Part shown: piece after piece, positions 1-64,000 of the stretch | How the letters are laid out: each line of letters begins with the position of its first letter | How positions within the stretch are numbered: the stretch's first letter is position 1 | Assembly (NCBI GenBank): GCA_010405405.1 | Contig: MU004235.1 | Coordinates: 1,809,539-1,873,538, forward strand | Direction: 5' to 3' | Length of the DNA stretch: 64,000 nt | Source of the DNA: Microthyrium microscopicum | Lineage: Eukaryota | The notes under the pieces: model-generated | Seen by the model: only the letters and a program-made list of their open reading frames with translations | What the model was told of the DNA's origin: nothing | Databases searched by the model: none | Program-made: the position numbers and the translations under genes

Positions 1-719
1 AAACTTACTATAACCTAAATAGTTAGTATAGTAATAAGTTTAAAGCTATTAATAAGTTAGAAGGTATATTAAGTATATACTTAATTTATAAATACTATTA
101 GATTAAGCAATAAATCTACTATATATTTTACTATTATTATCCTTTATTTAGTAACTCTATAGTATAAGCATAAGTTTAATATAGGCTAAGAAAATAACGT
201 ATATTTAGTTAACTATAGAGATATAAACTATATTAAGTATATAATAACTATCCTCTATTATTATTTTAGCTTAAACTAAGTATATACTTATTAAAAAAAC
301 TTACTAATAGTCTTATTCTTATAAGAGGAAACTTTAATATATACTTTACCTAGATTCTTCTTAATTAGTAGAATTTTTAGCTAACCTAGCTTATATTTAG
401 TATATATAAAGTATAGGTTACTAGATATATACTTAAAAGAATAAAACTAAGGTTTAAATTATCTAATAGACTTAAAAATATAAGCTATTTTCTACGCTAA
501 GTACGTATAGAATATACTATAAGTATATTTAAATTATAAATAAAGGTTAATTACGTTATATATGCTATTAGTATAATAATAGGCTTAATCTTAAGGTATT
601 TTTAGCCTATACTAAGTATAAAATAATCTAGTATAGGCTAGAGTTATAATAAGTATAAGATAGAAAATAGAATTAAATCTTAAAGAGATAAATATTAAAA
701 GGTTTATTATAGCTTAAGA

Positions 720-1270
720 TAAGTAAGTAACGTAGATATATATTTACGTTACGCTTCTTCTTCTTTAAGTAGAAGACGCTAATTAATACGTATTTATATT
801 ATACTTTTTCTTTTTTAAGAAAAAAACGCTAGTTAATATATACCTTTATTATATAATTTTTTTATTAAAATAAAGAAAGGAAATAAGCATATACTAAAGT
901 TATACTTCTTATTTTTTAAGTATAAAAGGTAGTAAATATATACTTAAGCTACGCTCTTTTTTTCTTAAGTAGAAAAGGTAATAAGTATATAATTAAATTA
1001 TACTCTTTTCTTAAGTAGAAAAGGTAATAAGTACGTACTAAAGTTATATTTTTTCTTCCTTAAGTATAAAAGGTAATAAGTATATATTTTAACTATGCTT
1101 CTCCTTCCTTAAGTATAAAAAGTAATAAGTATATACTTAAGCTACGCTCTTTCTTTCTTAAATAGAAAAGGTAATAAGTACGTACTTAAGCTATACTTCT
1201 TCTTTCTTAAATATAAAAAATAATAAGTACGTATTTAAGTTATATTTCTCTTTCTTTAAGTAGAAATAAT
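720..1270 (+). repeat. Degenerate ~48-49 bp tandem minisatellite, about 11 copies
   Basis: Unit like ttaagtagaaaaggtaataagtacgtacttaagctatacttcttctttc; anchors at ~965, 1011, 1060, 1109, 1157, 1206, 1256. Confidence 0.8.
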
Positions 1271-1958
1271 TATAATATAATACTACTAATAGTTAAAAGT
1301 AAGTATACTTTTATTTAGTACGTACTACTAATTACTTTTAAAGCTTTATTTTATAAATAGTAAAATAAAATTATATATATAGCTTAGTACGTACTATTAA
1401 AATAAACTACGCTTTACTTTATTTTTTATATTAATTTAATTATAAGAACTAGAATAAAGTTTATTTTTAATTTATACTACTTAATACTTTTAAAATAATA
1501 TTATAAAAGTATAAATATAAATTAATAATAAAAGTATAATATATATTAAATCTTTATTTAATTTTTTATAATTTATATTTTTTAATAATTATAGTTAGTT
1601 ATAACTATTAATAAAAAATATAAACTTTATATATAATATTAACTATTTTAATAATATTCTTATATAAGTAAAAAAAAAAAATAAAGCTTTAAGCTTAATA
1701 TATATTACGTATTTCTTTTAAAATATTATTTTATAAAATAAAAAAGAAATTAATAGAAAGCTTAGTACGTACTATAGTACTATTAAACTATTTTATCTAT
1801 TCTTTATATTAATAATAAATAGCTATAACTACTAATTTAAAGCTAATACTTAATATATACTATTATATACTTTTAAAATATTATATAAATTTAAAAATAA
1901 ATTAATAATAAGCTTAGTATATACTATAAACTTACTTTATTTTTTAAGTTATAATATA

Positions 1959-2618
1959 NNNNNNNNNNNNNNNNNNNNNNNNNNNNNNNNNNNNNNNNNN
2001 NNNNNNNNNNNNNNNNNNNNNNNNNNNNNNNNNNNNNNNNNNNNNNNNNNNNNNNNNNNNNNNNNNNNNNNNNNNNNNNNNNNNNNNNNNNNNNNNNNNN
2101 NNNNNNNNNNNNNNNNNNNNNNNNNNNNNNNNNNNNNNNNNNNNNNNNNNNNNNNNNNNNNNNNNNNNNNNNNNNNNNNNNNNNNNNNNNNNNNNNNNNN
2201 NNNNNNNNNNNNNNNNNNNNNNNNNNNNNNNNNNNNNNNNNNNNNNNNNNNNNNNNNNNNNNNNNNNNNNNNNNNNNNNNNNNNNNNNNNNNNNNNNNNN
2301 NNNNNNNNNNNNNNNNNNNNNNNNNNNNNNNNNNNNNNNNNNNNNNNNNNNNNNNNNNNNNNNNNNNNNNNNNNNNNNNNNNNNNNNNNNNNNNNNNNNN
2401 NNNNNNNNNNNNNNNNNNNNNNNNNNNNNNNNNNNNNNNNNNNNNNNNNNNNNNNNNNNNNNNNNNNNNNNNNNNNNNNNNNNNNNNNNNNNNNNNNNNN
2501 NNNNNNNNNNNNNNNNNNNNNNNNNNNNNNNNNNNNNNNNNNNNNNNNNNNNNNNNNNNNNNNNNNNNNNNNNNNNNNNNNNNNNNNNNNNNNNNNNNNN
2601 NNNNNNNNNNNNNNNNNN
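1959..2618. other. Assembly gap (660 N)
   Basis: Run of N characters. Confidence 0.99.
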
Positions 2619-2823
2619 TAAGTTAATTATATAACTATAACTAGGCTTAGTTTATACTTAGTTTATATTTAGTATATATATAGTTAAAGTTAAGTTTATA
2701 TTATTAAATAAGTATATAATTAACTTTCTATAAGTTAATTATATAACTAAAACTAGGCTTAGTCTATACTTAGTTTATATTTAGTATATGCATAGTTAAA
2801 GTTAAGTTTATACTACTAAATAA
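2619..2823 (+). repeat. ~112 bp tandem duplication with RIP-type differences
   Basis: Copies start at 2619 and 2731 (taagttaattatataact...); differences include gtttatac/gtctatac, tatatatatag/tatatgcatag, tattattaaa/tactactaaa. Confidence 0.8.
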
Positions 2824-3019
2824 TATTTATTAGCTAAAAGTTAACTTCTTATTTATTAACTATATAACTATAACTATACTTAGTTTATACCTAGTATATG
2901 CTTAGTATATGCTTAGTATATACCTAGTTTATATCTATATAGAAGTAAGTATATATTAGTAAATAGAACTTATTAGCTAAATAAAAGTTAGAAGCTTTAT
3001 ATTTAGTATATGCTATAGT

Positions 3020-3690
3020 CTTCTTTTTTAAAAATCTTATATATATTAAAAGTTCTACTAAAAGAAAGAGAAGTATAGCTTAAGTATATACTTATTATTT
3101 TCTTTATTTTAATAAGAAAGCGCCTAATAAAGGTAGGTACTAACTAGCGTTTTCTACTTAAGAAAATAGAGCATATCTTAAGTACGTACTTATTACTTTA
3201 CCTATTTAAAAAAAAAGGAATAGTAATAAGCACGTGCTTAGTACCTTTTCTACTTAAAGAAGATAGAGTATACCTTAAGTATATACTTATTACCTTATCT
3301 ATTTAAAGAAGAAGAAGTAATAATAGGTACGTACTTACTACTTTTCTATCTAAAGAAGAGAACGTATAATATAAGTACGTATTAACTAGTATCTTTTACT
3401 TAAGAAAATAAAGTATACTCTAAGTACGTGCTTATTACTTAATCTAGTTAAAAAAGAAGGAGTATTAATAAGTATATACTTATTACCTTTTCTACTTAAA
3501 GAAGAGAGTACGTAATATAAGTATATACTAACTTATATCTCTTAGTAGAGAAGATAGTTTATATCTTAAGCTTATACTTATTATCTTATTTACTTAAAAA
3601 AGAAAAAGTATTAATAAATACGTACTAGCTAGCATCTTTTAGTAAAAAAGATAATTTATATTCTAAGTATATGCTTATTACCTTTATAGT
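3020..3690 (-). repeat. Same ~48-49 bp minisatellite in inverted orientation, about 13 copies
   Basis: e.g. aaagagaagtatagcttaagtatatacttatta (~3065) and ttattaccttttctacttaa (~3480) are reverse complements of the 720-1270 unit. Confidence 0.75.
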
Positions 3691-6600
3691 ATATATTTAA
3701 TATAAGGAAATTTTAACCTCTTAGTATTACTTTAGTATACTTCTTCTTTTAGCTTCTCTTTCCTCTTCTTTCTCTTTTTTCTTTTTATTATTATTATCTT
3801 CTATATTAGTAATTATAAGTAATATAAGTAACTCTACTTTCTTTTTCTTAATTTACTATTTAGCTTCTTATTTTTATAATAATTATTATTCCTTTATATT
3901 CTATATTAGAAGTAAAGAACTTATTACTTTTTACTTTAAGCTATATATATGTAAAGGTAATAATATATTTATAATAGATATAAAATTAGTATAGAAGAAA
4001 AATACTTATAGAGTTAAATTTTAAGTTAATAATACTTATAAGCTTAGCATATACTTAATCTATATTTATTTACTAACTAGAGTAGATAATATTTAAGGTA
4101 GTAATAAAGAATATATTAGTAGTATTAGTAGAAAAGAAGGCATTTTAAAATATACTAAGCTTATATCTAATATATACTTAGTCTAAGTAATAGCTAAGTA
4201 TATATTACTAAGGTAGGCTATTAGATAGTAAGTAGGGGTTAATTTATCTTATATAGAAAGAAACTAACGTTTTATTCTTTACTTATATTAAGTATTCTTC
4301 TAATATATATATTCTAAAAGTTTAGTTACTTCTATTAGCGCTATATAGTTAGTTAGGATCTTAATACTTATTAACTTAAACTTACTATTAAGTTCTTAAA
4401 CTATATAGTATAATCTATATATAGTTAGTATAGGCTATTATAGAATAATATAATATATACTTTAATATTGTATTAAATAAAGATATTTACTTTCTAATAA
4501 TATAATTCTTAATATAATAGCTTAATTTAATAAGGTTATTTATTTATTTAGCAAGTAGCTATTAAGTAATATTAATTTTAGACGTATAAAATATAATTCT
4601 TAAAAGAATCTACTTAATTGTCTTATACTTAAAAAATAATTTTATCTTAGAGTATATTAAGTATATAACTTATATATTACGCTATATACCTTCTTTACTA
4701 TAAGCCTCCTACTAAATAATATTAAGTTTATTTATTAGTACGTACTTAAGAAATTTCTTTATTAGATTTTGCTTTAAATAGACTTTATAGAACTTTAATA
4801 TGTACTTAGTATATTTAATTTAATTTTTACTATTATCTTTTATTTTAAAATATAGTCTAAGACTTAGACTATTATTAGTATATATCTACTATAAGCTTAG
4901 AATAAGTAAACCTTTTACTTATTTTAAGTATATATTAATAGTAATAGCTTAGATTCTAAAGTAGCTAATATAGCCTTACTATATAAGTATATAAGTAGTA
5001 TTACCTAGTTATATAAATAGCTTTATAAATATTTACTAATATACCTTAATAATATTAGTTATTATAAATACGTAGGTATAGACGCAAATTTCTATATATT
5101 AAGGTTAGTATATACTAAACGTAATATAAAATACTTACTTTAGCTCCCTAGATTATAGCTAATAATAAAATATATATTCTAAGGTCTTTATATTATATAA
5201 AATATAAAGTCTATCTAAAATACTAAAACTCTAGTAAATACTATAACTTAAGTATAAGTAAAGCATATAATAAAGTAATTATCTACTAAATTCTTAATAT
5301 ATAAAATTGTCTAAATCTACTAGTATTTAGTACTATTATAGGCTTTATACTATTATATAAAGCGTATCCTTAGCTTATAATTAGCTTATATAGAACCTAT
5401 ATAAAATATAAAATAAACCTTAAAGACTAGTACTATATAGATACTACTTAAGTTATTTATAGTAAATTTATACTCTAATCTAATTAGTATTTATAAGTAA
5501 TAAGTAAATCTTAACTAGACTTATTATTTAAAGAGCTTTATAAACCTCTTAAGCCTTCTAAAATAAAGGAAACCTTTTTATATAAGGTTAGTATATATTA
5601 TAGTTAGAACTAAGTTATACTTAATATATACGTTTTATTATATTAAGTATATTATTTTTAGTAATAACTTAACGTATTAAGTTAGAGTACTCCTTTAGGA
5701 CTAATATAGGTAGTAGTAAATAATAATTATATGCTTTATATATAATAAGTAATATAAATAGATATTTTTACTAATACTTTAATAAGTAAACGTTAAACGT
5801 AGTAGGATATTATTATTCTAGTAGGTCTCTAAATATATAAATTAATATATTTAGTACTTCGTAAGTAACGTTATAGTATAGTAATTAGCTTATTCTTAAG
5901 GTAATATATATATATAACTTAATTAGCCTATAATAAATATAAAGCAAGTTTATAATAAGCTATTTTAATAACTTAAAGTTATATTTATTAGTATTAATAT
6001 AAGTTATAAAGTAAAATTTTCTATTATATAATATATAAGTATAGTAATAACTAAGAAACTAATTCTATATATATTATTAGAAACTAACTAGTTATATCTT
6101 ATACTTAATATACTTTATATTAGTTAAATAATTAGAATATATACTATATATATACTAGAATTAGTTACTTATAAGTTATTATATATAGAGAAGTTAAACT
6201 TTTATATTAATCCTATACTATAATAAAGAAGCTATATTTATTAGACTTAGTATAGGTTAAATATAAGTTAATAATAATATACCTTTTTATTCTTTCTCTT
6301 AACTATACCTCTAGCTTTAATATATATCTTTATAATTTATAAAGCTTATATAACTTATTTATTTTACTAAGATTAATATAAGAGTACGCTAGATTTATAT
6401 TAAGAATATAAAGATATTAATACTAATAGACTTAAATACCTAAGTATTTCTAATAATAATAATAAGTACGTACTATATTATTATTTTTACTAGTATAGAG
6501 TAGAAATTTAAGTATTATAGGCTTAGTACTACTAATACTTTAATAACTAAACTAAATCTAAGTATAATTAGTATATACTTAATATCTTCTATTATCTTAG

Positions 6601-8440
6601 CCTTATGAATAATATAAACTACTTTAAAATATTATTTATTATTCTTAAAGCCTCTAGGTCCTTCTTCTTTATTATAAGTATAAGTCTAAAGTATACTAGC
6701 TATAGATTCTATAATAGAGATACTATATAAAGAATACCTCTATTAGTAATATATAAATAAAGAGAGAATATTATATATATTTAGTATTTAAAGACTTATA
6801 TAGATTTAATATTATTACTATTTATAGTTAATTTATACTAAGTAAGGTATTCCTATATATTATATTAGTATAGTATATACTAAGTAGAGATATATAAATA
6901 GCTTTTAGTTAGCTTTAATTAAATTTAAATACTTACTCTTCTTTATCTTTATTCTTAACTTTTATAAGTTTAGTTTTTAAGAATATAAATAACATAGATA
7001 AAGTATATATAAATAATTAGCTATAAAGCCTAAGTTATAATAAGAGTATAGTTATATAGTAACTTAAATATATACTAAAGTAATAATATAAAATTAATTA
7101 GATTAGTTATAAGGTTTAATATAGCTATACTATTATAATTAAATTCTATATACTAGGATTAGTTTATAATAAGCATATATTAACTATCTACTATAATAAT
7201 ACTTATATTACGTAATATACTAGTTTATATACTTTTATATAAAGGCTATATATACTACTTTTATATATATAATATATAGAGGTATAAATTATATAGAGGT
7301 ACTATGCTACTATATGCTAAGAGTAAGCTATACATAGGCCCTTATGTAGTAAAGACTACTAATTTTTCTAGCGTGATTTTCTAAGGGTTAGCGGAACCAC
7401 GTCGTCGGTCGCGCGGCTTGGCCAGACTGCCAATCGATGTCTTCCTGTTGCGACCGAAAGCTCTCGGAGGACCAGATGGCTTTCTGTCTACAGGAAGATA
7501 ACTTGAGGAGTAGAGCCGAGAGAGGGGCGGGTTATCTTGCCATCTGCCAGTGCCAAATGTAGTATGTTTGGTGGTTGAAGTGCATACACCACAGCCTGCT
7601 TTTGTGTAACCCAACTTTCCTCTCGCAGAATCTCTTCAAGCTTGCGCATATGCTTTGGCGATTCCCACAGTCTCCTCAGTTGACCCGTTAAATCGTCATC
7701 TCAACCGTTGTTGATCCTGCAGCCAATTCCACTTTAGTCTTGGAATCTAGGAGGACTAGGATCCAATCTTGGAGGCCATAATTGCCCATTTGAACCATAC
7801 ATCAACTATCAACTGACAGCCCCTTTGCGCCCTTCTACAACACGACATTCTGATCGCGCCCAGGTCAACTTCGCCTTTTCCACTGTTCAGACCATCTTTA
7901 CCTTGTTGCTCAAAAAGGTTTCCCCGCTTACAGCCTAACTGTCGGTTGCACAACTACCACTGCTTATACGGAGCCCTTGAAAGAGCCGCACACCTTTGGT
8001 CCACGTTGTCCCCGGAAACAATAACGCTTAGACGACTTGTAGGTCACGGAACGTCAACTTCATCTGCGTGCGAACGTGACTCTTGCAACTCATCTATCGG
8101 CCCAATTTTTACCTTGACGAGAAATCGCACTGGTGACCTCGAGGTTCATTGCTATCCCCCGTCCGGTTCTTCCATCCTGGCCGTGATCCTGGAAACCGGC
8201 AGATAAAACCTCCATTCAACAACTTGAACTGTTAAAGCTTGCAGAGTCAGTGCCCGACCTAGCCAGCAATCCAGTGATCCTCTGATCCAGACTTGTCAAA
8301 CCGTCAAGCCCTTTGGCAAACCTTTGACCAACTACTCTACCCAGCTCTGATCTCCAAGGTCCGCAAAGGGGCACGTACGGAAGGGAAGGGTATCTGCGCT
8401 GCCAGTCGCGCTCCGCTTCCTTCAGCGTATATTAACTTTC

Positions 8441-9484
8441 TATAAACAGCGCCTGCACAAGGGTCACCTGCTATAGTTGTCGAGCTTGAGCCATCTTGCA
8501 ATCTGCAATCTGCAATTTGCATTTGAAGCCTCGCGCGCGACTCCGCAGCCTCACTTTGCGACGGCCGCTTGCTTTCGCCCAGTTTCTGCCCACGCCTTTG
8601 CCTGGCGACGCAGAGGCGATTCGCATTTCTACTTGAGCGTGCATCATTGCTTTGCGCGCTCTTTGAGTCTGATACTTTCCTGAACCTGCCCAGTGCTTGC
8701 CGCGCCTCTTTTTGGTGGGTGCAGCGCGCTTGGCTCCATCACAGAAAGAGCCTCATCGTTCCCGAGTCCAAGCTTCCGACTATCTTGCGGCTCAACTCCC
8801 AACTTCCAACTGCCACCAACACACTTGACGTTACGCAGTCGGCACGGTACGTATGTCTCACTGCATATCAACCTCACTTGTTCTGTTTCGAGTAATTTAT
8901 ACTTTTATCATTTTGCTGCTTTTCATCTGCACTCTCTGCTTGTATATCCACTGCACTCCTTCATCTCTGCTACTTGCACAGTGAGGGGTTCACGCTGGTT
9001 CAAGAGTCCAAGACATTCAATTCGCATGCATATCCACCGCCATTGCTCAAGCTGTTGTTTCCAAACCAATTTTGTTTCAACTCTCTATTCCATCACTATC
9101 CAACCTCGTCCTTGTCGGTCTTTATTGTTTCGGCTATTACTGCCAACTCCCTCCACCATGCCCTGTCTTATGTTTCAAGCGCGTCCTATTGTTCTAAAAG
9201 CGAAAAGCGGCTCGTGCGACCGACATCCCGTCTTGCGTAATCTATCTCCATCGCTCAGAGTTCCTGATCGAGGGTCTCCCCTCCATTAAACACTTTGCCG
9301 TGCGTCCGATTCACTCTTGCTATTGCTCTACTATGTCAGGGAGATCGAGCACAGACTTTGCTTGTCGTTCTTGACTCTTTAAATGTCCCTAGCACTTCCC
9401 TACCCGGATTTCTTTTTGTGCGCCTCAGCCTTGTTGGCTACAGCTTGTTCCTGAACATGGCTAACGTTCGTTAAGTTTACTCAG
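8441..9484 (+). promoter_or_regulatory. Putative TATA box and long 5' leader with a ~630-nt UTR intron of the C2H2 gene
   Basis: TATAAA at 8441; donors GTACGT (8847) / GTATGT (8851); pyrimidine-rich interior; branch CTAAC at 9461 with AG at 9475 or 9484; ATG at 9629. Confidence 0.4.
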
Positions 9485-9628
9485 GTACTGTCCTGGGCTA
9501 TTGCCAACAGCCCAAGTTGCTGTCGTCATTTTGAGAGCTGTGTCTTTCAGTGACAGCCTCGTCATTGTCATTCCCTTACAAAAAGCGACATACTCAAACG
9601 ACGTTTATTCAATTGTATCTGGATATCG

Positions 9629-11767
9629 ATGTTAGAACCCGGAGATCCATATGATTCAGATGACCCACTCGCTCCATCCGTCGAGAAACTCATGCCTGTA
9701 CGAATACAACATTCACCGGAGAGATCACCACCTAGGAAGAAGTCGATCCAAGCGCCGGCGAGGCCGTCCCACATTTTCAAGGAAGCTCCGTCGCACGGAG
9801 ACCGGTACTTGCTGAGCTTGTTGGCCCCTAGCAGACCTGATTTAGCCATAGAAGGAGGCGATAAGGTCCTATTTGATCGCCGTTCGGCGTCTCCTGATCG
9901 CAAGGACATTGTCGAGGAGACAAAACACGAGCCTGTAGAGGAGGTGGTGGATTGGGACGAAATATTACATGAAAGGTCCGTCGCAGAACAGGAGCAAAAA
10001 GCAAAGGAAGAAGAGATGAAGCGAAAAGAATTTGAGCGAGAAGAGAGTGAACAGAAGAAAAAGGCAAGAGTTGCAAGTTTAGCGCTGTTCAACGAGACAA
10101 CTGATGGTACTAAAAAGTCCCCACCGATCAAGTTCCCAGATCTAATCACCCCGAGTCCACGGCCATTCTTTGAAAAACCACGGAGTATTCAATCCAAGAG
10201 TCTTGCGCCAAAGCCAACAAAGCCAAATGGACTCAACATTGAACATATAAATACAGAGTATTCGAGGCCCAGGACGGAGACAAACCCGGACTTTCAGAAT
10301 CCTCCTCATACAGCGCATCCTAGAACTGGTCACATTCGGTCAGCACAACGGCGGACTTCAGAACCGGCTATCAGAAGTGGTAGTGGCACTTCTGAACTTG
10401 CCATGTCTTCACTTGGGTCGCACCTGATGGAACCACCAACACCGGACGATCGTCTTCCTACTATCTACAGTCCCACATCCCCAAAACAACTGGGACCCAT
10501 CTCACCACCATCGCAAAAGCTACCATCGATAGGTCGCATGTTTGAAATTGCAGAAAAATCCCAGGCAGAGGCAGCCATAATACAAAGTCGTCAACGCCAA
10601 CAATCTATAAGTTCTTCATCAGCAATAACTCAACCATCACCAACCTTCTTCGGCGCTCCTTCTCCCTTCCCTAACACGACCGGGTTTGCCGCATCTCCAC
10701 CAGCACCAATAGACACCGCTGCTACATCGCCACAAGAATTTGGAAAGACACCTGCTTCGGCCACGTCACCCAGGTTCAATTTACCGTCATCATACCGCCG
10801 CTCTAGCAACGTATCAGACATATTTCATCCTCTACATTCTGCCGGCGCAGCGTCAGAAACACATACAAGTCCCAGCATATTCAGCCCTGCAAGTCAGACC
10901 GGAACTTCAATGACAACCCCCGGAGAGCACGGCGCTTCGTCGGCTGATACTCCTCGAAGCGTACAGCATTTTCAACATCCAGTGACCATGGGTACTCCTA
11001 GTGCCTCAGGAGATTTCCCCATCACGAGTCCCGAATCCATGCGACGAGCCTCAATGAGCGCAATGACTCTTCCTTTACCAAACGGCGCTTCCTCGCCAGA
11101 GGCTCAACATCAAGGGGCAGGGACATACAAATGCGACTTCCCCGGTTGCACAGCCGCCGCGTTTCACACGCAGTATTTGCTCAAGTAAGTTTGAATTGAT
11201 ACCCAGCCGATGACAAATAATGGCGTGCCTTTATCAAACGCGTTGGCTCCCATTTACTACTTTCTATCATGTAGTGATTTATTTCCCATATAAGGTGTTT
11301 GTATGTTAACGGTTCATCGACTACAATGGGAAATAAGCAACTTTTGTTGAGTAGTATCGGAGGTAGCCATCGCAGCCGATAAGGGCGTGACATTCCTTTG
11401 TCAAGCTGTTGAGCCCCTTTATATGTCAATATCTAACCGTGTCTCTAGCTCACATACTACGGTGCATTCGTCCTCCCGTCCACACTACTGTCCAGTCCAA
11501 GGCTGCGCCCGGTCCGTCACAGGATCAGGATTCAAGCGCAAAAACGAGATGATACGCCATCAACTCGTCCACGAATCGCCCGGCTATGTATGTCCATTCT
11601 GTCCGGAACGTGAACACAAATATCCCAGACCTGATAATCTGCAACGACATGTAAGGGTTCACCATGCAGAGATTCAGACTGGAGACAGACGACTGCGCGC
11701 TGTTTTGGACAAAAGGACTAATATAAGGGGCACTGGTCGACGGCGCAAAGGCTCAGCATTTTCGTAG
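9629..11767 (+). CDS. C2H2 zinc-finger transcription factor (three C-terminal fingers); exons 9629-11184, 11449-11767
   Basis: Splicing GTAAGT(11185)...CTAAC...TAG(11448) joins CDFPGC...YLLN-SHTTVH into a complete finger, followed by CPVQGC...HQLVH and CPFC...HVRVHH; Ser/Pro-rich N-terminus. Confidence 0.9.
11185..11448 (+). other. 264-nt intron folding into a long nested hairpin; related to the CCATC/GATGG intron family
   Basis: Nested stems tgacaaa/tttgtca, cgtgcctttatc/gataagggcgtg, tggct/agcca, tactact/agtagta, ttatttcccat/atgggaaataa; shares tggctccca, ttatttcccat and gccatcgca with introns at 15178-16864. Confidence 0.7.
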
Positions 11768-12503
11768 ACGCTCTTTCATCGAATGAGTTGTCTACCATGT
11801 CATGAATTTTAAAAGAAACACGACATCATTTCATATTAAGACAGGCGTTTCTGGCCAGTCTCTCTAGGTTATTGGAGGCCTCATCTCGGCATACTTTGGA
11901 TTTTGATACCCCGGGACTTTGCGTTGTCTAGCCCTTCGTTATTTAGCGGTTCTTGAAATACGTTCTTACCTTCACTTCTTGTTTTCATTATTCCAGCATC
12001 AAAAACTTATGCTCTTTAGTTAGTAGCTACGAGATATACGAATATTGTCAACTCCAACTCCTTATGAGGTGTGCATCTTTCTTTGTAATCAATGCATCTT
12101 AAACATTATATCTGACTCAATCCAAGCCTGAATTAGCAATAACTACCTCAAGCGCATAGTCCATAACTTGGTAGTAAAGTTTCATGGTGCATCAGGCTGT
12201 ACCTTCAGCCTTGCTGCTGCTGCTGCCCACCCCACTATCACGAACAATCCCAGCCCCTTGCATAAATGTCCGTCCCTTGATCCCCGCTATCGCTCCGATT
12301 GTCTGAACGATTTCTGGGAATGCTGGAAATAAAGATCACCAGTTACTAGTACGATAGAACCTTTCCCCATCCTCCTACCCATCCTCCTACGCAACTCCCT
12401 TCCTCGACCTTTTCATTTTTCCAACCACCACCTGCAAATTAGCAGTTCGATATATACCTACCTACCGATATTGGCGTATGACACTAGAAATGCGGCTGCC
12501 ATA

Positions 12504-14435
12504 ATGCGCTTCAATTCCATCGATTTGACACTCGGCGACGTGCGCGGTGGCATCTACAAATTACTCGAACCTAGACCTGACGACGCGGATAACGGTGCGG
12601 ATAACGATGTGGATATAGATGTAGCGAAGAATGGGGGTGATTTTGACGTTGAGGGGTTTACGGTGCGGGAGGAGGCGTTGGTTGGGAAGTTGGATAGAAG
12701 GATTATGCCGTGTTTGTTTGGGATGATTGTTCTTAAGTAAGTTCTTCCGAGGAACGGGATATGTATACTGGGTAAACGGTTGGGATAAGATGGATGGACG
12801 GTGCTATAGGAGAAGTTTGGGAAGAGCTATGTTGCTGATATGTGTGGCAGTTACCTTGATCGTAATAGTCTTGCGAATGCTCGCATTCAAGGCATTGAGC
12901 AGGCTCTGGGTCTTTCTGGGTCGGATTTTAGTACGGCGATTTCGGTGTTCTTTGTGGGATATATTGGGTTGCAGATTCCGTCGAATTTGCTGATTACGAG
13001 GGTTCGGCCGAGCATATATCTTGTAAGCAACGCTCTTATTTCCTTCTAGAGGCTTTGTTGACGGTGGGATTCTAGCCTGGGTGTATGATTGCTTGGGGTT
13101 TTCTGTCTGGCGCGAGCGCGTTTGTGACGAGTTTTAAGGGGCTTGTGATGGTGAGGTTTCTGCTTGGCTTTGTTGAAGCGTAAGTTGCAAATCCCGATAT
13201 GGGAGAGGGAGCTCCAGCTAATGAAAGTTTGTAGGCCATTTTTCCCCGGTGCCTTGTTTTTGTTATCCTCCTGGTATACGAGGAAGGAACTTGCGCTGCG
13301 GACTGCCATTCTGTATGCGGGGAGTTTGTTAGCGGGCGCATTTGGAGGTCTTGTTGGAGCTTCGATTGAGTACTTTTTCAATGGCTTTATGGGTGTCGAG
13401 TCGTGGCGGTATGTATACATGGTATAACGAGAAGGAGTTCACTAACTGATGTAGTTGGCTTTTTATGATTGAGGCGTCGTGTACTATATTGCTGGCCATA
13501 TCCGCCATGTAGGTTGTAGATGAGCTGTTGATGACACTGCTAATTTGAAAAGGTTTATACTGCCAGACTACCCTCACAGCACCAGATTTCTAACACCCGA
13601 CGAGAGAGCGATTGCCATGAGACGGGTGCAAGATCAAAGTGGAGTAAAAGATTCCACCAAAGGCAGTTTGATGACTGGTCTGAAAATGGCTCTCACTGAC
13701 TATAAAGTCTGGCTACTATCGTATTTCTTCCCTCATTATACCAGTAAAATCAGGTCACTGACAATCCAAGGCTTATCATTATCACCAAAACGAGTGCTGG
13801 CGCTGTCACATCTTTCATACCCACTCTTGTTGGAACTTTTGGCCTAGGACGAGTCAACACTCTACTACTAGTCGCTCCTCCTTATGTATGCGCAGCAGCT
13901 ATGACATTGGTCATCTCTCGAATGAGTGATCGACTAGGAGATCGAGCATACCATATCATGGGGCCTATGGTTCTTGCTGCTCTAGGTTTCTTCTTCGCCG
14001 CCGTCACTTTGAATACCGCGGTTCGCTATCTTTCCCTCTTCCTTATGCTAGGTGGCGTTTATGGAAGTTACAACGTCGCTCTGGCATGGATATCTAGCAC
14101 CGTAAGCGGCAATCACTGTCTCTGTAAGCATGTTTGGCTAACCTATCATGCAGTTACCACGACCAGTCGAAAAGCGATCCGCAGCCATAGCAATCATCAA
14201 CACGATGGGCAATGTTGCCCAGATCTACTCACCATACTTCTACCTGCCTGAAAACGGCCCACGGTATCTCCTGGCGATGGTGGCGAATGTATGTTTCTGC
14301 GCAGCGTGTATTGGCGTCACGGTAGTGCTACGGAAATGTTTGAAGCAGGAGAATGAAGATCTTACGAGGCGGAAGTACGATGATGGATACGATATTAATG
14401 AAGTAGATGAGATTGCGTATCGATATACATTGTAA
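12504..14435 (+). CDS. MFS transporter, allantoate/nicotinate permease (Dal5/Tna1-like) family; exons 12504-12736, 12851-13022, 13076-13179, 13235-13408, 13455-13508, 13553-13720, 13771-14101, 14154-14435
   Basis: Family motifs KLDRRIMP, NYLDRNSLANARI, QIPSNLL, RFLLGFVEAPFFPG..LSSWY, LPDYP..TRFLT; canonical GT-AG introns keep the frame. Confidence 0.9.
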
Positions 14436-14904
14436 GACTAATAAAATACAATCATGACTACACGAAGAACCTTTATGTTTGCCCAGTACTGCAAAGTGCC
14501 AAAAGACACTGATATCTTTAGCGCATCCAATACAGGAATTCCAAACAGTTATCATACAAACTTGATACTTAGAAACCAACATAAGCTAATCTAGATACCT
14601 ACCTAGGTAGAAGCAAGAGCAACTCCCACAAAGTAGCAACGACTTTTGAAATGCCCCAGAGTAGCATTGATAGACCCAGCAGAACCAGCAGAACGAAAAT
14701 GACATCGGAAGGGTAAAGGCCAAACTCATTACCTCCTTGAACCTGCCAAGAATCCACGTATGCAGGTTCAGGACTTCGGTCTGTTTGGCGTTGTCTACGC
14801 CAACGTTGTATCTCCTCCCCTTTAACCGCCTCTACCCTCTGTGGGATAGAAGAGTTGGCCAGGGTTGGGGAGGTATGCTGGTCTTCATTGCTTACTGCTG
14901 GAAT

Positions 14905-17021
14905 CTATGGAGTATTAGCAGAGTCATTTTCAGCAGTTACTGGGTGATATAACTTTTGCAGGCGGAGCAGGCGGTTGTCTAACATGAGCTGTTCCTTGTC
15001 CAGTTTGAGGTTTGCGATCTCCTTGCCAGATTCGGCCTTTTGCTTCCCCAAGTCTGTTAGCGCCTTTGCGTGGATGACCTCGAGCTTTTGAATGTGGCTA
15101 TGTAGATTGGAGATCTTGGTGAGGAGAGGTTGGACGCTCATGCTGGGAGCTTCTCCACATTTTTTCTTCTCAAGGGCCTGGGATTGGTTAGTATCGTGAT
15201 GTGATCAGTAGTCATGCGTTGCGTATTGACTGGGTCGTGTGATCTTTTCGTGGGAATTTGGAAAGCACAAACACACGTTATGGAAGCGGTGGGAGCCATC
15301 GAATGTGATGGCGCCCACTACTGCTTTTGGTAATGTCGAAGATTGTCGGAAGGATTGGGATAGGGAGACACTTACATCGCGGTACATTTGGAGTTGCCCG
15401 TTGAGTTTCTTGACCTGCTCGCCTGCGGCAGCCTTGCCATCTACCAACTCTTTCTGGAGCGCTTTCCTACCCTCAGAAGAATCGAATTGTTGTAGCTTCA
15501 AAGCCTGGAATAGTCAGCAAAATGTCAAATCTGAAGGCGATGTGGTGACGACCAAAAATGTCATGGAAGCCATCGCATGTGGTGGGAGCCATCAAATGCG
15601 CTGGCAGCCACCGAAGCTTTAAACCGATTTCGAATGCCTTCAATGTGGTTGGGAGTTAGGGAATCTTACCTGCTCGAGCGACCCATTTGTCCTGCGAAGA
15701 TCTGCGATTGTATTATCTTGGGCACGAATGGTCTCGGCTTGCTTTTCTCCGGCTTCTTCGAGGTCACAGATGGTCTTTTTCAAGGCCGAACTGGATTTTG
15801 TCAGTATAGATTACAACGCAACCAGAGCTAACACGCCATGTGGTGAAACCTTGAAACTCCCATCGCATCTGGTGGGAACCATCGAGTGCGATGGGAAATA
15901 CAAGGTTTTTGATTTCATCGTTTGTCTCTAGGAAATGTGGGTTGACACGGGAGAATCTTACCTAGAAACTGTTAGTATACGATTGTAATCCGAGCTAAAA
16001 CGTCTGAAAAGCGCAAATGATCTCCTCAAGGTAAAACCATAAAACACCCATCGCACTCTATGGCAGCCATCGAGTGCGATGGGGGATTTGATTGTTTTGG
16101 TCCCGTCGGATGTCGTCAAGATATTTGGTTTGGCATGGGGGGAATCTTACATCTTCTCAGAATTATACTTCTCAATATCCACCTTCTCGCTCCAGTAATG
16201 CTTCCGGATCGCGGTAATCTCGTTCTGAGCAGTGGAGAGCTTGTGACGAAGGATCGCAATCTCCTTCTCATGAACCTCTTCCAAGGCTTCATGGGCTTCG
16301 ATCGTCATCAACAGCTGGCATTTGTTAGAGAATGGGGGCAAAACTGAGGTTCGCTGGTAGGCTGGAGAATTCTGGCGTGCTCCCATGAACGTCGATAATG
16401 CCCATCGTCTTTGATAAGCAGGAGATGCTCTTCTTGCCATCACACTCGATGATGACGAGGACATCTGATGGCAAAGAAAGCATCCAATGGGAAATAACAA
16501 GTCCGATGGGGAAAACATGACTTCCAAAATATCGCAGTAGATGGCAGCCATCAAAGCAGCTGGGAAGTAAAATTCACCGAAACAAGCTCATCCACCTCCT
16601 CCGGGATGCTCTCAACATCATCGGAATCACTACCAATCATCTCACAATCATCGCTATCGGACCACTCTACAAGCACTGTTAGCTCAACTCCGGGATACTG
16701 AAATAGCGAAAAATGCACAAAAGTCGAGACCCCGGATTTCGGCCATCAAATCATATGGCCAGAAACGCACTTCATCACGCCCATCGACTCTGATGGACAA
16801 GAAGAGAGCTTATCACAAAACACAGATTATGTGGAATGTTGTTTCCAGGAAGATGAAAACATACCAGATTCAGAAGACTCCGCCAACTCACAGAAGCTAC
16901 CCTCCGAACTGCAGTCAGTACCAGAGACTTCCATTCTGGGCACGACGTTCAGGACCTCTGGCTCTGAGGTCCAGCTCATGGCGCTGCTTGGGCGGGAAGG
17001 AATGGTGGGGATAGATGCCAT
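14905..17021 (-). CDS. Orphan ~310-aa protein with acidic N-terminus and coiled-coil C-terminus; exons 17021-16865, 16666-16578, 16314-16151, 15790-15670, 15504-15376, 15177-14905
   Basis: Six introns, each with GT donor, CTRAC branch and YAG acceptor; splicing gives an uninterrupted 933-nt frame (...YNSEKISALKKTICDLEEAGEKQAETIRAQ...). Confidence 0.75.
15178..16864 (-). mobile_element. Six related long hairpin introns (introner-like element candidates): 16864-16667, 16577-16315, 16150-15962, 15961-15791, 15669-15505, 15375-15178
   Basis: 37-nt core aligns without gaps at 16047-16083, 15859-15895, 15569-15605 and 16528-16564, partially at 15288-15312; CCATC-N6-GATGG unit at 16781-16796; three introns start GTAAGATTC. 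Mobility itself is inferred. Confidence 0.6.
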
Positions 17022-18004
17022 GTTTGGAAACGAGTGTTGTTACTTGGGGTAGTAGTGATTTGCTAAACGGGAAACTGGTTTGGGACAAAATGTAGAAATT
17101 GGAAGTGAGATGGGTGGAAAGGAAAGAAACGAAGAAACAACAGCAGATGGAGGGCTTATAAGGGATTAGATACCTGGAAACGTCACTTCTGGGAAATAAT
17201 TGGTTTGTGTATGGTACAAATGAGCCATTAATTCTCGACTTGTTGGTGTCTACCTGTTGCTATTGTTCGTGGTTGATATTGGGTACCAAAGAACTTTGGT
17301 TCCAGGAAATTGAATGGGATATCGTGAAATGTATAAAACTGTTGAAAAGGTAAGCATCACTTTCTAAAGTTCAAATAGAGTAAGGAACGGCTGGAAAGTT
17401 TGAAATAATTGATTCTGGTATCTGTATATCGTTTCGTTCGTGAGTTGAGCGCATCGGGTGCTTGCTTTTTAAAAATGGAGAGTGGTTTTCTCCACCTCTA
17501 CCAAAGATCTGGCCTTTCAATATGATGCACAAGTAGGTAGGCTAAGAAGGATACCGGTACTACTCTGATGGTAAGGCCATGGCGTGCTGGAGTGAAGCCT
17601 GTTTACCAACCAAATTCCAATTCCCGGGCTCTTCGGTGCTCCCTGGTTGGATTATGGACATCGACAAATATCTACCAATAAATCGAAGGGAGTCAGGTGA
17701 TGCTGGTTTGAGTCGACAAGTTACTCGACAGACTAATGTGGCCAGGTGTAAAACACTAGACAGCGACATAGTGGCCACAGATGGCTTGTGAATGACATGC
17801 CAGGAGTTCAACGACATCGTTGTTGAGAAGCTGGCTTTGGATGTGTTCCCTATGAGAGATTCCGGATCCCTGAGGCTTTATGGGAACCAGTCGACAGGAG
17901 GCCCATACATTTGCTTTTGTAAGATTAGTTTGGAGATTCCGGTCAGGATCAGCATGGCATCCAAAGTCATCTTCTTTGGTGCGGTGGGTCGAGTGAAATC
18001 AGGA

Positions 18005-18687
18005 TCATTTCTCCGGAGCATCAGGTAGTCTTTCAATGACATATTTTCCTGGCGAATGGTCAGTCAAGTCGGTGGGTACAGAGATCGTGACTTACCTCTA
18101 GCGACGGACATGATGGGCACACCCGGCACCCTTCTTATGCGTCTCTTCAGGTCTCTATCATTTGTAGCAACGATATAGATTTTGTGTCTTTGTATCCTGT
18201 CCACAATGCAGTCATCTGCATATACGCCTTTGTGGTCACACTTTAGCCGTTCCCAACGTTCGTCTCGTGCAATGCGCAAAGCTATGCGATATCGAGGACC
18301 TAGCTTTTCCAACTCTGCCATCACACACGATGTGATGATCGGTTTGCAGGTGGCATAGAGACAAGACATCATGCTCTCGAGAAGGTCGAGTTTCTTGGAG
18401 ACCGTATGGCTGAGGAAATTGGTATCGACCAGGACATGATATGGGGGACGGAGGGCGGCGTTGTATTGAAAGAAGAGACTCGAGGATACTTGTGGACTGC
18501 GCATCATTAGTAGCTGTATCTTCCATCGTGAGGGTGGTTAATCTTACACTTCACGGATCACCTCATCAGCCTTTGGCTTTTTCTGAGCCTCTTCATTGGC
18601 AAGAATATTCTTCTTCAAACGGGAGTCTCGCTGTGTGATTTGGAGCTTCTTTTGCGCAAACTTGCGAGTCTTTTTGGCGCGCGACAT
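18005..18687 (-). CDS. FCF1: rRNA-processing PIN-domain protein Fcf1/Utp24; exons 18687-18548, 18496-18096, 18048-18005
   Basis: MSRAKKTRKFA...PQVSSSLFFQYN..PPYHVLVDTNF...CVMAELEKLG...HKGVYADDC...VATND.DLKRRIR..PGVP...YVIERLPDAP; canonical introns. Confidence 0.95.
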
Positions 18688-19540
18688 GGTTGCTGTGTTA
18701 TTGGGATCAGGCAGTCTCTGGCATAAATCGTATTTGTCAATGTCTGATGGTGTAGAGGTTTGGTCTATCGAAAAAAATATGCAGCTAAATTTAGGACGAG
18801 GGGCGACTGGGATGAACTATCGATCGATGACATAAGCATCTTTGATTTGCTCGTGTGGTAACTCTAGAGACGGCTGCTGGCCTTGGCGGTATTTGGTTGC
18901 TGCAGGTGCGTGTCGATTTGGTGCAAGAGCGACCGGGTTAAACTGCATCGAGGCAAGATTGAAGGCAGGCACGACCTGGGGCAGCCCATGATCCATGCAT
19001 CAAAGCCTCTTCATCTGCGCCTGCCGCTCCCTTTCTCCCTGGTTTGATCTCTTTTGGCAGTGGCTCCCCAGAATCCAGAATCGTGCCTGCCATTCCTGCC
19101 AATTGCTCCTTCCTCAATCTCTTCAACTCTTCAACACCATACTTTGTATCACCAAGTCTTTTCTCTTCTTCCACTGCGTTGACGAGTCACCAAAGAACCC
19201 ATTATACATATATCATTACTGCCTCCTTTGTTTGCAACACTCCCTCGTCAACTGTTGTGCTGCCCTCACTGCCCTCGCCCTGTTTCACCACTCCTGACAT
19301 CCAGCCAACGTCTACGCTTTCGACCATCTATACATCGCGATACCTTGAGCGCGTCCATTGTTTCAATCTGTGTTCTGACAGCTGCGGAAACTAGTTCTGT
19401 AGTTCTTGTTCTCCAACTTGCGCCTCAAAGACTTGCAGCTCGGACCGCGTATCGAATTCGACAACATTCCTCCGAAGCGCTACACAAACGGTCAACTGTC
19501 GTCTTCGTCCTCTCCTTACCACCATCCCATATAGCCCATA

Positions 19541-20626
19541 ATGGATAGACGGAAAGACATGAGCTTACAGCTGGTCGTGGCACTGCTTCTCACTGGCTGG
19601 GCGTCTGCACAAAATAACAATAACAACCAGCAAACGACCACCCAGGCCAACAACAACCAGCAGACCACAACAGCAGCTCAGCCAGCGACGACGGCGACGA
19701 CTAATAATAACAACAACCAACAGACTAACTCTCAGACCGGAAATACACAGACCTCACAAACAAATCAAGGAACCACTCAAGGCATAACGGGTATTCCAAC
19801 TGCAACAACTGCTTCAAGTACAATTACTTCTGCCTCGAGCACAATAGATGCAGGATCTGGACCAACAGATCTACCTACGATTGCTGGCTATGGCATCCCC
19901 ACTATGGTTGTTCCTTGGACCGCCGGCGCCCCATTCATGTACAAGTCGTCTCTACCAGAAGGTACTGTCTTCATATGCGTAGGCGCTCTTCTTGGAGCAA
20001 TGGGAGCGGCGGTTTTGATATGGCGAGGATTAGTTGCATGGTCTCTACACCGCAGCGTTAAGAGAGCAAACCGAAACCTACTGGCTCCTACAGACGGCAA
20101 ACTGTCCAAGGGCGGTTATGGCAACAGCACTATCGCTTTGGCTTCAGCCAACATGCATTCCATGGATCATCTTGCAACACCGGCAAAGAAACCTATCGCC
20201 CGTGCCAGTCTTGCACAAACTCCGGCCGCAGCACGAAACTCATCTCTATTTTTCTCTCCCACTGCCGGCGCTGGCCACCATACCCCAGGCACATACAACT
20301 CCAACTCTGTCAACCGCTCGTCAAGTTATCTACCATCTGGCTACTACGCTGCACCTGGCGCCGCTGCTCCAGGCGCTACACAAATCGGTTCTGGAACATC
20401 CCGCGCGCACGCCCGCCAGTCGCGCTACGAAGTCTCTCCACCTAGCAGTCCTGGTCTTCCACCAAGCCGCGGCGGTGCAAGCATTCACGGTGGTCAGCAA
20501 ATGTACACGCAGCCAAGCATAAGTAGCTTGAACTTGCATGTACCCGGCAACGCACAACCTGGTGGTCGAGCTCCCAGTGCCAATTTGGATGAGCTTTTTG
20601 GTAATGACCCGCATACACGGCGGTAG
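19541..20626 (+). CDS. Single-pass membrane protein, Csi2-like (signal peptide, N/Q/T-rich ectodomain, TM helix, Ser/Pro tail)
   Basis: Intact 361-aa ORF; segment APFMYKSSLPEGTVFICVGALLG..AVLIWRGLVAWSLHRSVKRA resembles fungal Csi2-like proteins. Confidence 0.75.
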   Translation: MDRRKDMSLQLVVALLLTGWASAQNNNNNQQTTTQANNNQQTTTAAQPATTATTNNNNNQQTNSQTGNTQTSQTNQGTTQGITGIPTATTASSTITSASSTIDAGSGPTDLPTIAGYGIPTMVVPWTAGAPFMYKSSLPEGTVFICVGALLGAMGAAVLIWRGLVAWSLHRSVKRANRNLLAPTDGKLSKGGYGNSTIALASANMHSMDHLATPAKKPIARASLAQTPAAARNSSLFFSPTAGAGHHTPGTYNSNSVNRSSSYLPSGYYAAPGAAAPGATQIGSGTSRAHARQSRYEVSPPSSPGLPPSRGGASIHGGQQMYTQPSISSLNLHVPGNAQPGGRAPSANLDELFGNDPHTRR

Positions 20627-21175
20627 AGCCCGCTTGGCAGTATTGCGCAGAAATCTATTGATTCGACCAAAGACTGAGGAAGCGGTAATGTAGTCGAAAA
20701 CCTAGCAGTCAAAGAGTCATTTTGGTAGGGGCGTACGCTTATGATGAGGACGCTACAGTCGCATATGTATTCTTACCCAAGATCAGTCTGTTCGCAAGCA
20801 CGAGCGGCATAATTGTACATGACTTGGGGATCATTGGGTTTAATGGCGTTGGAACCGCATGGGAAGCGGACTTTTGGCATGTCGTGATGGTATTCTACTT
20901 CTTGTTAGTATAGTTGTACTCCAAACAATAATGCCATTCAATTAACTCTTAGTCCTTACTTTCTCACAATCGGACGCGCTAACATGTCAATAGAGATCTA
21001 ATCTTTTCCAAGACTTACAAGCTCACATCACATCAAGACGGGATTGACATAACCGATAACAACGGAGCAAATATATTCTTCTACATCCATACCAATTGCT
21101 TTAAAATCCACCAACACCATTAATGTACAAACCCCAACCCTCCTATCCCTCCCCTTCACCTTCATCCTCATCCCC

Positions 21176-21703
21176 CTAATTCACAATCGTCATCGGCTTC
21201 GCCTTCTCCTTCTGTTTGGGCGCTGCATCATGCCCATGTCCCGTCGCCGCACCCAACGGCGTCCCCGGCGCTGGCATCGCCGCCGCTGGCGTCTGCGCTC
21301 CTCCCTTGGCCCCTCCTTTGGCTCCTGGTCCGAATAGTTTGTCTAGGTCATACTCGCCTTGCACCATGCTGGGAATCACACAGCCGTTGCAGATTCCTGT
21401 GCCGCCGTTGTGGTCGTGCACGCTGTCGTGGTTGTTGTGGGTGGCCATGTGGCAGCCGCCCATGCAGAAGGCGTCTTCGACGGTGCGGTCGACTGATGTT
21501 CCGCATTGCTGGGGGTTTGTTAGTGGGTGGAAAGGGTATTTGGGAAGGGGGGTTGAACGCTGGAGGATATGGGGAATGGGGTCACGTACCTTTGTGCAAG
21601 TTTCGTGGATTATGGCTTCGCATTTTTTGCAGTCTGCTTGGACGGTGAAGGCGGACGCGAAGGTCGCTGAGGTGAGGACGAGAAGGGCGGTGAAGAGTTT
21701 CAT
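21176..21703 (-). CDS. Small secreted Cys-rich protein, effector candidate (~148 aa; intron 21589-21509)
   Basis: Signal peptide MKLFTALLVLTSATFASA; 8 Cys after splicing; GTACGT...CTAAC...CAG intron; Gly/Ala/Pro tail. Confidence 0.8.
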   Translation of the reverse strand: MKLFTALLVLTSATFASAFTVQADCKKCEAIIHETCTKVRDPIPHILQRSTPLPKYPFHPLTNPQQCGTSVDRTVEDAFCMGGCHMATHNNHDSVHDHNGGTGICNGCVIPSMVQGEYDLDKLFGPGAKGGAKGGAQTPAAAMPAPGTPLGAATGHGHDAAPKQKEKAKPMTIVN

Positions 21704-22708
21704 GATGTCGAGTATTTGAGGATACGTTTATGTGTTTTTTTTTCTTGTCGAATGAGTGTTGTAGTTGAGTATTTCTCGTATTTTGAATAATTTTCGTTTG
21801 TTATACCTTAGGCGGGAAAAATGGGCAGGACGTTCTACTTTAAGGACTTGTACACACGGTCGTTCAATACTTGAACAGCTATTACACCGAGCCGCATATT
21901 AAAAAGGGGCAAATGGCAAGTACTATGGGAATCTAGGTTGACGTTTATCATGTCACAGCTTACACACTACATGGCCGCAAATTAATAAGAGTAAAACTAT
22001 GGCACGACTACTGTGTTCGTCTACCGCTCCGATAGTCTCTGGCGGGTCATGATTGTAGGGTCAACGCGGGTGTCCCGTTCTTAGAACGTCCAATATACTA
22101 TAGAATGCGTGGGCAAATATTTTCTGTTTTGCGGTACAAGTGTTGCTTGGGCACTATAAGGCAGGGCCAAGAATAGGTGGTGGTCTTGATCTGACGTGTC
22201 TCAGAATTATAGATGACAGGTTATTAGTTGAGCCTCGACTATAGTTAGGTCTACGTAATAAGGTCGAGATTGTTACCTCCTTGTCACTTTGGGTTTACCC
22301 GTGGATGTATGAAGATATAGGTATTTCTTGTGTACGGGTTGAGGATCGGTACTCTAGTGTCGTTTGTTTGTTTGATCTCTACAGTTTACTTGTTTGTTTC
22401 GACTTGACATTAAAGTTGTGTGTTTTTGAGCTTCTATTTGGAACCTCTATGCCTAAAACACATTGTCATACGTTGCGAGTGTTGCAAACAGGGAAAAGAA
22501 AAAGAAAATAAGTATTAAAATCAAGTCGTCATCAGTCAGTGACTGACAGGTCTGAGAATATCATGGATCCAAACTCATCGATTACCTAGGTACATGTCTT
22601 ATTTAAGTTGATATAACAATACATTGAATAAATAGGGCCTACAATCGGAACGATGAAATGAAAGCAACATCCACTTGAGTGTACGTGGAGTCACAAAGTT
22701 TACAAATG

Positions 22709-25381
22709 TTACAGAAAAGCATCAGCTGCAAGAGCTGAAAGTATCGTCACAATACCAGCGCCTTGAAGAGCTGATCGCGTTGTCGTGCTTCCCTTGCGAG
22801 CTCCAACAGAGCGGCTCCTTTCTTGTCCACTTCTGCTTTGGTCGTGATCATCTTGTCTTCCTTTAGAGGAATCTCTTCGAGTGGAAGAGCTGCGTGGCGG
22901 TGAGTATTCCCTCTCTGAAGAAGAATCTGGGTGTCTGGAGGAATTTCTCCTTGTTGAAGATTTTCGCCTAGTAGAGGAATCCTGCTTATAAGTCGTACTT
23001 TGAGACGAGCGGCGGTCCTTTCTGTCTCTATCCTGTTCTTTCTCTCTTTGGCGTTCTCTTTCATGTTCACTTTCTCGTTCTCGTTCACGCTCACGTTGCC
23101 TGTCTCTCTCGTCCCGTTCCCTACGCCTCTCCCTATCTTCTCTTTCTCTCCGCTGCTCCCTTTCTCTCTCCAATTCTCTTGGTCTCTCATCTTCTTGAAA
23201 GCTCACACTCGGCCTCTTGGATCTTTCCACCCTCTCACTCTGTCTCCGCTGCGGACCCATCGGAGGCGGTCTAGAAGCCGTACTCGATCTTCTGCGATCA
23301 CGACCACCTTGACCACGCTCAGCCATGCCATTTTCCTCTAGCACTTGATCTAGGTCGCGAGTTGTTGGAGCCCAAGACGGCACCATACTCCGCTTCCGAC
23401 CATCATCCGGTCTGGTCCTGACCAACTGCTGACTGCCTCTGCGCGCATCATCTTCGCGCCTGATTGCTTCACTGCGTTGCACGAGAGCGAGCACGTCAGC
23501 ATACTCAAGAGCGCGAGGGATCTCGTAGAACTTCCGAAAGCGTGTACGCTGCGCGTCTTCTACGCTACGCTGAATCACGCGTACTTCGCCCATACGACTT
23601 TCGCGTAGTGCAGAGGACTCGACTAGGCTTTTGGGAATCTCAGTGACGGTGTCGGATTCGTGAAGTGCACGGCCGGGAGGGAGCGTGCTGTTGTTGTGCA
23701 TCATGATGCCATTTTCGTAGTCCCAGGTGTTATTGCGTAGACGACGGCGCCAGTGTATGGGAATCTCGTAGTCTGGTTCACTGGAAGAGTGGGTAGAGAT
23801 CACGGATGGAGGCACGGCGGTGGTGTTGAATGATTGTTGCATCATACGCTGGGAGATGGAGGAATGGATTGATGGTCCAGATTGCGTTGAGATCACAGAC
23901 TGAGGCGCTGTTGGTGGGCCGGGGAAGGAGAGGGTTGTGCGTTGCATTAATGATGGGAGAGCGCCTAATAAGTGAGAGGATGGTGGTGAGGCTGGAAAGC
24001 TGGTTCGGCGGGCTTGGTTCAAAGAATGCGTCACAGCGAATGGTGGAGCATTCAATGTGTTGGGAGATGTGGAGAAGCTGGATCGTGGCGGCGGTGGTGG
24101 TATCCCGTTTGGAAAGTGCAGTGATGCTGGATCTGGTTGTGCTCCTGACATGACTGGCGATCCGGATGAGGACAGCCATCGATCTGGATTGTTGGGTGCT
24201 AGTCGCATGTCTGACATGACTGACGAATCCAAAGTCGATGTCCATTGTATTGGTCTAGCTGGCGCTGATTTCTGGCGATGCAACGGCAGTGGGATCGGAA
24301 TTGGGCTCGATATTGGTGTTGGGCATACGGTAACCGGCTCCAAAACTGGGGGTGGACCGTTACTCGGCCGACTGGATTTTCGTTTGTTCTTAGAGCGAAT
24401 CTCGTCAATATCTATCTCGTGGTCGTCTTCTACTGTCGCTCGCTGAGAGTTTCTACGAACAAGATCTTCTGGAAAAATGGAGTCATATGACAGCTTTGCG
24501 GTCTGAACCTGATCTCCATGGACCGCAGTCCAACGAGCTAGAAGGACATCGACATGCTGAGAGGTAACTTGCTTGATCTTTGCAATGGACTGACTGTACG
24601 ATTGTCGCTCTGATATGTTGCTCACCAAGGACTGTTCCTGGTAAGGAGCGAGATTCTCCACATTCAACTTGTCAGTGGCTATAATAACTATTGATGGTGA
24701 TTTAGGACTAGCATTTGCCTCTGAAGGTGGAGTCAACGGCCTGTCTTGTTGGAACCCTTGATAGAGGTCCATAGCTTTCACCAGAGCAATTTGTTGCTTG
24801 GCTACCAGACCCTCAATTGGAATCCGTGATGATGCTTTGATCATTTCGACTTGTTGAGCCGTGGCACATGCGCTGTGATTTGTGAGTCACAAGGAATCCC
24901 TAATCACGTCAGGATCATACCTTGATGCTAGAATCATTTGCCCAGCTTGAACACACTGTGCCATAACCGCTAGTGTGGAAGCGAGCGCATCGACGTATCC
25001 AGTTAGATATGGCACTTCTCGGGGCTTTGCATCATGCCATCCCCATCGTTGCTGTAGTGAAGACTCTAAGCTGCCGTCCTGACTTGGCTGCTCGTTACTG
25101 ATTAGAGCCTCAGCTCTATCAAAAGCTGCATGGCATTGCTCCACGAGGTCTGACAAATCGAATAGTGCCTTGGAAGATAGCACGGTGTTGCGCTGGCCTT
25201 GCTCAATTTGTAGAAATGTCGTGAATTGGGCCAATAACCCAGGCAAATGGTGGACTTTATCTGCAAGTTCGTGAAAGTTGTTGTGCTCATACAATCGAAA
25301 GGGTAGTTGACTTGAGCGAGTGAAGAGAAATTGGACCGAATTGACTAAAGTTGATAGCTTCTCTTTTGCCATTACCATCAT
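22709..25381 (-). CDS. Hypothetical protein: helical N-terminal domain, Pro/Ser-rich middle, Arg/Glu/Ser-rich C-terminus; exons 25381-24921, 24872-22709
   Basis: 164-aa and 711-aa ORFs joined in frame by a 48-nt GTATGA...CAG intron; start codon uncertain. Confidence 0.75.
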
Positions 25382-28300
25382 GGAGAGATTGATAAAAAGT
25401 GGTAGCCTGTTGGATTAAGTCTACTAGACACTCAGCAGGTATAAAGTGGCTGTCCAGGATTAGTGTTTGGTGCTTGGAAGCGAAACGAACAGAGTAAGGA
25501 GGTCTTGAGTTATAGCCGATCAGAGAAAGCAATCAAGCAATTGACAGCTATCTTGTTGAATCAGAAGGACGTTATCAAATACACACCACACCCTCAGATC
25601 AAGGAATGGATAAAGCTTTGGGTAATGCCTTGGGTGATCCAGCAGAACCGGTCGTGAAGTCGCCCTATGAGTTGGATCCAAAGTACTGGGAAATCAACAT
25701 GCGCTGATGAAAGCAGAGTGGTCGCATTAGGTGTAGTCCGGTATGCAAAGTGCTGCAGCTACATGGGGGAAGTATGCTATGTTTTTTGACCTGATGGTTG
25801 TCTTGCCAATTAAGTTGGTATATCTGGCCATCGTGACAGCCAACTTATGCCCAGTCAGGTCCGGCCATCCGCTCGGTGAAGCAACAGGACTTAGCGGCTT
25901 GATATGAAAACTAAAGTTATCGTAGATTCTGAACTGCTTAGCTGGATTGCTATCGCATGACTTGCAGAGCCGCAGATCCGGTCGGATTTGCGAACCATGA
26001 GGCAAATCTATTGGTGCTGGATCATGCGTCCACGAGGCAGCTTTTGGTGACGAGGCAGTGCTTTGTACCTAAGTTCTGCCTACTTTGGTACCCAAAGATA
26101 ATTCATATCGTTCTTCTCCTCTTCGGATCTTGATGCATATGAAAGGGCGATATTCTTCTTGATGTTGAGCTCAAACATCGTACCTTGCTTCGACTCCTCT
26201 TTCCTCCGCCCGCGATATGCAACTACGACTCTCTGCACTAGCCAAATCCGGCAGTCTCATCAGCAACCTCTACAGTAGACTTCTTTTCCGCCTGTCCTGA
26301 GGTAGGTGCTAGAAGTTATTTTGAGATAAGAAGTTGTAAACCCTTTCAAAATCAAAGGCTCTGAAGAAATCCATAACTCCTTTGCTAGGGAAACCCAGAG
26401 ATACCCTGTGAGGCTGACCGGTCGCATTTGGCCCAATCGAGACAGCTTGAATGTACACAGCCTTGACAGCCCCACCACACTCGCTTTATGCACACTGTAC
26501 AACATTCCTACTTGCGGCCAATTGATTTGACCGGTAGACTTGTCAAGCTAAGGAACGATATGCAAATGCTCCCAAGCAGTCTACGATCTATGGACCATGA
26601 ACCATGCCGACAGTTCTGATACCCAGTAGTGACACGAAGATGTAGGAATGAGTGAATCGAGAATATACATGAACCATGATCGATCAGGCTGAAGTGTTCC
26701 ATGTATATCGACTGGCCTTTTAATGGACGAAGAACTCGTCTTTTGAAGTTCTTAGTCTCTTCGCGGGAGTATTTGTCTCTGTTAGAAATCGAGACTATCA
26801 AGAGCCTCCATAGTATATTATTACTGCTAATAACCTCTCGCAGCCTTGTTCCGCTCAGTTGGAAATCCAATCATCATGTATTGGGATACTTGTCTCGGAT
26901 CCTCTATCCGGGCCGGTCCATTAAGGTTGGACAAGTGGAAATTCTGCTTCTCCAGCGAATGTTGTTATCTTAAGCCCAAGTTCGTCTGACATTATATTTT
27001 ATCGCCCGACGTGGGACTTCAAGCTGGTTGAAGACACGGGGCGATATCATACACCGCCGGTGCAAGATACTTTCCACGATTACCCTTACAATGAAATCCT
27101 TCTCACTTATGTATGTGACTGTTTTCGGATGACTTTGTTGTATACCTGTCCCTGAACATCAGGCATTTTCCAGAAGTCTTATGCTCGGCTTTTGTCCTCT
27201 CCCACAAGAACACAGTGCATGTAGTGGACGATTCAGTTCAATCACAAATGATGGTGACTCGAGGGCTCGTTAGAATATCAGACACAGTGTCAAGAAACCC
27301 TTCATACATGCTTTTATGCAAAATGTTGTCTGAATAATGGGACGAGTCAGGCAGAGAAGCAACGTTCCATCGTTGATGCTTCCATAACATTGAATCATCA
27401 CTGTGACTTCAAGCACTATTGTAATCTATCTCCTGCCTGTGCTCGCTACAAATGTGTTGGATGTTACTTGCTCTTTATTTTGCCATCGATCGGCCACATT
27501 CGACTGATCAACCGGGGTGAAAAGTGAGGCGGTCAAACGCGTCGCGACCAATGGCTGAAACCACGATGCGGTTATCTAGCCATGCTTTCACTCCACTTCG
27601 GCAGTTGAAAGCCGAGTAAGCGAAGCATTCAATGTGCGTCATGGGTACGATCATGGTAGGATGAGGCCACCTAAATTGTTGGATGCGCAGTTGTGTCTAG
27701 CTTGACCTTCTCCTACTACTTGATCACTGAGGCTCTGCGCATTTCTAACCAGAGATATGGTATTTCAGTCACGCCGGTCAGGTCTGACTATTCTCGTAGA
27801 TAAACACCTAGTATGTATGTTCATTCTAATGGTTCTCATTTACGCGGCTTTTTAGCCTCGAAGATAGGGTCTTTGATATGTTGCAAAGGCGGAAATATCA
27901 CTTTGAGCTGCGCGACTGCCTGAGGACTTGTTATTTTCTCGATACAGTCAATCAAAGACCTGCGTTGAGTTGATTCTGCTCGAACGGTGATCAAAAATGT
28001 CCAGGTTTCGCCAACTGTTTCGTATCGACACTGATACCAGCCCGCCATCACTGAGCAATACTCGACGCAACAGCGCTTGCCGCAACAGTCAGATCTACTT
28101 TTTCCTTGTTCTAACAAGTGAAATACATGATTTTCAAAATTCAATGATAGCATTGGCTCGATACACCCCATTGTGCAACATTCTAGGGAGGCCTTATTGG
28201 CTTTGTGCCAACTCTTTACGTCATGCTTCTGTAGCAAGCTGTTGAGTGCAGCTACAACCTGAGTCTAGCATCTCAAGATGGGAGCATTCTTCACTGGGCG

Positions 28301-29176
28301 ATTTTGCCGAAACCAGGATAAGCGGGATTGTGTCTTCATAAGAAATGCCGTGATCAACCATGATTTCCGCTTTCGTTTGAGTGATTCCGGTAATTTACCA
28401 CCTCATCAAATGTCTATTTTCAAGCACATGCTATGCACTAGAACGAAAAAGTATGTATGCGAGCATTCAGTTAATTTTCTCAAGATAGCCTTGTGTATCA
28501 AGGTTTCTGGTTTACTTATGGCACCTAGATTGGAGATATCTTGTCTTGGGCCGTTGCCAGCATCAATGCAGCTCAAGTATTTAAACTTATCATTATATCA
28601 AAGATAAAGTTGAAATGACGTTGATATTCGACTTGATTGATCGGGACATCTAATGGAAGAAAGCAATCTCTTACTTGGCGTAGATTGTATTTGAGGTTGT
28701 AGGATGGAGGACAGATAGGAGCACCTTTCACCCGTGCAAATGAATTCAGAGCGTGTAACAATTGAAGACAAAGGGGCCTTGAAGATGGCCCAGAAGTTTT
28801 GAAATTAATTTAACAGTCGCACCTTATCAGTGGACCTGATATTTGTTTTTCCCTGGTGTGATGGATCCTGCAGTCCGGTCAAGTTATTCTATACATTCCT
28901 TGACCAAGACACTGCACTGCCTTACCAGCTTTATCGGAGAAAAAAAGTCAAAATTGTCGAGAGGCATTAGTAATAACATTTGCGACAGCTCTCATCTTTC
29001 ATATCTGGTCTCATTACTGTAAACATCGGAAAATACCACTCCTTCTTCCAGCCTTTCAACATGCTCCCTGTGATCAATTTGCTCAATAAAGCGGACGACA
29101 TCATATGTGTGCTAAAGAACCTGGAAAACGATGGAGAGTATGTTATTACCTCGGACCTGTGGCAAAGCTTTCTGGG

Positions 29177-30193
29177 CTAAACAGCAAGACTTTTCTCAAG
29201 TTCTTTTAAGCTCTTCACAGCATCCACAACAGTCTCCTCGATCGTATGATATTTGATGCCCAGTACCTTTTCAGCCTTCGAACCGTCAAGAGTGTATACC
29301 GGAGGTAAAGGCTGATTTGCTTTGCCTTCAGGGGTAGAGTCGCGAAGCTCTGGAAATTTGTCTCGAATAATATCAACAAACTTTTGGTAGCTATAGTTAC
29401 CACTGCAAACAATAAACCGCTGATTCGCAGCTTCCTCCGACTCATAAGCCTTCAAATGAGCTTGGGCGACGTCACGGGGATCTGTCCAGCAGTAAAAGGT
29501 GGTGTCCGGAACGGTCTTTTCACTGCCATTGAATAGGCGAAAAATATCGGCACTGGATGTGTTCAGCTTGTCCATGCTGTCGACAGAGTGGCGCAAAGGT
29601 CCGTAGACCATGGGTGGACAAATTGTAGTGATGCTGAAGTTCGGCGATTCGTTCTTAACGAAATCCCAAGCCGCATGCTCTGCAAGAGTTTTGGACACTG
29701 AGTAAGCATTTGCCGGATCAGTTGTATGAGCTTCTTCGATTGTCATTGGGTTCCAGTCTGCTTCAGTGTAATTGTAGCCCGGGCGAAGGCCCTTGTTGTA
29801 GTCCAGAATGCAAGAAAACGAAGCAGTCATCACAACACGTTTGACTTTTGGGTTGAACTGCTTGATGGCTTTCAGCATGGAAAGAGTGCCGTTGCGAGCT
29901 GGTTCGAAGAGCTCCTTGTCGTAGTCTTTTGCATTGAGAATGAAAGGGCTGGCCATGTGGACTACACCGTCCACATCCTTGACGGCTTCGTCAAAGGCTC
30001 CAAGAACGGCGATGTTTGGCACTATCACGAAAGAAAGTGCATCACCATATTTGCCATGTGTTTTACGCACTTTTTTAGTGCTGTTTTCGGATCGCACGGC
30101 GGCACGTACGTTGTATCCAGCGCCTAGGAAAGCGTCTAGAACGTGGGCGCCGATGAAACCGGAGGCTCCACTGATGAGGATTGTTTTGGTCAT
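29177..30193 (-). CDS. NAD(P)-dependent epimerase/dehydratase-fold carbonyl reductase (Gre2/aldehyde reductase II-like)
   Basis: SGASGFIG Rossmann motif, VVHMASP, YSVSK catalytic YxxxK, PPMVYGP, DPRDVAQAH; intronless. Confidence 0.92.
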   Translation of the reverse strand: MTKTILISGASGFIGAHVLDAFLGAGYNVRAAVRSENSTKKVRKTHGKYGDALSFVIVPNIAVLGAFDEAVKDVDGVVHMASPFILNAKDYDKELFEPARNGTLSMLKAIKQFNPKVKRVVMTASFSCILDYNKGLRPGYNYTEADWNPMTIEEAHTTDPANAYSVSKTLAEHAAWDFVKNESPNFSITTICPPMVYGPLRHSVDSMDKLNTSSADIFRLFNGSEKTVPDTTFYCWTDPRDVAQAHLKAYESEEAANQRFIVCSGNYSYQKFVDIIRDKFPELRDSTPEGKANQPLPPVYTLDGSKAEKVLGIKYHTIEETVVDAVKSLKELEKSLAV

Positions 30194-31483
30194 TTTGACA
30201 AGGTCTGTAGCGCAGCGAATACGACAGGTCTTGACAATAATGTGCTGCGTGATGCTCAGGATTGAAAAGATGATGAGCTATGTGAAGACGGGAGAATATT
30301 GTTAGACAAGACGATGCCTTTTCCCAGTGAAGTCTCAGATAACTAACGGAATAATGAAGCTAAATCTGTCGGAGGCGTTTATATCTATAGAGCCGAATGA
30401 GAAGATGACTGAGTTAATAGACAGTTCAAATTTTGCCGTGGTGGCTGATCTTATATTCGGTTCTCGTTTCGCAGGGGCATTCTCTTTCCCACGATACAGG
30501 CCACATCTGTTGCAACCAGCACAAGGAACCCATCAATAGCTTGCTAAAACTCCTCTTATCAAAGAGATACGCTGGATGACATCAACTTCGCATAGCCCAT
30601 CAGTGATGATTAGACATTTTATCTTCGGCATAGCCAGCTCAGAATGCTCTAATCCCAGAATTTGAGGTAGAGCCTTGTACAAAGACTGAAAACAGGTTTT
30701 ATGGCAGGATCCGGCAGTTCAAAACCTCACGGAGTACTCCATTGCAGAACCATGGTTTTGCCAAGCTGTCGCTTAATACCCAAGAGATTCATGCTGCTCC
30801 CATATTGGGAAGTTGCAGGGTTTGTTTTTAAGCCTTACAAATGAGCGTTTTCCCTCCACACAAACATGATGTGTCGATCATATCTCAACTGTCCAAATAA
30901 TCCTTGAGACTATGCCGAAATGGCGTGTTGTCTGGATTTTACTTCGTATTCGTTTTGGTACGGCCTGTTGGCATCCTAATTTGTATTAACGCAGCTGAAG
31001 TCGATGTGTTTCTGAACTCACATATACCATATGCCATTGACTTTGAGCTTGGTGACATCATTTTGATTGAAGGATTCTCGCTGCATAGACGACGACGACT
31101 AAGAGAGCTGACGGTAGGTCGCAATGAGTCAATCGAAATCGAGTGTTGTGAAATTGACATGGTGATAATATTTTGCGTCAACATGACAGCAACATGTGAA
31201 CTTTCTAAGCGAAGATTTCGAGGATGACAGCTGATAGCTGACCTCTCAGACTGATCGCAATCAGAACGAAGCAAGGAGCCAGGTTCTGAAAGCTATCAGT
31301 GGGAATACCATGTTGGCATACATGCAGAAAATCCGAACATACCGTAGCTAGATCTGACGTGTATAAATATAGAGACCCAGTCAGACGAACATTTGACTTC
31401 TTTAATATCGAACCATCATCTGAATTAACGCAAATCTTGTGAACCAATCTTAACCAAGATCAGAATCTCACAACAACGAAACT

Positions 31484-32860
31484 ATGGCACCAGAATCCCA
31501 CTTCAAGACCATCAACCCAGCCAATGGGGAGCTGATCAAGTCCTTCCCATCGGCTAATGACGAGGAAGTCCACGCCGCCCTCGACAAAGCGCACGAAGTC
31601 TACACCAAGGACTGGCGCCATCGCTCTGTGGAAGATCGATGCAAGATCATGGGCAAAGCAGCCGAGCTAATGCGCCAGCGTAAACAAGAGCTGGTAGAAC
31701 TCGCCGTCCTGGAGATGGGCAAGACTATCGCCGGCATGCAGTGGGAAGTGGACCTCTCCGCTGATATACTTGCGTACTACGCGGACCATGGTTCCGAGTT
31801 TCTCGCACCAAAGCCGCTACCAGACGCTCCCGGCGCTGTCGTAGTCTCGGACCCCATTGGCGTCGTACTGGCCATTGAGCCATGGAACTTTCCATACTAT
31901 CAGATTGCTCGCGTCGCCGGTCCACAGCTCGTCGTTGGCAATACTGTTTTACTCAAGCATGCAGCTTCCGTGCCACAATGCGCTCTTGCAGTTGAGAAGC
32001 TGTTCGTTGATGCTGGCGCGCCACCAGGCGTGTACACAAATTTGTTTTGCTCGATCTCCCAAGTCAATGATCTCATTGTCGACTCTCGTGTGCGCGGCAT
32101 TACTCTGACGGGCAGCGAACGGGCTGGAGCATCTGTTGCCGAGCTTGCTGGGCGCAATCTCAAGAAAGTCGTTTTGGAGCTGGGCGGATCCGATCCACTT
32201 ATCGTGTTGGAAGACGCACCTCTTCAAGATGCAATTGAGACAGGCGTCAACATGCGGCTATTTTCCATGGGCCAGGCATGTACGGCTACCAAGCGCTTCA
32301 TTGTTGTTGGCAAGGAGCGTGGCCAGATTTTTGCTGAAGGAGTTGTAAAGAAGTTTGCCGAATTGAATGCTGGTGATCCAATGGATCCAAAAACTACGCT
32401 TGGGCCTTTGTATGCTGAAGCAGGTCTCAAGGGACTCCTCGAGCAGGTGGAAGAAGCCAGAGCGGCGGGTGCGACTGTTGTCTGTGGTGGTGGAAAGATC
32501 GATCGTCCGGGATTTTACATGGAGCCGGCTCTAATCACCAACATCGATCGGAAAAACCCTCTGTTTATGAAAGAGACTTTTGGTCCCATTGCATCGCTGT
32601 ATGTTGTCGATAACGAGGAAGAGGCAATTGAGCTAGCCAACGCGACACCCTACGGTTTGGCTTCGATTGTCTACTCTTCAAACCACGAGCGTGCCCAGAA
32701 AGTGGCTAGACAGATTGAAGCTGGTATGGTCTTCATCAACCAGATGTTTACTACTCAGCCTAACTTGCCATTTGGAGGCGTAAAGAATTCTGGTTTCGGG
32801 AGAGAACTGTCTGAATTGGGTATCAATGAATTTATCAACAAGAAGCTTATTAAAGCTTGA
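31484..32860 (+). CDS. Aldehyde dehydrogenase, succinate-semialdehyde dehydrogenase (Sad/GabD1)-like
   Basis: INPANGE, EPWNFPYYQ, LTGSERAG, ELGGSDP (catalytic Glu), GQACTATKR (catalytic Cys), ETFGP, PFGGVKNSGFGREL; intronless 458 aa. Confidence 0.93.
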   Translation: MAPESHFKTINPANGELIKSFPSANDEEVHAALDKAHEVYTKDWRHRSVEDRCKIMGKAAELMRQRKQELVELAVLEMGKTIAGMQWEVDLSADILAYYADHGSEFLAPKPLPDAPGAVVVSDPIGVVLAIEPWNFPYYQIARVAGPQLVVGNTVLLKHAASVPQCALAVEKLFVDAGAPPGVYTNLFCSISQVNDLIVDSRVRGITLTGSERAGASVAELAGRNLKKVVLELGGSDPLIVLEDAPLQDAIETGVNMRLFSMGQACTATKRFIVVGKERGQIFAEGVVKKFAELNAGDPMDPKTTLGPLYAEAGLKGLLEQVEEARAAGATVVCGGGKIDRPGFYMEPALITNIDRKNPLFMKETFGPIASLYVVDNEEEAIELANATPYGLASIVYSSNHERAQKVARQIEAGMVFINQMFTTQPNLPFGGVKNSGFGRELSELGINEFINKKLIKA

Positions 32861-34966
32861 GGCTTTGTGAAATTGGTTGTTGATTATGAATCTTGACGTT
32901 TATGCACTCGGAAATGAACAATTTTGTATTTCTGTCAAGTAGTGCTCTCGCTGTATGCTAATACTAAGAAATACATCTCTCAAATCTGATCGTGTCTTGC
33001 CCGTCTTGCCACTGGCCATCTCCAATGACCTAAGAAGAGTATGGAGTCTGAGGGGTAGCCATGCTTGTCGATAATAAGGTCATAGTACATGAGAAAGTTT
33101 TCAAATATCATTAGACAAGGTACTGAGCGCAAATCTTGGACTACTGTTGTTTGCCGAATGGAAAGCACTTGCCGGTGTGTTACCCGTAGGTTCCACCAGC
33201 ACGAAAGAAGCTGAGCATTTGCAGAAGCCGTTGATTGGTCGAAACCAAGTTCAACTGCTTTGAAGGAAGCTTTCTATTGGCTGATAAGCGCCATGGAGAG
33301 TACTAGCGTAACACACTCAATAGCTCGCTCTTTTCAACAGTTGGAACATTGAACGTTGCGGAAATGCGATCAGTACGATACATTTAGCTTGGTTCAATTT
33401 AGCGCTGCCCACCAGATGGCAAGATAGTTGAGCAAGCCAGAAGCAAATCGGTGAGCCTCAACAAAACGTGGACTTTTGCAGCCGCTACTGCCGAGAATCT
33501 AGTTAGGAAATCCTGGCTTAAGGCTTCAATGTTGACAAGAAGAAATCAAAGATACTAAGAGCTGACATGCTTCAAAATCTAGAATGAAGACTTTTTATCT
33601 ACTACAAAGTAGGTGGGCTTTAAAGGTGAAGTTTTCATCCATCTCACGAAATTAATACGCTCCCAGCCATAGATCCAGTATGGACTAGATTCAGTGCCTA
33701 AACCTTCTAGCATTATTGCACTAAGGTTTGGCAATAGGAGCCACGCAGAGATATCTCTAAGAAGCATATCATACGCGTTCCCGATTACAACCTCTTAGAG
33801 ATACTAAAAATAGCACTGACTATGGTCATGCTTGATTAGCCAAGTTAGTGTTGTATAGGAGCCTAGCCTAGGCATAGAACCAACATACAATCGTCGGATA
33901 TTCGAAAAGACAAGCAAAGCAGATATATTATAATAGACGCCATTCACACCATAAACCTAATCACTTTCTGAATACCCCCTAGGTACGCGCCCGTACGTTC
34001 TTTCTCATGCATAGCTTTCCCATCCGTGATAGTAGAGAACTACGTGATGCTTAGCGAGTATTTTTCTAGATGCGATAGAGACTTCGCTAGCCAAGGCTCT
34101 CCATATTGCAAGCTTTTTAGTAAATGAACAGTCTTACTATAAGTCAGAGAAGAAAAAGGGAGGTAAAATTCTAGAAGATAAGCGAGTATCCAAGATTGCG
34201 TTCGGGGCGGGGCGGTAATAACTACCTCAAGTGTTTGCAATGGTGCAACAGAGTATCCATTAAGATACTCACTATTATCTCTTTGGTATTTAACTAACTA
34301 GCTTTTGTGATAGTTGTGTTCCTATATTAGATTTTGCCCTATATGATGAGTACGCTTACAGACGAGGATAATATTCGGCAATCCTTTAGGTCGAGTATGG
34401 TTGATTATACTGCAAAGTAGTTCGGACGGTAAACTGAGCAAAGTGGGTTTTGGATGAGCCATGTGCAATATGAATGTGAAGTGCACTATGAAGAGAGGTT
34501 GGTACTCTAGTAAAGCAATTGTCTACATTTGATGCTGGCGGCCAGTCGACTTTATAACTCGATCCTTCTGATCTAATCGTAAGAATAGATACAAGCACAT
34601 AATCTAAACAATATACATCCCTACACTCTCAGTCTAGTGGTTTACACTGCAAAGACCTTGTGGAGCCATAAAGCTTCGTCGATTTTCAGCCGTCCTGAGT
34701 TTCTGCCCTCATGGATGCTACCAACCAGAATGCTTCATGAATTGTTTCCTCATTCTTACGAGATCAAACGGACGGTAAACGCATGTGTGATCCCAAAGAT
34801 ATACTCCTGTTGTTGGATAAAGCACATTTGATCGGAAAATTCAGTACAGCGCCAATGGAAATTATTTCAGGTACTATACTCCTGTATTGACATTATTGCC
34901 AAGTTTTCGATATTCAACAACGAATACTCATTATGGATGTTTGAAAGAATATTATCATAGATGTGA

Positions 34967-35855
34967 CTAGAGAAATTGGGATGGCATGCCCAATCTGTCA
35001 AGACTATCTAGAGTTGCCATATGGTCTTTCGCAATGCAGAAGTCAAAGGCTTCGAGGTTCTGTTTGATACGCTCCTCCTTCTCACTTCTCACCAATGGAA
35101 CCCAGCCTTTCTGCAAACAATAACGAATCAGAATTTGAGCAGGCGACTTCCCAATTCTTTCCGCAATATTCCCAAGCATTGGATCCCTCAACTTCTTGCC
35201 TCCCGTGAGGGGACTAAAAGCCTGGAGTACAATGCCTTGTGTACTGCAGTACTCAACCAAATCGCGCTGCTGTGTCCAAGGATGCAACTGCAACATTTAG
35301 TCATGTTTTGCTAAAACTCAGTGAGCTTACCAGTATCTGATTGACCGCCGGTGGCCAATAAGTAGCATACTCCTTCATCTCTTCTAAATGTTCCGTCAGG
35401 TAGTTGCTCACTCCAATCGCTTTAGCTTTGCCCTCTTCGTGCAGCTTTTCCAGTGCTAGCCATAACTCCTTGCGTTCCTTTGGTTTCAAACCATGAGGTG
35501 AATGAATGAGGAACAGGTCGACATATCCCTCTTCTCGGGGATCAATCTTTTGAACGCTTTGGAGAACACGAAGATAGGTTTTTCCTTTTCCAAGGCGCGG
35601 ATAGCGCACCTTGGTCGTCACAAAGATGTCTTCCCGGGGTAGATTGCTTTGATGCAGAGCAAAACCCACTTCCTCCTCGTTTTGATAGATCTGGGCTGTG
35701 TCGATGAGGCGGTAGCCAGCGGAAAGAGCACAGAGACATGCTTGCGTGGTCTTAGGGCGATCAATTTCGTATACTCCGAAGCCGAGGATAGGCATCTGAG
35801 TACCAGAATCTCCAAGAGAGATTCTTGAGGTCAGCGTCAATTCGTCGTCCGCCAT
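34967..35855 (-). CDS. Aldo/keto reductase; exons 35855-35331, 35287-34967
   Basis: MPILGFGVY, GYRLIDTAQIY, TTKV, DLFLIHSP, AIGVSNY, QAFSPL, QILIRYCLQKG; 43-nt GTAAGC...CAG intron. Confidence 0.9.
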
Positions 35856-36319
35856 TTGTTTGGATTGTAGTTAAAATGCGCAGCGATATACGATGCTTCG
35901 TATGCGAATCATCCCATTTTATATGGCTGCTCATCTAGGAGGCTTAAATCAAAATTTCTAGTGCATTGACCGGGGTGTAATCCTTCGGGATTCGAGGCTC
36001 ATACCTTCCCGATGCATGCTAGGATGACGGGATGGATTACATTCTTTTACTAAGACTTCTAATCTCTTTGTGTCACGCCGTGTCCCAGGCACAGCGTTGT
36101 GTAATCCAAGACCAAAAGAAGTCAGGCAGGCTTATGAAGGTAGGAATATACGGTGTTCTAGGCAGGAATGTTCATTTATTTGGAATGGACCAATGAGATA
36201 GCAAGGCACTACCATAAGGCTGCACGCAAGGCTGAGCATAGTTTGTGCGAGACCAAAAACTTGGTTGCGTTAAGTTGATCATATCTAACAATGGCAGTAA
36301 AGGAACTTGCTGGAATATA

Positions 36320-38190
36320 TTACATTGGTTGTAGACCTATCCATTTGTCGGCTGCTGGACGCCTTGATAGAATTTCAGTATTTTGCGTAAGAGCAAGAAG
36401 TTGCGAGATGGACATGTACGGTGCATTATCCGAATATTCCGCCACGCTCATGGCATCCTTGGAAGGCTGGTTATTTTTACAAACTCTACCGCTCTTGACA
36501 GTCATCATTTCACCGTTGACACCGGGTGTCACCCAGAGCAGGTTGGTAGGATCGTATTTGGTTTTGATTTCTGACAATTTAGGGTAATTCTTGCGCCAGA
36601 AAGCTTGTTTGTAGTTTGGCTCTTCATTTATTTGGTATCAAAATAAACTCGAGTGCTTTTGTTCGTACCTCATTGCCGTACACTCCAATCTTTGGATTGA
36701 GGGACGCTGGGATTTCGTCCATTGAGCTGCTAGATAAGAAAAAACGAATCGCGTTTGCTATAACCAGAGTACACATGCCATTCGCCGTGAGGTTTTCTGT
36801 TAGCAAACTTGACAACGATAGAGCGATACCCGATTTCGTATGCTGATAAGCGATGTCTTCCAATCAAGCTCGGATCGCAACCTACTTTGCTTCAAGATTT
36901 TTCCTGGCTCAGTCCATCCGAAAGTCCTATATCCTACTCACAAACCCTTATGAGCACATGGTAGTGACGGTTTCCAGATCTATGAGATTGGATAGGAACG
37001 ATTCTAAGGACCACGAAGATTGATAACATGCCAGATATGCATATGGATAGGCCTTGTATTCCGTCAGCGTTCAGCATGGCCGTGCCTTAGCGGATCGATG
37101 GGAAGGGCCATGTGCTCTATATGAGAGTACCTGTCAAAGTTCTGATAACCTGGCGAATTTGACCGTTCAAGCGTGACAGAACCGCCGTGTTCTCGACGTG
37201 ATCTGGTGTGCAAATCAACCGTAAAGCACTCGAGTTTCAAGCTCATCTGCTGAAGTTCAATGGCTGGCGTCATTTACGTCCCTCTTGATGCGCTTTTAAG
37301 CATCGTGATCGGCTCTGAATCGATCAAAAGCAGCATCATCGCCAGCTTGGAAAGACAGTACTGGTCTATGACCTCGCTTTTCAACGTGGCCAGAGACCGG
37401 GAGCAAGGTAAGTGCTTGCTGATGGCCCAGCTGGTCTCCCATAAGCGAAGGAGTGCCGATGTTCACAGCTGTCTAAGCTCGACGAGAAAGCCCATGCATT
37501 TGAAAACTTCGCTTCCATCCAACACAGGTACCTGCAGAAGTGTTGATAGGTACCTACGTAACGTGCGCGCCATATACGAGGCTAGCCTAGAGAAGCATGC
37601 AGTCAAATCGAGGAAGTAGGTTATGGCGAGATATCTCTGCTGTGCACGAAGTAGCGTCGACAATAGCTTTTCCGTCCTTTAGACTTTTCCCTATTATGAC
37701 ATCGCACAACCGATCCTAAAGAAAACAGCGAAAACAAACGTATCCCACAGCGCTTTCTATGTAGCAGCTTAAGCTTGGCCGGAAGATCCGCAATCCGCAC
37801 GGCATAACTTGCGAAATGCAGGGCAGATGATGCTAGGCTCTTGGTTTCCCAGGGGATTTTCAAGGTCGGCCCAATACTCCTACCAAGAAAAGCGCATGAT
37901 TGATTATTCGCTTTGGTGAACTCGTCACTGGTAAGCGTGTTCCTCTTTCTGGGTTATGAGGTCTTTCTCAGCTAAAGGCGTAGTCTTTCAAAACTCACAT
38001 TGGAGACTGAGACGATGCCAATGTGAGGTCCAGCCCGAGACAGATAGCATGATATCCAGCTTGTACCTCTGAATTCTGCCATTCTGTACTTGTTGGGGCT
38101 GAAACATGAGCATCCTTTGCTACGCAATCGGCTTGTTTGATAGACCGATTATTCCATGTCGCCGCCATGTGATGGTAATTCAGCACGCGT
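36320..38190 (-). pseudogene. Decayed FAD-linked oxidoreductase (berberine-bridge/BBE family)
   Basis: C-terminal BBE-like motif GVYGNE...EPNYKQAFWRKNYPKLSEIKTKYDPTNLLWVTPGV; upstream remnant AFLGRSIGP (cf. GHDxLGRS FAD motif, ~37880); many stops and frameshifts between; 5' boundary approximate. Confidence 0.6.
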
Positions 38191-38694
38191 TAATATCCAC
38201 ACGGAATGCAATCGTAATCTACAAGTCAAGAAAAGATCCCAAGCGATGGACTCTTTTCCTGTGTTCAAAGCTGAGGGACTATGTCGCTCGGACACCTGGC
38301 GGACCTGGACTTAGGGACTTCGTAATGCTAGCTCTTGAAGTCTGGTGTCTGACTATCGACCTGTGGTTGCTTTCACTTTTACCGGCCATCGTCGCTTTTA
38401 CCTCCATACGAGACATTTCTCAGATCTGTTGGACTATTTATTTTCAAAGGGTTGGCTGAAATCATCACAGTGCATCATTGTGCATCATTGTCACATTTTT
38501 TCAAAGAAGCAAGATTTGGTTGTATAACATTGTTCATAACAGTTATAAAGGCTATAGCATTGAACAAGTTCATTTTGTATTCATGGTGTATCATCCGCAG
38601 TGACGCTAATCTAGCTCAACTGCCCCTAATCCCCGTGGAGTTTCTCCAAACTCAAGACCCACAGTCAGGTGGACGCTGCACTGCCAGTCATCGT

Positions 38695-38943
38695 CTAGCA
38701 GCTGCAGTACGGAAGACCGGCCTCTTGGAAGCATTTGCATCCTGCTCCACAGACCGCAGCAACCTCCCAATGGTCGTTGTTGCAGACCGCGATCGAGAAT
38801 GGATTGGTGCCGAAGTTGCAGACGTGCTCGCCATTCGCAACGTGGACGTCGCCGCCGTTGACGCCGGGGGCGGTGCAGTCGGCTTGGACTCCGGTGATGT
38901 AGAGCATGGCGCTGACGAGAGCTAGGGAGAGGTCGAACTTCAT
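38695..38943 (-). CDS. Small secreted 8-Cys protein (82 aa), CBM19-like Cys/Trp spacing; effector candidate
   Basis: Signal peptide MKFDLSLALVSAMLYITGVQA; pattern C..C..AVCNNDHWEVAAVCGAGCKC..CSC; 5'-UTR intron 38996-38949 (GTAAGT...CTGAC...CAG). Confidence 0.8.
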   Translation of the reverse strand: MKFDLSLALVSAMLYITGVQADCTAPGVNGGDVHVANGEHVCNFGTNPFSIAVCNNDHWEVAAVCGAGCKCFQEAGLPYCSC

Positions 38944-40155
38944 GTTGACTGGACATCGTCAGCATCTGTGTTTGAAATGGTTATGAGGAGACTTACTGGT
39001 TGGATTGGTTTGGCTTTGGTTGTGTTTGTTTGGTTTGTGGTTGATGTAAGGTTTGAGTCTTGAGATTGTGTGTAGAAGAATCGTGTGCGAAAAGTGTGGT
39101 GAAGGAGAACAGGTTACGAGGTGACAGCGGGAGATTATATAGTTGAAGAACTGGACTTCCTTCCCTTTACAAAATTGCCTAATCGCTGCTAGTAAGTTCC
39201 ATTTGCGTGAAATGGTGAGGATAATAATTGACTACAGTTGAAAGGGTGAGACTTCAGGTCGCTAGAAGACGCAACAGAACAGGCAATACGCCTTTGATAG
39301 TGCTTCATACGGCAAGTCGAACAGTCAAAACTCAAAGAGCAATCGCTCTTCTTTTCGAAATCGGCAAGCGCATAACAACATCGCTTGTCAACTTTGGCAA
39401 AATAAGTTCAACGACCCATGATGACTGACAACCCTGTCGATTTGGTGACAGTATTTGAGACTGAAGCTTTGAGTCTAAGCAACTGAGGTTTCCTCCTCAA
39501 TCAGTCATCTGATTCTTCTCGCAAGTGACCTCAACTAGCCTCTTTATAGCAAGCTAAACCGGCGTAGATGTGAGCTATTTAGAAATAGTGAAACCTCCTT
39601 GTTCTAACAGCGACTACTCGAAAGAGAAGGCGATAGGACTAGCCTCAAGCTACAGTGTCTGAAGTTCTAGTTCCGCCCTTAGCTTTTTTGGTGATGTTGC
39701 GGCTCCGAACTCAATGTAAGCAGGAGTTTAGTGCTGCAGCAAATCGAACCAAATTTAAGACTGCTGAGATCTATTGATGCTGTAAATGGAACAGCTCCGT
39801 TGACATCTATTGTACATTTCCAAGAGTAAGGATAGATACTGGGAAACTGTGAAGCGTTCGATAAACTAACATATGTTGACTCTCATGACAGTTGTGAGAA
39901 ATTTCTGGAGGTCATACTACTGAGCTCGATATTATTTGCAGAACACCACTATCCCGAGGAGCGTTGAATCAGTTCGTCCTTTTTCCAAACCAAATCTTCT
40001 TACAACTGTCCAGACCTCGCTCCTAATTCAACAAGTCGCTCAATCGCTCCAGAAATAAACCCATCCACCCAAGCACAAACGCAAACTCCGCATCCAACAC
40101 AATATCACAAATCCCAATCTTCCACATTACATTTCCCGACCTCCAAACATCCCAC

Positions 40156-41204
40156 CTAAAAATTCTTCAAAATCCCCGGCTGTATCTTCTCCAACTTCGC
40201 ACTCAACTCCTCCCACACCCTCCTCTGCAACACCACCCCCTTCTCACTCTCCACCAACGGCGCCACATCCCTAATCTGACAATTCATCAAAAACCGTCCA
40301 TGACTGTCCTGCCCCGCCTGCGTCGCATGCACCAACGTCCGACTCCCCACCTCCGTCGTCCGCGCCCCAAAAGCAGTCTTCACAATCGTCCCCTTGAGCC
40401 CTGCCTCGCGCATAAGTTCGCTTTTACACAGACCCGGGGTCAGAAAGTTGGTGATGACAGGGTAGTCGGGGTTTGACATGTAGTCGTCGACCATTTGCCG
40501 GGATGCGAACACTTCGAGGAGTTTGGAGAGCTGGTAGCGGTCGGATTGGTATTTGGCGTTGGGGTCGTTGAGGGTGGCGAAGATGGAGGTTGTGGGGGGA
40601 AGGGAGGTTAGGTAGGGAGCTTGGGTCATGAAGTGCATTTCGGAGGAGACGATTGTTAGGTAGGATTTTTTGCCGGTTGTGGCGGCGGTGGATTTGAGGA
40701 TGGGGAGGAGGAGGAGGGCGAGGAGGTAGGTTGAGACTACGTTTACGCTGGTTTGGAAATGTTAGTATGACAATCTGACGGCATATGGGGATGGGGAAGG
40801 ATATACGTGATGGTGGATTCATTGTCTTCTAGTAGAGTGAATTTCTCGGTCGCGATTCCGGCGTTTTCAAGTAAGATGTCGAGTCTGTCCAATTTGGATG
40901 CTTTTGCTGCGAATTCTTTTACGCTGGCGTAGGAGGAGAGGTCGAGTTGCCATACTTCCACGACTCCTTTTCTTCCTGTGGTTGCCTCAATATCGGTCTT
41001 TGCGGTCTCGCCTTTCTTGAGAGTGCGGACGGCGAGGATTACGCGAGCTGCGTCGAGGTTTACGATATGTCGAGCTGCTTCAAGTCCTAGTCCGATATTG
41101 GCGCCTGTCACGATAACGGTTTGTCCGGTGTATGTGGTGGTTGGTACTGGAGGAGTAAAGGTCCATTGGCCTTTGACCCAGCCTGCGAAGAAGGATAGAG
41201 ACAT
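40156..41204 (-). CDS. Short-chain dehydrogenase/reductase (retinol dehydrogenase-like); exons 41204-40807, 40747-40156
   Basis: VTGANIGLG, LDLSSYASV, LLENAG, TITVNVVSTYLL after splicing, YQLSK, PGLCKSEL. Confidence 0.9.
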
Positions 41205-41206
41205 TG

Positions 41207-41300
41207 TTGAATACGATCTTGAATCGTTTGAATCGTTTGAATCGTAGGAATCGTCTGAATTGTCTGAATTGTCTGAATTGTTTGAACCGTTTCAATTGTC
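41207..41300 (+). repeat. 9-bp tandem repeat (tgaatcgtt / tgaattgtc) immediately upstream of the SDR start codon
   Basis: ttgaatcgtttgaatcgtttgaatcgtaggaatcgtctgaattgtctgaattgtctgaattgtttgaaccgttt. Confidence 0.85.
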
Positions 41301-42226
41301 CAAATTCATTAACCTGTTTCACTTGTCCAAACTATCAAATCATAAAAGTGTGGAAGATGATTCAATATCCATTATCACAGTACCCGGAGGAAGTTATATG
41401 TGTACATCAATCAAGGTACGCCACGGCCATCCATGACGAGGAGCATACCCGGATACCAGCTTTGATCGGCCCGGGGATTATGGAATCGAGATACTCCTTA
41501 CTCAGCCAAATTGTGTGTTGAAACATTATTGTTTTGCGAGTAATTTCCTCCAGTGTTGCTATCTTTCAAGAATATGTTTATTCAGAGTCGGCGTTGGTAA
41601 TTGATCCGTCGGGCTAATGTTGATCCAAGTGGAGATTAGGAATCATTGTACACCTTGGTCAAAAAGCTCGGGTCCGAGACTTTGAGAACTATGTAATATA
41701 AGTCCGCCGAAAACCGAGAGAGATAGAAATAACTTTGTGTACTTGATTGATAGATCATGCATCTCAAAATCCAGTTCTCTATTCTTCACTGAATGCTTGT
41801 CTGGTAGAGCGCATCACCGGATAAAGATAGCTTTGCTTGCGACCCTCCAAGCAGCGAAAGTATGGAGATCATGCTCAATGAAGAATAGATATCATAGATC
41901 TATGAATATATACAACATAATGCATCTATAAAGCCTCAACAACTCTTTCCTCCTGCTTCATTAAGAACGAAAACATTACAACATCGCTTCCCTTCATGAA
42001 AGCCAATACTTTTTATCCCAATCCATGCTATCCATCCAAAAACATTGTTTCAATATAAACAGGGAAAAGAAATACTCAGAAAAGGAGTGATGGTTTAAAA
42101 ACCACGATGCAAATACGCTGACAAAATGCAAAAAGATGTGCCGCCTCTACCCAAGCCTGTAATCTTGCACATGAAACAGGCAAGCCTATCCAATCTCCCG
42201 GAAATCATCATCTCGAGTGGGTAAAA

Positions 42227-43184
42227 TTACCTTGCCGCTCCACTTCCTGCTCTCCGTAACTTTGACGGCACTCTCTTTGGTGGCTCTACACCGATTTCTT
42301 TATTCTCTGCGCCCATCTCCTTATCCCAGCGCACCTGTCCTCCCGATGCTCCTCTCGGTCTCCCCGATCCAGAACCAGATTCGTTTACGCTGCGCAGACT
42401 TGGTCGAGAACCTAGAGCCGCACTCGAGTTTCTAGTTTGCGCGCCCGGGGCTGTGCCAGCAAGATATTGTTGGCTGGTAGCTCTACTGCCCGGTACGCTG
42501 GTCATACTACCAGGCGCATTTGGGTGTTTATTTCTCAGGCTGGCGGCGGCTTCGGCAGCGACGAGTGTACTATTGCGATTCGCGGGAAGCATTGCGCGGC
42601 GTCGGGCGGATCTTCGTTTGAGCCAGATTCCTAGTAGGATGGCGATTATGGCGGCGAGAATGAGGACAATTACCATTATTATCCAACGGTAGTTTATTTG
42701 GATCCTATAGCTTGTTAGTGGTGAGCAGAGAAGACGGATACAACACATACCATGACTTGTTTTGGTTGTTGGAGCTGCCCTTTGAACCTCCCACCGCTGT
42801 CGCTGCTGTCAAGGCGGTTGTTGTTGCGGTTGTTGTGGTTTGCGCGGGTGCAGCAGCGGCGGCAGTGCCAGCACATATGGTTGTTTGAAACCATTTAAGA
42901 ACGTTTTGCATGTCGGCCGCTGAACAATAGGCGGCGTCGCATAGTCCAGTCGTCTGGCCGGCTTTGAGCGCAGCAAGAGAAGGAGTATTACAATAGCAAT
43001 TATTAAGGGCGGCTGTGGAAGGAGGATTGACGCTCGACGCGCATATTTGTTGAGCCTGTACGAGTAGTGGACATGTTTGGCATGCTGGTGCGGTACTAAG
43101 AATTTGTTGGGCAGTCGTGAGCGATGAGAAGACACCGAGGAGGGTGAGTATTCGCGAGAGAGGTATTATTCGGAGAGACAACAT
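42227..43184 (-). CDS. Single-pass membrane protein with signal peptide and Cys-rich (CFEM-like) ectodomain; exons 43184-42751, 42704-42227
   Basis: Signal peptide, Cys cluster, Thr/Ala stalk, spliced KSWIQINYRWIIMVIVLILAAIIAILLGIWLKRR TM helix, basic tail. Confidence 0.8.
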
Positions 43185-44613
43185 TATAGGAGCGACTGTA
43201 TGCGATTACTGGTAGGAATGGAGGGTCGATCTGGTGGCAGTGGTATCTGGTTGTATTATCAATAAAAAAATATATTGGGATGCTGATAGTCTGCTATGGG
43301 CTCGGAGTTGGGCGGAGAGCAGAGCTTGAAGCAGCTGAAAGCGAGTGTTGCGATGCGGGTGTGTCTAGTGGCGATATGAATAGAACGAGGGGTATTGCTG
43401 GCAGAAGGAGGCGATCATATTGTGTATTGTATGGTGAAGTTCCTGAAGATAGACGACAAGGAGGTTGACTCGGTGGTGGTGGTTGGAGATGTTGGAGCTG
43501 ACAGCTGTTGAGGGCCTTGAGGCGAAAGGCAGGTGGACTCCACGCGAAGGCCAGATCCTGGAAGCTGGAATGTGCCTTCCCGTATTTGGTACCCGACTCC
43601 CGACAGAGCAATCACGATCCTCCTAGAGGCTAGCAGAAGCCTGAAGGAAGGTTCGACCAATATCCCTACAGGAAACTGGAGGAAGAAGACGATTGCCTAA
43701 AAGGGGCTGTAAGATAGAGAAATCAAAGATGACAAAATAAAAAAGAATTGAATTGTATACAGTAGCTACAACATCAAAATATCATGTTGTGCTTCTTCTT
43801 GTCATTCTCCACAAAACTCCAGACTTGCACAAAACTCTTAGTCTCTCTTGGCATCCCCGGCTGGACCCTTGCTCCATCTTGTGCTTCTACCGCTCTCTGG
43901 CTCGTGGCGATTTCAATGCTTTGTTCCATTTCTATAATTGGCCAGTATCTCCAATATTGTGGTCATCTCGAGCTAAAAAGGCATAGCTTCTCTCATCTTT
44001 AGCTAGCGCATATCCAGAAAAGGCTTCTCCTTACCAAAGGCCTTGCCGGAGGGGATTCCATCTTCTTTAACAGCTTTCTACCAAAATTAGACTCTCTCAA
44101 AAGCTAGTACTCCGCTGAGGCATGCACTTTATTTGTTCTTCATGTCCGAATCTCGACAAAGAATCTCGAAAATAAGAGCAGGAACTCAAATAGGTTCTTG
44201 TCTTCAGACGCGAAATGCAGGGGTGCATCTCAATACCACCTCGACAGGTGTTGACACTTCACCCGCTTCCAAACAAAACATCATTTTGGAACGACAAAAG
44301 TGTGTCTAGGGTATTTAACTATGGCTGCTTTTGAGTATCTTATTCCTGTTACGTTTTTATGTCTGGCCTGTGTTGGTTTCAGACTCTAGCAGGAACAAGC
44401 TCCTCAATGTCAATGCTTGAGGAAGGAAACCCAGATACATCATCCATCATCAGATCATGAAGGCAGCAAGAGACCAAAGATTGGAACCGAGGACGCCTTG
44501 CAAGTTGAGGAAACTTGACTTTGTTGCTAGGAGTTTGCCTTAGAAAATCCAACAATGAAGCTGTACAGGCTACTGACTTTCTGATCACAAGCAAGCAATT
44601 CAAGCCAATCTCT

Positions 44614-46359
44614 CTAATAAATATGGAAATCTTCCAGAGGCGCAACAGGCTCCCTATCATATGCCGCAGCCCAGTCAATGTCTGCAACTCCCTGGCCCTC
44701 CATAACCCAAGGGATATAACATTCACCGACCAAATACCATGCCTTTTTACACGGTCTCAACACAAACGGTAGTTCAAACCCCAGGAAAACACAAATTATA
44801 TCACTAGTAGCTGTTGTCCACGGAGCATATCCACTCTCGTTACCGTTCTGGATAACACAAACCCTCTTATCTTTATTCATTTCGCGCCTCGTCAACTGAT
44901 CAGGTTCTGTCTTCCAATCTTGGTATAGAGAAGACCTCTCATCAACGCACCCAAGTCTCCAGTCAAAACCAGAGATTCTCTTTAGCCACGTTGCTGTGTT
45001 ACCTTTGTCCATTATCGCATATTCTGGATACATGTCCATCGGAGCTGAGAACTTCTCACAATACTTCTTCCGTGCCCAGAAATTTGGCCGCGATTCCCAT
45101 TCTGCTAGCGCGCTGACGATCTTTGGCTGCTCAACGGTATGAAACCGCTTCCCACGTATGCAAAGCCCGCAGCCTTCTAGTGGCGTCAGAAGTGCTTTAT
45201 CGGCAATGCGCTCAAAGCTGGTATTGCTATGGTCACTGGCGCTATACCAGCGTGAAGCGTCTGAGCCGGGACAAAAGGCGGACTGGATGTACCCCGGCTG
45301 AGACAGGTGTCGTAGACATCTCCAGTCAATGGTCCAGCTTGGGAGATGACGACGGTTGGCTAGTTCAATGCCGATTGCTGCCGCGAGAGCTTTTGTTGCG
45401 CCGTGGCTTAGTAGATGGCGCGATATATTTGTGTAGACTTCTTCGACACTGCGGGAGTAGTTCGCCTCCAGGTCAGGAGGTATGTCGCCTTCAAGCAAGG
45501 AAATTATTGCAAAGAGCTTATCGCGCGGGTCCTCGCATTGGTAAGAGGCAGATTCGCACAAAACATTGAACAGATGAATGGAGTTTGTGAGGGTGTCGGA
45601 TCCCGAGGTCCTCGCACCAGTTGTTTGACTTCTCTTGCTCTCCTCAGCATCAGTCCTAAGCATCCCCATTGACCTATGCTCTCTGTTCCCAGAGACACGT
45701 TGCTTGCGTAGTCTGCGAAGATCAGCTGGGAATATCTCCTTCATATTAAGTACACCACCACCACTCGTCACCTGGCTAGCAAGGGCAGTTTCTTCTATTC
45801 TGTTCTTCCCAGCCTGGATCACCAGCCGCTTGGAAAGCAAGACTTCCTGAATCACCCAGGTTCTAGTAAACCAAGGTCGCGACAAAATCATTGCTGCACT
45901 ACGCTTGATGTCCAGAGTCGGATCCAAAGCTTTCGAAATATGCATTCGACTCAAATCATAGGAACTACTGTCTGCTTCGCCAATATAAGCGATTGTCCGA
46001 GACGCACTGCGGTACAGGTCTGCCATAAGTGGAATCTGATGGTTCTTCTCTAATATGCCTTCCTGGTTGATGGACAATGCGTCAACCCATAATATTCTTG
46101 GCCCGTCTTTGGTAAGACTCCATAGCATGTCCTGACAGTTGCTGGTCATGTATAGCACATGTCCGGTTTTACGGTGCCGAATAGTCTTGTCCCGGTCTTT
46201 GGAGCCCCAGGTGTATGAGACCGCTTCATAGACTGGCGAATTATTCAAGCTAACGTGAGAGAAGTCGAAGAGCAGGCTTCCATTCTTGGACCTGGAGGCA
46301 TGTAACAGTCGTATTGTTCTGTTGTCTTCAAGGGGTTGATATTGATACTGGTTTGGCAT
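44614..46359 (-). CDS. HET-domain (heterokaryon incompatibility, Het-6-like) protein
   Basis: YQYQPL..IRLL, YEAVSYTWG, LWVDALSINQ..EKNHQIPLMADLY, RPWFTRTWVIQE, DPRDKLFA, LPSWTIDW, PFVLR..LVGECY..M.G; ATG 46359 chosen as start. Confidence 0.92.
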   Translation of the reverse strand: MPNQYQYQPLEDNRTIRLLHASRSKNGSLLFDFSHVSLNNSPVYEAVSYTWGSKDRDKTIRHRKTGHVLYMTSNCQDMLWSLTKDGPRILWVDALSINQEGILEKNHQIPLMADLYRSASRTIAYIGEADSSSYDLSRMHISKALDPTLDIKRSAAMILSRPWFTRTWVIQEVLLSKRLVIQAGKNRIEETALASQVTSGGGVLNMKEIFPADLRRLRKQRVSGNREHRSMGMLRTDAEESKRSQTTGARTSGSDTLTNSIHLFNVLCESASYQCEDPRDKLFAIISLLEGDIPPDLEANYSRSVEEVYTNISRHLLSHGATKALAAAIGIELANRRHLPSWTIDWRCLRHLSQPGYIQSAFCPGSDASRWYSASDHSNTSFERIADKALLTPLEGCGLCIRGKRFHTVEQPKIVSALAEWESRPNFWARKKYCEKFSAPMDMYPEYAIMDKGNTATWLKRISGFDWRLGCVDERSSLYQDWKTEPDQLTRREMNKDKRVCVIQNGNESGYAPWTTATSDIICVFLGFELPFVLRPCKKAWYLVGECYIPWVMEGQGVADIDWAAAYDREPVAPLEDFHIY

Positions 46360-46871
46360 TTCTGAGATGAGGTTTTTTATCTCGATCGTTCTTGAATCCG
46401 GGAGATGACAAAGAGGAGAAAACAGAGCGACATGGTCCCCAGTCAAATGGTCGATGCTGCGCCTCCCCTCCCCGGATCAATATACCGCGAGTGCTGATTT
46501 GCGCGCAAGGCATGGTAAAGTTCGAGCCTTATATCACCTATTGAACTTCAACCTGTATTCAGATTTCTGGTGTTTGCGGTAAAGCGATAAATGTGTGGCG
46601 ATAAGCTTCAGGTTGGATAATTTTATGGCCCAATTTGGAAGAGTGCATGGCGGCTCACATTCCCTCCCGTCTGCGCCTTCCCATAACCTGCAATACCATC
46701 CAATCATTCACGCGGCCTCCGAGTGTTACAGTTTCACACTCGTTTGCCGCTTTTCTACTTCCCAAAGTAAAGAGGATGGGACTCTTATTATTTAGCTTGC
46801 AACATGTCTTCGAACTCATCCACTTGAGCTGGAGAAATTCTCCCTCAACGACAAAAGAACAACCTACGCAG

Positions 46872-47499
46872 ATGGCCAGTTTATACCCATACGCAAGCCA
46901 GTTAATCACCCAACAACTCCCCGCTCTAGCAACCCGAATTCAAACCATGGCTGCTGAACAGGGACCACGCATCGCTGGCATGGCCGTCGAAGCTGCTGGT
47001 AAGGCCACTGTAGCTGCGCGCGAGCATGTGCCAAAGGTCGCCGGCGAGGTAAAAATAAATCATCTCGACTGTCTGGAGAAAGACCTATTGACACCTTACT
47101 AGGCCCTGAAGATCGCGAAAGGCAACCCAATTCCAGTCGCAATTGGAACCGCCGGACTTGCCATTGTTGCCGTTCCCGCACTCGTTGTGGCTCCAGCTCT
47201 CGCCGCTGCTGGCTTTGGAAGTGCTGGTGTTAGTGCCGGTAAGTTTTTCATACAAAAAAGCTTCATGCTTCCAAGATGATTCTAATGGATCGTCAGGCAC
47301 TCTTGCAGCTGCCGCCCAGGTTCCGAATGTTGCTGCAGGAAGTGGATTCGCGATTCTTACAAGTGCTGGTGCTGGCGGTGCAGGTCTGGCTGTGGTCAAT
47401 GGGGTCGTTCAAGTCGGTGCTGCAATCGGGGCGACTGTGGGCGGTGGGATTGCGAGCCTATATGGCAAGGAATCTGGAAAGGTTCTTGCTAAGCTGTAG
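46872..47499 (+). CDS. Small Gly/Ala-rich hydrophobic protein, Ifi-6-16/ISG12 (IFI27)-like (~171 aa); exons 46872-47048, 47103-47238, 47297-47499
   Basis: Spliced product contains AAGFGSAGVSAGTLAAAAQ..NVAAGSGFAILTSAGAGG, matching the ISG12-type motif pattern; two canonical introns keep the frame. Confidence 0.7.
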
Positions 47500-47976
47500 T
47501 TCGCAAAACTTTCCTCGTCTGGGAGATCTTGATCAAAAGCGGACGACTCAGGTAGATAACTGAGAGTGTCAACAACTCAATCTCTTTCTCTGAAACATTT
47601 ATCTCTTGTTGTTTGCTTATCTAGATTTCTTCGCCTGGGCCGGACTGCTGATCAGTTGAGTGTAGTGACCACTTAGCCATGCATCGATATCTTTGGAATA
47701 TTGGCCCTGTTGGCTTCACGATTAGCCAGACCTCCAGTGGCGCATACCGGCTTAGAATAATCATGCTATTTCTTGTATGAAGTCAAGATTTCGTTGAATG
47801 TTTGAGGGATAGAAAAATTGAAATCATGGATTGAAGTAAGGAGAGGTTGGAGAAATGTTCGGTACGCCACCAAAAAAACCAACCCCCTAAAGCCCAGATC
47901 TCGCGTTGTACAACCTCATTCTTTCAGTCCTCCGTCGTACGTAGATTTTGACCTATTTTCATCCGGCAGGCCAATC

Positions 47977-48857
47977 ATGCCGCCATATCGTATGTCAACA
48001 AATAGCAGCGAAAGTTTTGAGCCTGCGGATGTGCGCCAGATTCTGCACGCTCTTATGGATGGCCAGCTGAATCTAGATCATGACGATGACGCATCAGTCA
48101 ACGACAAAAAGACTCGTCGTCGTAAGAGAAACCGCAAAGCACCAGTTCTTCCGAAAATAGACCACCCGGATTTCCCCAGCAACGCTCCACAAGGACATCC
48201 GCACATCATCGACATTGACAAGGTTGAGGATGGACAAAAGTGCCTCTCCCAGCTCACTCTCGCTGATGGCATATTAACATGCCTATACAATTACCAGAAG
48301 CATACCGGAGACACTACTGTTCTGGAAAAGTTCTTTGGTCGCGTCGATGATGCGAAAGGTCATGTCAATGGCAAAGGAGGAAGTCAATTCAAGTATGGCG
48401 AATGTAGCTTCAAGAGCTGGAGTTCATTTTTCATTCCATGCTACCTTATGCGCACGGGAACTGAAATCTTGGTGAGTCTGAGTCGGAATCCCCTTTTCTG
48501 GTGTGAAAAAGTCTGATCAGTTAGGCTGGGCTCCGTGAACCGGACTCCATTGGGTGGGAGTATCAGATCCTATACCACATTGAGGATGATGGCAAATGGG
48601 AGCCGGTTGGAACTCATGGAATGTACACGCCAGAAAACCGTAACCATGATTTGAAGATGATTGAACATCATGGTAATATGCTCGCAAAGCATGTCATTTT
48701 CTCGGGAAGATGGGCCGCTAGCGACTTTACCACTGTTGAGTATGAAGTTTACGCTCCTTTTTCTGAAGAGGACACAGAAAGCGAGTCAGATGATAACGAG
48801 GACGATTGGGTTGACACAGATGATGATGAAGATGACCAAATAGCGGCCGCAGAGTAA
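47977..48857 (+). CDS. Hypothetical protein with basic NLS-like patch and acidic tail; exons 47977-48471, 48525-48857
   Basis: Two ORFs joined in frame by a GTGAGT...CTGAT...TAG intron; KKTRRRKRNRK motif; D/E-rich end. Confidence 0.7.
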
Positions 48858-50069
48858 AGACAACAATCGCCGCTCCTTCAAGTATGCCATTGGGATATTT
48901 CCTTGTGTATGACATTGTTTGTACTTATAGCTCAACTCCCACATATACTTGTAGATCGCATTAGGCATAGCTGTTCTCTAATCAAAAGTCTGACACTTGA
49001 TTGGATCACAGTACATTGAAATGAAGAGAAAAGTAGGTATTATAAAGCTTCATCAACCAAACAATGTCGCGCTGCCATGATCGTCCGGGACGATTCCTAC
49101 CTTGTCTTTTTCTTCACCCTTTCCTCACCTTTGACAAGCAAGCTCATAGTTTCAATAGGATAATTGTACTTGATAGTAGAAAAGCACAATTTGAGAATTA
49201 GTTAAGTAGAAGTTTCGGCCTCTCGGAGAAAAGGGATTCGGTACTCGCACAAAGTGCTGGTGCGGACAGCACAGGTTTTCTAGTAGGCGATAGCGCCGCT
49301 CAAACGGGCGCTACTATTCATGCCATATCACCGTGGTTGCTGAAACGCGAGCTTGTATGGTAAGAAATCTAGAATTGCTCTTGCAAAGCTGCGGATGGAG
49401 GTTGGGCCTGAACTTGACTGGCGCTACAGGTTCAGTGCGTCTACCTTATGCCATGGAAGCATGATCACGAGAGTAACGCGCAGAGAGAATTGCACAGCAA
49501 AGCGAGTAAAACTCTCGACGCGTTTGGAAGAGTAGAGGCTCCTGCTCAAAAATGAGCACACAAGATTCAGTTTCGGGAGCGAGGAGAACTTTATATTTAG
49601 AAGACGCTAGTGAGGCTAGCAAACGCCAGCGGCTATTGTAGCGATGGCGGTTAACCCTTGTTCTAAACGCGATCTTAAGCGCGGTTTTATTGTCTCAAGC
49701 AAAGTTGGGAATTTCATCGCAACCTCAACCATCCACAGGATCCTTCCAACTTTGATTACAGCTCTTCATCTATTTTTAATGAGCTCTATGCTCTTTGTGC
49801 AGAATCCTTCTCTCCTCGAGAACGTTTCGCAAAGGCCTTCCTGAGCCTAACCAGCATTGCAAAGCCCCGTCCAGGCCTCCCACACCAAGTCATGCCCTAG
49901 GAACGTGCGATATGTTCTAATCTACATAAACGAGCTGCATTGAAGGCCGGAAGATAGGTCGCAGAGCATATTACTGGTAAATTTGTCTCGCCGCACTCGA
50001 ACAAGTCGTTGGTTTTCGGTGGTGATTGTTACCTCACTGGCACTCAAGTCCTTTGCTCGGCATTTTGAG

Positions 50070-51450
50070 TCATTGTCCATATAGCTTTATAAGCATGCGC
50101 TCATGATCCTTGGAAAGACGGTCCACTTTCAAATCTTCAAAAGCGACACTCCAAGGTGTGAAAAGTGCCTTCCGATCTGGCGAAAGTCTTGACTTAATGC
50201 CTAGCAAAAGTCAGTTAAAAGCAGTCTCAACGTCTCGAATGGAGTCGCAATTTTGCATACCTAAATGCTGTACCTGAACGGGATCCAAGGCAAAGCGAGA
50301 GAGACCTTTCTTAGTGGCATAATCTCCAATGATCATATCAGGGGGAGTTGCGGCCTTTCTGGCTAACTCTTCAGATAACTGGAGCACATTTTCTCGAGGT
50401 ATGATGATGCCCTGCGTACAACATCCCCATGGCTGAAGCTTGACGCCAGGCATGGTTGGCAAGATTGATTGCTTTCCTGCCTGGAAGAAGAGTATAACAA
50501 ATAATGGGATTGCTACACAGCATATAGTCGCCATAACTCCATTGGTGAACAGGCGTTTTCCCCAAGCAGAAAAGTAGCGAGGGATCCAGAGTATGCAGAT
50601 TATGCCCACTGAGAACCCAAGAATTATGAACGGAACATTGTTGCCGAGTAACTCCTTGGATGCCCACCCAATACTACGGATCTCATTGAACAGTCGGAGG
50701 TCAAGCCACGTATTCCTCATTTTGTTTGTCCGTTCATCGATATCTCTCAAAGCAATCAGAGCTCTTGCTAACCAGCCATTGGCAAATATAATATCGTCCT
50801 CAAAAAGAGCTATGTATGGAGAAGATGAAGTTTCGTATGCGTATCGAAGGGCATATGAGAAGTCTAATGCCACCTTAGTGCCTCCTTTATGCTCTCGCTC
50901 CAAGTTTTGTAGTTCCTGGAGCTGTGAAGCTGATGTGATGTTCCCGGCGCAAGTTACATTGTCCACGGAATCCAGAAGCGGAGAGAGCCATGCCTGATGA
51001 AGCTCTGCTTTTGTGTCAGCTATGTAGACTCGCAAGTCTAAATCGTCCCTTTCCCGATGATCTAAACCGGCCAGTGCACTGCTGATTGAGATCTTTCCTC
51101 CGTTTCAGTAGAGCATCAGGTGCATGTAGAGTTGGAATGGGATTTACCTCGAGAGGATGTAATTCAGTGTCGTCTCTGCGCACTGTAACAAAGACGCCGC
51201 AGATGGTTGCGTTCTTCCCGTCTATCGTAAAACTTCTGTTGAAAGGCTTCTCAGGAGAGAGCGCTGCTGTTCGGAAGGTCTTAGCTTCTTGTTCTCGATA
51301 CAAGCTGTAGGAGCGCTCTAGCGCTCGCTCTGGCTTGAAAAATATGCTTCCGGGATCTCGAAAATAATGAAACTGGCCATATATAGTGAAGAACAAGATT
51401 ATCATCGAAGTGGCAAGAACTGTATACACTACAGCCGACGAGCTGGGCAT
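50070..51450 (-). CDS. Integral membrane glycosyltransferase-like protein (PGAP4/TMEM246-like); exons 51450-51148, 51092-50261, 50200-50070
   Basis: N-terminal TM helix, YFRDPGSIFF, PYIALFEDD acidic motif, two internal TM helices, CCTQG, VQHLG; introns keep the frame. Confidence 0.7.
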
Positions 51451-52926
51451 TTTGCAGTTGTATAAAGAGGGGACCAATTTACGACGCACAATTGAGAGAT
51501 AATTTGGTAAATGGTGATACTGCAAGATCCGCGAATTCATGTAAAACCATATGCCATTGTTTAAAAATGCGACGCTCAGCTAGGTAAGTATTATATAAAT
51601 CGTGTCATGGTTCTGAATCCTTCGAACTTTAATGCCGTGCTGCAGGGTCTGGAACTTCTCCAGGTGCTAGGTTGTAAATGGGAAGGATTCGATTATCACT
51701 CAAATCCTGCGGCACAGTCAAATCTGTTCGAAATAAGACTTTGCGGCGCGTTTAGATCTGCTCGGACATCCCGGCAGCTTTGCCATGCATTAATTAAGAC
51801 TGCTATCAACCGCCAACTATCATTTGATCTTGCAACATGATTGGGTCCATCTGCGCACGCACATAGTTTCTGAACGTGTTTTCTATGTTGTCGTAGTGAG
51901 TTAAAATTCATGAAAACTTGGCTGCAAAGATCAGTGGGTGTCTATTAGGCAGACTACCAGGTAGGTAGGTAGGTAGTTAGATCCCAAGGGCCCTGCACCA
52001 TAACTTGATCAATGATGGTCTATTCGATTCTCCGGGCAATGTTGATTCAATTTATCCTACTAAATTGAGTATCTAGCGAGCATTCACAAATTCAGAAGGC
52101 ATGTCGGAATATTTGATAGCAGCTTCTGGCCATTCATTTGGCCTACCCAGCTTATAAAGAGGAGAGAGGAAGTCTTGCCGAGAAGTTGACGTGGTCGCAC
52201 ACACTTCAAACATTTCTACTACACTGGTTTGCGAAATGTGGTGAACTCTGACCCCCTCCCCAATGGGATTATTTTTGCAGAATACAACCAACTATATCGA
52301 GAATAGCTCATTCCTTTGTGGTAAAGGCTCTGGCCTATGTCCCAATGTTCAGATTCCGTCCCTCTATAAAAACCCTGATTGGTCAGATTCTGCAAAATTC
52401 ACATGTTTGGAGACACTAGGGTATGTACAAGACGTTCAAGATTCGTTCATACTCAAAACTACCTCCTATATGAAGAGTGGGAACTATTCTCAGCTCTGGG
52501 GCTGCTCAAGAATCATCATATGGATTAATTCAATATCTTTGTGTCCGCTGGCGTGTCTTGTTCCATGCCTCAAACCAACTGGTGAACCTGGTTGCGAGCT
52601 TGTAGTCGAACTTCAGCCTCGCGCGCTTAAATTTCTAAATCTGGAGACAAGATCCCTGCAGCTAATAGGCCGTGGCTTATTTAGCGGACAGGAGTGGCGG
52701 CTAAAATGCGGCAAAAGTCTTAGCGATAGTCGGGGAGGTGGACTAACTGATTGGGGCCTAGATCATTGCCTGATATCAGGTACCTTGCCGCTCGAAATAT
52801 TTTGGTAGATATTTGAACACTTTCACCTCACAAACATCCCCAACAAACATCTTCAATGAACCCGCTCAGGAAATATCCCGACATCCTTTACATTCTCTTT
52901 GCTTCCCAATTACCAATTAATTCATC

Positions 52927-53973
52927 ATGTTGCCCTGCTTGTACGAAATTGGCCCAACATGGAGCAGTAACAAAAACACAGATGTTGAACTGAATGTACT
53001 CATTGGCAACAAACATGTTCAGGTCGAACTAAAAGCCGAGAAGTTCGAATCTAGCCCCAAGCTACATAACGAATACCTGCTCCATGTTCAACGCTCGGAT
53101 CCAGATTATTTTCCAGAAGCAGGTGACGACGACGAGCTCGACACCGACCCAATTAAAGACTTCTACAGCTGGGCCATGGAACCTTTCTCTACTATGTTCC
53201 ATGAAATGGACCCCCTAGACCAGGATAGACAGTATACTCTGCAAGACTGCTTATATCCCGAAAAGGTCCTCTACACCTTACAAGCTGATGGGGATATTCT
53301 GAGTCCAGTTCAACTTCCGTCCACTTCAAGCTTTCGAAATGTTGGAGTTAGGCTCCCTGAAGCCCAAAGCAATCTCAACTCCCTTTTTCCAGTTTTTAGT
53401 CCCAAAGAAATACATGTTCCCCTCGCCCCAGGCACGAACACCCTGCCAACACAGCTCAACAAGGTCTACGTCGGCGGAGAACGGCCATTCTATCATTTCA
53501 AACGACTGCTTTCCGGAGATGTCAGTATGACTGTCACAGAAATATCAACTTACGCAAAGATCCTCGCCGCAGCGTTAGGGGAAGAAGTTCGGATATCTCG
53601 CCTTTTTGGTCTTGTCAAGGACGAGCAAACATCTCGTATAGTGGGATTGCTCTTATCCTACATCGAATGCGGACCTCATGGTCCACTAAGCTGCGAGCGA
53701 AGAACTCTCACCGATATCTCTCTTTGTAAAAAATGGCTCGACCAGATCTCAAATTCGCTACATGCTCTGCATGCGAACAACATCGCCTGGGGCGACGCCA
53801 AGCCAGCGAACGTTGTCATCGACGAGCATGATGATGCATACTTGATTGATTTTGGGGGTGGATATACAGCTGGATGGGTGGATAAGGAGTTGCAAAACAC
53901 CATTGAGGGCGATCTACAAAGTCTCAGTCGTATTGCTAAGTTCCTGACCCCAGAGGTTAAACATGCAACTTGA
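52927..53973 (+). CDS. Fungal protein kinase-like protein with a reduced C-terminal kinase fold
   Basis: Intronless 348 aa; LHANNIAWGDAKPANVVID catalytic-loop variant and LIDFGGG. Confidence 0.8.
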   Translation: MLPCLYEIGPTWSSNKNTDVELNVLIGNKHVQVELKAEKFESSPKLHNEYLLHVQRSDPDYFPEAGDDDELDTDPIKDFYSWAMEPFSTMFHEMDPLDQDRQYTLQDCLYPEKVLYTLQADGDILSPVQLPSTSSFRNVGVRLPEAQSNLNSLFPVFSPKEIHVPLAPGTNTLPTQLNKVYVGGERPFYHFKRLLSGDVSMTVTEISTYAKILAAALGEEVRISRLFGLVKDEQTSRIVGLLLSYIECGPHGPLSCERRTLTDISLCKKWLDQISNSLHALHANNIAWGDAKPANVVIDEHDDAYLIDFGGGYTAGWVDKELQNTIEGDLQSLSRIAKFLTPEVKHAT

Positions 53974-55634
53974 ATACATAACGTAGCCAGTGCCCGGCAT
54001 TACGAGTATTTGGAACCTTATGAAATCCACTGGGGAATGCTACGTGCATACGCATGACGCCCTGTGAATCAACACGACCAAGTCGCGCCGTCACTTCGCT
54101 GGAAGAACATCATAATTGAGGCAAAGCTCGCCGGAAACCTCGACCTCCTCCACATCCGTGTTTCGTTTCAGATAGCGGAAAGTCCCTTCACACTTGGCTC
54201 TGGCTTTCTGCGCTGAAAAAATCTACGCTAATAGATACTGACTACAGAACTTTCCACCCAACGACAAAGAGGTCTATCAGCAGCTGTTCGAAGCCAATCA
54301 AGCACTTACCAACAAAACCCCCATGACGTTGCTTCATGGTATGCAACGTGTGAAGGAGTTTATGGTCCTTCAAAAAGCCATCTACTGTTTTCATAAGCGC
54401 TGTAGATACTCTCCAGAAGTTCTAACAGTAATATGACCATCAATAACAAAATTTCCCAAATCATCGCTGTCTGTAAGAAGCATATCTAAAACGGCGAAGG
54501 ATGCCAGTTGTCACAATCATCATATCACAATCAATTTTACTTTCGTCTCACAAGTTCCCTCCATATCCAAATCTTCATTCGCTTACTAGCTTGTGCTTTT
54601 GCATAACTGTCTCTTTACATCATGTGCAGCCGTCAATAAAGAGTCTATCGCTGCGGTCACGGAGTATAAATGCGCGGTATTGTGCACTGCGCTCGTGCAG
54701 GAATCAGTGCAAGGACCGGAAGACAAACCATGTGTGGCGAGTAAAGAACGGAAACCGATGTTGCAGGCTCCAATTCAAGCGACCGGGATACATGCTACAC
54801 CGCGGAGCTGGCTGCGAACGGCTGGTGGTGCCATGTCTGCTCAGAGATCACTCGCAACCGCGAAAGAAACTCGACTTGCCTGACACCAATGAGATGGATG
54901 TCTGATGGAACAACATGCGATCATTCCGTCTGTGTCCATTGCCGATACGCCCGCTCTACCTGGCTTATCGAACCACAATACTGAGAACTGGAAAGCAATA
55001 TCAGCCCACGACACGGCTTTGAGGGATATTGAGCCGAATATTGAGAATTTGATGCTGAAAGTCGGCTCCATAGAGCTGGAAAGTAAATAACTCGTTATTG
55101 ACCTCGTCTTGTAGTTTGTTAGTATTAAAATAAAATGAGTGTTACACTTGGAGTCATGTTCTTGCATTCCCTGACTTGAACAGGTAAGGTACATGGAATC
55201 GTGAGGGGGCTGATTTCATCTAGATGCGAGAGCTCAAGACATTCTTAAATCAATTGCAATGGCATCGCAAAGGCAAATTGTAACGTGGGGATGGTGGTGA
55301 GCGTGTTTGCGCCTGGACGAAGTGGTTGAGATTCAAATTTGAGAAAACAGAAAACTTAACAACAACAACAAACAGATGTGATATTCTAGAACATGAGGGT
55401 CACACATAAGTACAGTATCGCGCCATAATACAGGGGTCCATATGGAATTAGACCAATTGAGGTTGTACGTGACGTTCAACCAATGATGGGTTGGACTGAA
55501 TCCTTCTACTCTATATAATTTATTACATATTAATTTTTGGATCCTACGTTGCAAGGAAACATATACATGCGTCTCCCTTCGACGCTTCAGGTTTCGACAG
55601 AATGAACACAGTAGAAAGCAATGAGTAAAAGGTC

Positions 55635-57933
55635 ATGTTTCGCTTATTGTGGAAGAGGCTATATCATTCTAGTTTCGTTTTGGTCCTTTTGATATCAACT
55701 CTTACTAAAGTCAGTTGCAGAACATGTAAGCTTATCGTCAAAATGACCAATAGCTCGACACTAAATCCTGTTCGAATTAGGGGTGAACGAATCCTACAGC
55801 CATGGTGGAACAAATTATAGTGGTAATCCGGTAACCAATGCTACCATTACCACAATCGAAGAAGTATCAGACGAGGAGGCAGAAGCTTGCATGAAAGAGC
55901 TCAGTCTGTGGTCTGCCAGGACAGCTTCAACACAAGTCGAGAATCCCAACGACTATGATACCGTCTTTCGAACCAAGTTCCGTACGACGACCTGGGAATC
56001 ATGGCAGCCTGTAGGAGAAGGCTGCGCCTACACATTGGACGGAATACCTCGTTTTCATTTCACCACCATTTCATCGACGCAAACTATCTTTGTCACCAAC
56101 TTTATAACATATACTACCTTCGAAGTACAGGCGCGAGCCACGTCGGTTGATGCTAGCTTGCCAATACCTCGCCCTACCTGTTCGATGAATGCAAAGTATT
56201 GCTCCCTGCGCAATGAAGAATACTTTGCAAATGCTGCCGCCGGTGCTCCGGAAGACTTTGATAGCTACGACGTTAAGCCATTTAATGCTTACAACGAAGC
56301 CCCACAGTGTCCCTTTGTCATTGACTGTCAGATTGACATGCAAAACGAGGTCATTCTGCTCCACTGGCCCACTGATGAAGCCCATACCGAGCGATGTGCT
56401 GGTAACTCGACTTCCTCAGCTGCAAAATCATCAGGCCTACAATTCAAAGCCGTCACCCCTCGAATCGCCATCATGTCCGCTATCACATTTCGTGGTAACG
56501 ACCTGTACTTTCTTGAAAAACAAGCGTCTACAGTTGGACAGAATTATTCTGAAACTTATAGTTATCGAGAAGAGGGCCAAAGACAGTTTTCAAGCATTCT
56601 TACCGGCCCCTTCACCTTCACATCGCCTTCAATTTATCTTGCGCACCACGCTATCTCCTCCGTCAACTACCTTGAAGCGCCTCAGGGATCCATTATTAGC
56701 CCCGCTGGAATCCTTACCTTGCAGCCCGACGATATACGAACAGCAAGAAGACGCCAGCGCCCGAACATCCATCAGGTACTCTCAGGCGAGTGGGTACCCT
56801 CTGACATGGATGGATCAGGCCGGACTCAGGAAGACATTGTGCCTATGACTTGGCTAGATGCTATGGACCCGGTACCTGCTAGTGTGTACTTTGATTGGCG
56901 AGAGGACTGTGAAGGCAGGCAGACGCATTGTGCCACGATTACAGATGATACGTACCGGCCAAAGTTAGTCCTTCGCAACAGGATATGGAGTTCTATACTG
57001 CCTCAAAAGTATCATCGTTGCGCAAGGTTCGACTTGGTAGATCCTGATATCACACTATCAGCTATAGTGGCAAGCTCTGAGGATCTTCAAGGCCTTTTGC
57101 AGGTGCCTCGGGTATCCAAACCAGTTGCTTCACCATTACGACATTCTATGGCGCAGCCCACGCAAAATGAGGCCGCAGCGCAGATGTCAGACAGAGGCAA
57201 TGCTCTCAACCGCCCAGGTAGCGGAGAGGCACTACCAGGGCACATCGCGACCGCACCAGGGGCTATGGCAACTAATTCGGGTCTGCTGCAGATCGGAGAT
57301 GTCTGGCCCACAGGACCGGAGCTGAACACGGCGATTTTATCACCAGGTGGGCGGCAATTTAATGGAGAGGTTTTGACAGTACAGGCCAAGCAAGAGCTGA
57401 AAGTGGCTATAGACCAGTTCAAGAGAGCAACGGACCCATCACATGGTGCTGAAAACGGGCCAGGTAAAGCTATTAGTGAGACACTGGCGAGCTTTGCCAA
57501 AGATTTCGGTCAACGCATAGATCAAATCCTGTCAACAACCGCAGCAAGCCCGAAGATCAATGATCGCACTATCAGGAAGCTGAGAAACATGATTGAAACC
57601 TTCAATAACGAGCTCCCTAAAAGCTTGTCCTCGATAACTGGCAGTGACGCTACGCAAAGTAACGAACTATCCGCTGGCCTAATCAGCCAAATTGAAGAAC
57701 TCAATCGGTGGACACAAGAGATGCTCCAGACAGATGCTAGTGGCCATGGCTTTATTCAAGGTGAGAGTACGATTCAAGGAAGTACATCGGACGGAAAATG
57801 GTCAGATGACGAAAATCATGGCTCGTCCAGGCTGGACCAGGTTTCTACCTCGAGGAAAGCCAGCGCTAATGTTTTGATCCCTTGGTGGGCTCTGTTTATT
57901 TCATGTATCATAGCACCCGTTCTTTTATGTTAG
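55635..57933 (+). CDS. Large secreted, possibly GPI-anchored protein (~747 aa); exons 55635-55725, 55781-57933
   Basis: Signal-peptide exon spliced via GTAAGC...TAG in frame with the 716-aa ORF; Cys/Thr-rich region; hydrophobic C-terminus WWALFISCIIAPVLLC. Confidence 0.75.
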
Positions 57934-58610
57934 CACACGTTTTTCTTCCATATATGGCGACAATTGACAGAGTAAGCGCCCGATCTCCTATTCAAGAACA
58001 CAACATGCCTAAGGGAAGGATTGCAACTGTGGAATGTGTGCTCAATCAATCCCTTCAGTTTTGTCTTAGTTAGATAGATATGTTGCTTTCTTATAAGGCG
58101 AAGAACAGGACGACAGGCTGATATACCGTCAAAAATGGGAGACTTGTAGTGGCCAGGAGGACCTAAACTAAATCATTCCGACCCGAGACTGCCAAAGAGT
58201 CTTTACGAAGTTATGTGCAATTTTGTCCATCCCGTTGAACGTTATTAGACATGGTGAAGACGAGCAAATTCGAGCATGCGACCTTACATATATTCGACAG
58301 ACCACAGCTTCGATATTCCTCCTTTGCGTCGACATGAGGATGCCTTGTAGCGGGTAACCATGTGAACAAATAACGAATCGAATATGCCAATAGCTGCGGG
58401 AGATAATCTCACTTGCCATCAATAAAATCTTCTGCTATTCTTGAAATACTTCAGACAGGTACTAGGAGTGGCTTATGGTGAATGCTAGGACAATTGGGAG
58501 ATGAAACTGCCCACATGGCGGCAGCACAAACGATGCTTAGAATAGTATCCTCAAAGTTACGTTTAGTTATTTGTTTCTTCTACATCTGTATTGAAGGGAC
58601 AGTAACGCTA

Positions 58611-59448
58611 TTACTTCTTGGCTGCCTTGATCGCAGCAACTACAGGCTCATAAAAGCAGTCGACCAGCTTCTGAGCGCCGGTTGACTCGTTAGGATGAAC
58701 ACCATCTTGGGCATCCTTCGCGGGATTAAACGCATTATCTGGTGGGCCAAATTTCTTATCCTTGTAGCAGTCGGCAACTGTGACCTTGAGCTCTGGCGAA
58801 TTTGCCTTGGCTGCCCAGTCAGCCAGAGCAGCATTATATTTTGGTGTATAGCTTTCGCATCCACCTTTGTTGCAAAGGGGGATCTTTGCGACCTGCCGGA
58901 TGATATGGTCAGCGCTGATTCAGGACAAGGTTTTCGTGCCGACAAGGGACTTCGAAAGACATACCACAAGCTCCTTGACCTTGGCGGCCTTCATTTCTTC
59001 CAAGCTCTTTGCATAATATGCCATACTCTTGTCGACAGCTCGGCTTCTCCAAACGTCGTTTGTGCCCATCAGCATCATCACTACATCAACCGGTGCGGCT
59101 GTCTTCAAGAAGCCTGGAAGCGCTGACGGGATCTGGGACATTTCCCAGCCGACATGACCTTCGTTCGCCTTGTCGTAGGTTCCAGTGCAGGGGAACAGGG
59201 AGCCTTGAGATCCGACGAATTTGAAGTCGTTGGCGGTAATGCCTCCGGCTACGATTTTCTGGTAAAGCTTTTGTCGCCAGCAGCCCTGTTGATCGATACG
59301 AATTAGTTCCCGTTTTCCACAACCGGATGAAAGCGCTGAGACATACTCCTGCGGTGACAGAGTCACCTAGTGGCATAACTCGAACAACTGCTAGAACAGG
59401 CGTGAGAGCCGCCGAGACGGCGAGAAGTGTGGCTGTAATCTTGACCAT
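58611..59448 (-). CDS. Secreted SGNH/GDSL hydrolase (CE3 acetylxylan esterase-like); exons 59448-59347, 59285-58965, 58892-58611
   Basis: Signal peptide; VMPLGDSVT (block I), FVGS, NEGHVGW, MGTND (block III), DGVHPN (block V). Confidence 0.9.
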
Positions 59449-62400
59449 GATGGGTTGGCAGTTATTGATTTCTGCTTTTAGAGAACGACTGGATGAAATG
59501 AATAACAGTGAGCTAGACAGATGTGGGCAGGTTCAGCCTTTATATCAGGGAACGACCAATAATTTAGATAAAGTAGTGGGATTCAAAAGTTCTCTGCAGG
59601 CTCTCCATAGATCAACCAACAACGCAAACCACTTAGATGACTTTGGGATAGGTACACCATACTAGCAAGTGAAGCCCTTCACAAGCTCCGAAATGAATAC
59701 TCGGACAATCCGTCAGGAATCCCATCGTGTTGCTTACGTGAAGAAAAGGGCGAAAGAACATGGACGTTTCATAGTAGTGTATGGGCACTGGTTATGGTAT
59801 CCACTGGCAGAACCTGTGTAATTGGAATCTCTAGCATCATTAATGATAATTTAAACCCTCGGGCACTTAGTAGGCGATTTCAGTCTACATATACCCCTTC
59901 AGAAGCCTTGCCACAATATTCATTAAAAGTAGATAACTCATAAATCTACCAGGTACTAAGAGACGATGAACCATCTATGGTCATGTACCATCACTGACGC
60001 ATGACTTGCAGCTTGCGTAACAAACTGTAGGAGATAAAGTGAACTATGAAGTTGAAAATGATGGCGATGGCATACTGTATGTTGAGAGTGATTTCAGTAA
60101 ACCTCAATGAAGCCGTCTTCTGAAGAATGGCGAGAGGCAAGGAAAAGAAACCATTCACAGCCTAGAAGTGTTAGGCTATATTGCTTAAATTCATTATCTC
60201 TCAGTATTCACCCTCTGCTAAAAAGAAGATGCCAGGGCGTAGAGAACAGATTGTTTCATCAAGACCTCTATCTGCTATGCTATTTAGGGTCCCCATATGC
60301 AAAAGCTGTATAGTCCTCAAATGTTATATGTTACAGTAATAATGTTCTTAACCTTTTATGGGCAGACTGAAAGGTAAGCCTCACATGAAATGGACGAAAC
60401 CCGGAAATGCCAATCCCAAACATCATATACATATAGCAGGGCCGCGTTGGTTCTTGGTCCATAAAGAAATCACAATGCGTATAGATCGCTATCTTAAACT
60501 ACACCTCCATCACAGGGCTAGTGTCGAGCGATATACAGAGCAAATGACTGGAGGCCGTTGCAACATAACTCAAGCTTGTTTGCAAGAACTTGATCATTTT
60601 CGAATCTAGCATCTTGTTATGAAGTGACAAAAGCTGAGCAAGTGGCAAGCAATTTTGACACTCTTCATGAAGCCCATATCTGAAAATCATGGAGCAAATT
60701 AGGCTGGCTGAACATGTTCTTGATATGTAGGGCTTTTGAGCAGGACCTGCGATAAAGACCATTATTTGACTACATTTTGCGACTCATAATAGTCAGAGAG
60801 TGTGCTGATCATTAATAGAGCTCGATGGGGTTCTTCGGGAATGCCTAACTCAAATATACCTACCTACCTACCTAGGTAGATGAGCCATCATGCTCAACAT
60901 TCTCAGGGACGTTCAGCCAGCAGTGTCAAGTGAGAACGCAAGAGTTGACATACTGCCTTCATGGCAATTGATCTTTGAAATTCTTTGAAAGTTCCAGTGA
61001 AGAGAACTTCATCGCAGCATGCATGAACTGGATTTTTGGATACTTTGTACTCGAGTAATCATGGATGCAGGGTTCTCTATCGTGGTTTGATTGTGCCAAT
61101 ATCTTCGCATAAAGTGTGGCTGACAAGGATTCTCCCTTACTTACCAACAAGTTGTGGTACCGCGAATTTTCTGAAAGTGGTGGCACGGAGAGCTCAAAGT
61201 ATGAACACAAAAAAAGAGCGAAGCGGAAGAAGTGCATGTATGAAGAAGAAATCTGAAGGTCGTTGAGGAAAATGGAGAACGTTTGCGGAGAACGAGACCT
61301 CATCATTTTGACTCGTCAGCTTTCAGGCAACAAAAGAAAAACGCCTGTAGACATAACAGCAGTAGTTCAGCCATGGCTGGGTGCCAATATGATTGTTGGA
61401 AGAGGACGGAAGTATGAGATTTCACTGTGGGTAGCTTCTTTGAAAATGAGCCTCGTTCGCGTTGTAGCATGAAATGGAATTCTGCCTTTGAAACCGAGCT
61501 TTGCTTTCATCAGGCGTTTTCAGAGTCTGCGTAGCTGCTCAATTCACTTCTAGTTGGAAAAGCTCTCTTGCAAGTAATCCTGCGCTGGGATGCCAATACT
61601 TCTAATCTTTGCTCTCTATCCAAGCCAGAAAGACGACCCCTTAGATATTGCAGCATTCAACCACAACCTCACCAACGTCAACAATATCAGCACCACATTA
61701 GTAGGATTTTCTTCAAGTTCAGACTTCGTACAATTTCGTACCAGTCAAAATAAGGTTTGTACCCTGGTCCTGGACTTCATCCTTCCGATAGGTTCGTGGC
61801 CTATCTCGAGGCCCATAGGGCTTGTCACAACCCCATTTTTCGTTGATCTAGTTGAGATGATTGGGTGGATCAGTGAAACATATAGTAAACCTGGTCTATA
61901 TCCAAGGTAGGTCGAGAAGAAGGTCGGCCAAGATTCGGATTTAGCCAACTTCCTCAGGTATCGACATCACTTCGAATTTGGAATTCGACCATCCAATTTC
62001 ACGATCTAAGCTGCGCAAGGCATGATCTTAAACGAATTCAAATAGCCAATCTTGAGTGCTGCCGAGCCTAAGCGTGCCGCGAACTTGCTTACCAAAGCAT
62101 GATCTCGCCTCTCAAATGCAGCGACCAGGGCGCAATTGCCAGATAAGGTTAGCGCCATAAGTAACATGCAGTTTTCCATCTCTCTTACAAGAAATCTTGA
62201 CAAAGATATGACTTAGTCTCAGGTTCCCATGATTATGATTTTCCTAAAGAAGCAATAGTGCCCTGGTTCAGACGATGACTGAGCTTACGAGGAATGTACG
62301 ACAGCTGTGATTATTCTAAATCGTTAGCTCGTGGATCTAGGAAATCAGTATGGACACAAAGTGTATAAATAAGATCAACAGACTGTCCATTGAACCTTAC

Positions 62401-62483
62401 ATTTTCTTTCCAGACCCCTAATCTTTCTCCCGCCGAAGAGTCTTACTTGTCAGTTTCCAAATTCCCAGAACTATTTTACCACT

Positions 62484-63274
62484 ATGCCTACCCTCTCATT
62501 AGAAGATCTCGTTCAGAGAAACATGTAAGTAGACGCATGAAGTAAAAAAATTTCAGACAATTGATGATATAATAGAGATTATGCCCCTTCTCATACGCCA
62601 ATGCCTACGTTGGAAGAAGCAGCGGCAGCTGGTGGCGACATGGAGTGCACTTTAGTCAGTAAGTGAAGAGCATATCATCTCTCTATGCTTTATGACTAAC
62701 AACAGCAGTCACTTGCGTCGACTTCCGTGTCAGAGTAGAGGAGATGTTACAGCTAAACGCACAAGGTATTTGCAAGACTTGACGTCTCTCTTCACAGCTG
62801 GTCTGACATATCTTATAGATAAAGTACTCGTCTGTCGCAATCCAGGAGGACGTGTTGCGGCCGCTATGGAACAAATAATGTTGTTCAAAGTGTTCCTCAG
62901 TCTCAAGCGAATCGTGGTCATTCATCATTCAGGTATATCTGCCTCACCCATATCGGCTTATGTTCAATTCTATAACTAACTTTGCGTCTAGATTGTGGTG
63001 CTAGTCACTTCAAAGATCACCTAATCCGCGAAGCGCTTCTAAACCAGCATCCAGATCATCCAGAGATTGAAAACATGGTTTTCGGTTCATTTGATAAGTA
63101 AATTGTCCTTCGCATAAGAGTTAATTTCTCCTAACAATATATAGCTTGGAGCAAGGCGTTCGCGACGACTTGGAAGTACTGAAGAACTCACCATTTGTCC
63201 CTGAAGAGCTCAAAGAACAATGTTTTGGATACACGTATGACATCAAGACTGGCTTACTCTCTCCAGTACATTAG
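62484..63274 (+). CDS. Beta-class carbonic anhydrase (clade D-like); exons 62484-62524, 62576-62658, 62709-62765, 62819-62932, 62992-63097, 63145-63274
   Basis: Spliced product has the Zn ligands TCVDFR and HHSDCG plus RNPGGRV, VRDDL and GYTYDIKTG; five canonical introns. Confidence 0.88.
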
Positions 63275-63626
63275 AGCTAAGAGTGCTTGTCCAACATTGT
63301 TGAACCAATGCTGCGTTAGGGAAATAATATAGCACGGTTACATTTTGGTTAGGTGATATCATATCCATATTCAGTTTTATCTTTTACTTTTCGCATTATA
63401 TGGTGCGTTTCCGAGAGATAGAAAGGATTGTCATTGTGATATCTTAATAACGACTGCTTCAGATTTAATCTTAGCAGAGAAGGCACTAATGGGGGCCTAG
63501 AAAGTGGCCGAAAAAACAGCGATGTCACTGGCAATGTACCTTATTTGCGCTTTATGGAATTGTGGTAATCGTTTATCACATTGAACTATGTACAATTTAT
63601 AAAGTCATTTAAAAACTGGCATGGCA

Positions 63627-64000
63627 TCATGCTGGCACTCCACCAAGTCCTTGCTCAGTAGCTTTCCACTGTGCTCCTCTGACCACTGCTCCCGGTGGGA
63701 TCGATGCTGGTGGAGGACCGCTCATACTCGGATTGCCACCATACCCCAGATGCTTCGCGTTTACACTGGCAGTGAAAGTATCTGATGACCTGGAAGCGGC
63801 AGCAATGGCAGCAACGTATTGCTTGTCCTTAGATGGATCACCAGTTGGACTTTGCGTTGATTGAGGTAATGGTTCAAGCTTTGGTGCAGTGCCTTTTGGT
63901 ACGTATAGCTCTGGACCAGGAATGGGATATGGGGAGACGTTACGCCAAATGTCGAAATACAGTCCCCTTTCTTGCTTGAATGGCTTGTATCCGCCGGGGA
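63627..64000 (-). CDS. 3' end of a probable AA9 lytic polysaccharide monooxygenase (gene continues beyond the window)
   Basis: Minus-strand frame PGGYK...GLYFDIWRNVSPYPIPGPELY resembles the AA9 C-terminal motif, followed by a C-terminal extension; stop at 63627. Confidence 0.65.
   Translation of the reverse strand, partial: PGGYKPFKQERGLYFDIWRNVSPYPIPGPELYVPKGTAPKLEPLPQSTQSPTGDPSKDKQYVAAIAAASRSSDTFTASVNAKHLGYGGNPSMSGPPPASIPPGAVVRGAQWKATEQGLGGVPA

Follow-up and report, generated by a model that had tools for sequence, protein, structure and literature searches.

Insertion of a MITE or foldback transposon into an intron is a well-known event. Fungal introner-like elements (ILEs) reportedly go back to van der Burgt in 2012. 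In the work of Collemare et al. (2013, 2015; PMC3609843, PMC4457414), ILEs are defined as multi-copy elements that are longer than regular introns, fold stably, carry canonical splice signals and are linked to intron gains. A survey of thousands of genomes (PMC9860276) describes the ascomycetes as an outlier with few signatures of target-site duplications (TSDs) or terminal inverted repeats (TIRs), and in its Supplementary Table 4 Microthyrium microscopicum has an 'ie' value of 0. That supplement, which names the species, was the only link between M. microscopicum and introners found in the portions of the literature covered.

Two further systems concern structure inside introns. The internally symmetrical sister (stw)introns of the Hypoxylaceae (Fekete 2021, PMC8469720) could form double-stranded intron RNA, and section 3.5 of that paper judges the symmetry unnecessary for splicing. 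In yeast introns, base pairing that links the donor side to the branch side brings the two closer together and promotes splicing (Rogic 2008, PMC2536676). Here we compare these systems with a 264-nt intron in a C2H2 zinc-finger gene of M. microscopicum. The window referred to throughout is the whole 64-kb stretch of DNA that was analysed.

Results

The zinc-finger gene and its spliced intron

Exon 1 of the zinc-finger gene lies on the + strand at 9629-11184. Its translation comprises 518 codons plus two bases and ends inside finger 1 after ...FHTQYLL. The phase 2 spliceosomal intron that follows (11185-11448, + strand, 264 nt) has a GTAAGT donor at 11185-11190, a CTAAC branch site at 11433-11437, 12 nt upstream of the AG, and the acceptor AG at 11447-11448, its 3' end reading TAG. 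Exon 2 (11449-11767, + strand) is translated into the remainder of finger 1 (SHTTVH), fingers 2 and 3 and a basic tail, followed by the stop codon. The exon borders read ...TTG CTC AA and C TCA CAT..., and the joined exons encode ...YKCDFPGCTAAAFHTQYLL-N-SHTTVH... followed by two further C2H2 fingers. Finger 1 is interrupted between L518 and S520, i.e. between its Cys pair and its His pair.

The exon 1 translation was 100% identical to P0002, a protein of 624 aa named 'hypothetical protein BT63DRAFT_440161 [Microthyrium microscopicum]'. The predicted product of 518 + 106 residues is also 624 aa, and the same splice therefore fits the length of P0002. A homologue search with exon 1 only returned the gene's own protein and no other match.

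Transcript evidence came from the contigs of one sequencing run, the single run found with this stretch, which is not recorded as RNA. A 5773-nt contig aligned to 9500-16666 with 0 differing letters and with 14 GT..AG or CT..AC segments missing, and therefore derives from spliced RNA. It covers the zinc-finger gene at 9500-11184 and 11449-12066 at a contig depth of 368. The joint 11184->11449 ('skips 264, GT..AG') therefore confirms to the base the original prediction of an intron splitting the first zinc finger. The contigs of this run hold the spliced form only, and the empty intron interior in them is no measure of retention. The intron is about five times as long as its neighbours: nine ordinary introns in the same 7.6 kb measure 44-114 nt.

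Intron position in related genes

The finger domain showed 70-82% identity across 985 Pezizomycotina proteins. An alignment of 18 finger-domain proteins, in which the finger Cys and His columns were invariant, was used in a search that yielded 80 metagenomic loci encoding relatives, and each locus was read through the finger region. In 15 of the 80 loci (9 distinct sequences) an intron interrupts the same codon in the same phase, after L518, with the site pattern ...CTN AA|GT...AG|N TCN CAY. The nine distinct codon-519 introns measure 45, 51, 51, 54, 54, 57, 57, 57 and 60 nt, against 264 nt in the window. Another finger-1 intron, of 48-54 nt, was present in 7 of 80 loci (5 distinct) three codons upstream, after Q515, in phase 0; finger 1 was intronless in the remaining 58. 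The best-match proteins of the loci with the codon-519 intron came from Cladosporium (97.6%), Phaeosphaeriaceae (86-93%), Aureobasidium (85-86%) and Letharia (91%), and those of the loci without it were mostly from Sordariomycetes.

The codon-519 position, which is shared with other Pezizomycotina, is best read as an old one, a reading argued from the identity of site and phase and not from the tree. In the tree of the 88-residue finger region 4 of 71 branches were well supported, which is too poorly resolved to date the intron. Intron state on this 88-column tree took 8 changes and was unclustered, and 58 of 500 shuffles were as low. The window's protein groups there with P0003-P0005, its closest protein relatives; these entered the comparison as protein sequences, and intron state was read from the metagenomic loci.

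Several of the relatives also bear on the stop codon at the donor. An in-frame TAA (AAG|TAA), seen earlier as a point at which retention would truncate the protein, is indeed read from the sequence, but it simply results from the placing of a GTAAGT donor behind AA, and any GTRAGT donor in that phase gives such a stop. Several metagenomic loci likewise read 'K*V' through the donor.

A 205-nt palindrome within the intron

An imperfect palindrome of 205 nt, here proposed to be an insert, occupies 11204-11408, with ends CAGCCGATGACAAA... and ...TTTGTCAAGCTG and arms that are about 69% complementary. Its innermost perfect stem of 11 bp (11279-11289/11326-11336) encloses a central loop of 36 nt at 11290-11325. 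The five nested stems listed in the original prediction are all present in the sequence. Those at 11211-17/11397-403, 11255-61/11350-56 and 11279-89/11326-36 are perfect, the stem 11224-35/11378-89 has 12 pairs, three of them G.U, and 11240-48/11365-73 has 8 of 9 pairs with one U.U.

The predicted fold was better than that of shuffled controls. The whole intron folded at -75.8 kcal/mol (z -3.73) and the core (11204/5-11408) at -69.4 kcal/mol (z -5.24), values equalled by 0 of 200 dinucleotide shuffles in each case. Each hairpin arm has about 85 paired positions, and the inner stems have a pairing probability of 1.0. Folding energy per nucleotide was -0.287 kcal/mol, compared with -0.06 to -0.23 in the nine regular introns. 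Among 92 evenly spaced 264-nt background windows, each with 20 shuffles (mean z -0.08, sd 1.32), two reached z <= -3.73, and one of these two is an intron of a nearby coiled-coil gene. When the minimum free energy (MFE) was regressed on G+C, the intron ranked 85 among 952 windows (-1.26 SD), its raw energy not being extreme. This regression was judged a poor null, its residual SD of 11 kcal/mol being driven by strand-skewed composition, and the per-window shuffles were preferred.

The palindrome was also detected by alignment. Using blastn, the intron matched its own reverse complement at 11211-11403 (62% over 200 nt, E 2e-6). In a ranking of inverted repeats across 7400-64000, the palindrome was third by score and the longest (193 nt aligned); the hairpins in two introns of the coiled-coil gene scored higher. 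This ranking leaves out the window's first 7.4 kb, which its G+C content of 14-28% makes self-complementary by composition alone.

No strand bias was seen. The antisense strand folded at -72.7 kcal/mol (z -3.75), equal to the sense strand, and alignment of the arms gave 77 Watson-Crick pairs, 8 G.U pairs on the sense strand, 6 A.C positions (G.U on the antisense strand only), 20 transversions and 23 gap columns. The G.U pairs had been put forward as favouring the sense strand; this is real in one stem, but there is no asymmetry overall (8 vs 6). Equal folding on both strands, together with these counts, therefore points to DNA symmetry and gives no sign of a selected RNA structure. The mismatch pattern of the arms is that of a once better palindrome in neutral decay. 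On our best reading, the hairpin is a consequence of DNA symmetry and not an RNA structure selected for regulation.

Ends of the palindrome and origin of the long intron

Complementarity is limited by CAGC at 11204-11207 and GCTG at 11405-11408. The inverted ends read CAGC(CGA)TGACAAA and TTTGTCA(A)GCTG, and the palindrome has the terminal inverted repeats by which MITEs and foldback elements are recognized. Directly outside it lie TTGATACC (11196-11203) and TTGAGCCC (11409-11416), the left and right copies of a candidate 8-bp target-site duplication. The two are identical at 6 of 8 positions and directly abut the points at which complementarity stops. An equally good match was given by 306 of 55,500 8-mer pairs (0.55%) taken at the same spacing from the gene-rich part; with free offsets (0-2 nt), free lengths (6-10 nt) and 2 mismatches, 26% of positions passed the same repeat test. 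As a putative target-site duplication, the flanking repeat is suggestive and no more. An 8-bp duplication combined with ends starting CAG would presumably suggest the hAT superfamily.

Removal of the palindrome and one repeat leaves 264 - 205 - 8 = 51 nt, a length that falls inside the range of the regular introns nearby (44-114 nt) and also of those that relatives have at the site (45-60 nt). It is mainly because this remainder has the size of a normal intron that the palindrome is read as an insert in a pre-existing intron. We give a probability of roughly 60% to the reading that this is an old intron carrying a decayed foldback or MITE-like insert of 205 nt, whose hairpin arises from DNA symmetry and is zipped out of the way of splicing. 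The ancestral intron at codon 519 would originally have been about 50 nt long. In this lineage it would have received a self-complementary DNA element of 205 nt (11204-11408). This element is most likely a non-autonomous transposon of foldback or MITE-like type, now decayed, and may be flanked by an 8-bp target duplication. We infer insertion rather than gradual growth, and a transposon as the inserted element.

No second copy of the element was found in the 64-kb window or, at a likeness of at least 90%, among the contigs of the run. A search of the window with the 14-nt end motif, at no more than 3 mismatches, gave 11 matches where 5 were expected. The best of these (56314-56327, the sole match with 2 mismatches) was considered as a second element and rejected, its surroundings reading as ordinary sequence.

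The lack of another copy in these searches also agrees with formation of the palindrome in place, if some 90 nt of the intron were duplicated in inverted orientation (by replication template switch or hairpin-primed repair) and then decayed, with no mobile element involved. This alternative, which we regard as rather unlikely, would fit complementarity that spans the whole 205 nt and not just the termini, and under the free-parameter count of 26% the flanking repeat may be due to chance. However, the 51-nt remainder is already a complete normal intron, and the source intron sequence for a duplication would be no longer needed; a repeat placed exactly at the ends of complementarity, as seen in 0.55% of cases, also argues against it.

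Predicted splicing geometry

The donor G and the branch A are 251 nt apart in linear sequence. With the core hairpin only, the shortest path through the structure is 48 nt. The distance falls to 6 in the MFE structure, and 500 sampled structures gave a median of 6, a 5-95% range of 6-21 and a maximum of 41. In the MFE structure the branch-site region is paired with bases just 3' of the donor at a probability of about 0.6-0.7.

If the intron is indeed an old one with a 205-nt insert, the arms of the insert would pair in the pre-mRNA and zip the extra 205 nt into one long hairpin. The donor and branch point would then be kept about as near to each other as in a normal short fungal intron. Accurate splicing may have been retained because the hairpin keeps donor and branch point close, and in this model the hairpin would keep splicing efficient.

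Relation to the introns of the coiled-coil gene

The coiled-coil gene is encoded on the - strand with its ATG at 17021, and its gene model has six long introns (cc1-cc6) of 198, 263, 189, 171, 165 and 198 nt. Introns cc3-cc6 are clearly alike and have in common a central hairpin of about 66 nt. A cc3-cc6 profile searched against the window with nhmmer recovered cc2 (E 0.002) and cc1 (E 5). The gene also contains two family introns in direct tandem, not separated by any exon, which are removed together as a single unit of 360 nt.

The original prediction placed the zinc-finger intron in this same family, as a member in an unrelated gene. No significant profile or pairwise match was found, and the weak best matches were antisense. 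The cc3-cc6 profile scored the zinc-finger intron at E 1.3 antisense and E 13 sense, a profile of all six introns gave E 0.42, antisense, none of these being significant, and blastn of the zinc-finger intron against the coiled-coil introns gave no match below E 0.3. Folding like that of shuffled controls, together with a lack of profile match, had been named as the outcome that would speak against the prediction; the lack of a profile match holds, whereas the folding clearly exceeds that of shuffles.

The resemblances that had suggested a family did not stand out from the background. The words tggctccca and ttatttcccat are present in the intron as described, but sharing of this kind is at chance level, as a word of at least 11 bases in common with the coiled-coil introns occurred in 59 of 904 background windows (6.5%). 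A 13-mer common to cc2 and the antisense zinc-finger intron was equalled in 9 of 904 windows. The best local alignment (score 17) pairs antisense 11350-11315 with cc4. Shuffles reached it in 0 of 300 cases for the pair, and as the maximum over 12 comparisons 4 of 300 dinucleotide shuffles did so; but 17 of 902 overlapping natural windows also reached it, at about five places that include coding sequence at 18120-18300. The highest-scoring background window (score 19) reads as an ordinary coding exon. The near-identity in length with cc2, the 'intron 2' of the prediction, is correct as a count (264 vs 263 nt) but carries no weight, because the cc2 segment was not removed in the RNA contig, whose piece 16151-16666 is continuous.

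The layout of the two also differs. The coiled-coil family has a GTAAGATTC start, a central hairpin of about 66 nt (CCCATCGCA...TGCGATGGG) and a branch site, an arrangement that was not found in the zinc-finger intron, which starts with GTAAGTTTG and has a hairpin of 205 nt. In the zinc-finger intron TGGCTCCCA comes before TTATTTCCCAT, the opposite of the order in the family. Membership of the zinc-finger intron in the coiled-coil hairpin-intron family, as judged from these comparisons, is not supported. Any distant relationship, if it exists, would point to the antisense orientation.

A broader form of the same idea is that an introner-like element, from the coiled-coil family or one of its own, made the intron de novo and that the site is shared by parallel gain. 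Three ILE traits (PMC3609843) can be cited for it: a length far above that of regular introns, a predicted structure that is stable and of lower folding energy, and canonical signals at which the intron is spliced. In addition, when the inverted repeats of the gene-rich 56 kb are ranked by strength, the top three are all located in long introns, and two of these introns belong to the coiled-coil gene; the alignment with cc4 amounts to a weak similarity to the family core; and ILEs have been reported to land no more than 15 bp from sites that hold regular introns in other species (Collemare et al., PMC4457414). We nonetheless consider this origin distinctly unlikely. Profile E values were 0.42-13, whether for cc3-cc6 or all six introns, the best local score was equalled in natural background windows, coding sequence included, and the best matches are antisense, which is unfit for an element carrying its own splice sites. 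The exon junction CTCAA|C is poor as a proto-splice site, for which the consensus is MAG|R, and the search for a second copy in the window and the run's contigs found none. The position is not a newly gained one, the same codon and phase being occupied in 15 of the 80 relatives' loci, and the ordinary 45-60-nt introns at the site in 9 distinct relatives argue against creation by an introner. The published survey, in its Supplementary Table 4, scores the species as introner-free (PMC9860276).

It is very unlikely that the palindrome is a decayed relative of the coiled-coil introner-like family that landed, probably antisense, inside the pre-existing intron. If this were true, fungal introner-like elements would move as DNA regardless of strand or exon context, and only insertions into exons on the sense strand would appear as 'new introns'.

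Also very unlikely is a functional RNA, acting as a splicing switch that sets the level of the full-length three-finger protein or as a precursor of a small (milRNA-like) RNA. In its favour, the hairpin is strong, retention would end the reading frame at the donor TAA, ahead of the first His in finger 1, and the branch-site region pairs close to the donor. Against it, neither folding energy nor the balance of G.U and A.C mismatches favours the sense strand, and the arms show the marks of neutral decay, with complementarity of about 69% and 20 transversion mismatches. A plain intron of 45-60 nt suffices at the site in relatives, the donor stop is generic for this phase, and an Rfam scan of 9000-18000 at E <= 1 gave no match within 11185-11448. 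The same scan gave a sub-threshold mir-392 match on a hairpin of the coiled-coil gene.

Discussion

On our best reading, the zinc-finger intron is a routine case, a tolerated palindromic insert in an old intron and no new regulatory element, and its interest is mainly for annotation. For introner hunts, it illustrates that an intron cannot be assigned to a family just because it is long, folds into a strong hairpin and has a few words in common with it; such an assignment needs position conservation in relatives and similarity tests calibrated against background. The intron also offers a clean natural example for asking whether self-complementarity lets a fungus with introns of about 50 nt splice one of 264 nt. 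The coiled-coil gene is the more interesting object, with tandem family introns in a species surveyed as introner-free (PMC9860276).

Compared with fungal ILEs, the zinc-finger intron has a Dothideomycete host, far greater length than regular introns, stable predicted structure and canonical GT, branch and AG signals. It differs in that no further copy was detected in the 64-kb window or the run's contigs, in lacking significant similarity to the ILE-like family that lies 4 kb from it, and in occupying a position common to other fungi.

The sister introns of the Hypoxylaceae (PMC8469720) are likewise canonical fungal introns with imperfect inverted repeats, formed there by the terminal halves of the intron, and repeat identity is comparable, at about 73% in those introns and about 69% in the zinc-finger intron. 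However, as described in that paper, they form proliferated families at new positions, have no flanking duplications and have repeats that reach the intron termini. The zinc-finger intron is known here from one copy; it occupies an old position, its repeat may be flanked by a duplication, and that repeat ends short of both intron termini, 19 nt from the donor G and 40 nt from the acceptor.

The zipper stems of long yeast introns, such as that of RPS17B (Rogic 2008, PMC2536676), provide a parallel for the geometry. In both cases a segment 3' of the donor pairs with one 5' of the branch point, and the structural distance between the two sites is reduced, here from 251 to at most 48. The yeast effect was tested by mutagenesis, whereas that of the zinc-finger intron is predicted, and its stem would be a by-product of the insert, with no sign of conservation.

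A MITE or foldback transposon remains the closest comparison under the old-intron reading. The palindrome differs from a typical case in that no second copy was found in the 64-kb window or the contigs, the two copies of the candidate TSD are not identical, and neither a parent transposase nor a family is assigned. In other respects it is alike: it is small (205 nt) and non-coding, with inverted ends CAGC...GCTG, complementarity over its whole length, a candidate 8-bp flanking direct repeat, a harmless intronic site and a hairpin that forms on either strand.

Results and discussion

Transcription across the neighbouring genes was followed in a single 5773-nt RNA contig, whose joints show the segments spliced out. 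The contig covers window positions 9446-16666. Three or more genes, lying on both strands, fall within it: on the plus strand the C2H2 zinc-finger gene and, at about 12125-14150, a gene with several introns; on the minus strand the coiled-coil gene. The passage of one contig through these genes implies that their transcripts overlap or abut, in an assembly that is unstranded.

On the minus strand at 15791-16150, the coiled-coil gene has two introns of the family, of 189 nt and 171 nt, which adjoin with no intervening exon (...TCTAG/GTAAGA...). Both begin with GTAAGATTC, and the RNA contig takes them out together as one 360-nt skip (15790->16151). They look like two introner-like units in tandem.

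The open frame of the coiled-coil gene, as modelled with six long introns, depends on excision of the 263-nt 'intron 2' (16315-16577, minus strand). This segment is still present in the RNA contig, where the piece 16151-16666 is unbroken; either its splicing is inefficient or the model is incorrect at that place. A sequence profile built from four mutually alike introns of the same gene (cc3-cc6) matched 'intron 2' at an E value of only 0.002. The RNA contig also revealed an additional, ordinary 49-nt intron at 14905-14953 on the minus strand (joint 14904->14954, CT..AC), which takes out a stop codon present in the six-intron model.

Intron positions also varied in the finger domain of the zinc-finger protein. 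Many metagenomic relatives have an intron of 48-78 nt after residue 584 (...LQ/R) in the finger 3 region (L008, L009, L013, L019, L020, L025, L027, L035, L048, L062, L065, L079 and others), and the zinc-finger gene of the window has none there. In those relatives that resemble Leotiomycete proteins, an intron follows Q515, at a site three codons upstream of the codon-519 intron (11185-11448). At least three positions in the finger domain can thus hold an intron, and their occupancy is patchy.

The end of the window at 1-7400 is very A+T-rich (14-28% G+C), contains 660 consecutive N (1959-2618) and looks like the remains of RIP-degraded repeats adjoining the gene-rich part. Low-grade self-complementarity was seen throughout these 7400 positions.

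A sub-threshold Rfam match to mir-392 at 16041-16089 on the plus strand (24.7 bits, where the gathering score is 62; E 0.34) coincides with the hairpin in the coiled-coil gene's third intron, and most likely reflects a generic resemblance between hairpins. Two further contigs from the same run showed 90-95% likeness to the hairpin core of the coiled-coil-gene introns (about 15583-16082), and both continue into unlike flanks on either side, which makes the core a repeat that is both dispersed and transcribed. In a published survey, Microthyrium microscopicum is nevertheless scored as free of introners (PMC9860276).

Follow-up and report, generated by a model that had tools for sequence, protein, structure and literature searches.

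A probable family of degenerate introner-like elements clustered in one orphan gene of Microthyrium microscopicum

Four introns of a single orphan gene in Microthyrium microscopicum (i3 to i6) are spliced and homologous to one another from the donor inward, the exons around them are unlike, and copies of the repeat occur elsewhere in the genome, a combination that fits an introner-like family. On balance we favor the reading that they stem from a degenerate family of introner-like elements that was locally multiplied in this gene, with i3 to i6, and probably a decayed i2, as likely members of an old family of this kind. A first-pass annotation of the same DNA had proposed an introner-like family. 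Splicing, length, homology from the donor and outside copies all speak for that proposal, but the family is degenerate and its copies are not near-identical.

The origin of new spliceosomal introns is still debated, and fungal introner-like elements (ILEs) are the main example of a route without transposon marks. The locus would place a decayed family in a species for which two large screens reported none, and it suggests that such screens can miss old families, likeness restricted to the 5' end and copies within the same gene. It also shows two rare arrangements, the crowding of several copies into one gene and the junction of two complete introns without an exon between them; each is relevant to the question whether copying acts locally and is guided by the spliceosome.

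RNA evidence for the introns

The gene lies on the minus strand of a 64-kb stretch of DNA, which as a whole is called the window here (Table 1). The first-pass annotation gave it six introns; their lengths are correct and joining the exons across them keeps the frame open, but a seventh, ordinary intron (i7) had been missed.

Table 1. Coordinates of the orphan gene and its introns within the window
Feature	Position	Strand	Description
Orphan coiled-coil-like gene, coding region	14892..16979	-	frame open across all junctions; RNA contig with 0 mismatches
Intron i1	16667..16864	-	198 nt; GTATGT donor; RNA joint skips 198
Predicted intron i2	16315..16577	-	263 nt; weak GTGAAT donor; retained in RNA contig
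Intron i3	15962..16150	-	189 nt; near-perfect 18+18 palindrome 16047-16083; abuts i4
Intron i4	15791..15961	-	171 nt; core 15859-15895 and outer 8-bp stem
Intron i5	15505..15669	-	165 nt; core 15569-15605; RNA joint skips 165
Intron i6	15178..15375	-	198 nt; GTAAGT donor; left part of core only, 15288-15327; RNA joint skips 198
Ordinary intron i7	14905..14953	-	49 nt; RNA joint skips 49, GT..AG

A single 5773-nt RNA contig, free of mismatches, has joints across i1, i3+i4, i5, i6 and i7, with i3 and i4 leaving it as one 360-nt skip. The joints at i1, i3+i4, i5 and i6 are canonical (GT..AG), which confirms the junctions predicted there. The predicted i2, on the other hand, is kept in this only RNA contig, which is continuous over 16151-16666. 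The run consists of contigs, so the absence of an i2 joint is no proof that i2 is never spliced. This run (X5) was labeled as RNA by guess only, though its contig does show splice joints. An identical 208-nt contig in the run of another organism (X6, depth 2.5) was taken as carry-over and left out.

CTRAY branch motifs lie 11-16 nt upstream of the acceptor in the introns of the gene. The family introns i3 to i6 measure 165-198 nt, about 3-4 times the length of i7 (49 nt), which is the sole RNA-verified comparator. i3 and i4 adjoin: i3 ends in ...CTAG and i4 starts immediately with GTAAGATTC, so that an acceptor AG is followed directly by a donor GTAAG, with a zero-length exon between two introns that each have complete signals.

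Relatedness of introns and exons

The introns i3 to i6 are clearly related, with pairwise z values of the local alignment score of 5.3-23.0. A GTAAGATTC-type donor and a leader of about 75 nt (minus strand) are common to all four, and the palindromic core is offset from the donor by 79 nt in i3, 78 nt in i4, 76 nt in i5 and 75 nt in i6. The shared 5' start noted earlier for introns 3, 4 and 5 is real, GTAAGATTC being the first letters of each. i3 and i4 align from first to last base, branch site and acceptor included (z 23.0). The values are 15.1 for i5 against i4 and 8.0-9.2 for i6 against i4 and i5; in both i5 and i6, conservation is limited to the 5' ~110 nt, beyond which generic 3' signals align.

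The remaining introns stand further off. i2 is weakly related to i3-i5 (z 4.5-6.9; nhmmer E 0.0045), with a copy of the core (about 16514-16565) 25 nt from its donor and an inverted piece of the core at 16436-16451. i1 has no significant relation (z <= 3.3, nhmmer E 8) and holds short CCATC..GATGG palindromes only, and i7 is unrelated to the six other introns (z <= 0). Where six related introns had been claimed, we thus find four clear members and one weak copy, while i1 falls outside. Among the observations that count against an introner family are that the copies are far from near-identical and that i1 is long yet unrelated.

The exons show no nucleotide likeness to each other (15 of 15 pairs at z <= 2.1), and with none of the 15 pairs above that value there is no sign that they were duplicated along with the introns, as in a segmental same-gene duplication. 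Among 10 pairs of exon peptides, e4/e5 scored best at z 2.5, a value that 21 of 1000 shuffles attain and that is not significant once the 10 tests are allowed for. The earlier statement that the flanking exons are not mutual repeats therefore holds. The donor-to-donor spacing along i6-i5-i4 is nevertheless regular (294 and 292 nt) and hints at a possible duplication of an exon-plus-intron module. In a purely local scenario, a module of ~293 nt in a repetitive coiled-coil gene would have been duplicated in tandem, its exons then diverging past recognition while selection or gene conversion kept the core. Besides the spacing, the lengths of e4 and e5 (121 and 129 nt), their weak peptide likeness and the published record, in which one same-gene duplication in two is segmental (PMC3609843), are in line with this scenario. 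We consider it quite unlikely, given that no exon pair retains nucleotide likeness, that i3 and i4 abut without an intervening exon, and that the repeat is present at many other loci. Same-gene duplicates in the literature are moreover ordinary in length and stability, whereas i3 to i6 are long and structured.

Folding and terminal marks

On the + strand, the 37-nt quasi-palindromes described in the first-pass annotation lie exactly at 16047, 15859, 15569 and 16528, and their right half recurs at 15288; the outer stems aaaccttg/caaggttt are present as a repeat pair. All 4 occurrences of CCATC-N6-GATGG in the 64-kb window fall within the orphan gene (0.03 expected; 0 of 100 shuffles reach 4). 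Allowing 3 mismatches at most, the 18-nt core is found 4 times in the window against 0.02 expected. The core is a nested DNA palindrome.

Relative to shuffled sequences, the hairpins have fold z values of -3.4 (i3), -4.7 (i4), -0.3 (i5) and -2.8 (i6), and the whole introns of -2.5, -3.4, -0.6 and -3.5 in the same order, with -4.8 for i3+i4. The values are -1.95 for i1 and -0.1 for i7; exons range from -0.4 to +0.5 and 38 random segments of the window average -0.02. The excess structural stability that characterizes ILEs is thus seen in i3, i4, i6 and the i3+i4 composite but not in i5, which folds no better than its shuffles. i6 forms a different hairpin. A comparison of how far the hairpin shortens the distance from donor to branch site was uninformative, with shuffled interiors collapsing equally and 6 of 100 shuffles matching even the best case, i5.

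Stable hairpins in several long introns of a poorly conserved but well expressed gene (depth 368) might also mean that the introns host a functional RNA, such as a snoRNA, a microRNA-like hairpin or a regulatory element, and that the gene is mainly a host. This appears very improbable. Rfam returned 5 matches at E <= 10, none near its gathering score (the best, a microRNA model, at 24.7 bits against 62), the hairpin is not preserved in i5 and different in i6, and the exons form one open frame with a positive codon score. The consensus fold of the four leaders (-7.47 kcal/mol) has no net support from covariation (covariation term +1.75), four sequences giving the comparison little power. The conserved intronic RNA element offered earlier as an alternative accordingly finds no support in either Rfam or covariation.

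Marks of transposition were sought at the intron ends. When the first 45 nt were compared with the reverse complement of the last 45 nt, against shuffles, no terminal inverted repeats (TIRs) were found in the six introns or in the i3+i4 composite (best i5, 43 of 500 shuffles). In agreement with the first-pass annotation, there is no consistent target-site duplication (TSD): no repeat is common to the flanks of the introns, and the joint ambiguity of 0-4 nt is inconsistent. The pair of marks expected of a DNA-transposon introner or MITE, TIR plus TSD, is therefore missing. Nor is a splice element split by a second intron at the junction of i3 and i4, as it would be in a stwintron.

Copies elsewhere in the genome

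In the DNA contigs of the source genome (X3), depth over the core is 25821 at 16064 and 20464 at 16084, compared with 1080 for the locus, so that the core is covered at ~19-24x single-copy depth. Among 58 X3 records compared, a fraction of 0.67 of the matched total continues into unlike sequence; 13 X3 contigs have one variant in common, and at least 5 long contigs of single-copy depth (929-9170 nt) hold the core. Outside copies are 77-86% identical over 65-87 nt. Two outside sites, one in a single contig and one in a pair of records, show the likeness running up to a donor and ending there. The contig, from X5, has a GTAAGATTTTCC-type donor at i3's offset (within 1 nt) followed by unrelated sequence, and the two X3 records are unlike from 15963 on, 2 nt past i4's donor. 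The window itself holds no other copies, intergenic DNA included (core, pattern and nhmmer scans).

Most records of the RNA run that contain the repeat (12 of 14) are <95% alike and represent unspliced copies from elsewhere, one of them at depth 632, which implies that some copies are not efficient introns, lie outside introns or are antisense. Read by eye, the outside copies are longer in the center by ~38 letters, and the parts that are missing vary from copy to copy. Such features are expected of unstable palindromes and, together with the palindromic nature of the core and the unspliced copies, would suit a short dispersed repeat, MITE-like or recombination-prone, that lands anywhere and has swollen ordinary introns by secondary insertion. 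In some species the high-copy 'introns' are indeed repeats inserted in regular introns (Collemare et al., 2013; PMC3609843). We regard this explanation as unlikely, if deserving of some weight, for our introns: the likeness takes in the donor and the 75-nt leader besides the palindrome, the distance from donor to core varies by no more than 4 nt among four introns, and the match between i3 and i4 runs the full length of both, through branch site and acceptor. The stop of the likeness at a donor at both outside sites, the lack of TIR and TSD, and the absence of copies from the other 62 kb of the window, intergenic DNA included, argue in the same direction. Should the element nonetheless be an ordinary repeat genome-wide, the finding would be of minor interest.

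Beyond this genome, a 24-nt core pattern gave 0 matches in metagenomes. A donor-gap-core pattern matched 12 metagenomic loci, which we attribute to chance (profile match over the searched 13-mer only, E 0.055 or worse). A 57-aa reading of i4, searched against 1.84 billion representatives, gave 3 matches to repeat proteins with a short FPLDVNGYHF-like motif, judged by eye to be chance as well.

Comparison with known systems

The ILEs of Dothideomycetes were reportedly described by van der Burgt et al. 2012, and transposon-type introners are said to go back to Huff et al. 2016. Long Drosophila introns contain recursive splice sites, or zero-length exons. The junction of i3 and i4 resembles a recursive site in that removal of the first half rebuilds the donor GTAAG behind the acceptor AG; it differs in that each half is a complete fungal intron of ~180 nt homologous to the other, and in that stepwise removal is a prediction.

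The comparison with ILEs is by their properties: on length, structure and canonical signals, i3 to i6 appear to match the published definitions. Like i3 to i6, ILEs are canonical spliceosomal introns in multiple copies without transposon marks, about twice the usual length or more and predicted to fold stably; they tend to degenerate towards ordinary introns and come from the same fungal class as M. microscopicum (PMC3609843, PMC4457414). Genes with two ILEs are on record, while the orphan gene has four or five, two of them abutting. The present copies are also much more diverged and apparently number tens rather than hundreds, and some keep only the 5' ~110 nt. Two published introner screens, one of them Gozashti et al. 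(2022; PMC9860276), list M. microscopicum with 0 families, and the filters of both would exclude pairs within one gene as well as introns whose likeness is restricted to one end.

The sister (stw)introns of Hypoxylaceae likewise are proliferated fungal introns with inverted-repeat symmetry (Fekete et al., 2021; PMC8469720). As here, they integrated seamlessly without TSDs and some genes have two copies, and we count their shorter derivatives, which arose from internal deletions between short repeats, as a further likeness (PMC8469720). Their symmetry is terminal, however, with 45-55-nt terminal inverted repeats around TTTCTAGAAA, and many are nested twin introns (PMC8469720), whereas in our introns a palindrome lies in the interior, 75-79 nt away from the donor, the two ends lack symmetry and no splice signal is split. 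Hypoxylaceae belong to another class, the Sordariomycetes.

Same-gene intron duplications in fungi also place related introns in one gene (Collemare et al., 2013; PMC3609843). For half of those published, in which no exon is duplicated, the proposed cause was transposition within one and the same transcript (PMC3609843). In the published cases neither length nor free energy departs from the ordinary, and the related introns stay within one gene (PMC3609843); the introns described here are long and structured and have relatives at other loci. Transposon-type introners, as portrayed by Gozashti et al. (2022; PMC9860276), resemble our family in that a repeat provides the splice signals and gives rise to introns, but their TSD and TIR were not found here; that study treats ascomycete introner families as outliers without TSD/TIR marks.

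A possible copying route

If the introner-like reading is right, the elements would be spliceosomal introns copied as whole units with their own donor, branch site and acceptor. Copying may have been RNA-based, by reverse splicing or retrohoming, as the literature proposes for ascomycete elements without transposon marks, and it was probably local to a high degree. With a few dozen copies in a genome listed with 12,493 genes, the presence of four or five in one gene can hardly result from random spread. The pair of i3 and i4 would go back to the insertion of a complete intron unit into a splice junction that already existed. This pair is predicted to be removable in one 360-nt step or in two, the latter being possible because the excision of i3 restores an identical donor. 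The central hairpin may aid the spliceosome with an over-long intron, or may have played a part in the copying itself.

A more specific version, which we put forward as a rather improbable conjecture, takes the cluster as the footprint of spliceosome-mediated copying in cis: an excised structured intron would have been reverse-spliced into the transcript, or the transcribed DNA, of its own gene, once exactly at an existing splice junction, where an exon of zero length and, with it, a ready-made recursive splice site would have resulted. Were this true, the locus would provide natural evidence for intron gain by reverse splicing, long proposed and never demonstrated, and would indicate that this route favors the gene of origin.

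The host gene and its annotation

M. microscopicum is a leaf-dwelling fungus of the Dothideomycetes. Two protein searches, with exon 6 and the annotated protein (P0001) as queries, found no homologues besides P0001 itself, and no Pfam family reached the cut-off for P0001. The depth of 368 given above comes from run X5 and marks the gene as well expressed.

Two gene models exist. The first-pass model runs from an ATG at 16979 to a TAA at 14894-14892 and encodes 284 aa once the 49-nt intron is removed; the public model, of 295 aa, starts at an ATG at 16551, inside the predicted i2. The annotated reading within i2 scores -0.01 bits per codon, compared with +0.36 for exons 1 and 2 of the first-pass model, and the exons of the gene form a single open frame with a positive codon score. 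The public protein model thus begins within sequence that is probably element-derived, a consequence of the repeat for annotation.

Relatedness of the introns

The orphan coiled-coil-like gene lies on the minus strand, and with the junctions of the first-pass annotation its frame is open from the ATG at 16979 across six predicted introns (i1 to i6, see table). The palindromes and stems quoted in that annotation were located at their positions. The motif CCATC-N6-GATGG occurs four times in 64 kb, every time in this gene (0.03 expected), and an 18-nt core, allowing for as many as 3 mismatches, is also found four times, against 0.02 expected; shuffles reached a count of 4 in 0/100 cases for each test.

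Intron and exon pairs were compared by local alignment scored against shuffles, as z. Scores were 23.0 for i3-i4, 15.1 for i4-i5, 9.2 for i5-i6, 8.0 for i4-i6, 5.4 for i3-i5 and 5.3 for i3-i6. i2 scored 4.5-6.9 against i3, i4 and i5 and 0.6 against i6, while i1 stayed at or below 3.3 and the short intron i7 at or below 0 against any other. A profile built from i3-i6 recovered i2 at E 0.0045 and i1 at E 8, with no further match in the 64-kb window. The family in this gene therefore consists of four clear members, one weak member and one unrelated long intron (i1), rather than the six related introns first proposed.

The common part of i3-i6 runs from the donor (GTAAGATTC in i3, i4 and i5; GTAAGTGTC in i6) through a leader up to the palindromic core, which begins at a distance from the donor of 79 nt in i3, 78 nt in i4, 76 nt in i5 and 75 nt in i6. 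i3 and i4 are alike end to end, branch site and acceptor included, and they abut: the ...CTAG of i3 is immediately followed by the GTAAGATTC of i4. Tests of introns and flanks found neither terminal repeats nor target duplications, in line with the initial impression that no consistent target-site duplication is present.

The flanking exons are indeed not repeats of each other at the nucleotide level (z ≤ 2.1 in 15/15 pairs). At the peptide level exons 4 and 5 rank first of 10 pairs, with a z of 2.5 that 21/1000 shuffles matched. The distances between donors, 294 and 292 nt, hint at a purely local duplication of exon plus intron, an unlikely origin. Half of the same-gene intron duplications described by Collemare et al. 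(PMC3609843, PMC4457414) lack duplicated exons.

Introns of the orphan gene, their joints in the X5 contig, and fold z (100-150 dinucleotide shuffles per segment)
Feature	Coordinates	Strand	Length (nt)	X5 contig	Fold z
i1	16864-16667	-	198	skipped (198)	-1.95
i2	16577-16315	-	263	retained	-1.2
i3	16150-15962	-	189	skipped with i4 (360)	-2.5
i4	15961-15791	-	171	skipped with i3 (360)	-3.4
i3+i4					-4.8
i5	15669-15505	-	165	skipped (165)	-0.6
i6	15375-15178	-	198	skipped (198)	-3.5
i7 (GT..AG)	14905-14953	-	49	skipped (49)	-0.1
Five exons					-0.4 to +0.5
38 random window segments			190		mean -0.02 (2/38 at -2.5 or lower)

Splicing and coding frame

All sequencing runs consist of contigs and are thus evidence of presence but not of absence. 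A 5773-nt contig of X5, a public run whose RNA label is a guess, matches the window with 0 mismatches and joins across i1, i5 and i6 singly and across i3 and i4 in one step, but is continuous through i2; it also reveals i7, overlooked in the first pass. This contig reaches more than 4.3 kb left of 14500, and either transcripts overlap with the left neighbours or they were merged in assembly. Codon usage was scored simply, with eight long ORFs of the window as the training set: exons 1 and 2 reach +0.36 bits per codon, and the annotated reading within i2 scores -0.01. We therefore suspect that i2 is a poorly spliced intron with a weak donor, GTGAAT.

With i7 removed, the product has 284 aa and ends in ...LQKFQQ. 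The public annotated protein (P0001, 295 aa) models i3 and i4 as a single intron and starts at an ATG inside i2 (16551), within the palindromic core of that predicted intron, in the stretch 16436-16565 of the minus strand. Its first ~78 residues are element-derived sequence that carries no codon-usage signal, and its start is therefore probably mis-set. The exon-6 protein search gave a single match, a 100% identical hypothetical protein of the dothideomycete Microthyrium microscopicum; the whole annotated protein found itself alone among 1460 candidates, and no Pfam family reached the cut-off.

Folding

As whole segments, i3, i4, i6 and i3+i4 fold more stably than their shuffles, but i5 does not, and exons and random segments lie near 0; separate folds of the introns' 5' parts were consistent with these values. 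The hairpin differs among members, i6 lacking the right arm and adopting an alternative pairing. Covariation gave no net support to a consensus fold of four sequences, and no family approached threshold in an Rfam scan. A functional intronic RNA appears very improbable.

Copies elsewhere in the genome

The rest of the genome was viewed solely through source-genome DNA contigs (X3) matched at 80% likeness. Among 58 matching records, 8 are at 99% or more, 12 at 95-99%, 18 at 90-95% and 20 under 90%, and 0.67 of the matched material continues into sequence that is not alike. Depths add up to 25821 at 16064 and to 20464 at 16084, whereas the contig of the locus itself has 1080, an excess of core of about 19-24 single-copy equivalents beyond the locus. 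Thirteen X3 contigs share an A at 16084. At least five contigs (929-9170 nt, depths 876-1025) match the core region over 65-87 nt, at 9-15 mismatches. Two records turn unlike from 15963, two bases beyond the i4 donor; among the contigs listed, one matches i4 across 15879-15963. Another X5 contig has a donor of the GTAAGATTTTCC type, at i3's offset to within one base, beyond which its sequence is unrelated.

Several copies at other loci, inspected by eye, hold about 38 additional letters in the centre, where an AGGAAC-like spacer separates inverted units, so the orphan-gene copies look like two different shorter deletion forms of a longer palindrome; the part missing from i3 appears to differ from that missing in i4-i6. 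Of the 14 matching X5 records, 12 are less than 95% alike and represent other, unspliced copies (one at depth 632), which counts against all copies being introns. A generic palindromic repeat tolerated within introns is a possible but doubtful explanation.

A search with a translated intron returned chance matches alone, as did two scans of metagenomes. An identical 208-nt contig (15955-16162, depth 2.5) in X6, a run whose DNA comes from another organism, is most likely carry-over between libraries and not shared sequence.

Origin of the family

An old introner-like family comprising i3-i6 and, weakly, i2 is the best fit, and we consider it fairly probable. In Dothideomycetes, introner-like elements number tens to hundreds of copies; they are canonical introns of about twice the regular length and with lower free energy, and they decay towards ordinary introns (Collemare et al., PMC3609843, PMC4457414). 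In Hypoxylaceae, proliferated, internally symmetrical introns lack target-site duplications, and some genes hold two copies (Fekete et al., PMC8469720). Microthyrium microscopicum is listed with 0 introner families in Gozashti et al. 2022 (PMC9860276) and 2025 (PMC12130899; Dataset S1). These screens require BLAST likeness near both intron ends, discard pairs with alike host proteins and set a minimum family size of four, so a decayed, mainly 5'-alike family with several members per gene would escape them. Among seven papers that name the species and mention introns, we found no publication on introns of this kind, as judged by title and abstract.

Copying would have been local, within the orphan gene, since we infer that a few dozen copies scattered at random among the 12,493 genes listed by Gozashti et al. 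could not put four or five into a single gene. An RNA-based route has been proposed for elements of ascomycetes, and copying may have followed it here, which the absent terminal repeats and target duplications would fit. The abutting i3 and i4 are most simply accounted for by insertion of a whole-intron unit at a splice junction, an arrangement that could permit one-step or two-step removal.

Surrounding sequence

Positions 1-7000, which include six overlapping stop-free frames at 1854-2651, have 14-19% G+C (28% across 6001-8000), with adjoining genes at 43-50%, and look like a repeat region with RIP-type degradation. Pfam assigns ORFs to HET (heterokaryon incompatibility; 44614-46476, minus strand), aldehyde dehydrogenase (31454-32860, plus), NAD-dependent epimerase/dehydratase (29177-30277, minus) and a partial protein kinase domain (52921-53973, plus), which is ordinary gene content for a filamentous ascomycete.

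Follow-up and report, generated by a model that had tools for sequence, protein, structure and literature searches.

Two introns that are diverged copies of one unit lie directly one after the other, with zero exon bases between them, in a gene on the minus strand of Microthyrium microscopicum, a Dothideomycete of the order Microthyriales. The reading that we consider probable is that they are diverged members of an introner-like family, placed head to tail by an old intron-specific copying event and spliced in two reactions. The gene was analysed within a window of 64,000 nucleotides, which is the whole stretch of DNA under study. The upstream unit is named i3 and the downstream unit i4, and positions are those of the window (Table 1).

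On the minus strand, the exon before i3 ends with ...GAGAAGAT at 16151 and i3 then begins with GTAAGATTCC at 16150. Its branch motif TACTAAC occupies 15977..15971, the branch A lying 10 nt before the acceptor G, and its 3' end reads TTTCTAG, finishing at 15962. There the second GT..AG unit starts at once: i4 opens with GTAAGATTCT from 15961, carries the branch motif TACTGAC at 15806..15800, again with the branch A 10 nt before the acceptor G, and stops with CCAG at 15791, and the exon picks up with TTCGGCC at 15790. Each position that the earlier note had given for these signals was confirmed on the minus strand, as was its claim of a zero-length exon: the acceptor G at 15962 adjoins the donor G at 15961, and this acceptor-donor pair lies inside sequence that the spliced contig described below lacks. 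Drosophila and vertebrate ratchet points have the consensus AG/GTAAG. Excision of all 360 nt joins AT to T and yields the frame ...YNSEK-I-SALKK.... That only removal of the entire 360 nt restores the frame, as had been proposed, agrees with one spliced contig and with the annotated protein, which reads ...YNSEKISALKK... across the 15790/16151 join.

Table 1. Coordinates of the host gene, its introns, the predicted hairpins and the skips of the spliced contig (positions of the window; for skips, the two joined bases).
Feature	Position	Strand	Description
Host gene as annotated	14892..16551	-	295-aa coiled-coil protein; ATG at 16551, stop TAA at 14894..14892
i2, possible degenerate relative	16315..16577	-	263 nt, GTGAAT..CAG; kept in X5 contig
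i3, upstream unit	15962..16150	-	189 nt; donor GTAAGA at 16150; acceptor TAG ending 15962
i3 central hairpin	16047..16083	-	12-bp arms CCCATCGCACTC / GAGTGCGATGGG; z -2.44; 2/200 shuffles as good
Zero-nucleotide exon, ratchet-like point	15961..15962	-	...TTTCTAG/GTAAGATTC...
i4, downstream unit	15791..15961	-	171 nt; donor GTAAGA at 15961; acceptor CAG ending 15791
i4 central hairpin	15858..15896	-	arms TCCCATCGCA / TGCGATGGGA; z -3.84; 0/200 shuffles
i5, third family copy	15505..15669	-	165 nt; nhmmer E 3e-34; removed in X5 contig
i6, fourth family copy	15178..15375	-	198 nt; nhmmer E 1.4e-39; removed in X5 contig
Skip in X5 contig	14904 -> 14954	-	49 nt, GT..AG
Skip in X5 contig	15176 -> 15375	-	198 nt, GT..AG; i6
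Skip in X5 contig	15503 -> 15669	-	165 nt, GT..AG; i5
Skip in X5 contig	15790 -> 16151	-	360 nt, GT..AG; i3+i4
Skip in X5 contig	16666 -> 16865	-	198 nt, GT..AG

The spliced contig stems from run X5 (coded organism B), in which 0.53 of the words sampled from 15400-16700 occur and whose RNA label is a guess. Its record 17, 5773 nt long and with zero mismatches, joins 15790 to 16151 and skips the 360 nt, whose ends read CT..AC on the plus strand. We took this contig as RNA, although the label of the run is a guess, because it contains five skips bounded by GT..AG, a pattern that speaks for spliced RNA from the same species. Two of the nine X5 contigs are at least 99% alike to the locus, namely the mRNA and a fragment of 164 nt that falls within i6; none of the contigs at this level of identity lies within i3 or i4. 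The joints that partly spliced forms would carry, 16151-15961 and 15962-15790, are absent from the X5 contigs. Since such contigs drop rare forms, this absence neither supports nor excludes splicing in two steps. A further run of another coded organism and study (X6) gave one contig of 208 nt with a depth of 2.5, which is identical over 15955..16162; it enters i4 by only 7 nt and therefore does not bridge the pair.

The similarity of the two units is well supported. When the gene was compared with itself by blastn, five internal matches appeared. The best of them pairs 16150..16030 with 15961..15842 (72% over 122 columns, E 2.6e-15) and begins precisely where the two donors begin. In a global alignment i3 and i4 are identical in 0.64 of all columns and 0.77 of the ungapped ones, where 200 shuffles gave 0.488 +/- 0.020 with a maximum of 0.549. 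MAFFT returned 114 matches, 53 mismatches and 26 gap columns (0.59 of all and 0.68 of ungapped columns); depending on the aligner, the identity of the pair amounts to about 59-64% of all columns or 68-77% of ungapped positions. When 10 nt of flanking sequence were included on either side, the alignment ran from donor to acceptor with one gap each of 21, 4 and 1 nt, and the flanks outside i3 and i4 did not align. As the similarity extends from base 1 to the last base of both units and the flanks are unrelated, the repeated unit is exactly one intron. The description of the pair as sister introns that are homologous along their length thus holds, by the blastn match and by the alignment from first to last base.

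The copies are not recent. About 32-41% of the MAFFT alignment consists of mismatches or gaps, and on the same alignment the Jukes-Cantor divergence is about 0.41; 31 transitions and 22 transversions give no clear signature of a RIP-like bias between i3 and i4. The 189-nt period was missed by Tandem Repeats Finder because the copies are too diverged. The earlier note had called the pair a snapshot of the intron-gain mechanism. This could not be upheld, since the two units, at about 59-64% identity, are hardly closer to each other than the other pairs among i3-i6 (0.56-0.61, with 0.64 for i3/i4 in the same comparison), and so low an identity points to a fossil arrangement rather than a snapshot. 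The pair i3+i4 is accordingly either an old, decayed arrangement or one derived from masters that had already diverged. A tandem arrangement created by the assembly is unlikely, because the units are too different for a collapsed or expanded repeat and because contigs covering the whole stretch pass over the site without differences; these contigs come from runs that are possibly the DNA's own source, and they are not independent.

Further members of the family were found in the same gene. A profile built from the copies themselves, so that their matches (E 1.5e-42 for i3) are by construction, located four copies in this one gene of 2.4 kb and none in the other approximately 61 kb of the window. 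Beyond these four, the search of the 64-kb window with nhmmer gave only a partial match inside i2 (16577..16315), at 16565..16498 with E 0.002. Four copies in one gene suggest a spread within the gene. The repeat finder grouped them into one family, with core-to-core spacings of 293, 290 and 188 nt, the first two being nearly equal. The core motif has 14 matches in the window against 0.5 expected, and a search for the donor motif with two mismatches allowed (10 matches, 8.95 expected) is uninformative alone. The first nine nucleotides, GTAAGATTC, are identical in i3, i4 and i5, and in each of the four copies CTRAC precedes YAG by 9-10 nt.

The predicted folds of both units contain a central hairpin with arms of 10-12 bp, extended in i4 by an outer stem AACCUUG / CAAGGUU, and in the predicted joint fold of the 360 nt each unit keeps its own hairpin. 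Three of the four copies retain the hairpin, the 3' arm being decayed in i6. Covariation is weak, with two-sided changes in 2 of 13 pairs among four sequences. The sole repeat that Tandem Repeats Finder reported is in i5, a 19-nt unit repeated 2.5 times at 15564-15610, overlapping the hairpin core. No Rfam family matches the units; a match to mir-392 was discarded as sub-threshold (24.7 bits, gathering score 62, E 0.11).

Outside the window, in DNA runs of what is probably the source sample, 19 of 20 contigs of run X1 come from other loci and not from the locus itself. The seven such pieces listed all fall on hairpin cores, over 42-79 nt and with 6-14 differences. In X1 and in X3 the stretch 16049-16145 is covered about 8-9 times as deeply as its flanks, a rough value obtained by summing contig depths. 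Off-locus core matches and raised core depth together indicate a family that would be dispersed in the genome. A metagenome scan with an 18-nt core pattern gave at least 119 loci, which were judged chance matches: the nhmmer profile recovered only the seeded core at these loci (20-80 nt, 11-17.5 bits), and the five longest matches, inspected by eye, are GC-rich non-intron sequence.

The properties of i3-i6 fit members of an introner-like intron family that would be old or inactive. They are spliceosomal introns with GT..AG ends and CTRAC branch motifs, and i3+i4, i5 and i6 are all removed in the spliced contig. Van der Burgt and co-workers reportedly found in 2012 that introner-like elements (ILEs) are longer than regular introns and have a stable predicted structure. 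Here, the copies measure 165-198 nt and an ordinary intron of the same gene 49 nt, and the folds of i3 and i4 have z-scores of -2.44 and -3.84. The copies are not near-identical, with pairwise identities of 0.56-0.64. ILEs are described as decaying quickly, and some families as inactive with low identity (PMC4457414), so that such values argue for an old or inactive family and not against kinship. As in the Dothideomycete ILEs presented by Collemare 2015 (PMC4457414), we found similar spliceosomal introns with complete signals, several per gene, and according to that source copies degenerate towards ordinary introns. It describes four genes with two gained ILEs each; unlike there, the copies in the present gene are 56-64% alike, number four or five and include two that abut. 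Introners that are DNA transposons (Micromonas type) carry terminal inverted repeats and create target-site duplications where they insert. In the sequence of this locus, duplications are not visible beside i3+i4, i5 or i6, and the inverted repeat is central and not terminal. In the literature searched on introners and recursive splicing we found no description of abutting introners, and a search on M. microscopicum gave nothing on introners.

How could a second copy come to lie exactly at the boundary of the first? We propose that the intron itself would be the copied unit, that the process at work would be the one to which this gene owes its four sister copies, and that an intron-specific event, rather than a random duplication of DNA, would have placed one copy at the boundary of a resident one long ago. 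The boundaries of the units coincide with the intron ends on both sides and no microhomology is visible there; this exactness, together with four copies in the gene and none in 61 kb, favours intron-specific copying. The most serious competitor is a precise tandem duplication of the resident intron at the DNA level, by unequal exchange or by slippage during replication; the two units would since have diverged for a long time, and intron-specific copying would play no part. Such an event would suit the observation that i3 and i4 are marginally the closest of the four, and they share a 3' segment (TTAGCTC..., ...TATACTRACA) over which i5 and i6 align poorly. However, their margin of identity over the other pairs is small, and both breakpoints would have had to hit the intron ends exactly, where no microhomology is seen. 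Moreover, among the single intron gains reported for Z. tritici, within-gene tandem duplication accounts for less than 1% and ILEs for up to 90% (PMC4457414). We therefore regard tandem duplication as a genuine possibility, though the less probable one.

Concerning the splicing route, a full donor, branch site and acceptor in both units make two successive ordinary reactions most likely. In a fungus whose ordinary intron in this gene measures 49 nt, the spliceosome would treat i3 and i4 as two ordinary introns and pair each donor with the nearest competent branch site and acceptor; the short zero-length-exon introns of two yeasts, described below, are a precedent. Being transcribed first, i3 would most likely be taken out first; its removal would join ...AAGAT to the GTAAGA of i4, which would then be spliced in turn, making the junction a literal ratchet point. 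The reverse order would also be chemically possible, because the signals of neither unit need the prior removal of the other. If splicing makes use of both the internal acceptor of i3 and the internal donor of i4, one would expect the signals to be kept, as they are, despite the divergence of i3 and i4; a family-wide constraint or too little time for decay could have the same result instead.

Alternatively, the 360 nt might be removed in a single step that uses the donor at 16150 together with the branch site and acceptor of i4, and the internal AG/GT would then be a silent relic. The only joint of the RNA contig at this site, 15790-16151, would fit such a step, and for a complex intervening sequence of L. 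starkeyi removal by either one or two reactions is possible (PMC7138796). However, contigs cannot show rare intermediates, and a single reaction would have to bypass a perfect TACTAAC and a nearby TAG, which lie nearer to the donor by 180 nt and are the first to be transcribed. Over 9 nt, moreover, the internal donor matches exactly the outer donor that is used, and both internal signals survive though the pair has diverged by about a third. Removal in one step thus appears unlikely to us, and two reactions remain the preferred route.

Going beyond copying as such, the base-exact abutment and the confinement of four copies to one gene might be the footprint of ILE movement by reverse splicing at or beside occupied junctions, a conjecture that we put forward with considerable doubt. 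The spliceosome would reinsert an excised intron into the transcript from which it came or into a sister transcript, preferably at or next to a junction that already has a spliceosome on it, and the intron would then be copied back into DNA. If this were true, introners in tandem, separated by zero-length exons, would arise predictably as a side effect and would naturally give rise to fungal recursive splice points.

A duplication of larger blocks was also considered, in which tandem units of about 291 nt comprised an intron plus an exon, with subsequent loss of the exon that had separated i3 from i4. The spacings of 293, 290 and 188 nt between cores would be in line with it, and the exons after i4, i5 and i6 all start with Ala-Leu-Lys/Glu. 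In sequence, the exons at 15790, 15504 and 15177 on the minus strand begin at or one codon before GCY-YTN-RAR. The 16-nt flanks after the three introns are, however, not significantly similar (P 0.057 against 20000 random triples of coding sequence), and these shared starts may reflect coiled-coil composition rather than a target site. None of the five internal blastn matches at E<0.01 joins exon to exon, two of the three exon pairs remained unaligned in BLASTP at E<=100 and the third reached E 4.7, and a base-exact deletion of an exon is improbable in itself. With no exon pair supported by blastn or BLASTP, block duplication was rejected as very improbable. Least credible of all, and next to negligible, is the acquisition of internal splice sites by one long ancestral intron ('stwintronisation' or intronisation), a route proposed for the complex introns of Lipomyces (PMC7138796), because it is contradicted by the homology of the halves. 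Their alignment covers the whole length and starts in register at the donor, and they also match two more separate introns of the gene (i5 and i6).

In anatomy and size i3+i4 resembles the zero-length-exon introns of yeasts, and in its parts it resembles introner-like elements. Recursive splicing with a zero-length exon had been stated to be described mainly for very long animal introns, which is incomplete given two short fungal cases: the 336-nt intron of SPNCRNA.445 in S. pombe, and the 375-nt intron of BOT1 in C. neoformans, composed of 210+165 nt, for which both junctions and both branches were seen (bioRxiv 10.1101/224170, 10.1101/226894). There as here, a 3' splice site adjoins a 5' splice site within a sequence of about 350 nt that is absent from the mRNA and has halves of ordinary intron size. 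In the yeasts, intermediates, branches and junctions were measured, whereas i3+i4 is known from sequence and contigs. On the other hand, the halves of the yeast introns are not described in the available text of these reports as homologous copies of a repeated intron family, as i3 and i4 are. The ratchet points of Drosophila and vertebrates (10.1101/006163) likewise regenerate a donor by juxtaposition after the first reaction, but they subdivide introns of tens of kilobases, whereas i3 and i4 are each shorter than 200 nt and are copies of one element.

As the earlier note had held, i3+i4 does not form a stwintron: the splice signals of both units are uninterrupted, neither intron being inserted into a signal of its neighbour, and no alternative nested parse starts with GT. 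It does share with the sister [D1,2] stwintrons of Hypoxylaceae (PMC8469720, PMC9024468) that complex intervening sequences with strong internal structure proliferate in Pezizomycotina. Those elements are reported to insert seamlessly without target-site duplications and to need consecutive splicing reactions; there, one intron is nested in the donor of the other, the order of splicing is obligatory and terminal inverted repeats are present (PMC8469720, PMC9024468). In i3+i4, by contrast, direct repeats stand side by side, each is complete, and either order is possible. The [D6,7] 'stwintron sensu lato' of Lipomyces starkeyi (PMC7138796) is similar in having abutting splice elements and in allowing one or two reactions. 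In that case, however, the adjoining elements are two donors, and a single intron acquired the internal sites; in i3+i4 it is an acceptor that meets a donor, and each half is an element of its own, homologous to the other. In the available text of the stwintron papers, abutting is a term of PMC7138796 only, where it applies to abutting donors.

How ILEs are copied in fungi, and from where zero-length exons originate, which is rarely traceable, are two questions that the present locus connects, as a ratchet-type AG/GT point composed of two recognisable sister elements that are both absent from a spliced contig. It offers a test case of 360 nt for whether fungi with short introns splice abutting introns successively, whether the order matters and whether family copies cluster locally, and it suggests an introner-like family in Microthyriales. 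As a single and old instance, its weight is moderate.

The host is a fast-evolving coiled-coil gene whose protein belongs to no known family, matches to Pfam being all sub-threshold. A search with the upstream exon of 54 aa against longer proteins matched only one of 153 candidates, which is the gene's own product, a hypothetical protein of M. microscopicum. The X5 contig is unbroken over 16151..16666, so that i2 is retained in it, and the annotated start ATG at 16551 falls inside i2. Removal of i2 would fuse in phase an acidic, Ser-rich frame of 80 codons that begins with an ATG at 17021. The i2 stretch carries remnants of the family core and may be a decayed, poorly spliced member of the family or else a regulated retained intron.

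At the other end of the gene, past the stop TAA at 14894..14892, a different frame is open for about 100 codons on the minus strand (14610-14904) and ends in a hydrophobic, tail-anchor-like segment. It can be reached only by a different donor for the 49-nt intron, and the candidate donor leaves just 36 nt; this frame is possibly an alternative or former C-terminus. Within the first 8000 nt of the window, the initial 6-8 kb or so are very AT-rich (GC 0.14-0.28, compared with about 0.46-0.50 elsewhere), which looks like an AT-rich block of the RIP type beside a gene-rich region.

Follow-up and report, generated by a model that had tools for sequence, protein, structure and literature searches.

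Why should a five-letter motif stand at almost the same distance from the 5' splice site in six introns of a single gene, when these introns differ in length and the sequence in between has diverged? The question arose in a window of 64,000 nucleotides of the fungus Microthyrium microscopicum (contig MU004235.1 of assembly GCA_010405405.1), which belongs by taxonomy to the order Microthyriales of the Dothideomycetes. The initial annotation of this window had explained the spacing either by common descent or by a ruler-like constraint. Descent is supported by the alignment of introns I3 to I6, by the register of I1 and by dispersed copies of the family, and a ruler is not required. In fact, the six introns (Table 1) are quite probably variously decayed copies of one introner-like element (ILE), and the constant spacing is best read, from the sequences compared here, as the inherited layout of that element, directly so for I1 and for I3 to I6, with no need for a splicing ruler.

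The host gene and its six introns

To delimit the introns, we relied on donor, branch-point and acceptor signals and on an unbroken frame after splicing. GT..AG ends are found in all six, with a CTRAC-type branch site 7-24 nt ahead of the acceptor, and once I1-I6 are spliced out the 310 codons of the host gene form a single open frame. The length range given initially, 165-264 nt, holds at its lower end and now closes at 263 nt, the length of I2. At 165-263 nt, these introns are longer than the regular introns of the neighbourhood, for which about 50 nt is the norm: among 12 introns of neighbouring genes confirmed by RNA, ten measure 44-58 nt (median 50.5) and the others 114 and 264 nt.

Table 1. 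Host gene, its six introns and one long intron of a neighbouring gene (positions in the window)
Feature	Coordinates	Strand	Length	Details
Host gene of the six introns	14905..17021	(-)		310-aa coiled-coil protein, frame open after intron removal
I1	16864-16667	(-)	198 nt	TCCATC 16797-16792 (position 68); decayed family copy
I2	16577-16315	(-)	263 nt	CCCATC 16510-16505 (position 68); composite, three core-like units
I3	16150-15962	(-)	189 nt	CCCATC 16083-16078; palindrome 16041-16089; well-kept copy
I4	15961-15791	(-)	171 nt	CCCATC 15895-15890; palindrome 15846-15908; abuts I3
I5	15669-15505	(-)	165 nt	GCCAGC 15605-15600; arms GCCAGCGCAT 66-75, ATGCGATGGC 91-100
I6	15375-15178	(-)	198 nt	GCCATC 15312-15307; hairpin 15289-15318
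C2H2-gene intron	11185-11448	(+)	264 nt	RNA-contig joint 11184 to 11449

The public model of the host gene is a hypothetical protein of 295 aa (BT63DRAFT_263542, Microthyrium microscopicum). It is identical to our 310-aa model from residue 84 to 11 residues short of the model's end and spans the junctions of I3+I4, I5 and I6, to which its support is limited. Upstream, the two models part: in the public one the start ATG lies inside I2, I2 is translated, and exons 1-2 and I1 are absent. The public model also has a small extra intron near 14905-14956, which is read through in ours. Codon usage indicates that the six-intron model is the better one, that I2 is non-coding and that the exons at 17021-16865 and 16666-16578 are real. 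These two exons, which encode an acidic N-terminus rich in Ser, Asp and Glu, score +0.33 bit per codon in frame and negative values in both shifted frames, and the supposed coding frame of I2 scores -0.01 bit per codon, that is, it has no codon bias. Thus I1 and I2, which unlike I3-I6 have no junction support in the public protein, are probably introns, and the public gene model is probably in error where I2 is translated.

Evidence from transcripts comes from a sequencing run that we call X5, putatively RNA, whose contigs skip GT..AG introns in neighbouring genes. X5 contains 0.47 of the sampled words, and a second run, X6, contains 0.07, in short pieces only. None of the contig joints listed (15 of 24) is a splice joint across one of the six family introns. 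By our own arithmetic, the X5 share and the bin depths would be fitted about equally well by the six-intron model and by a transcript that ends near 16700, retains I2 and has lost I3-I6.

I3 and I4 lie end to end, with zero exon bases between them (...TTTCTAG/GTAAGATTC...). At the junctions of the six introns, a small sample, the contexts have neither repeated flanking bases nor terminal symmetry, and no terminal inverted repeats or target-site duplications are visible at the six intron ends. The flanking exons share no common stretch longer than 9 nt, and exon-intron blocks have therefore not been duplicated. The host gene itself is an orphan as judged by protein search: with its last exon as query against 5.8 billion proteins, longer proteins allowed, the sole match was the gene's own product and no orthologue was detected.

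Two other features of the window are recorded here for their own sake. Positions 1-8000 have a GC content of 14-28%, against about 47% elsewhere in the window, and include a run of 660 N (1959-2618); in appearance it is an AT-rich block, either repeat-degraded or centromere-like, that borders the gene-rich region. The succinate-semialdehyde dehydrogenase gene at 31454-32860 (+) has no introns. Among its named relatives, the best come from scattered fungi (Chaetothyriales 68-71%, Trichoderma about 66%) and then from many bacteria (59-62%), a patchy distribution that may reflect an old transfer from bacteria.

The position of the motif and the hairpin that it opens

Counted from the donor, the motif had been said to start at positions 68, 68, 68, 67, 65 (as GCCAGC) and 64 in I1 to I6, and we reproduced all six values. 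The strict form CCATC starts at positions 65-69 in five of the six introns. This spacing is not due to chance because CCATC occurs in the rest of the window at 0.0013 per position, which gives 0.0065 per intron for a slot of 5 nt, and because CCATC at 65-69 follows just one of the 85 donor-like hexamers that the window has elsewhere. The motif is also abundant within the introns: CCATC and GATGG together number 19 in 1184 intron nt, against a background of 0.0026 per nt, and 2 in 933 exon nt. The further motif copies noted earlier in I2 are there as well, with CCATC at 34, 69 and 107.

The same pattern had been extended to the long intron of the neighbouring C2H2 gene, where CCCATT does start at position 65. 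With a permissive motif set, a match at this place has a chance of about 0.02, and 2 of the 85 pseudo-donors have one likewise, so that its position in this intron may be coincidental. Almost the whole intron folds into a single long, imperfect hairpin (z -3.73) that has perfect 11-nt arms, and its matches to the family profile are weak (E 1.4-28). Probably this intron is introner-like, either of another kind or much decayed; it may stand for a second family of such elements or be a copy of great age. The 114-nt intron at 12737-12850, which has GATGGATGG and no CCATC, was rejected as a member of the family.

What does the motif do in the introns? CCATC is the opening of the 5' arm of an imperfect palindrome. 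The hairpin that the initial annotation had suggested as one possibility is real in the sense that a downstream GATGG pairs with CCATC in every copy. An inverted-repeat search found palindromes in four of the six introns (I2, I3, I4 and I6): I3 has 24-nt arms, 88% complementary and 1 nt apart, I4 has 22-nt arms (86%), I2 has inverted arms of 19 nt at 16424-16442 and 16466-16484 (84%) and I6 has 12-nt arms (92%). The pairing in I5 is between a 10-nt arm and ATGCGATGGC, one mismatch included. The core is made of three pieces, of which the first, CCCATCGCAYTY, has two possible partners, GATGG in the middle and the distal RTGCGATGGG; I6, whose distal arm is lost, pairs through the middle GATGG.

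Whole-intron folds are more stable than those of shuffled sequences in I3 (z -2.5), I4 (-3.7) and I6 (-4.2) and are not exceptional in I1 (-1.9), I2 (-1.3) and I5 (-0.6). Covariation could be scored in the four alignable hairpins only, where 3 of 21 pairs have changed on both sides, a score equalled by 162 of 500 shuffles. At this level, and with four sequences, the conserved thing may be the DNA palindrome as well as an RNA structure. A search of Rfam gave nothing above the gathering score; its sole match, to mir-392, lies on the I3 palindrome (24.7 bits against 62, E 0.23).

Kinship of the introns and copies elsewhere in the genome

I3 to I6 align from donor to acceptor and share common blocks: the donor GTAAGATTCYCCC, the arm blocks, the core and the branch/acceptor end. 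I3 and I4 are 72% identical across 122 nt from the first intron base (E 6e-11). When all six introns are anchored on the motif, a 36-nt core shows 50-81% identity in 15 of 15 pairs, against 26% expected by chance. The claim that the intervening sequence had diverged was a fair one: gapped alignment of the 5' arms is significant only for I3-I4 (z 5.3) and I3-I6 (z 3.6).

The match of I1 to the I3-I6 profile is not significant across the window (E 8). Its core is nevertheless identical to that of I3 at 23 of 36 positions at equal offset, and in an ungapped scan of its 5' arm against those of I3-I6 the best of 25 shifts is shift 0, with an identity of 0.368 (z 3.5) against a mean of 0.257 +/- 0.032 at the other shifts. 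Judged by this register, the I1 arm is a faint in-register remnant of the common origin.

I2 is a different case. It is a composite of units that resemble the core, at about 13-64, 63-98 and 94-154, and its motif at position 68 belongs to the second of them. The I3-I6 profile matches positions 13-64 (E 0.0045), the second unit is identical to I4 at 25 of 36 positions at the same offset and the third is the palindrome at 94-154. Between the I2 5' arm and the family arm, the shift scan found no homology (identity 0.264, rank 11 of 25 shifts). The motif at 68 in I2 is thus probably a coincidence among three repeated units, of about 1 in 10 by a rough estimate. A transition-only decay of the RIP type was considered as the reason why the arms of I1 and I2 have lost similarity at unchanged length, and rejected: their purine/pyrimidine identity to the other arms is 0.45-0.62, not above expectation.

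Could selection, rather than descent, hold the hairpin about 65 nt from the donor? As a ruler or splicing aid, the hairpin would either shorten the effective distance between donor and branch point or be bound by a factor. Hairpins in long yeast introns can cut the effective donor-to-branch distance, and two observations favour such a role here. The distance from donor to motif is 64-68 nt (a span of 4) against 84-118 nt from hairpin to acceptor (a span of 34), and in I2 the motif stays at 68 despite an arm unrelated to the family arm. The asymmetry, tight at the 5' side and loose at the 3' side, would also be expected under a length constraint, but among copies so few and mutually related shared ancestry may give it just as well. 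However, in-register descent already accounts for I3-I6 and for I1, and the length does drift, since I5 and I6 carry a shared 5-nt gap and further small indels are present. Moreover, collapsing the hairpins, which measure 49-66 nt, would leave introns still more than twice the 44-58-nt norm. The shortening of the donor-branch distance invoked by the initial annotation thus fails on size: the hairpins are too small for the introns to approach 50 nt. I6, for its part, has dispensed with the distal arm and forms a different, shorter hairpin, and the covariation in four sequences is not significant. We therefore consider a ruler unlikely.

Descent from a common element also fits with what lies outside the window. 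We aligned the contigs of DNA runs from the same organism to positions 8001-28000. At position 16084, in the hairpin of I3, the summed contig depth is 1920 in run X1 against 104 for single-copy sequence, and 21442 in run X3 against about 1080; contigs with another letter at this position number 12 in X1 and 14 in X3. About 18-20 more copies of the hairpin are thus present on other contigs. At least five X1 records, on contigs of 4.4-40 kb, match the I3/I4 hairpin region over just 67-87 nt and show 8-15 differences there. In one of these other-locus copies the match ends at 15963, 2 nt outside the I4 donor. A second one extends past 16134 and has a GTAAGATT-type donor 15 nt away (16 in I3), followed by unrelated sequence; this copy is also present in the putative RNA run X5. 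The full-length reading is based on the six copies of the host gene, those on other contigs, seen as short pieces and 30-letter ends, being candidate introns of unrelated genes. A metagenome scan with the 17-nt core common to I3 and I4 returned at least 120 loci, and the matches listed had no similarity beyond the word itself. With a best score of 15 bits against the I3-I6 profile and a median GC of 0.60, these loci were rejected as chance matches.

These copies bear on how I3 and I4 came to abut. The hairpin of I3 is closer to a copy elsewhere, from which it differs at 8 positions in 67 nt, than to I4 at the identity given above. This comparison of sequences is a hint that two elements inserted separately at the same splice junction and that neither arose from the other on the spot.

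The copies also bear on a further possibility, that a fold-back or miniature DNA transposon, consisting of the palindrome alone, landed in older and unrelated introns. The palindrome is indeed the most conserved and most repeated part of the family, the other-contig matches listed cover mainly 16030-16134, and the arms of I1, I2 and I5 resemble the rest weakly or not at all. Yet the similarity between I3 and I4 runs from the first intron base through the arm into the core, the donor block GTAAGATTCYCCC exceeds a generic donor in length, and copies at other loci have the same type of donor at the same distance. Independent insertions would not hit one offset six times, and target-site duplications are not seen at the intron ends. 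Such a transposon is, in our judgement, very improbable. A purely local multiplication of the introns within the gene, tandem or segmental, would suit six copies inside 1.7 kb, two of them abutting, but exon-to-exon similarity is absent, many copies lie on other contigs and I3 has its nearer relative among them, so that we give this explanation hardly any credence.

A probable introner-like element and its layout

Descent from one introner-like element would account for the spacing as follows. The element would have had three parts. The first is a 5' arm of about 64-68 nt from the donor, which reads GTAAGATTCYCCC in the better-kept copies. The second is a central imperfect palindrome whose 5' arm starts with CCCATCGCA and whose 3' arm ends with TGCGATGGG, with GATGG in between. 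The third is a more variable 3' tail that carries the CTRAC branch point and the YAG acceptor. CCATC would lie about 65 nt from the donor because the palindrome of the master element starts there. Copies, which we infer to have arisen by insertion, would start out with this layout and decay from there, the 5' arm chiefly through substitutions and the 3' tail through larger deletions or insertions. By analogy with what has been proposed for ILEs, the hairpin may serve the multiplication of the element and not splicing.

ILEs are spliceosomal introns that multiply within a fungal genome, and they are the best candidates for the source of intron gain in fungi. The founding paper on those of Dothideomycetes is reportedly that of Van der Burgt et al. 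2012, and we know of no established way by which ILEs multiply.

ILEs have been described in Dothideomycetes as canonical spliceosomal introns with many similar copies in unrelated genes (PMC3609843; PMC4457414), of about double the length of regular introns and with stable predicted structures (PMC3609843). With time their sequence and length decay to the point where they resemble ordinary introns, and a role in multiplication is suspected for their structure (PMC3609843; PMC4457414); compensatory changes that keep the structure are known (PMC3609843), as are genes with two ILEs (PMC4457414). As far as these accounts go, the family described here resembles Dothideomycete ILEs in its canonical signals, extra length, decay and host class, and in part in its copy number and in its folding, exceptional in three of the six introns. 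It differs from them in that its copies are old, with a core identity of 50-81%, and not near-identical; in that six copies sit in one gene, two of them abutting; and in its number, roughly 20 hairpin matches and not hundreds, as counted from hairpin matches alone.

Other intron families offer partial parallels. Ascomycete introners are described as having neither terminal inverted repeats nor target-site duplications, which was read as spread by reverse splicing (PMC9860276), and none are visible in our small sample of six introns either. The sister introns and stwintrons of Hypoxylaceae likewise form a repeated family, whose inverted repeats are symmetrical about a central palindrome; this symmetry, proposed to act in proliferation and not in splicing, decays in older copies (PMC8469720). 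However, in Hypoxylaceae the inverted repeats lie at the termini, where they place donor and acceptor side by side (PMC8469720), whereas here the palindrome is internal (at about 53-118) and has unpaired arms on both sides. Nor is there a nested (twin) intron in our case, which is one of two introns placed end to end. The transposon-type introners of algae and other aquatic eukaryotes are also multiplying, intron-creating elements (PMC9860276, PMC12130899), but according to these sources most have terminal inverted repeats and/or target-site duplications, which are not visible in the six introns. In the main text of the literature considered, neither the species nor the sequence family is named in connection with introners; the species lists of the surveys may already include the species. 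By its sequence features, the element would fit as a further family within the known ILE kind.

Might the 5' arm and the palindrome together form a functional module? They could set a distance between hairpin and 5' splice site that is needed for the re-insertion of the excised intron; reverse splicing at a splice junction already present, or next to one, would be one route. We hold this to be a long shot, if slightly less so than a splicing ruler. If true, it would account jointly for the tight 64-68-nt spacing with a loose 3' half, for the spacing in I2 and for the abutting copies.

The picture of fungal intron gain is left unchanged by this locus. What the locus offers is a compact decay series, in which a small orphan gene carries six members of a single family, two of them end to end. 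In this series the donor block, the arm length and the palindrome core are the last to disappear, and the 3' tail and the distal arm are the first to go. The gene is thus a convenient test bed for the role of a hairpin, or of its spacing, in splicing or mobility.
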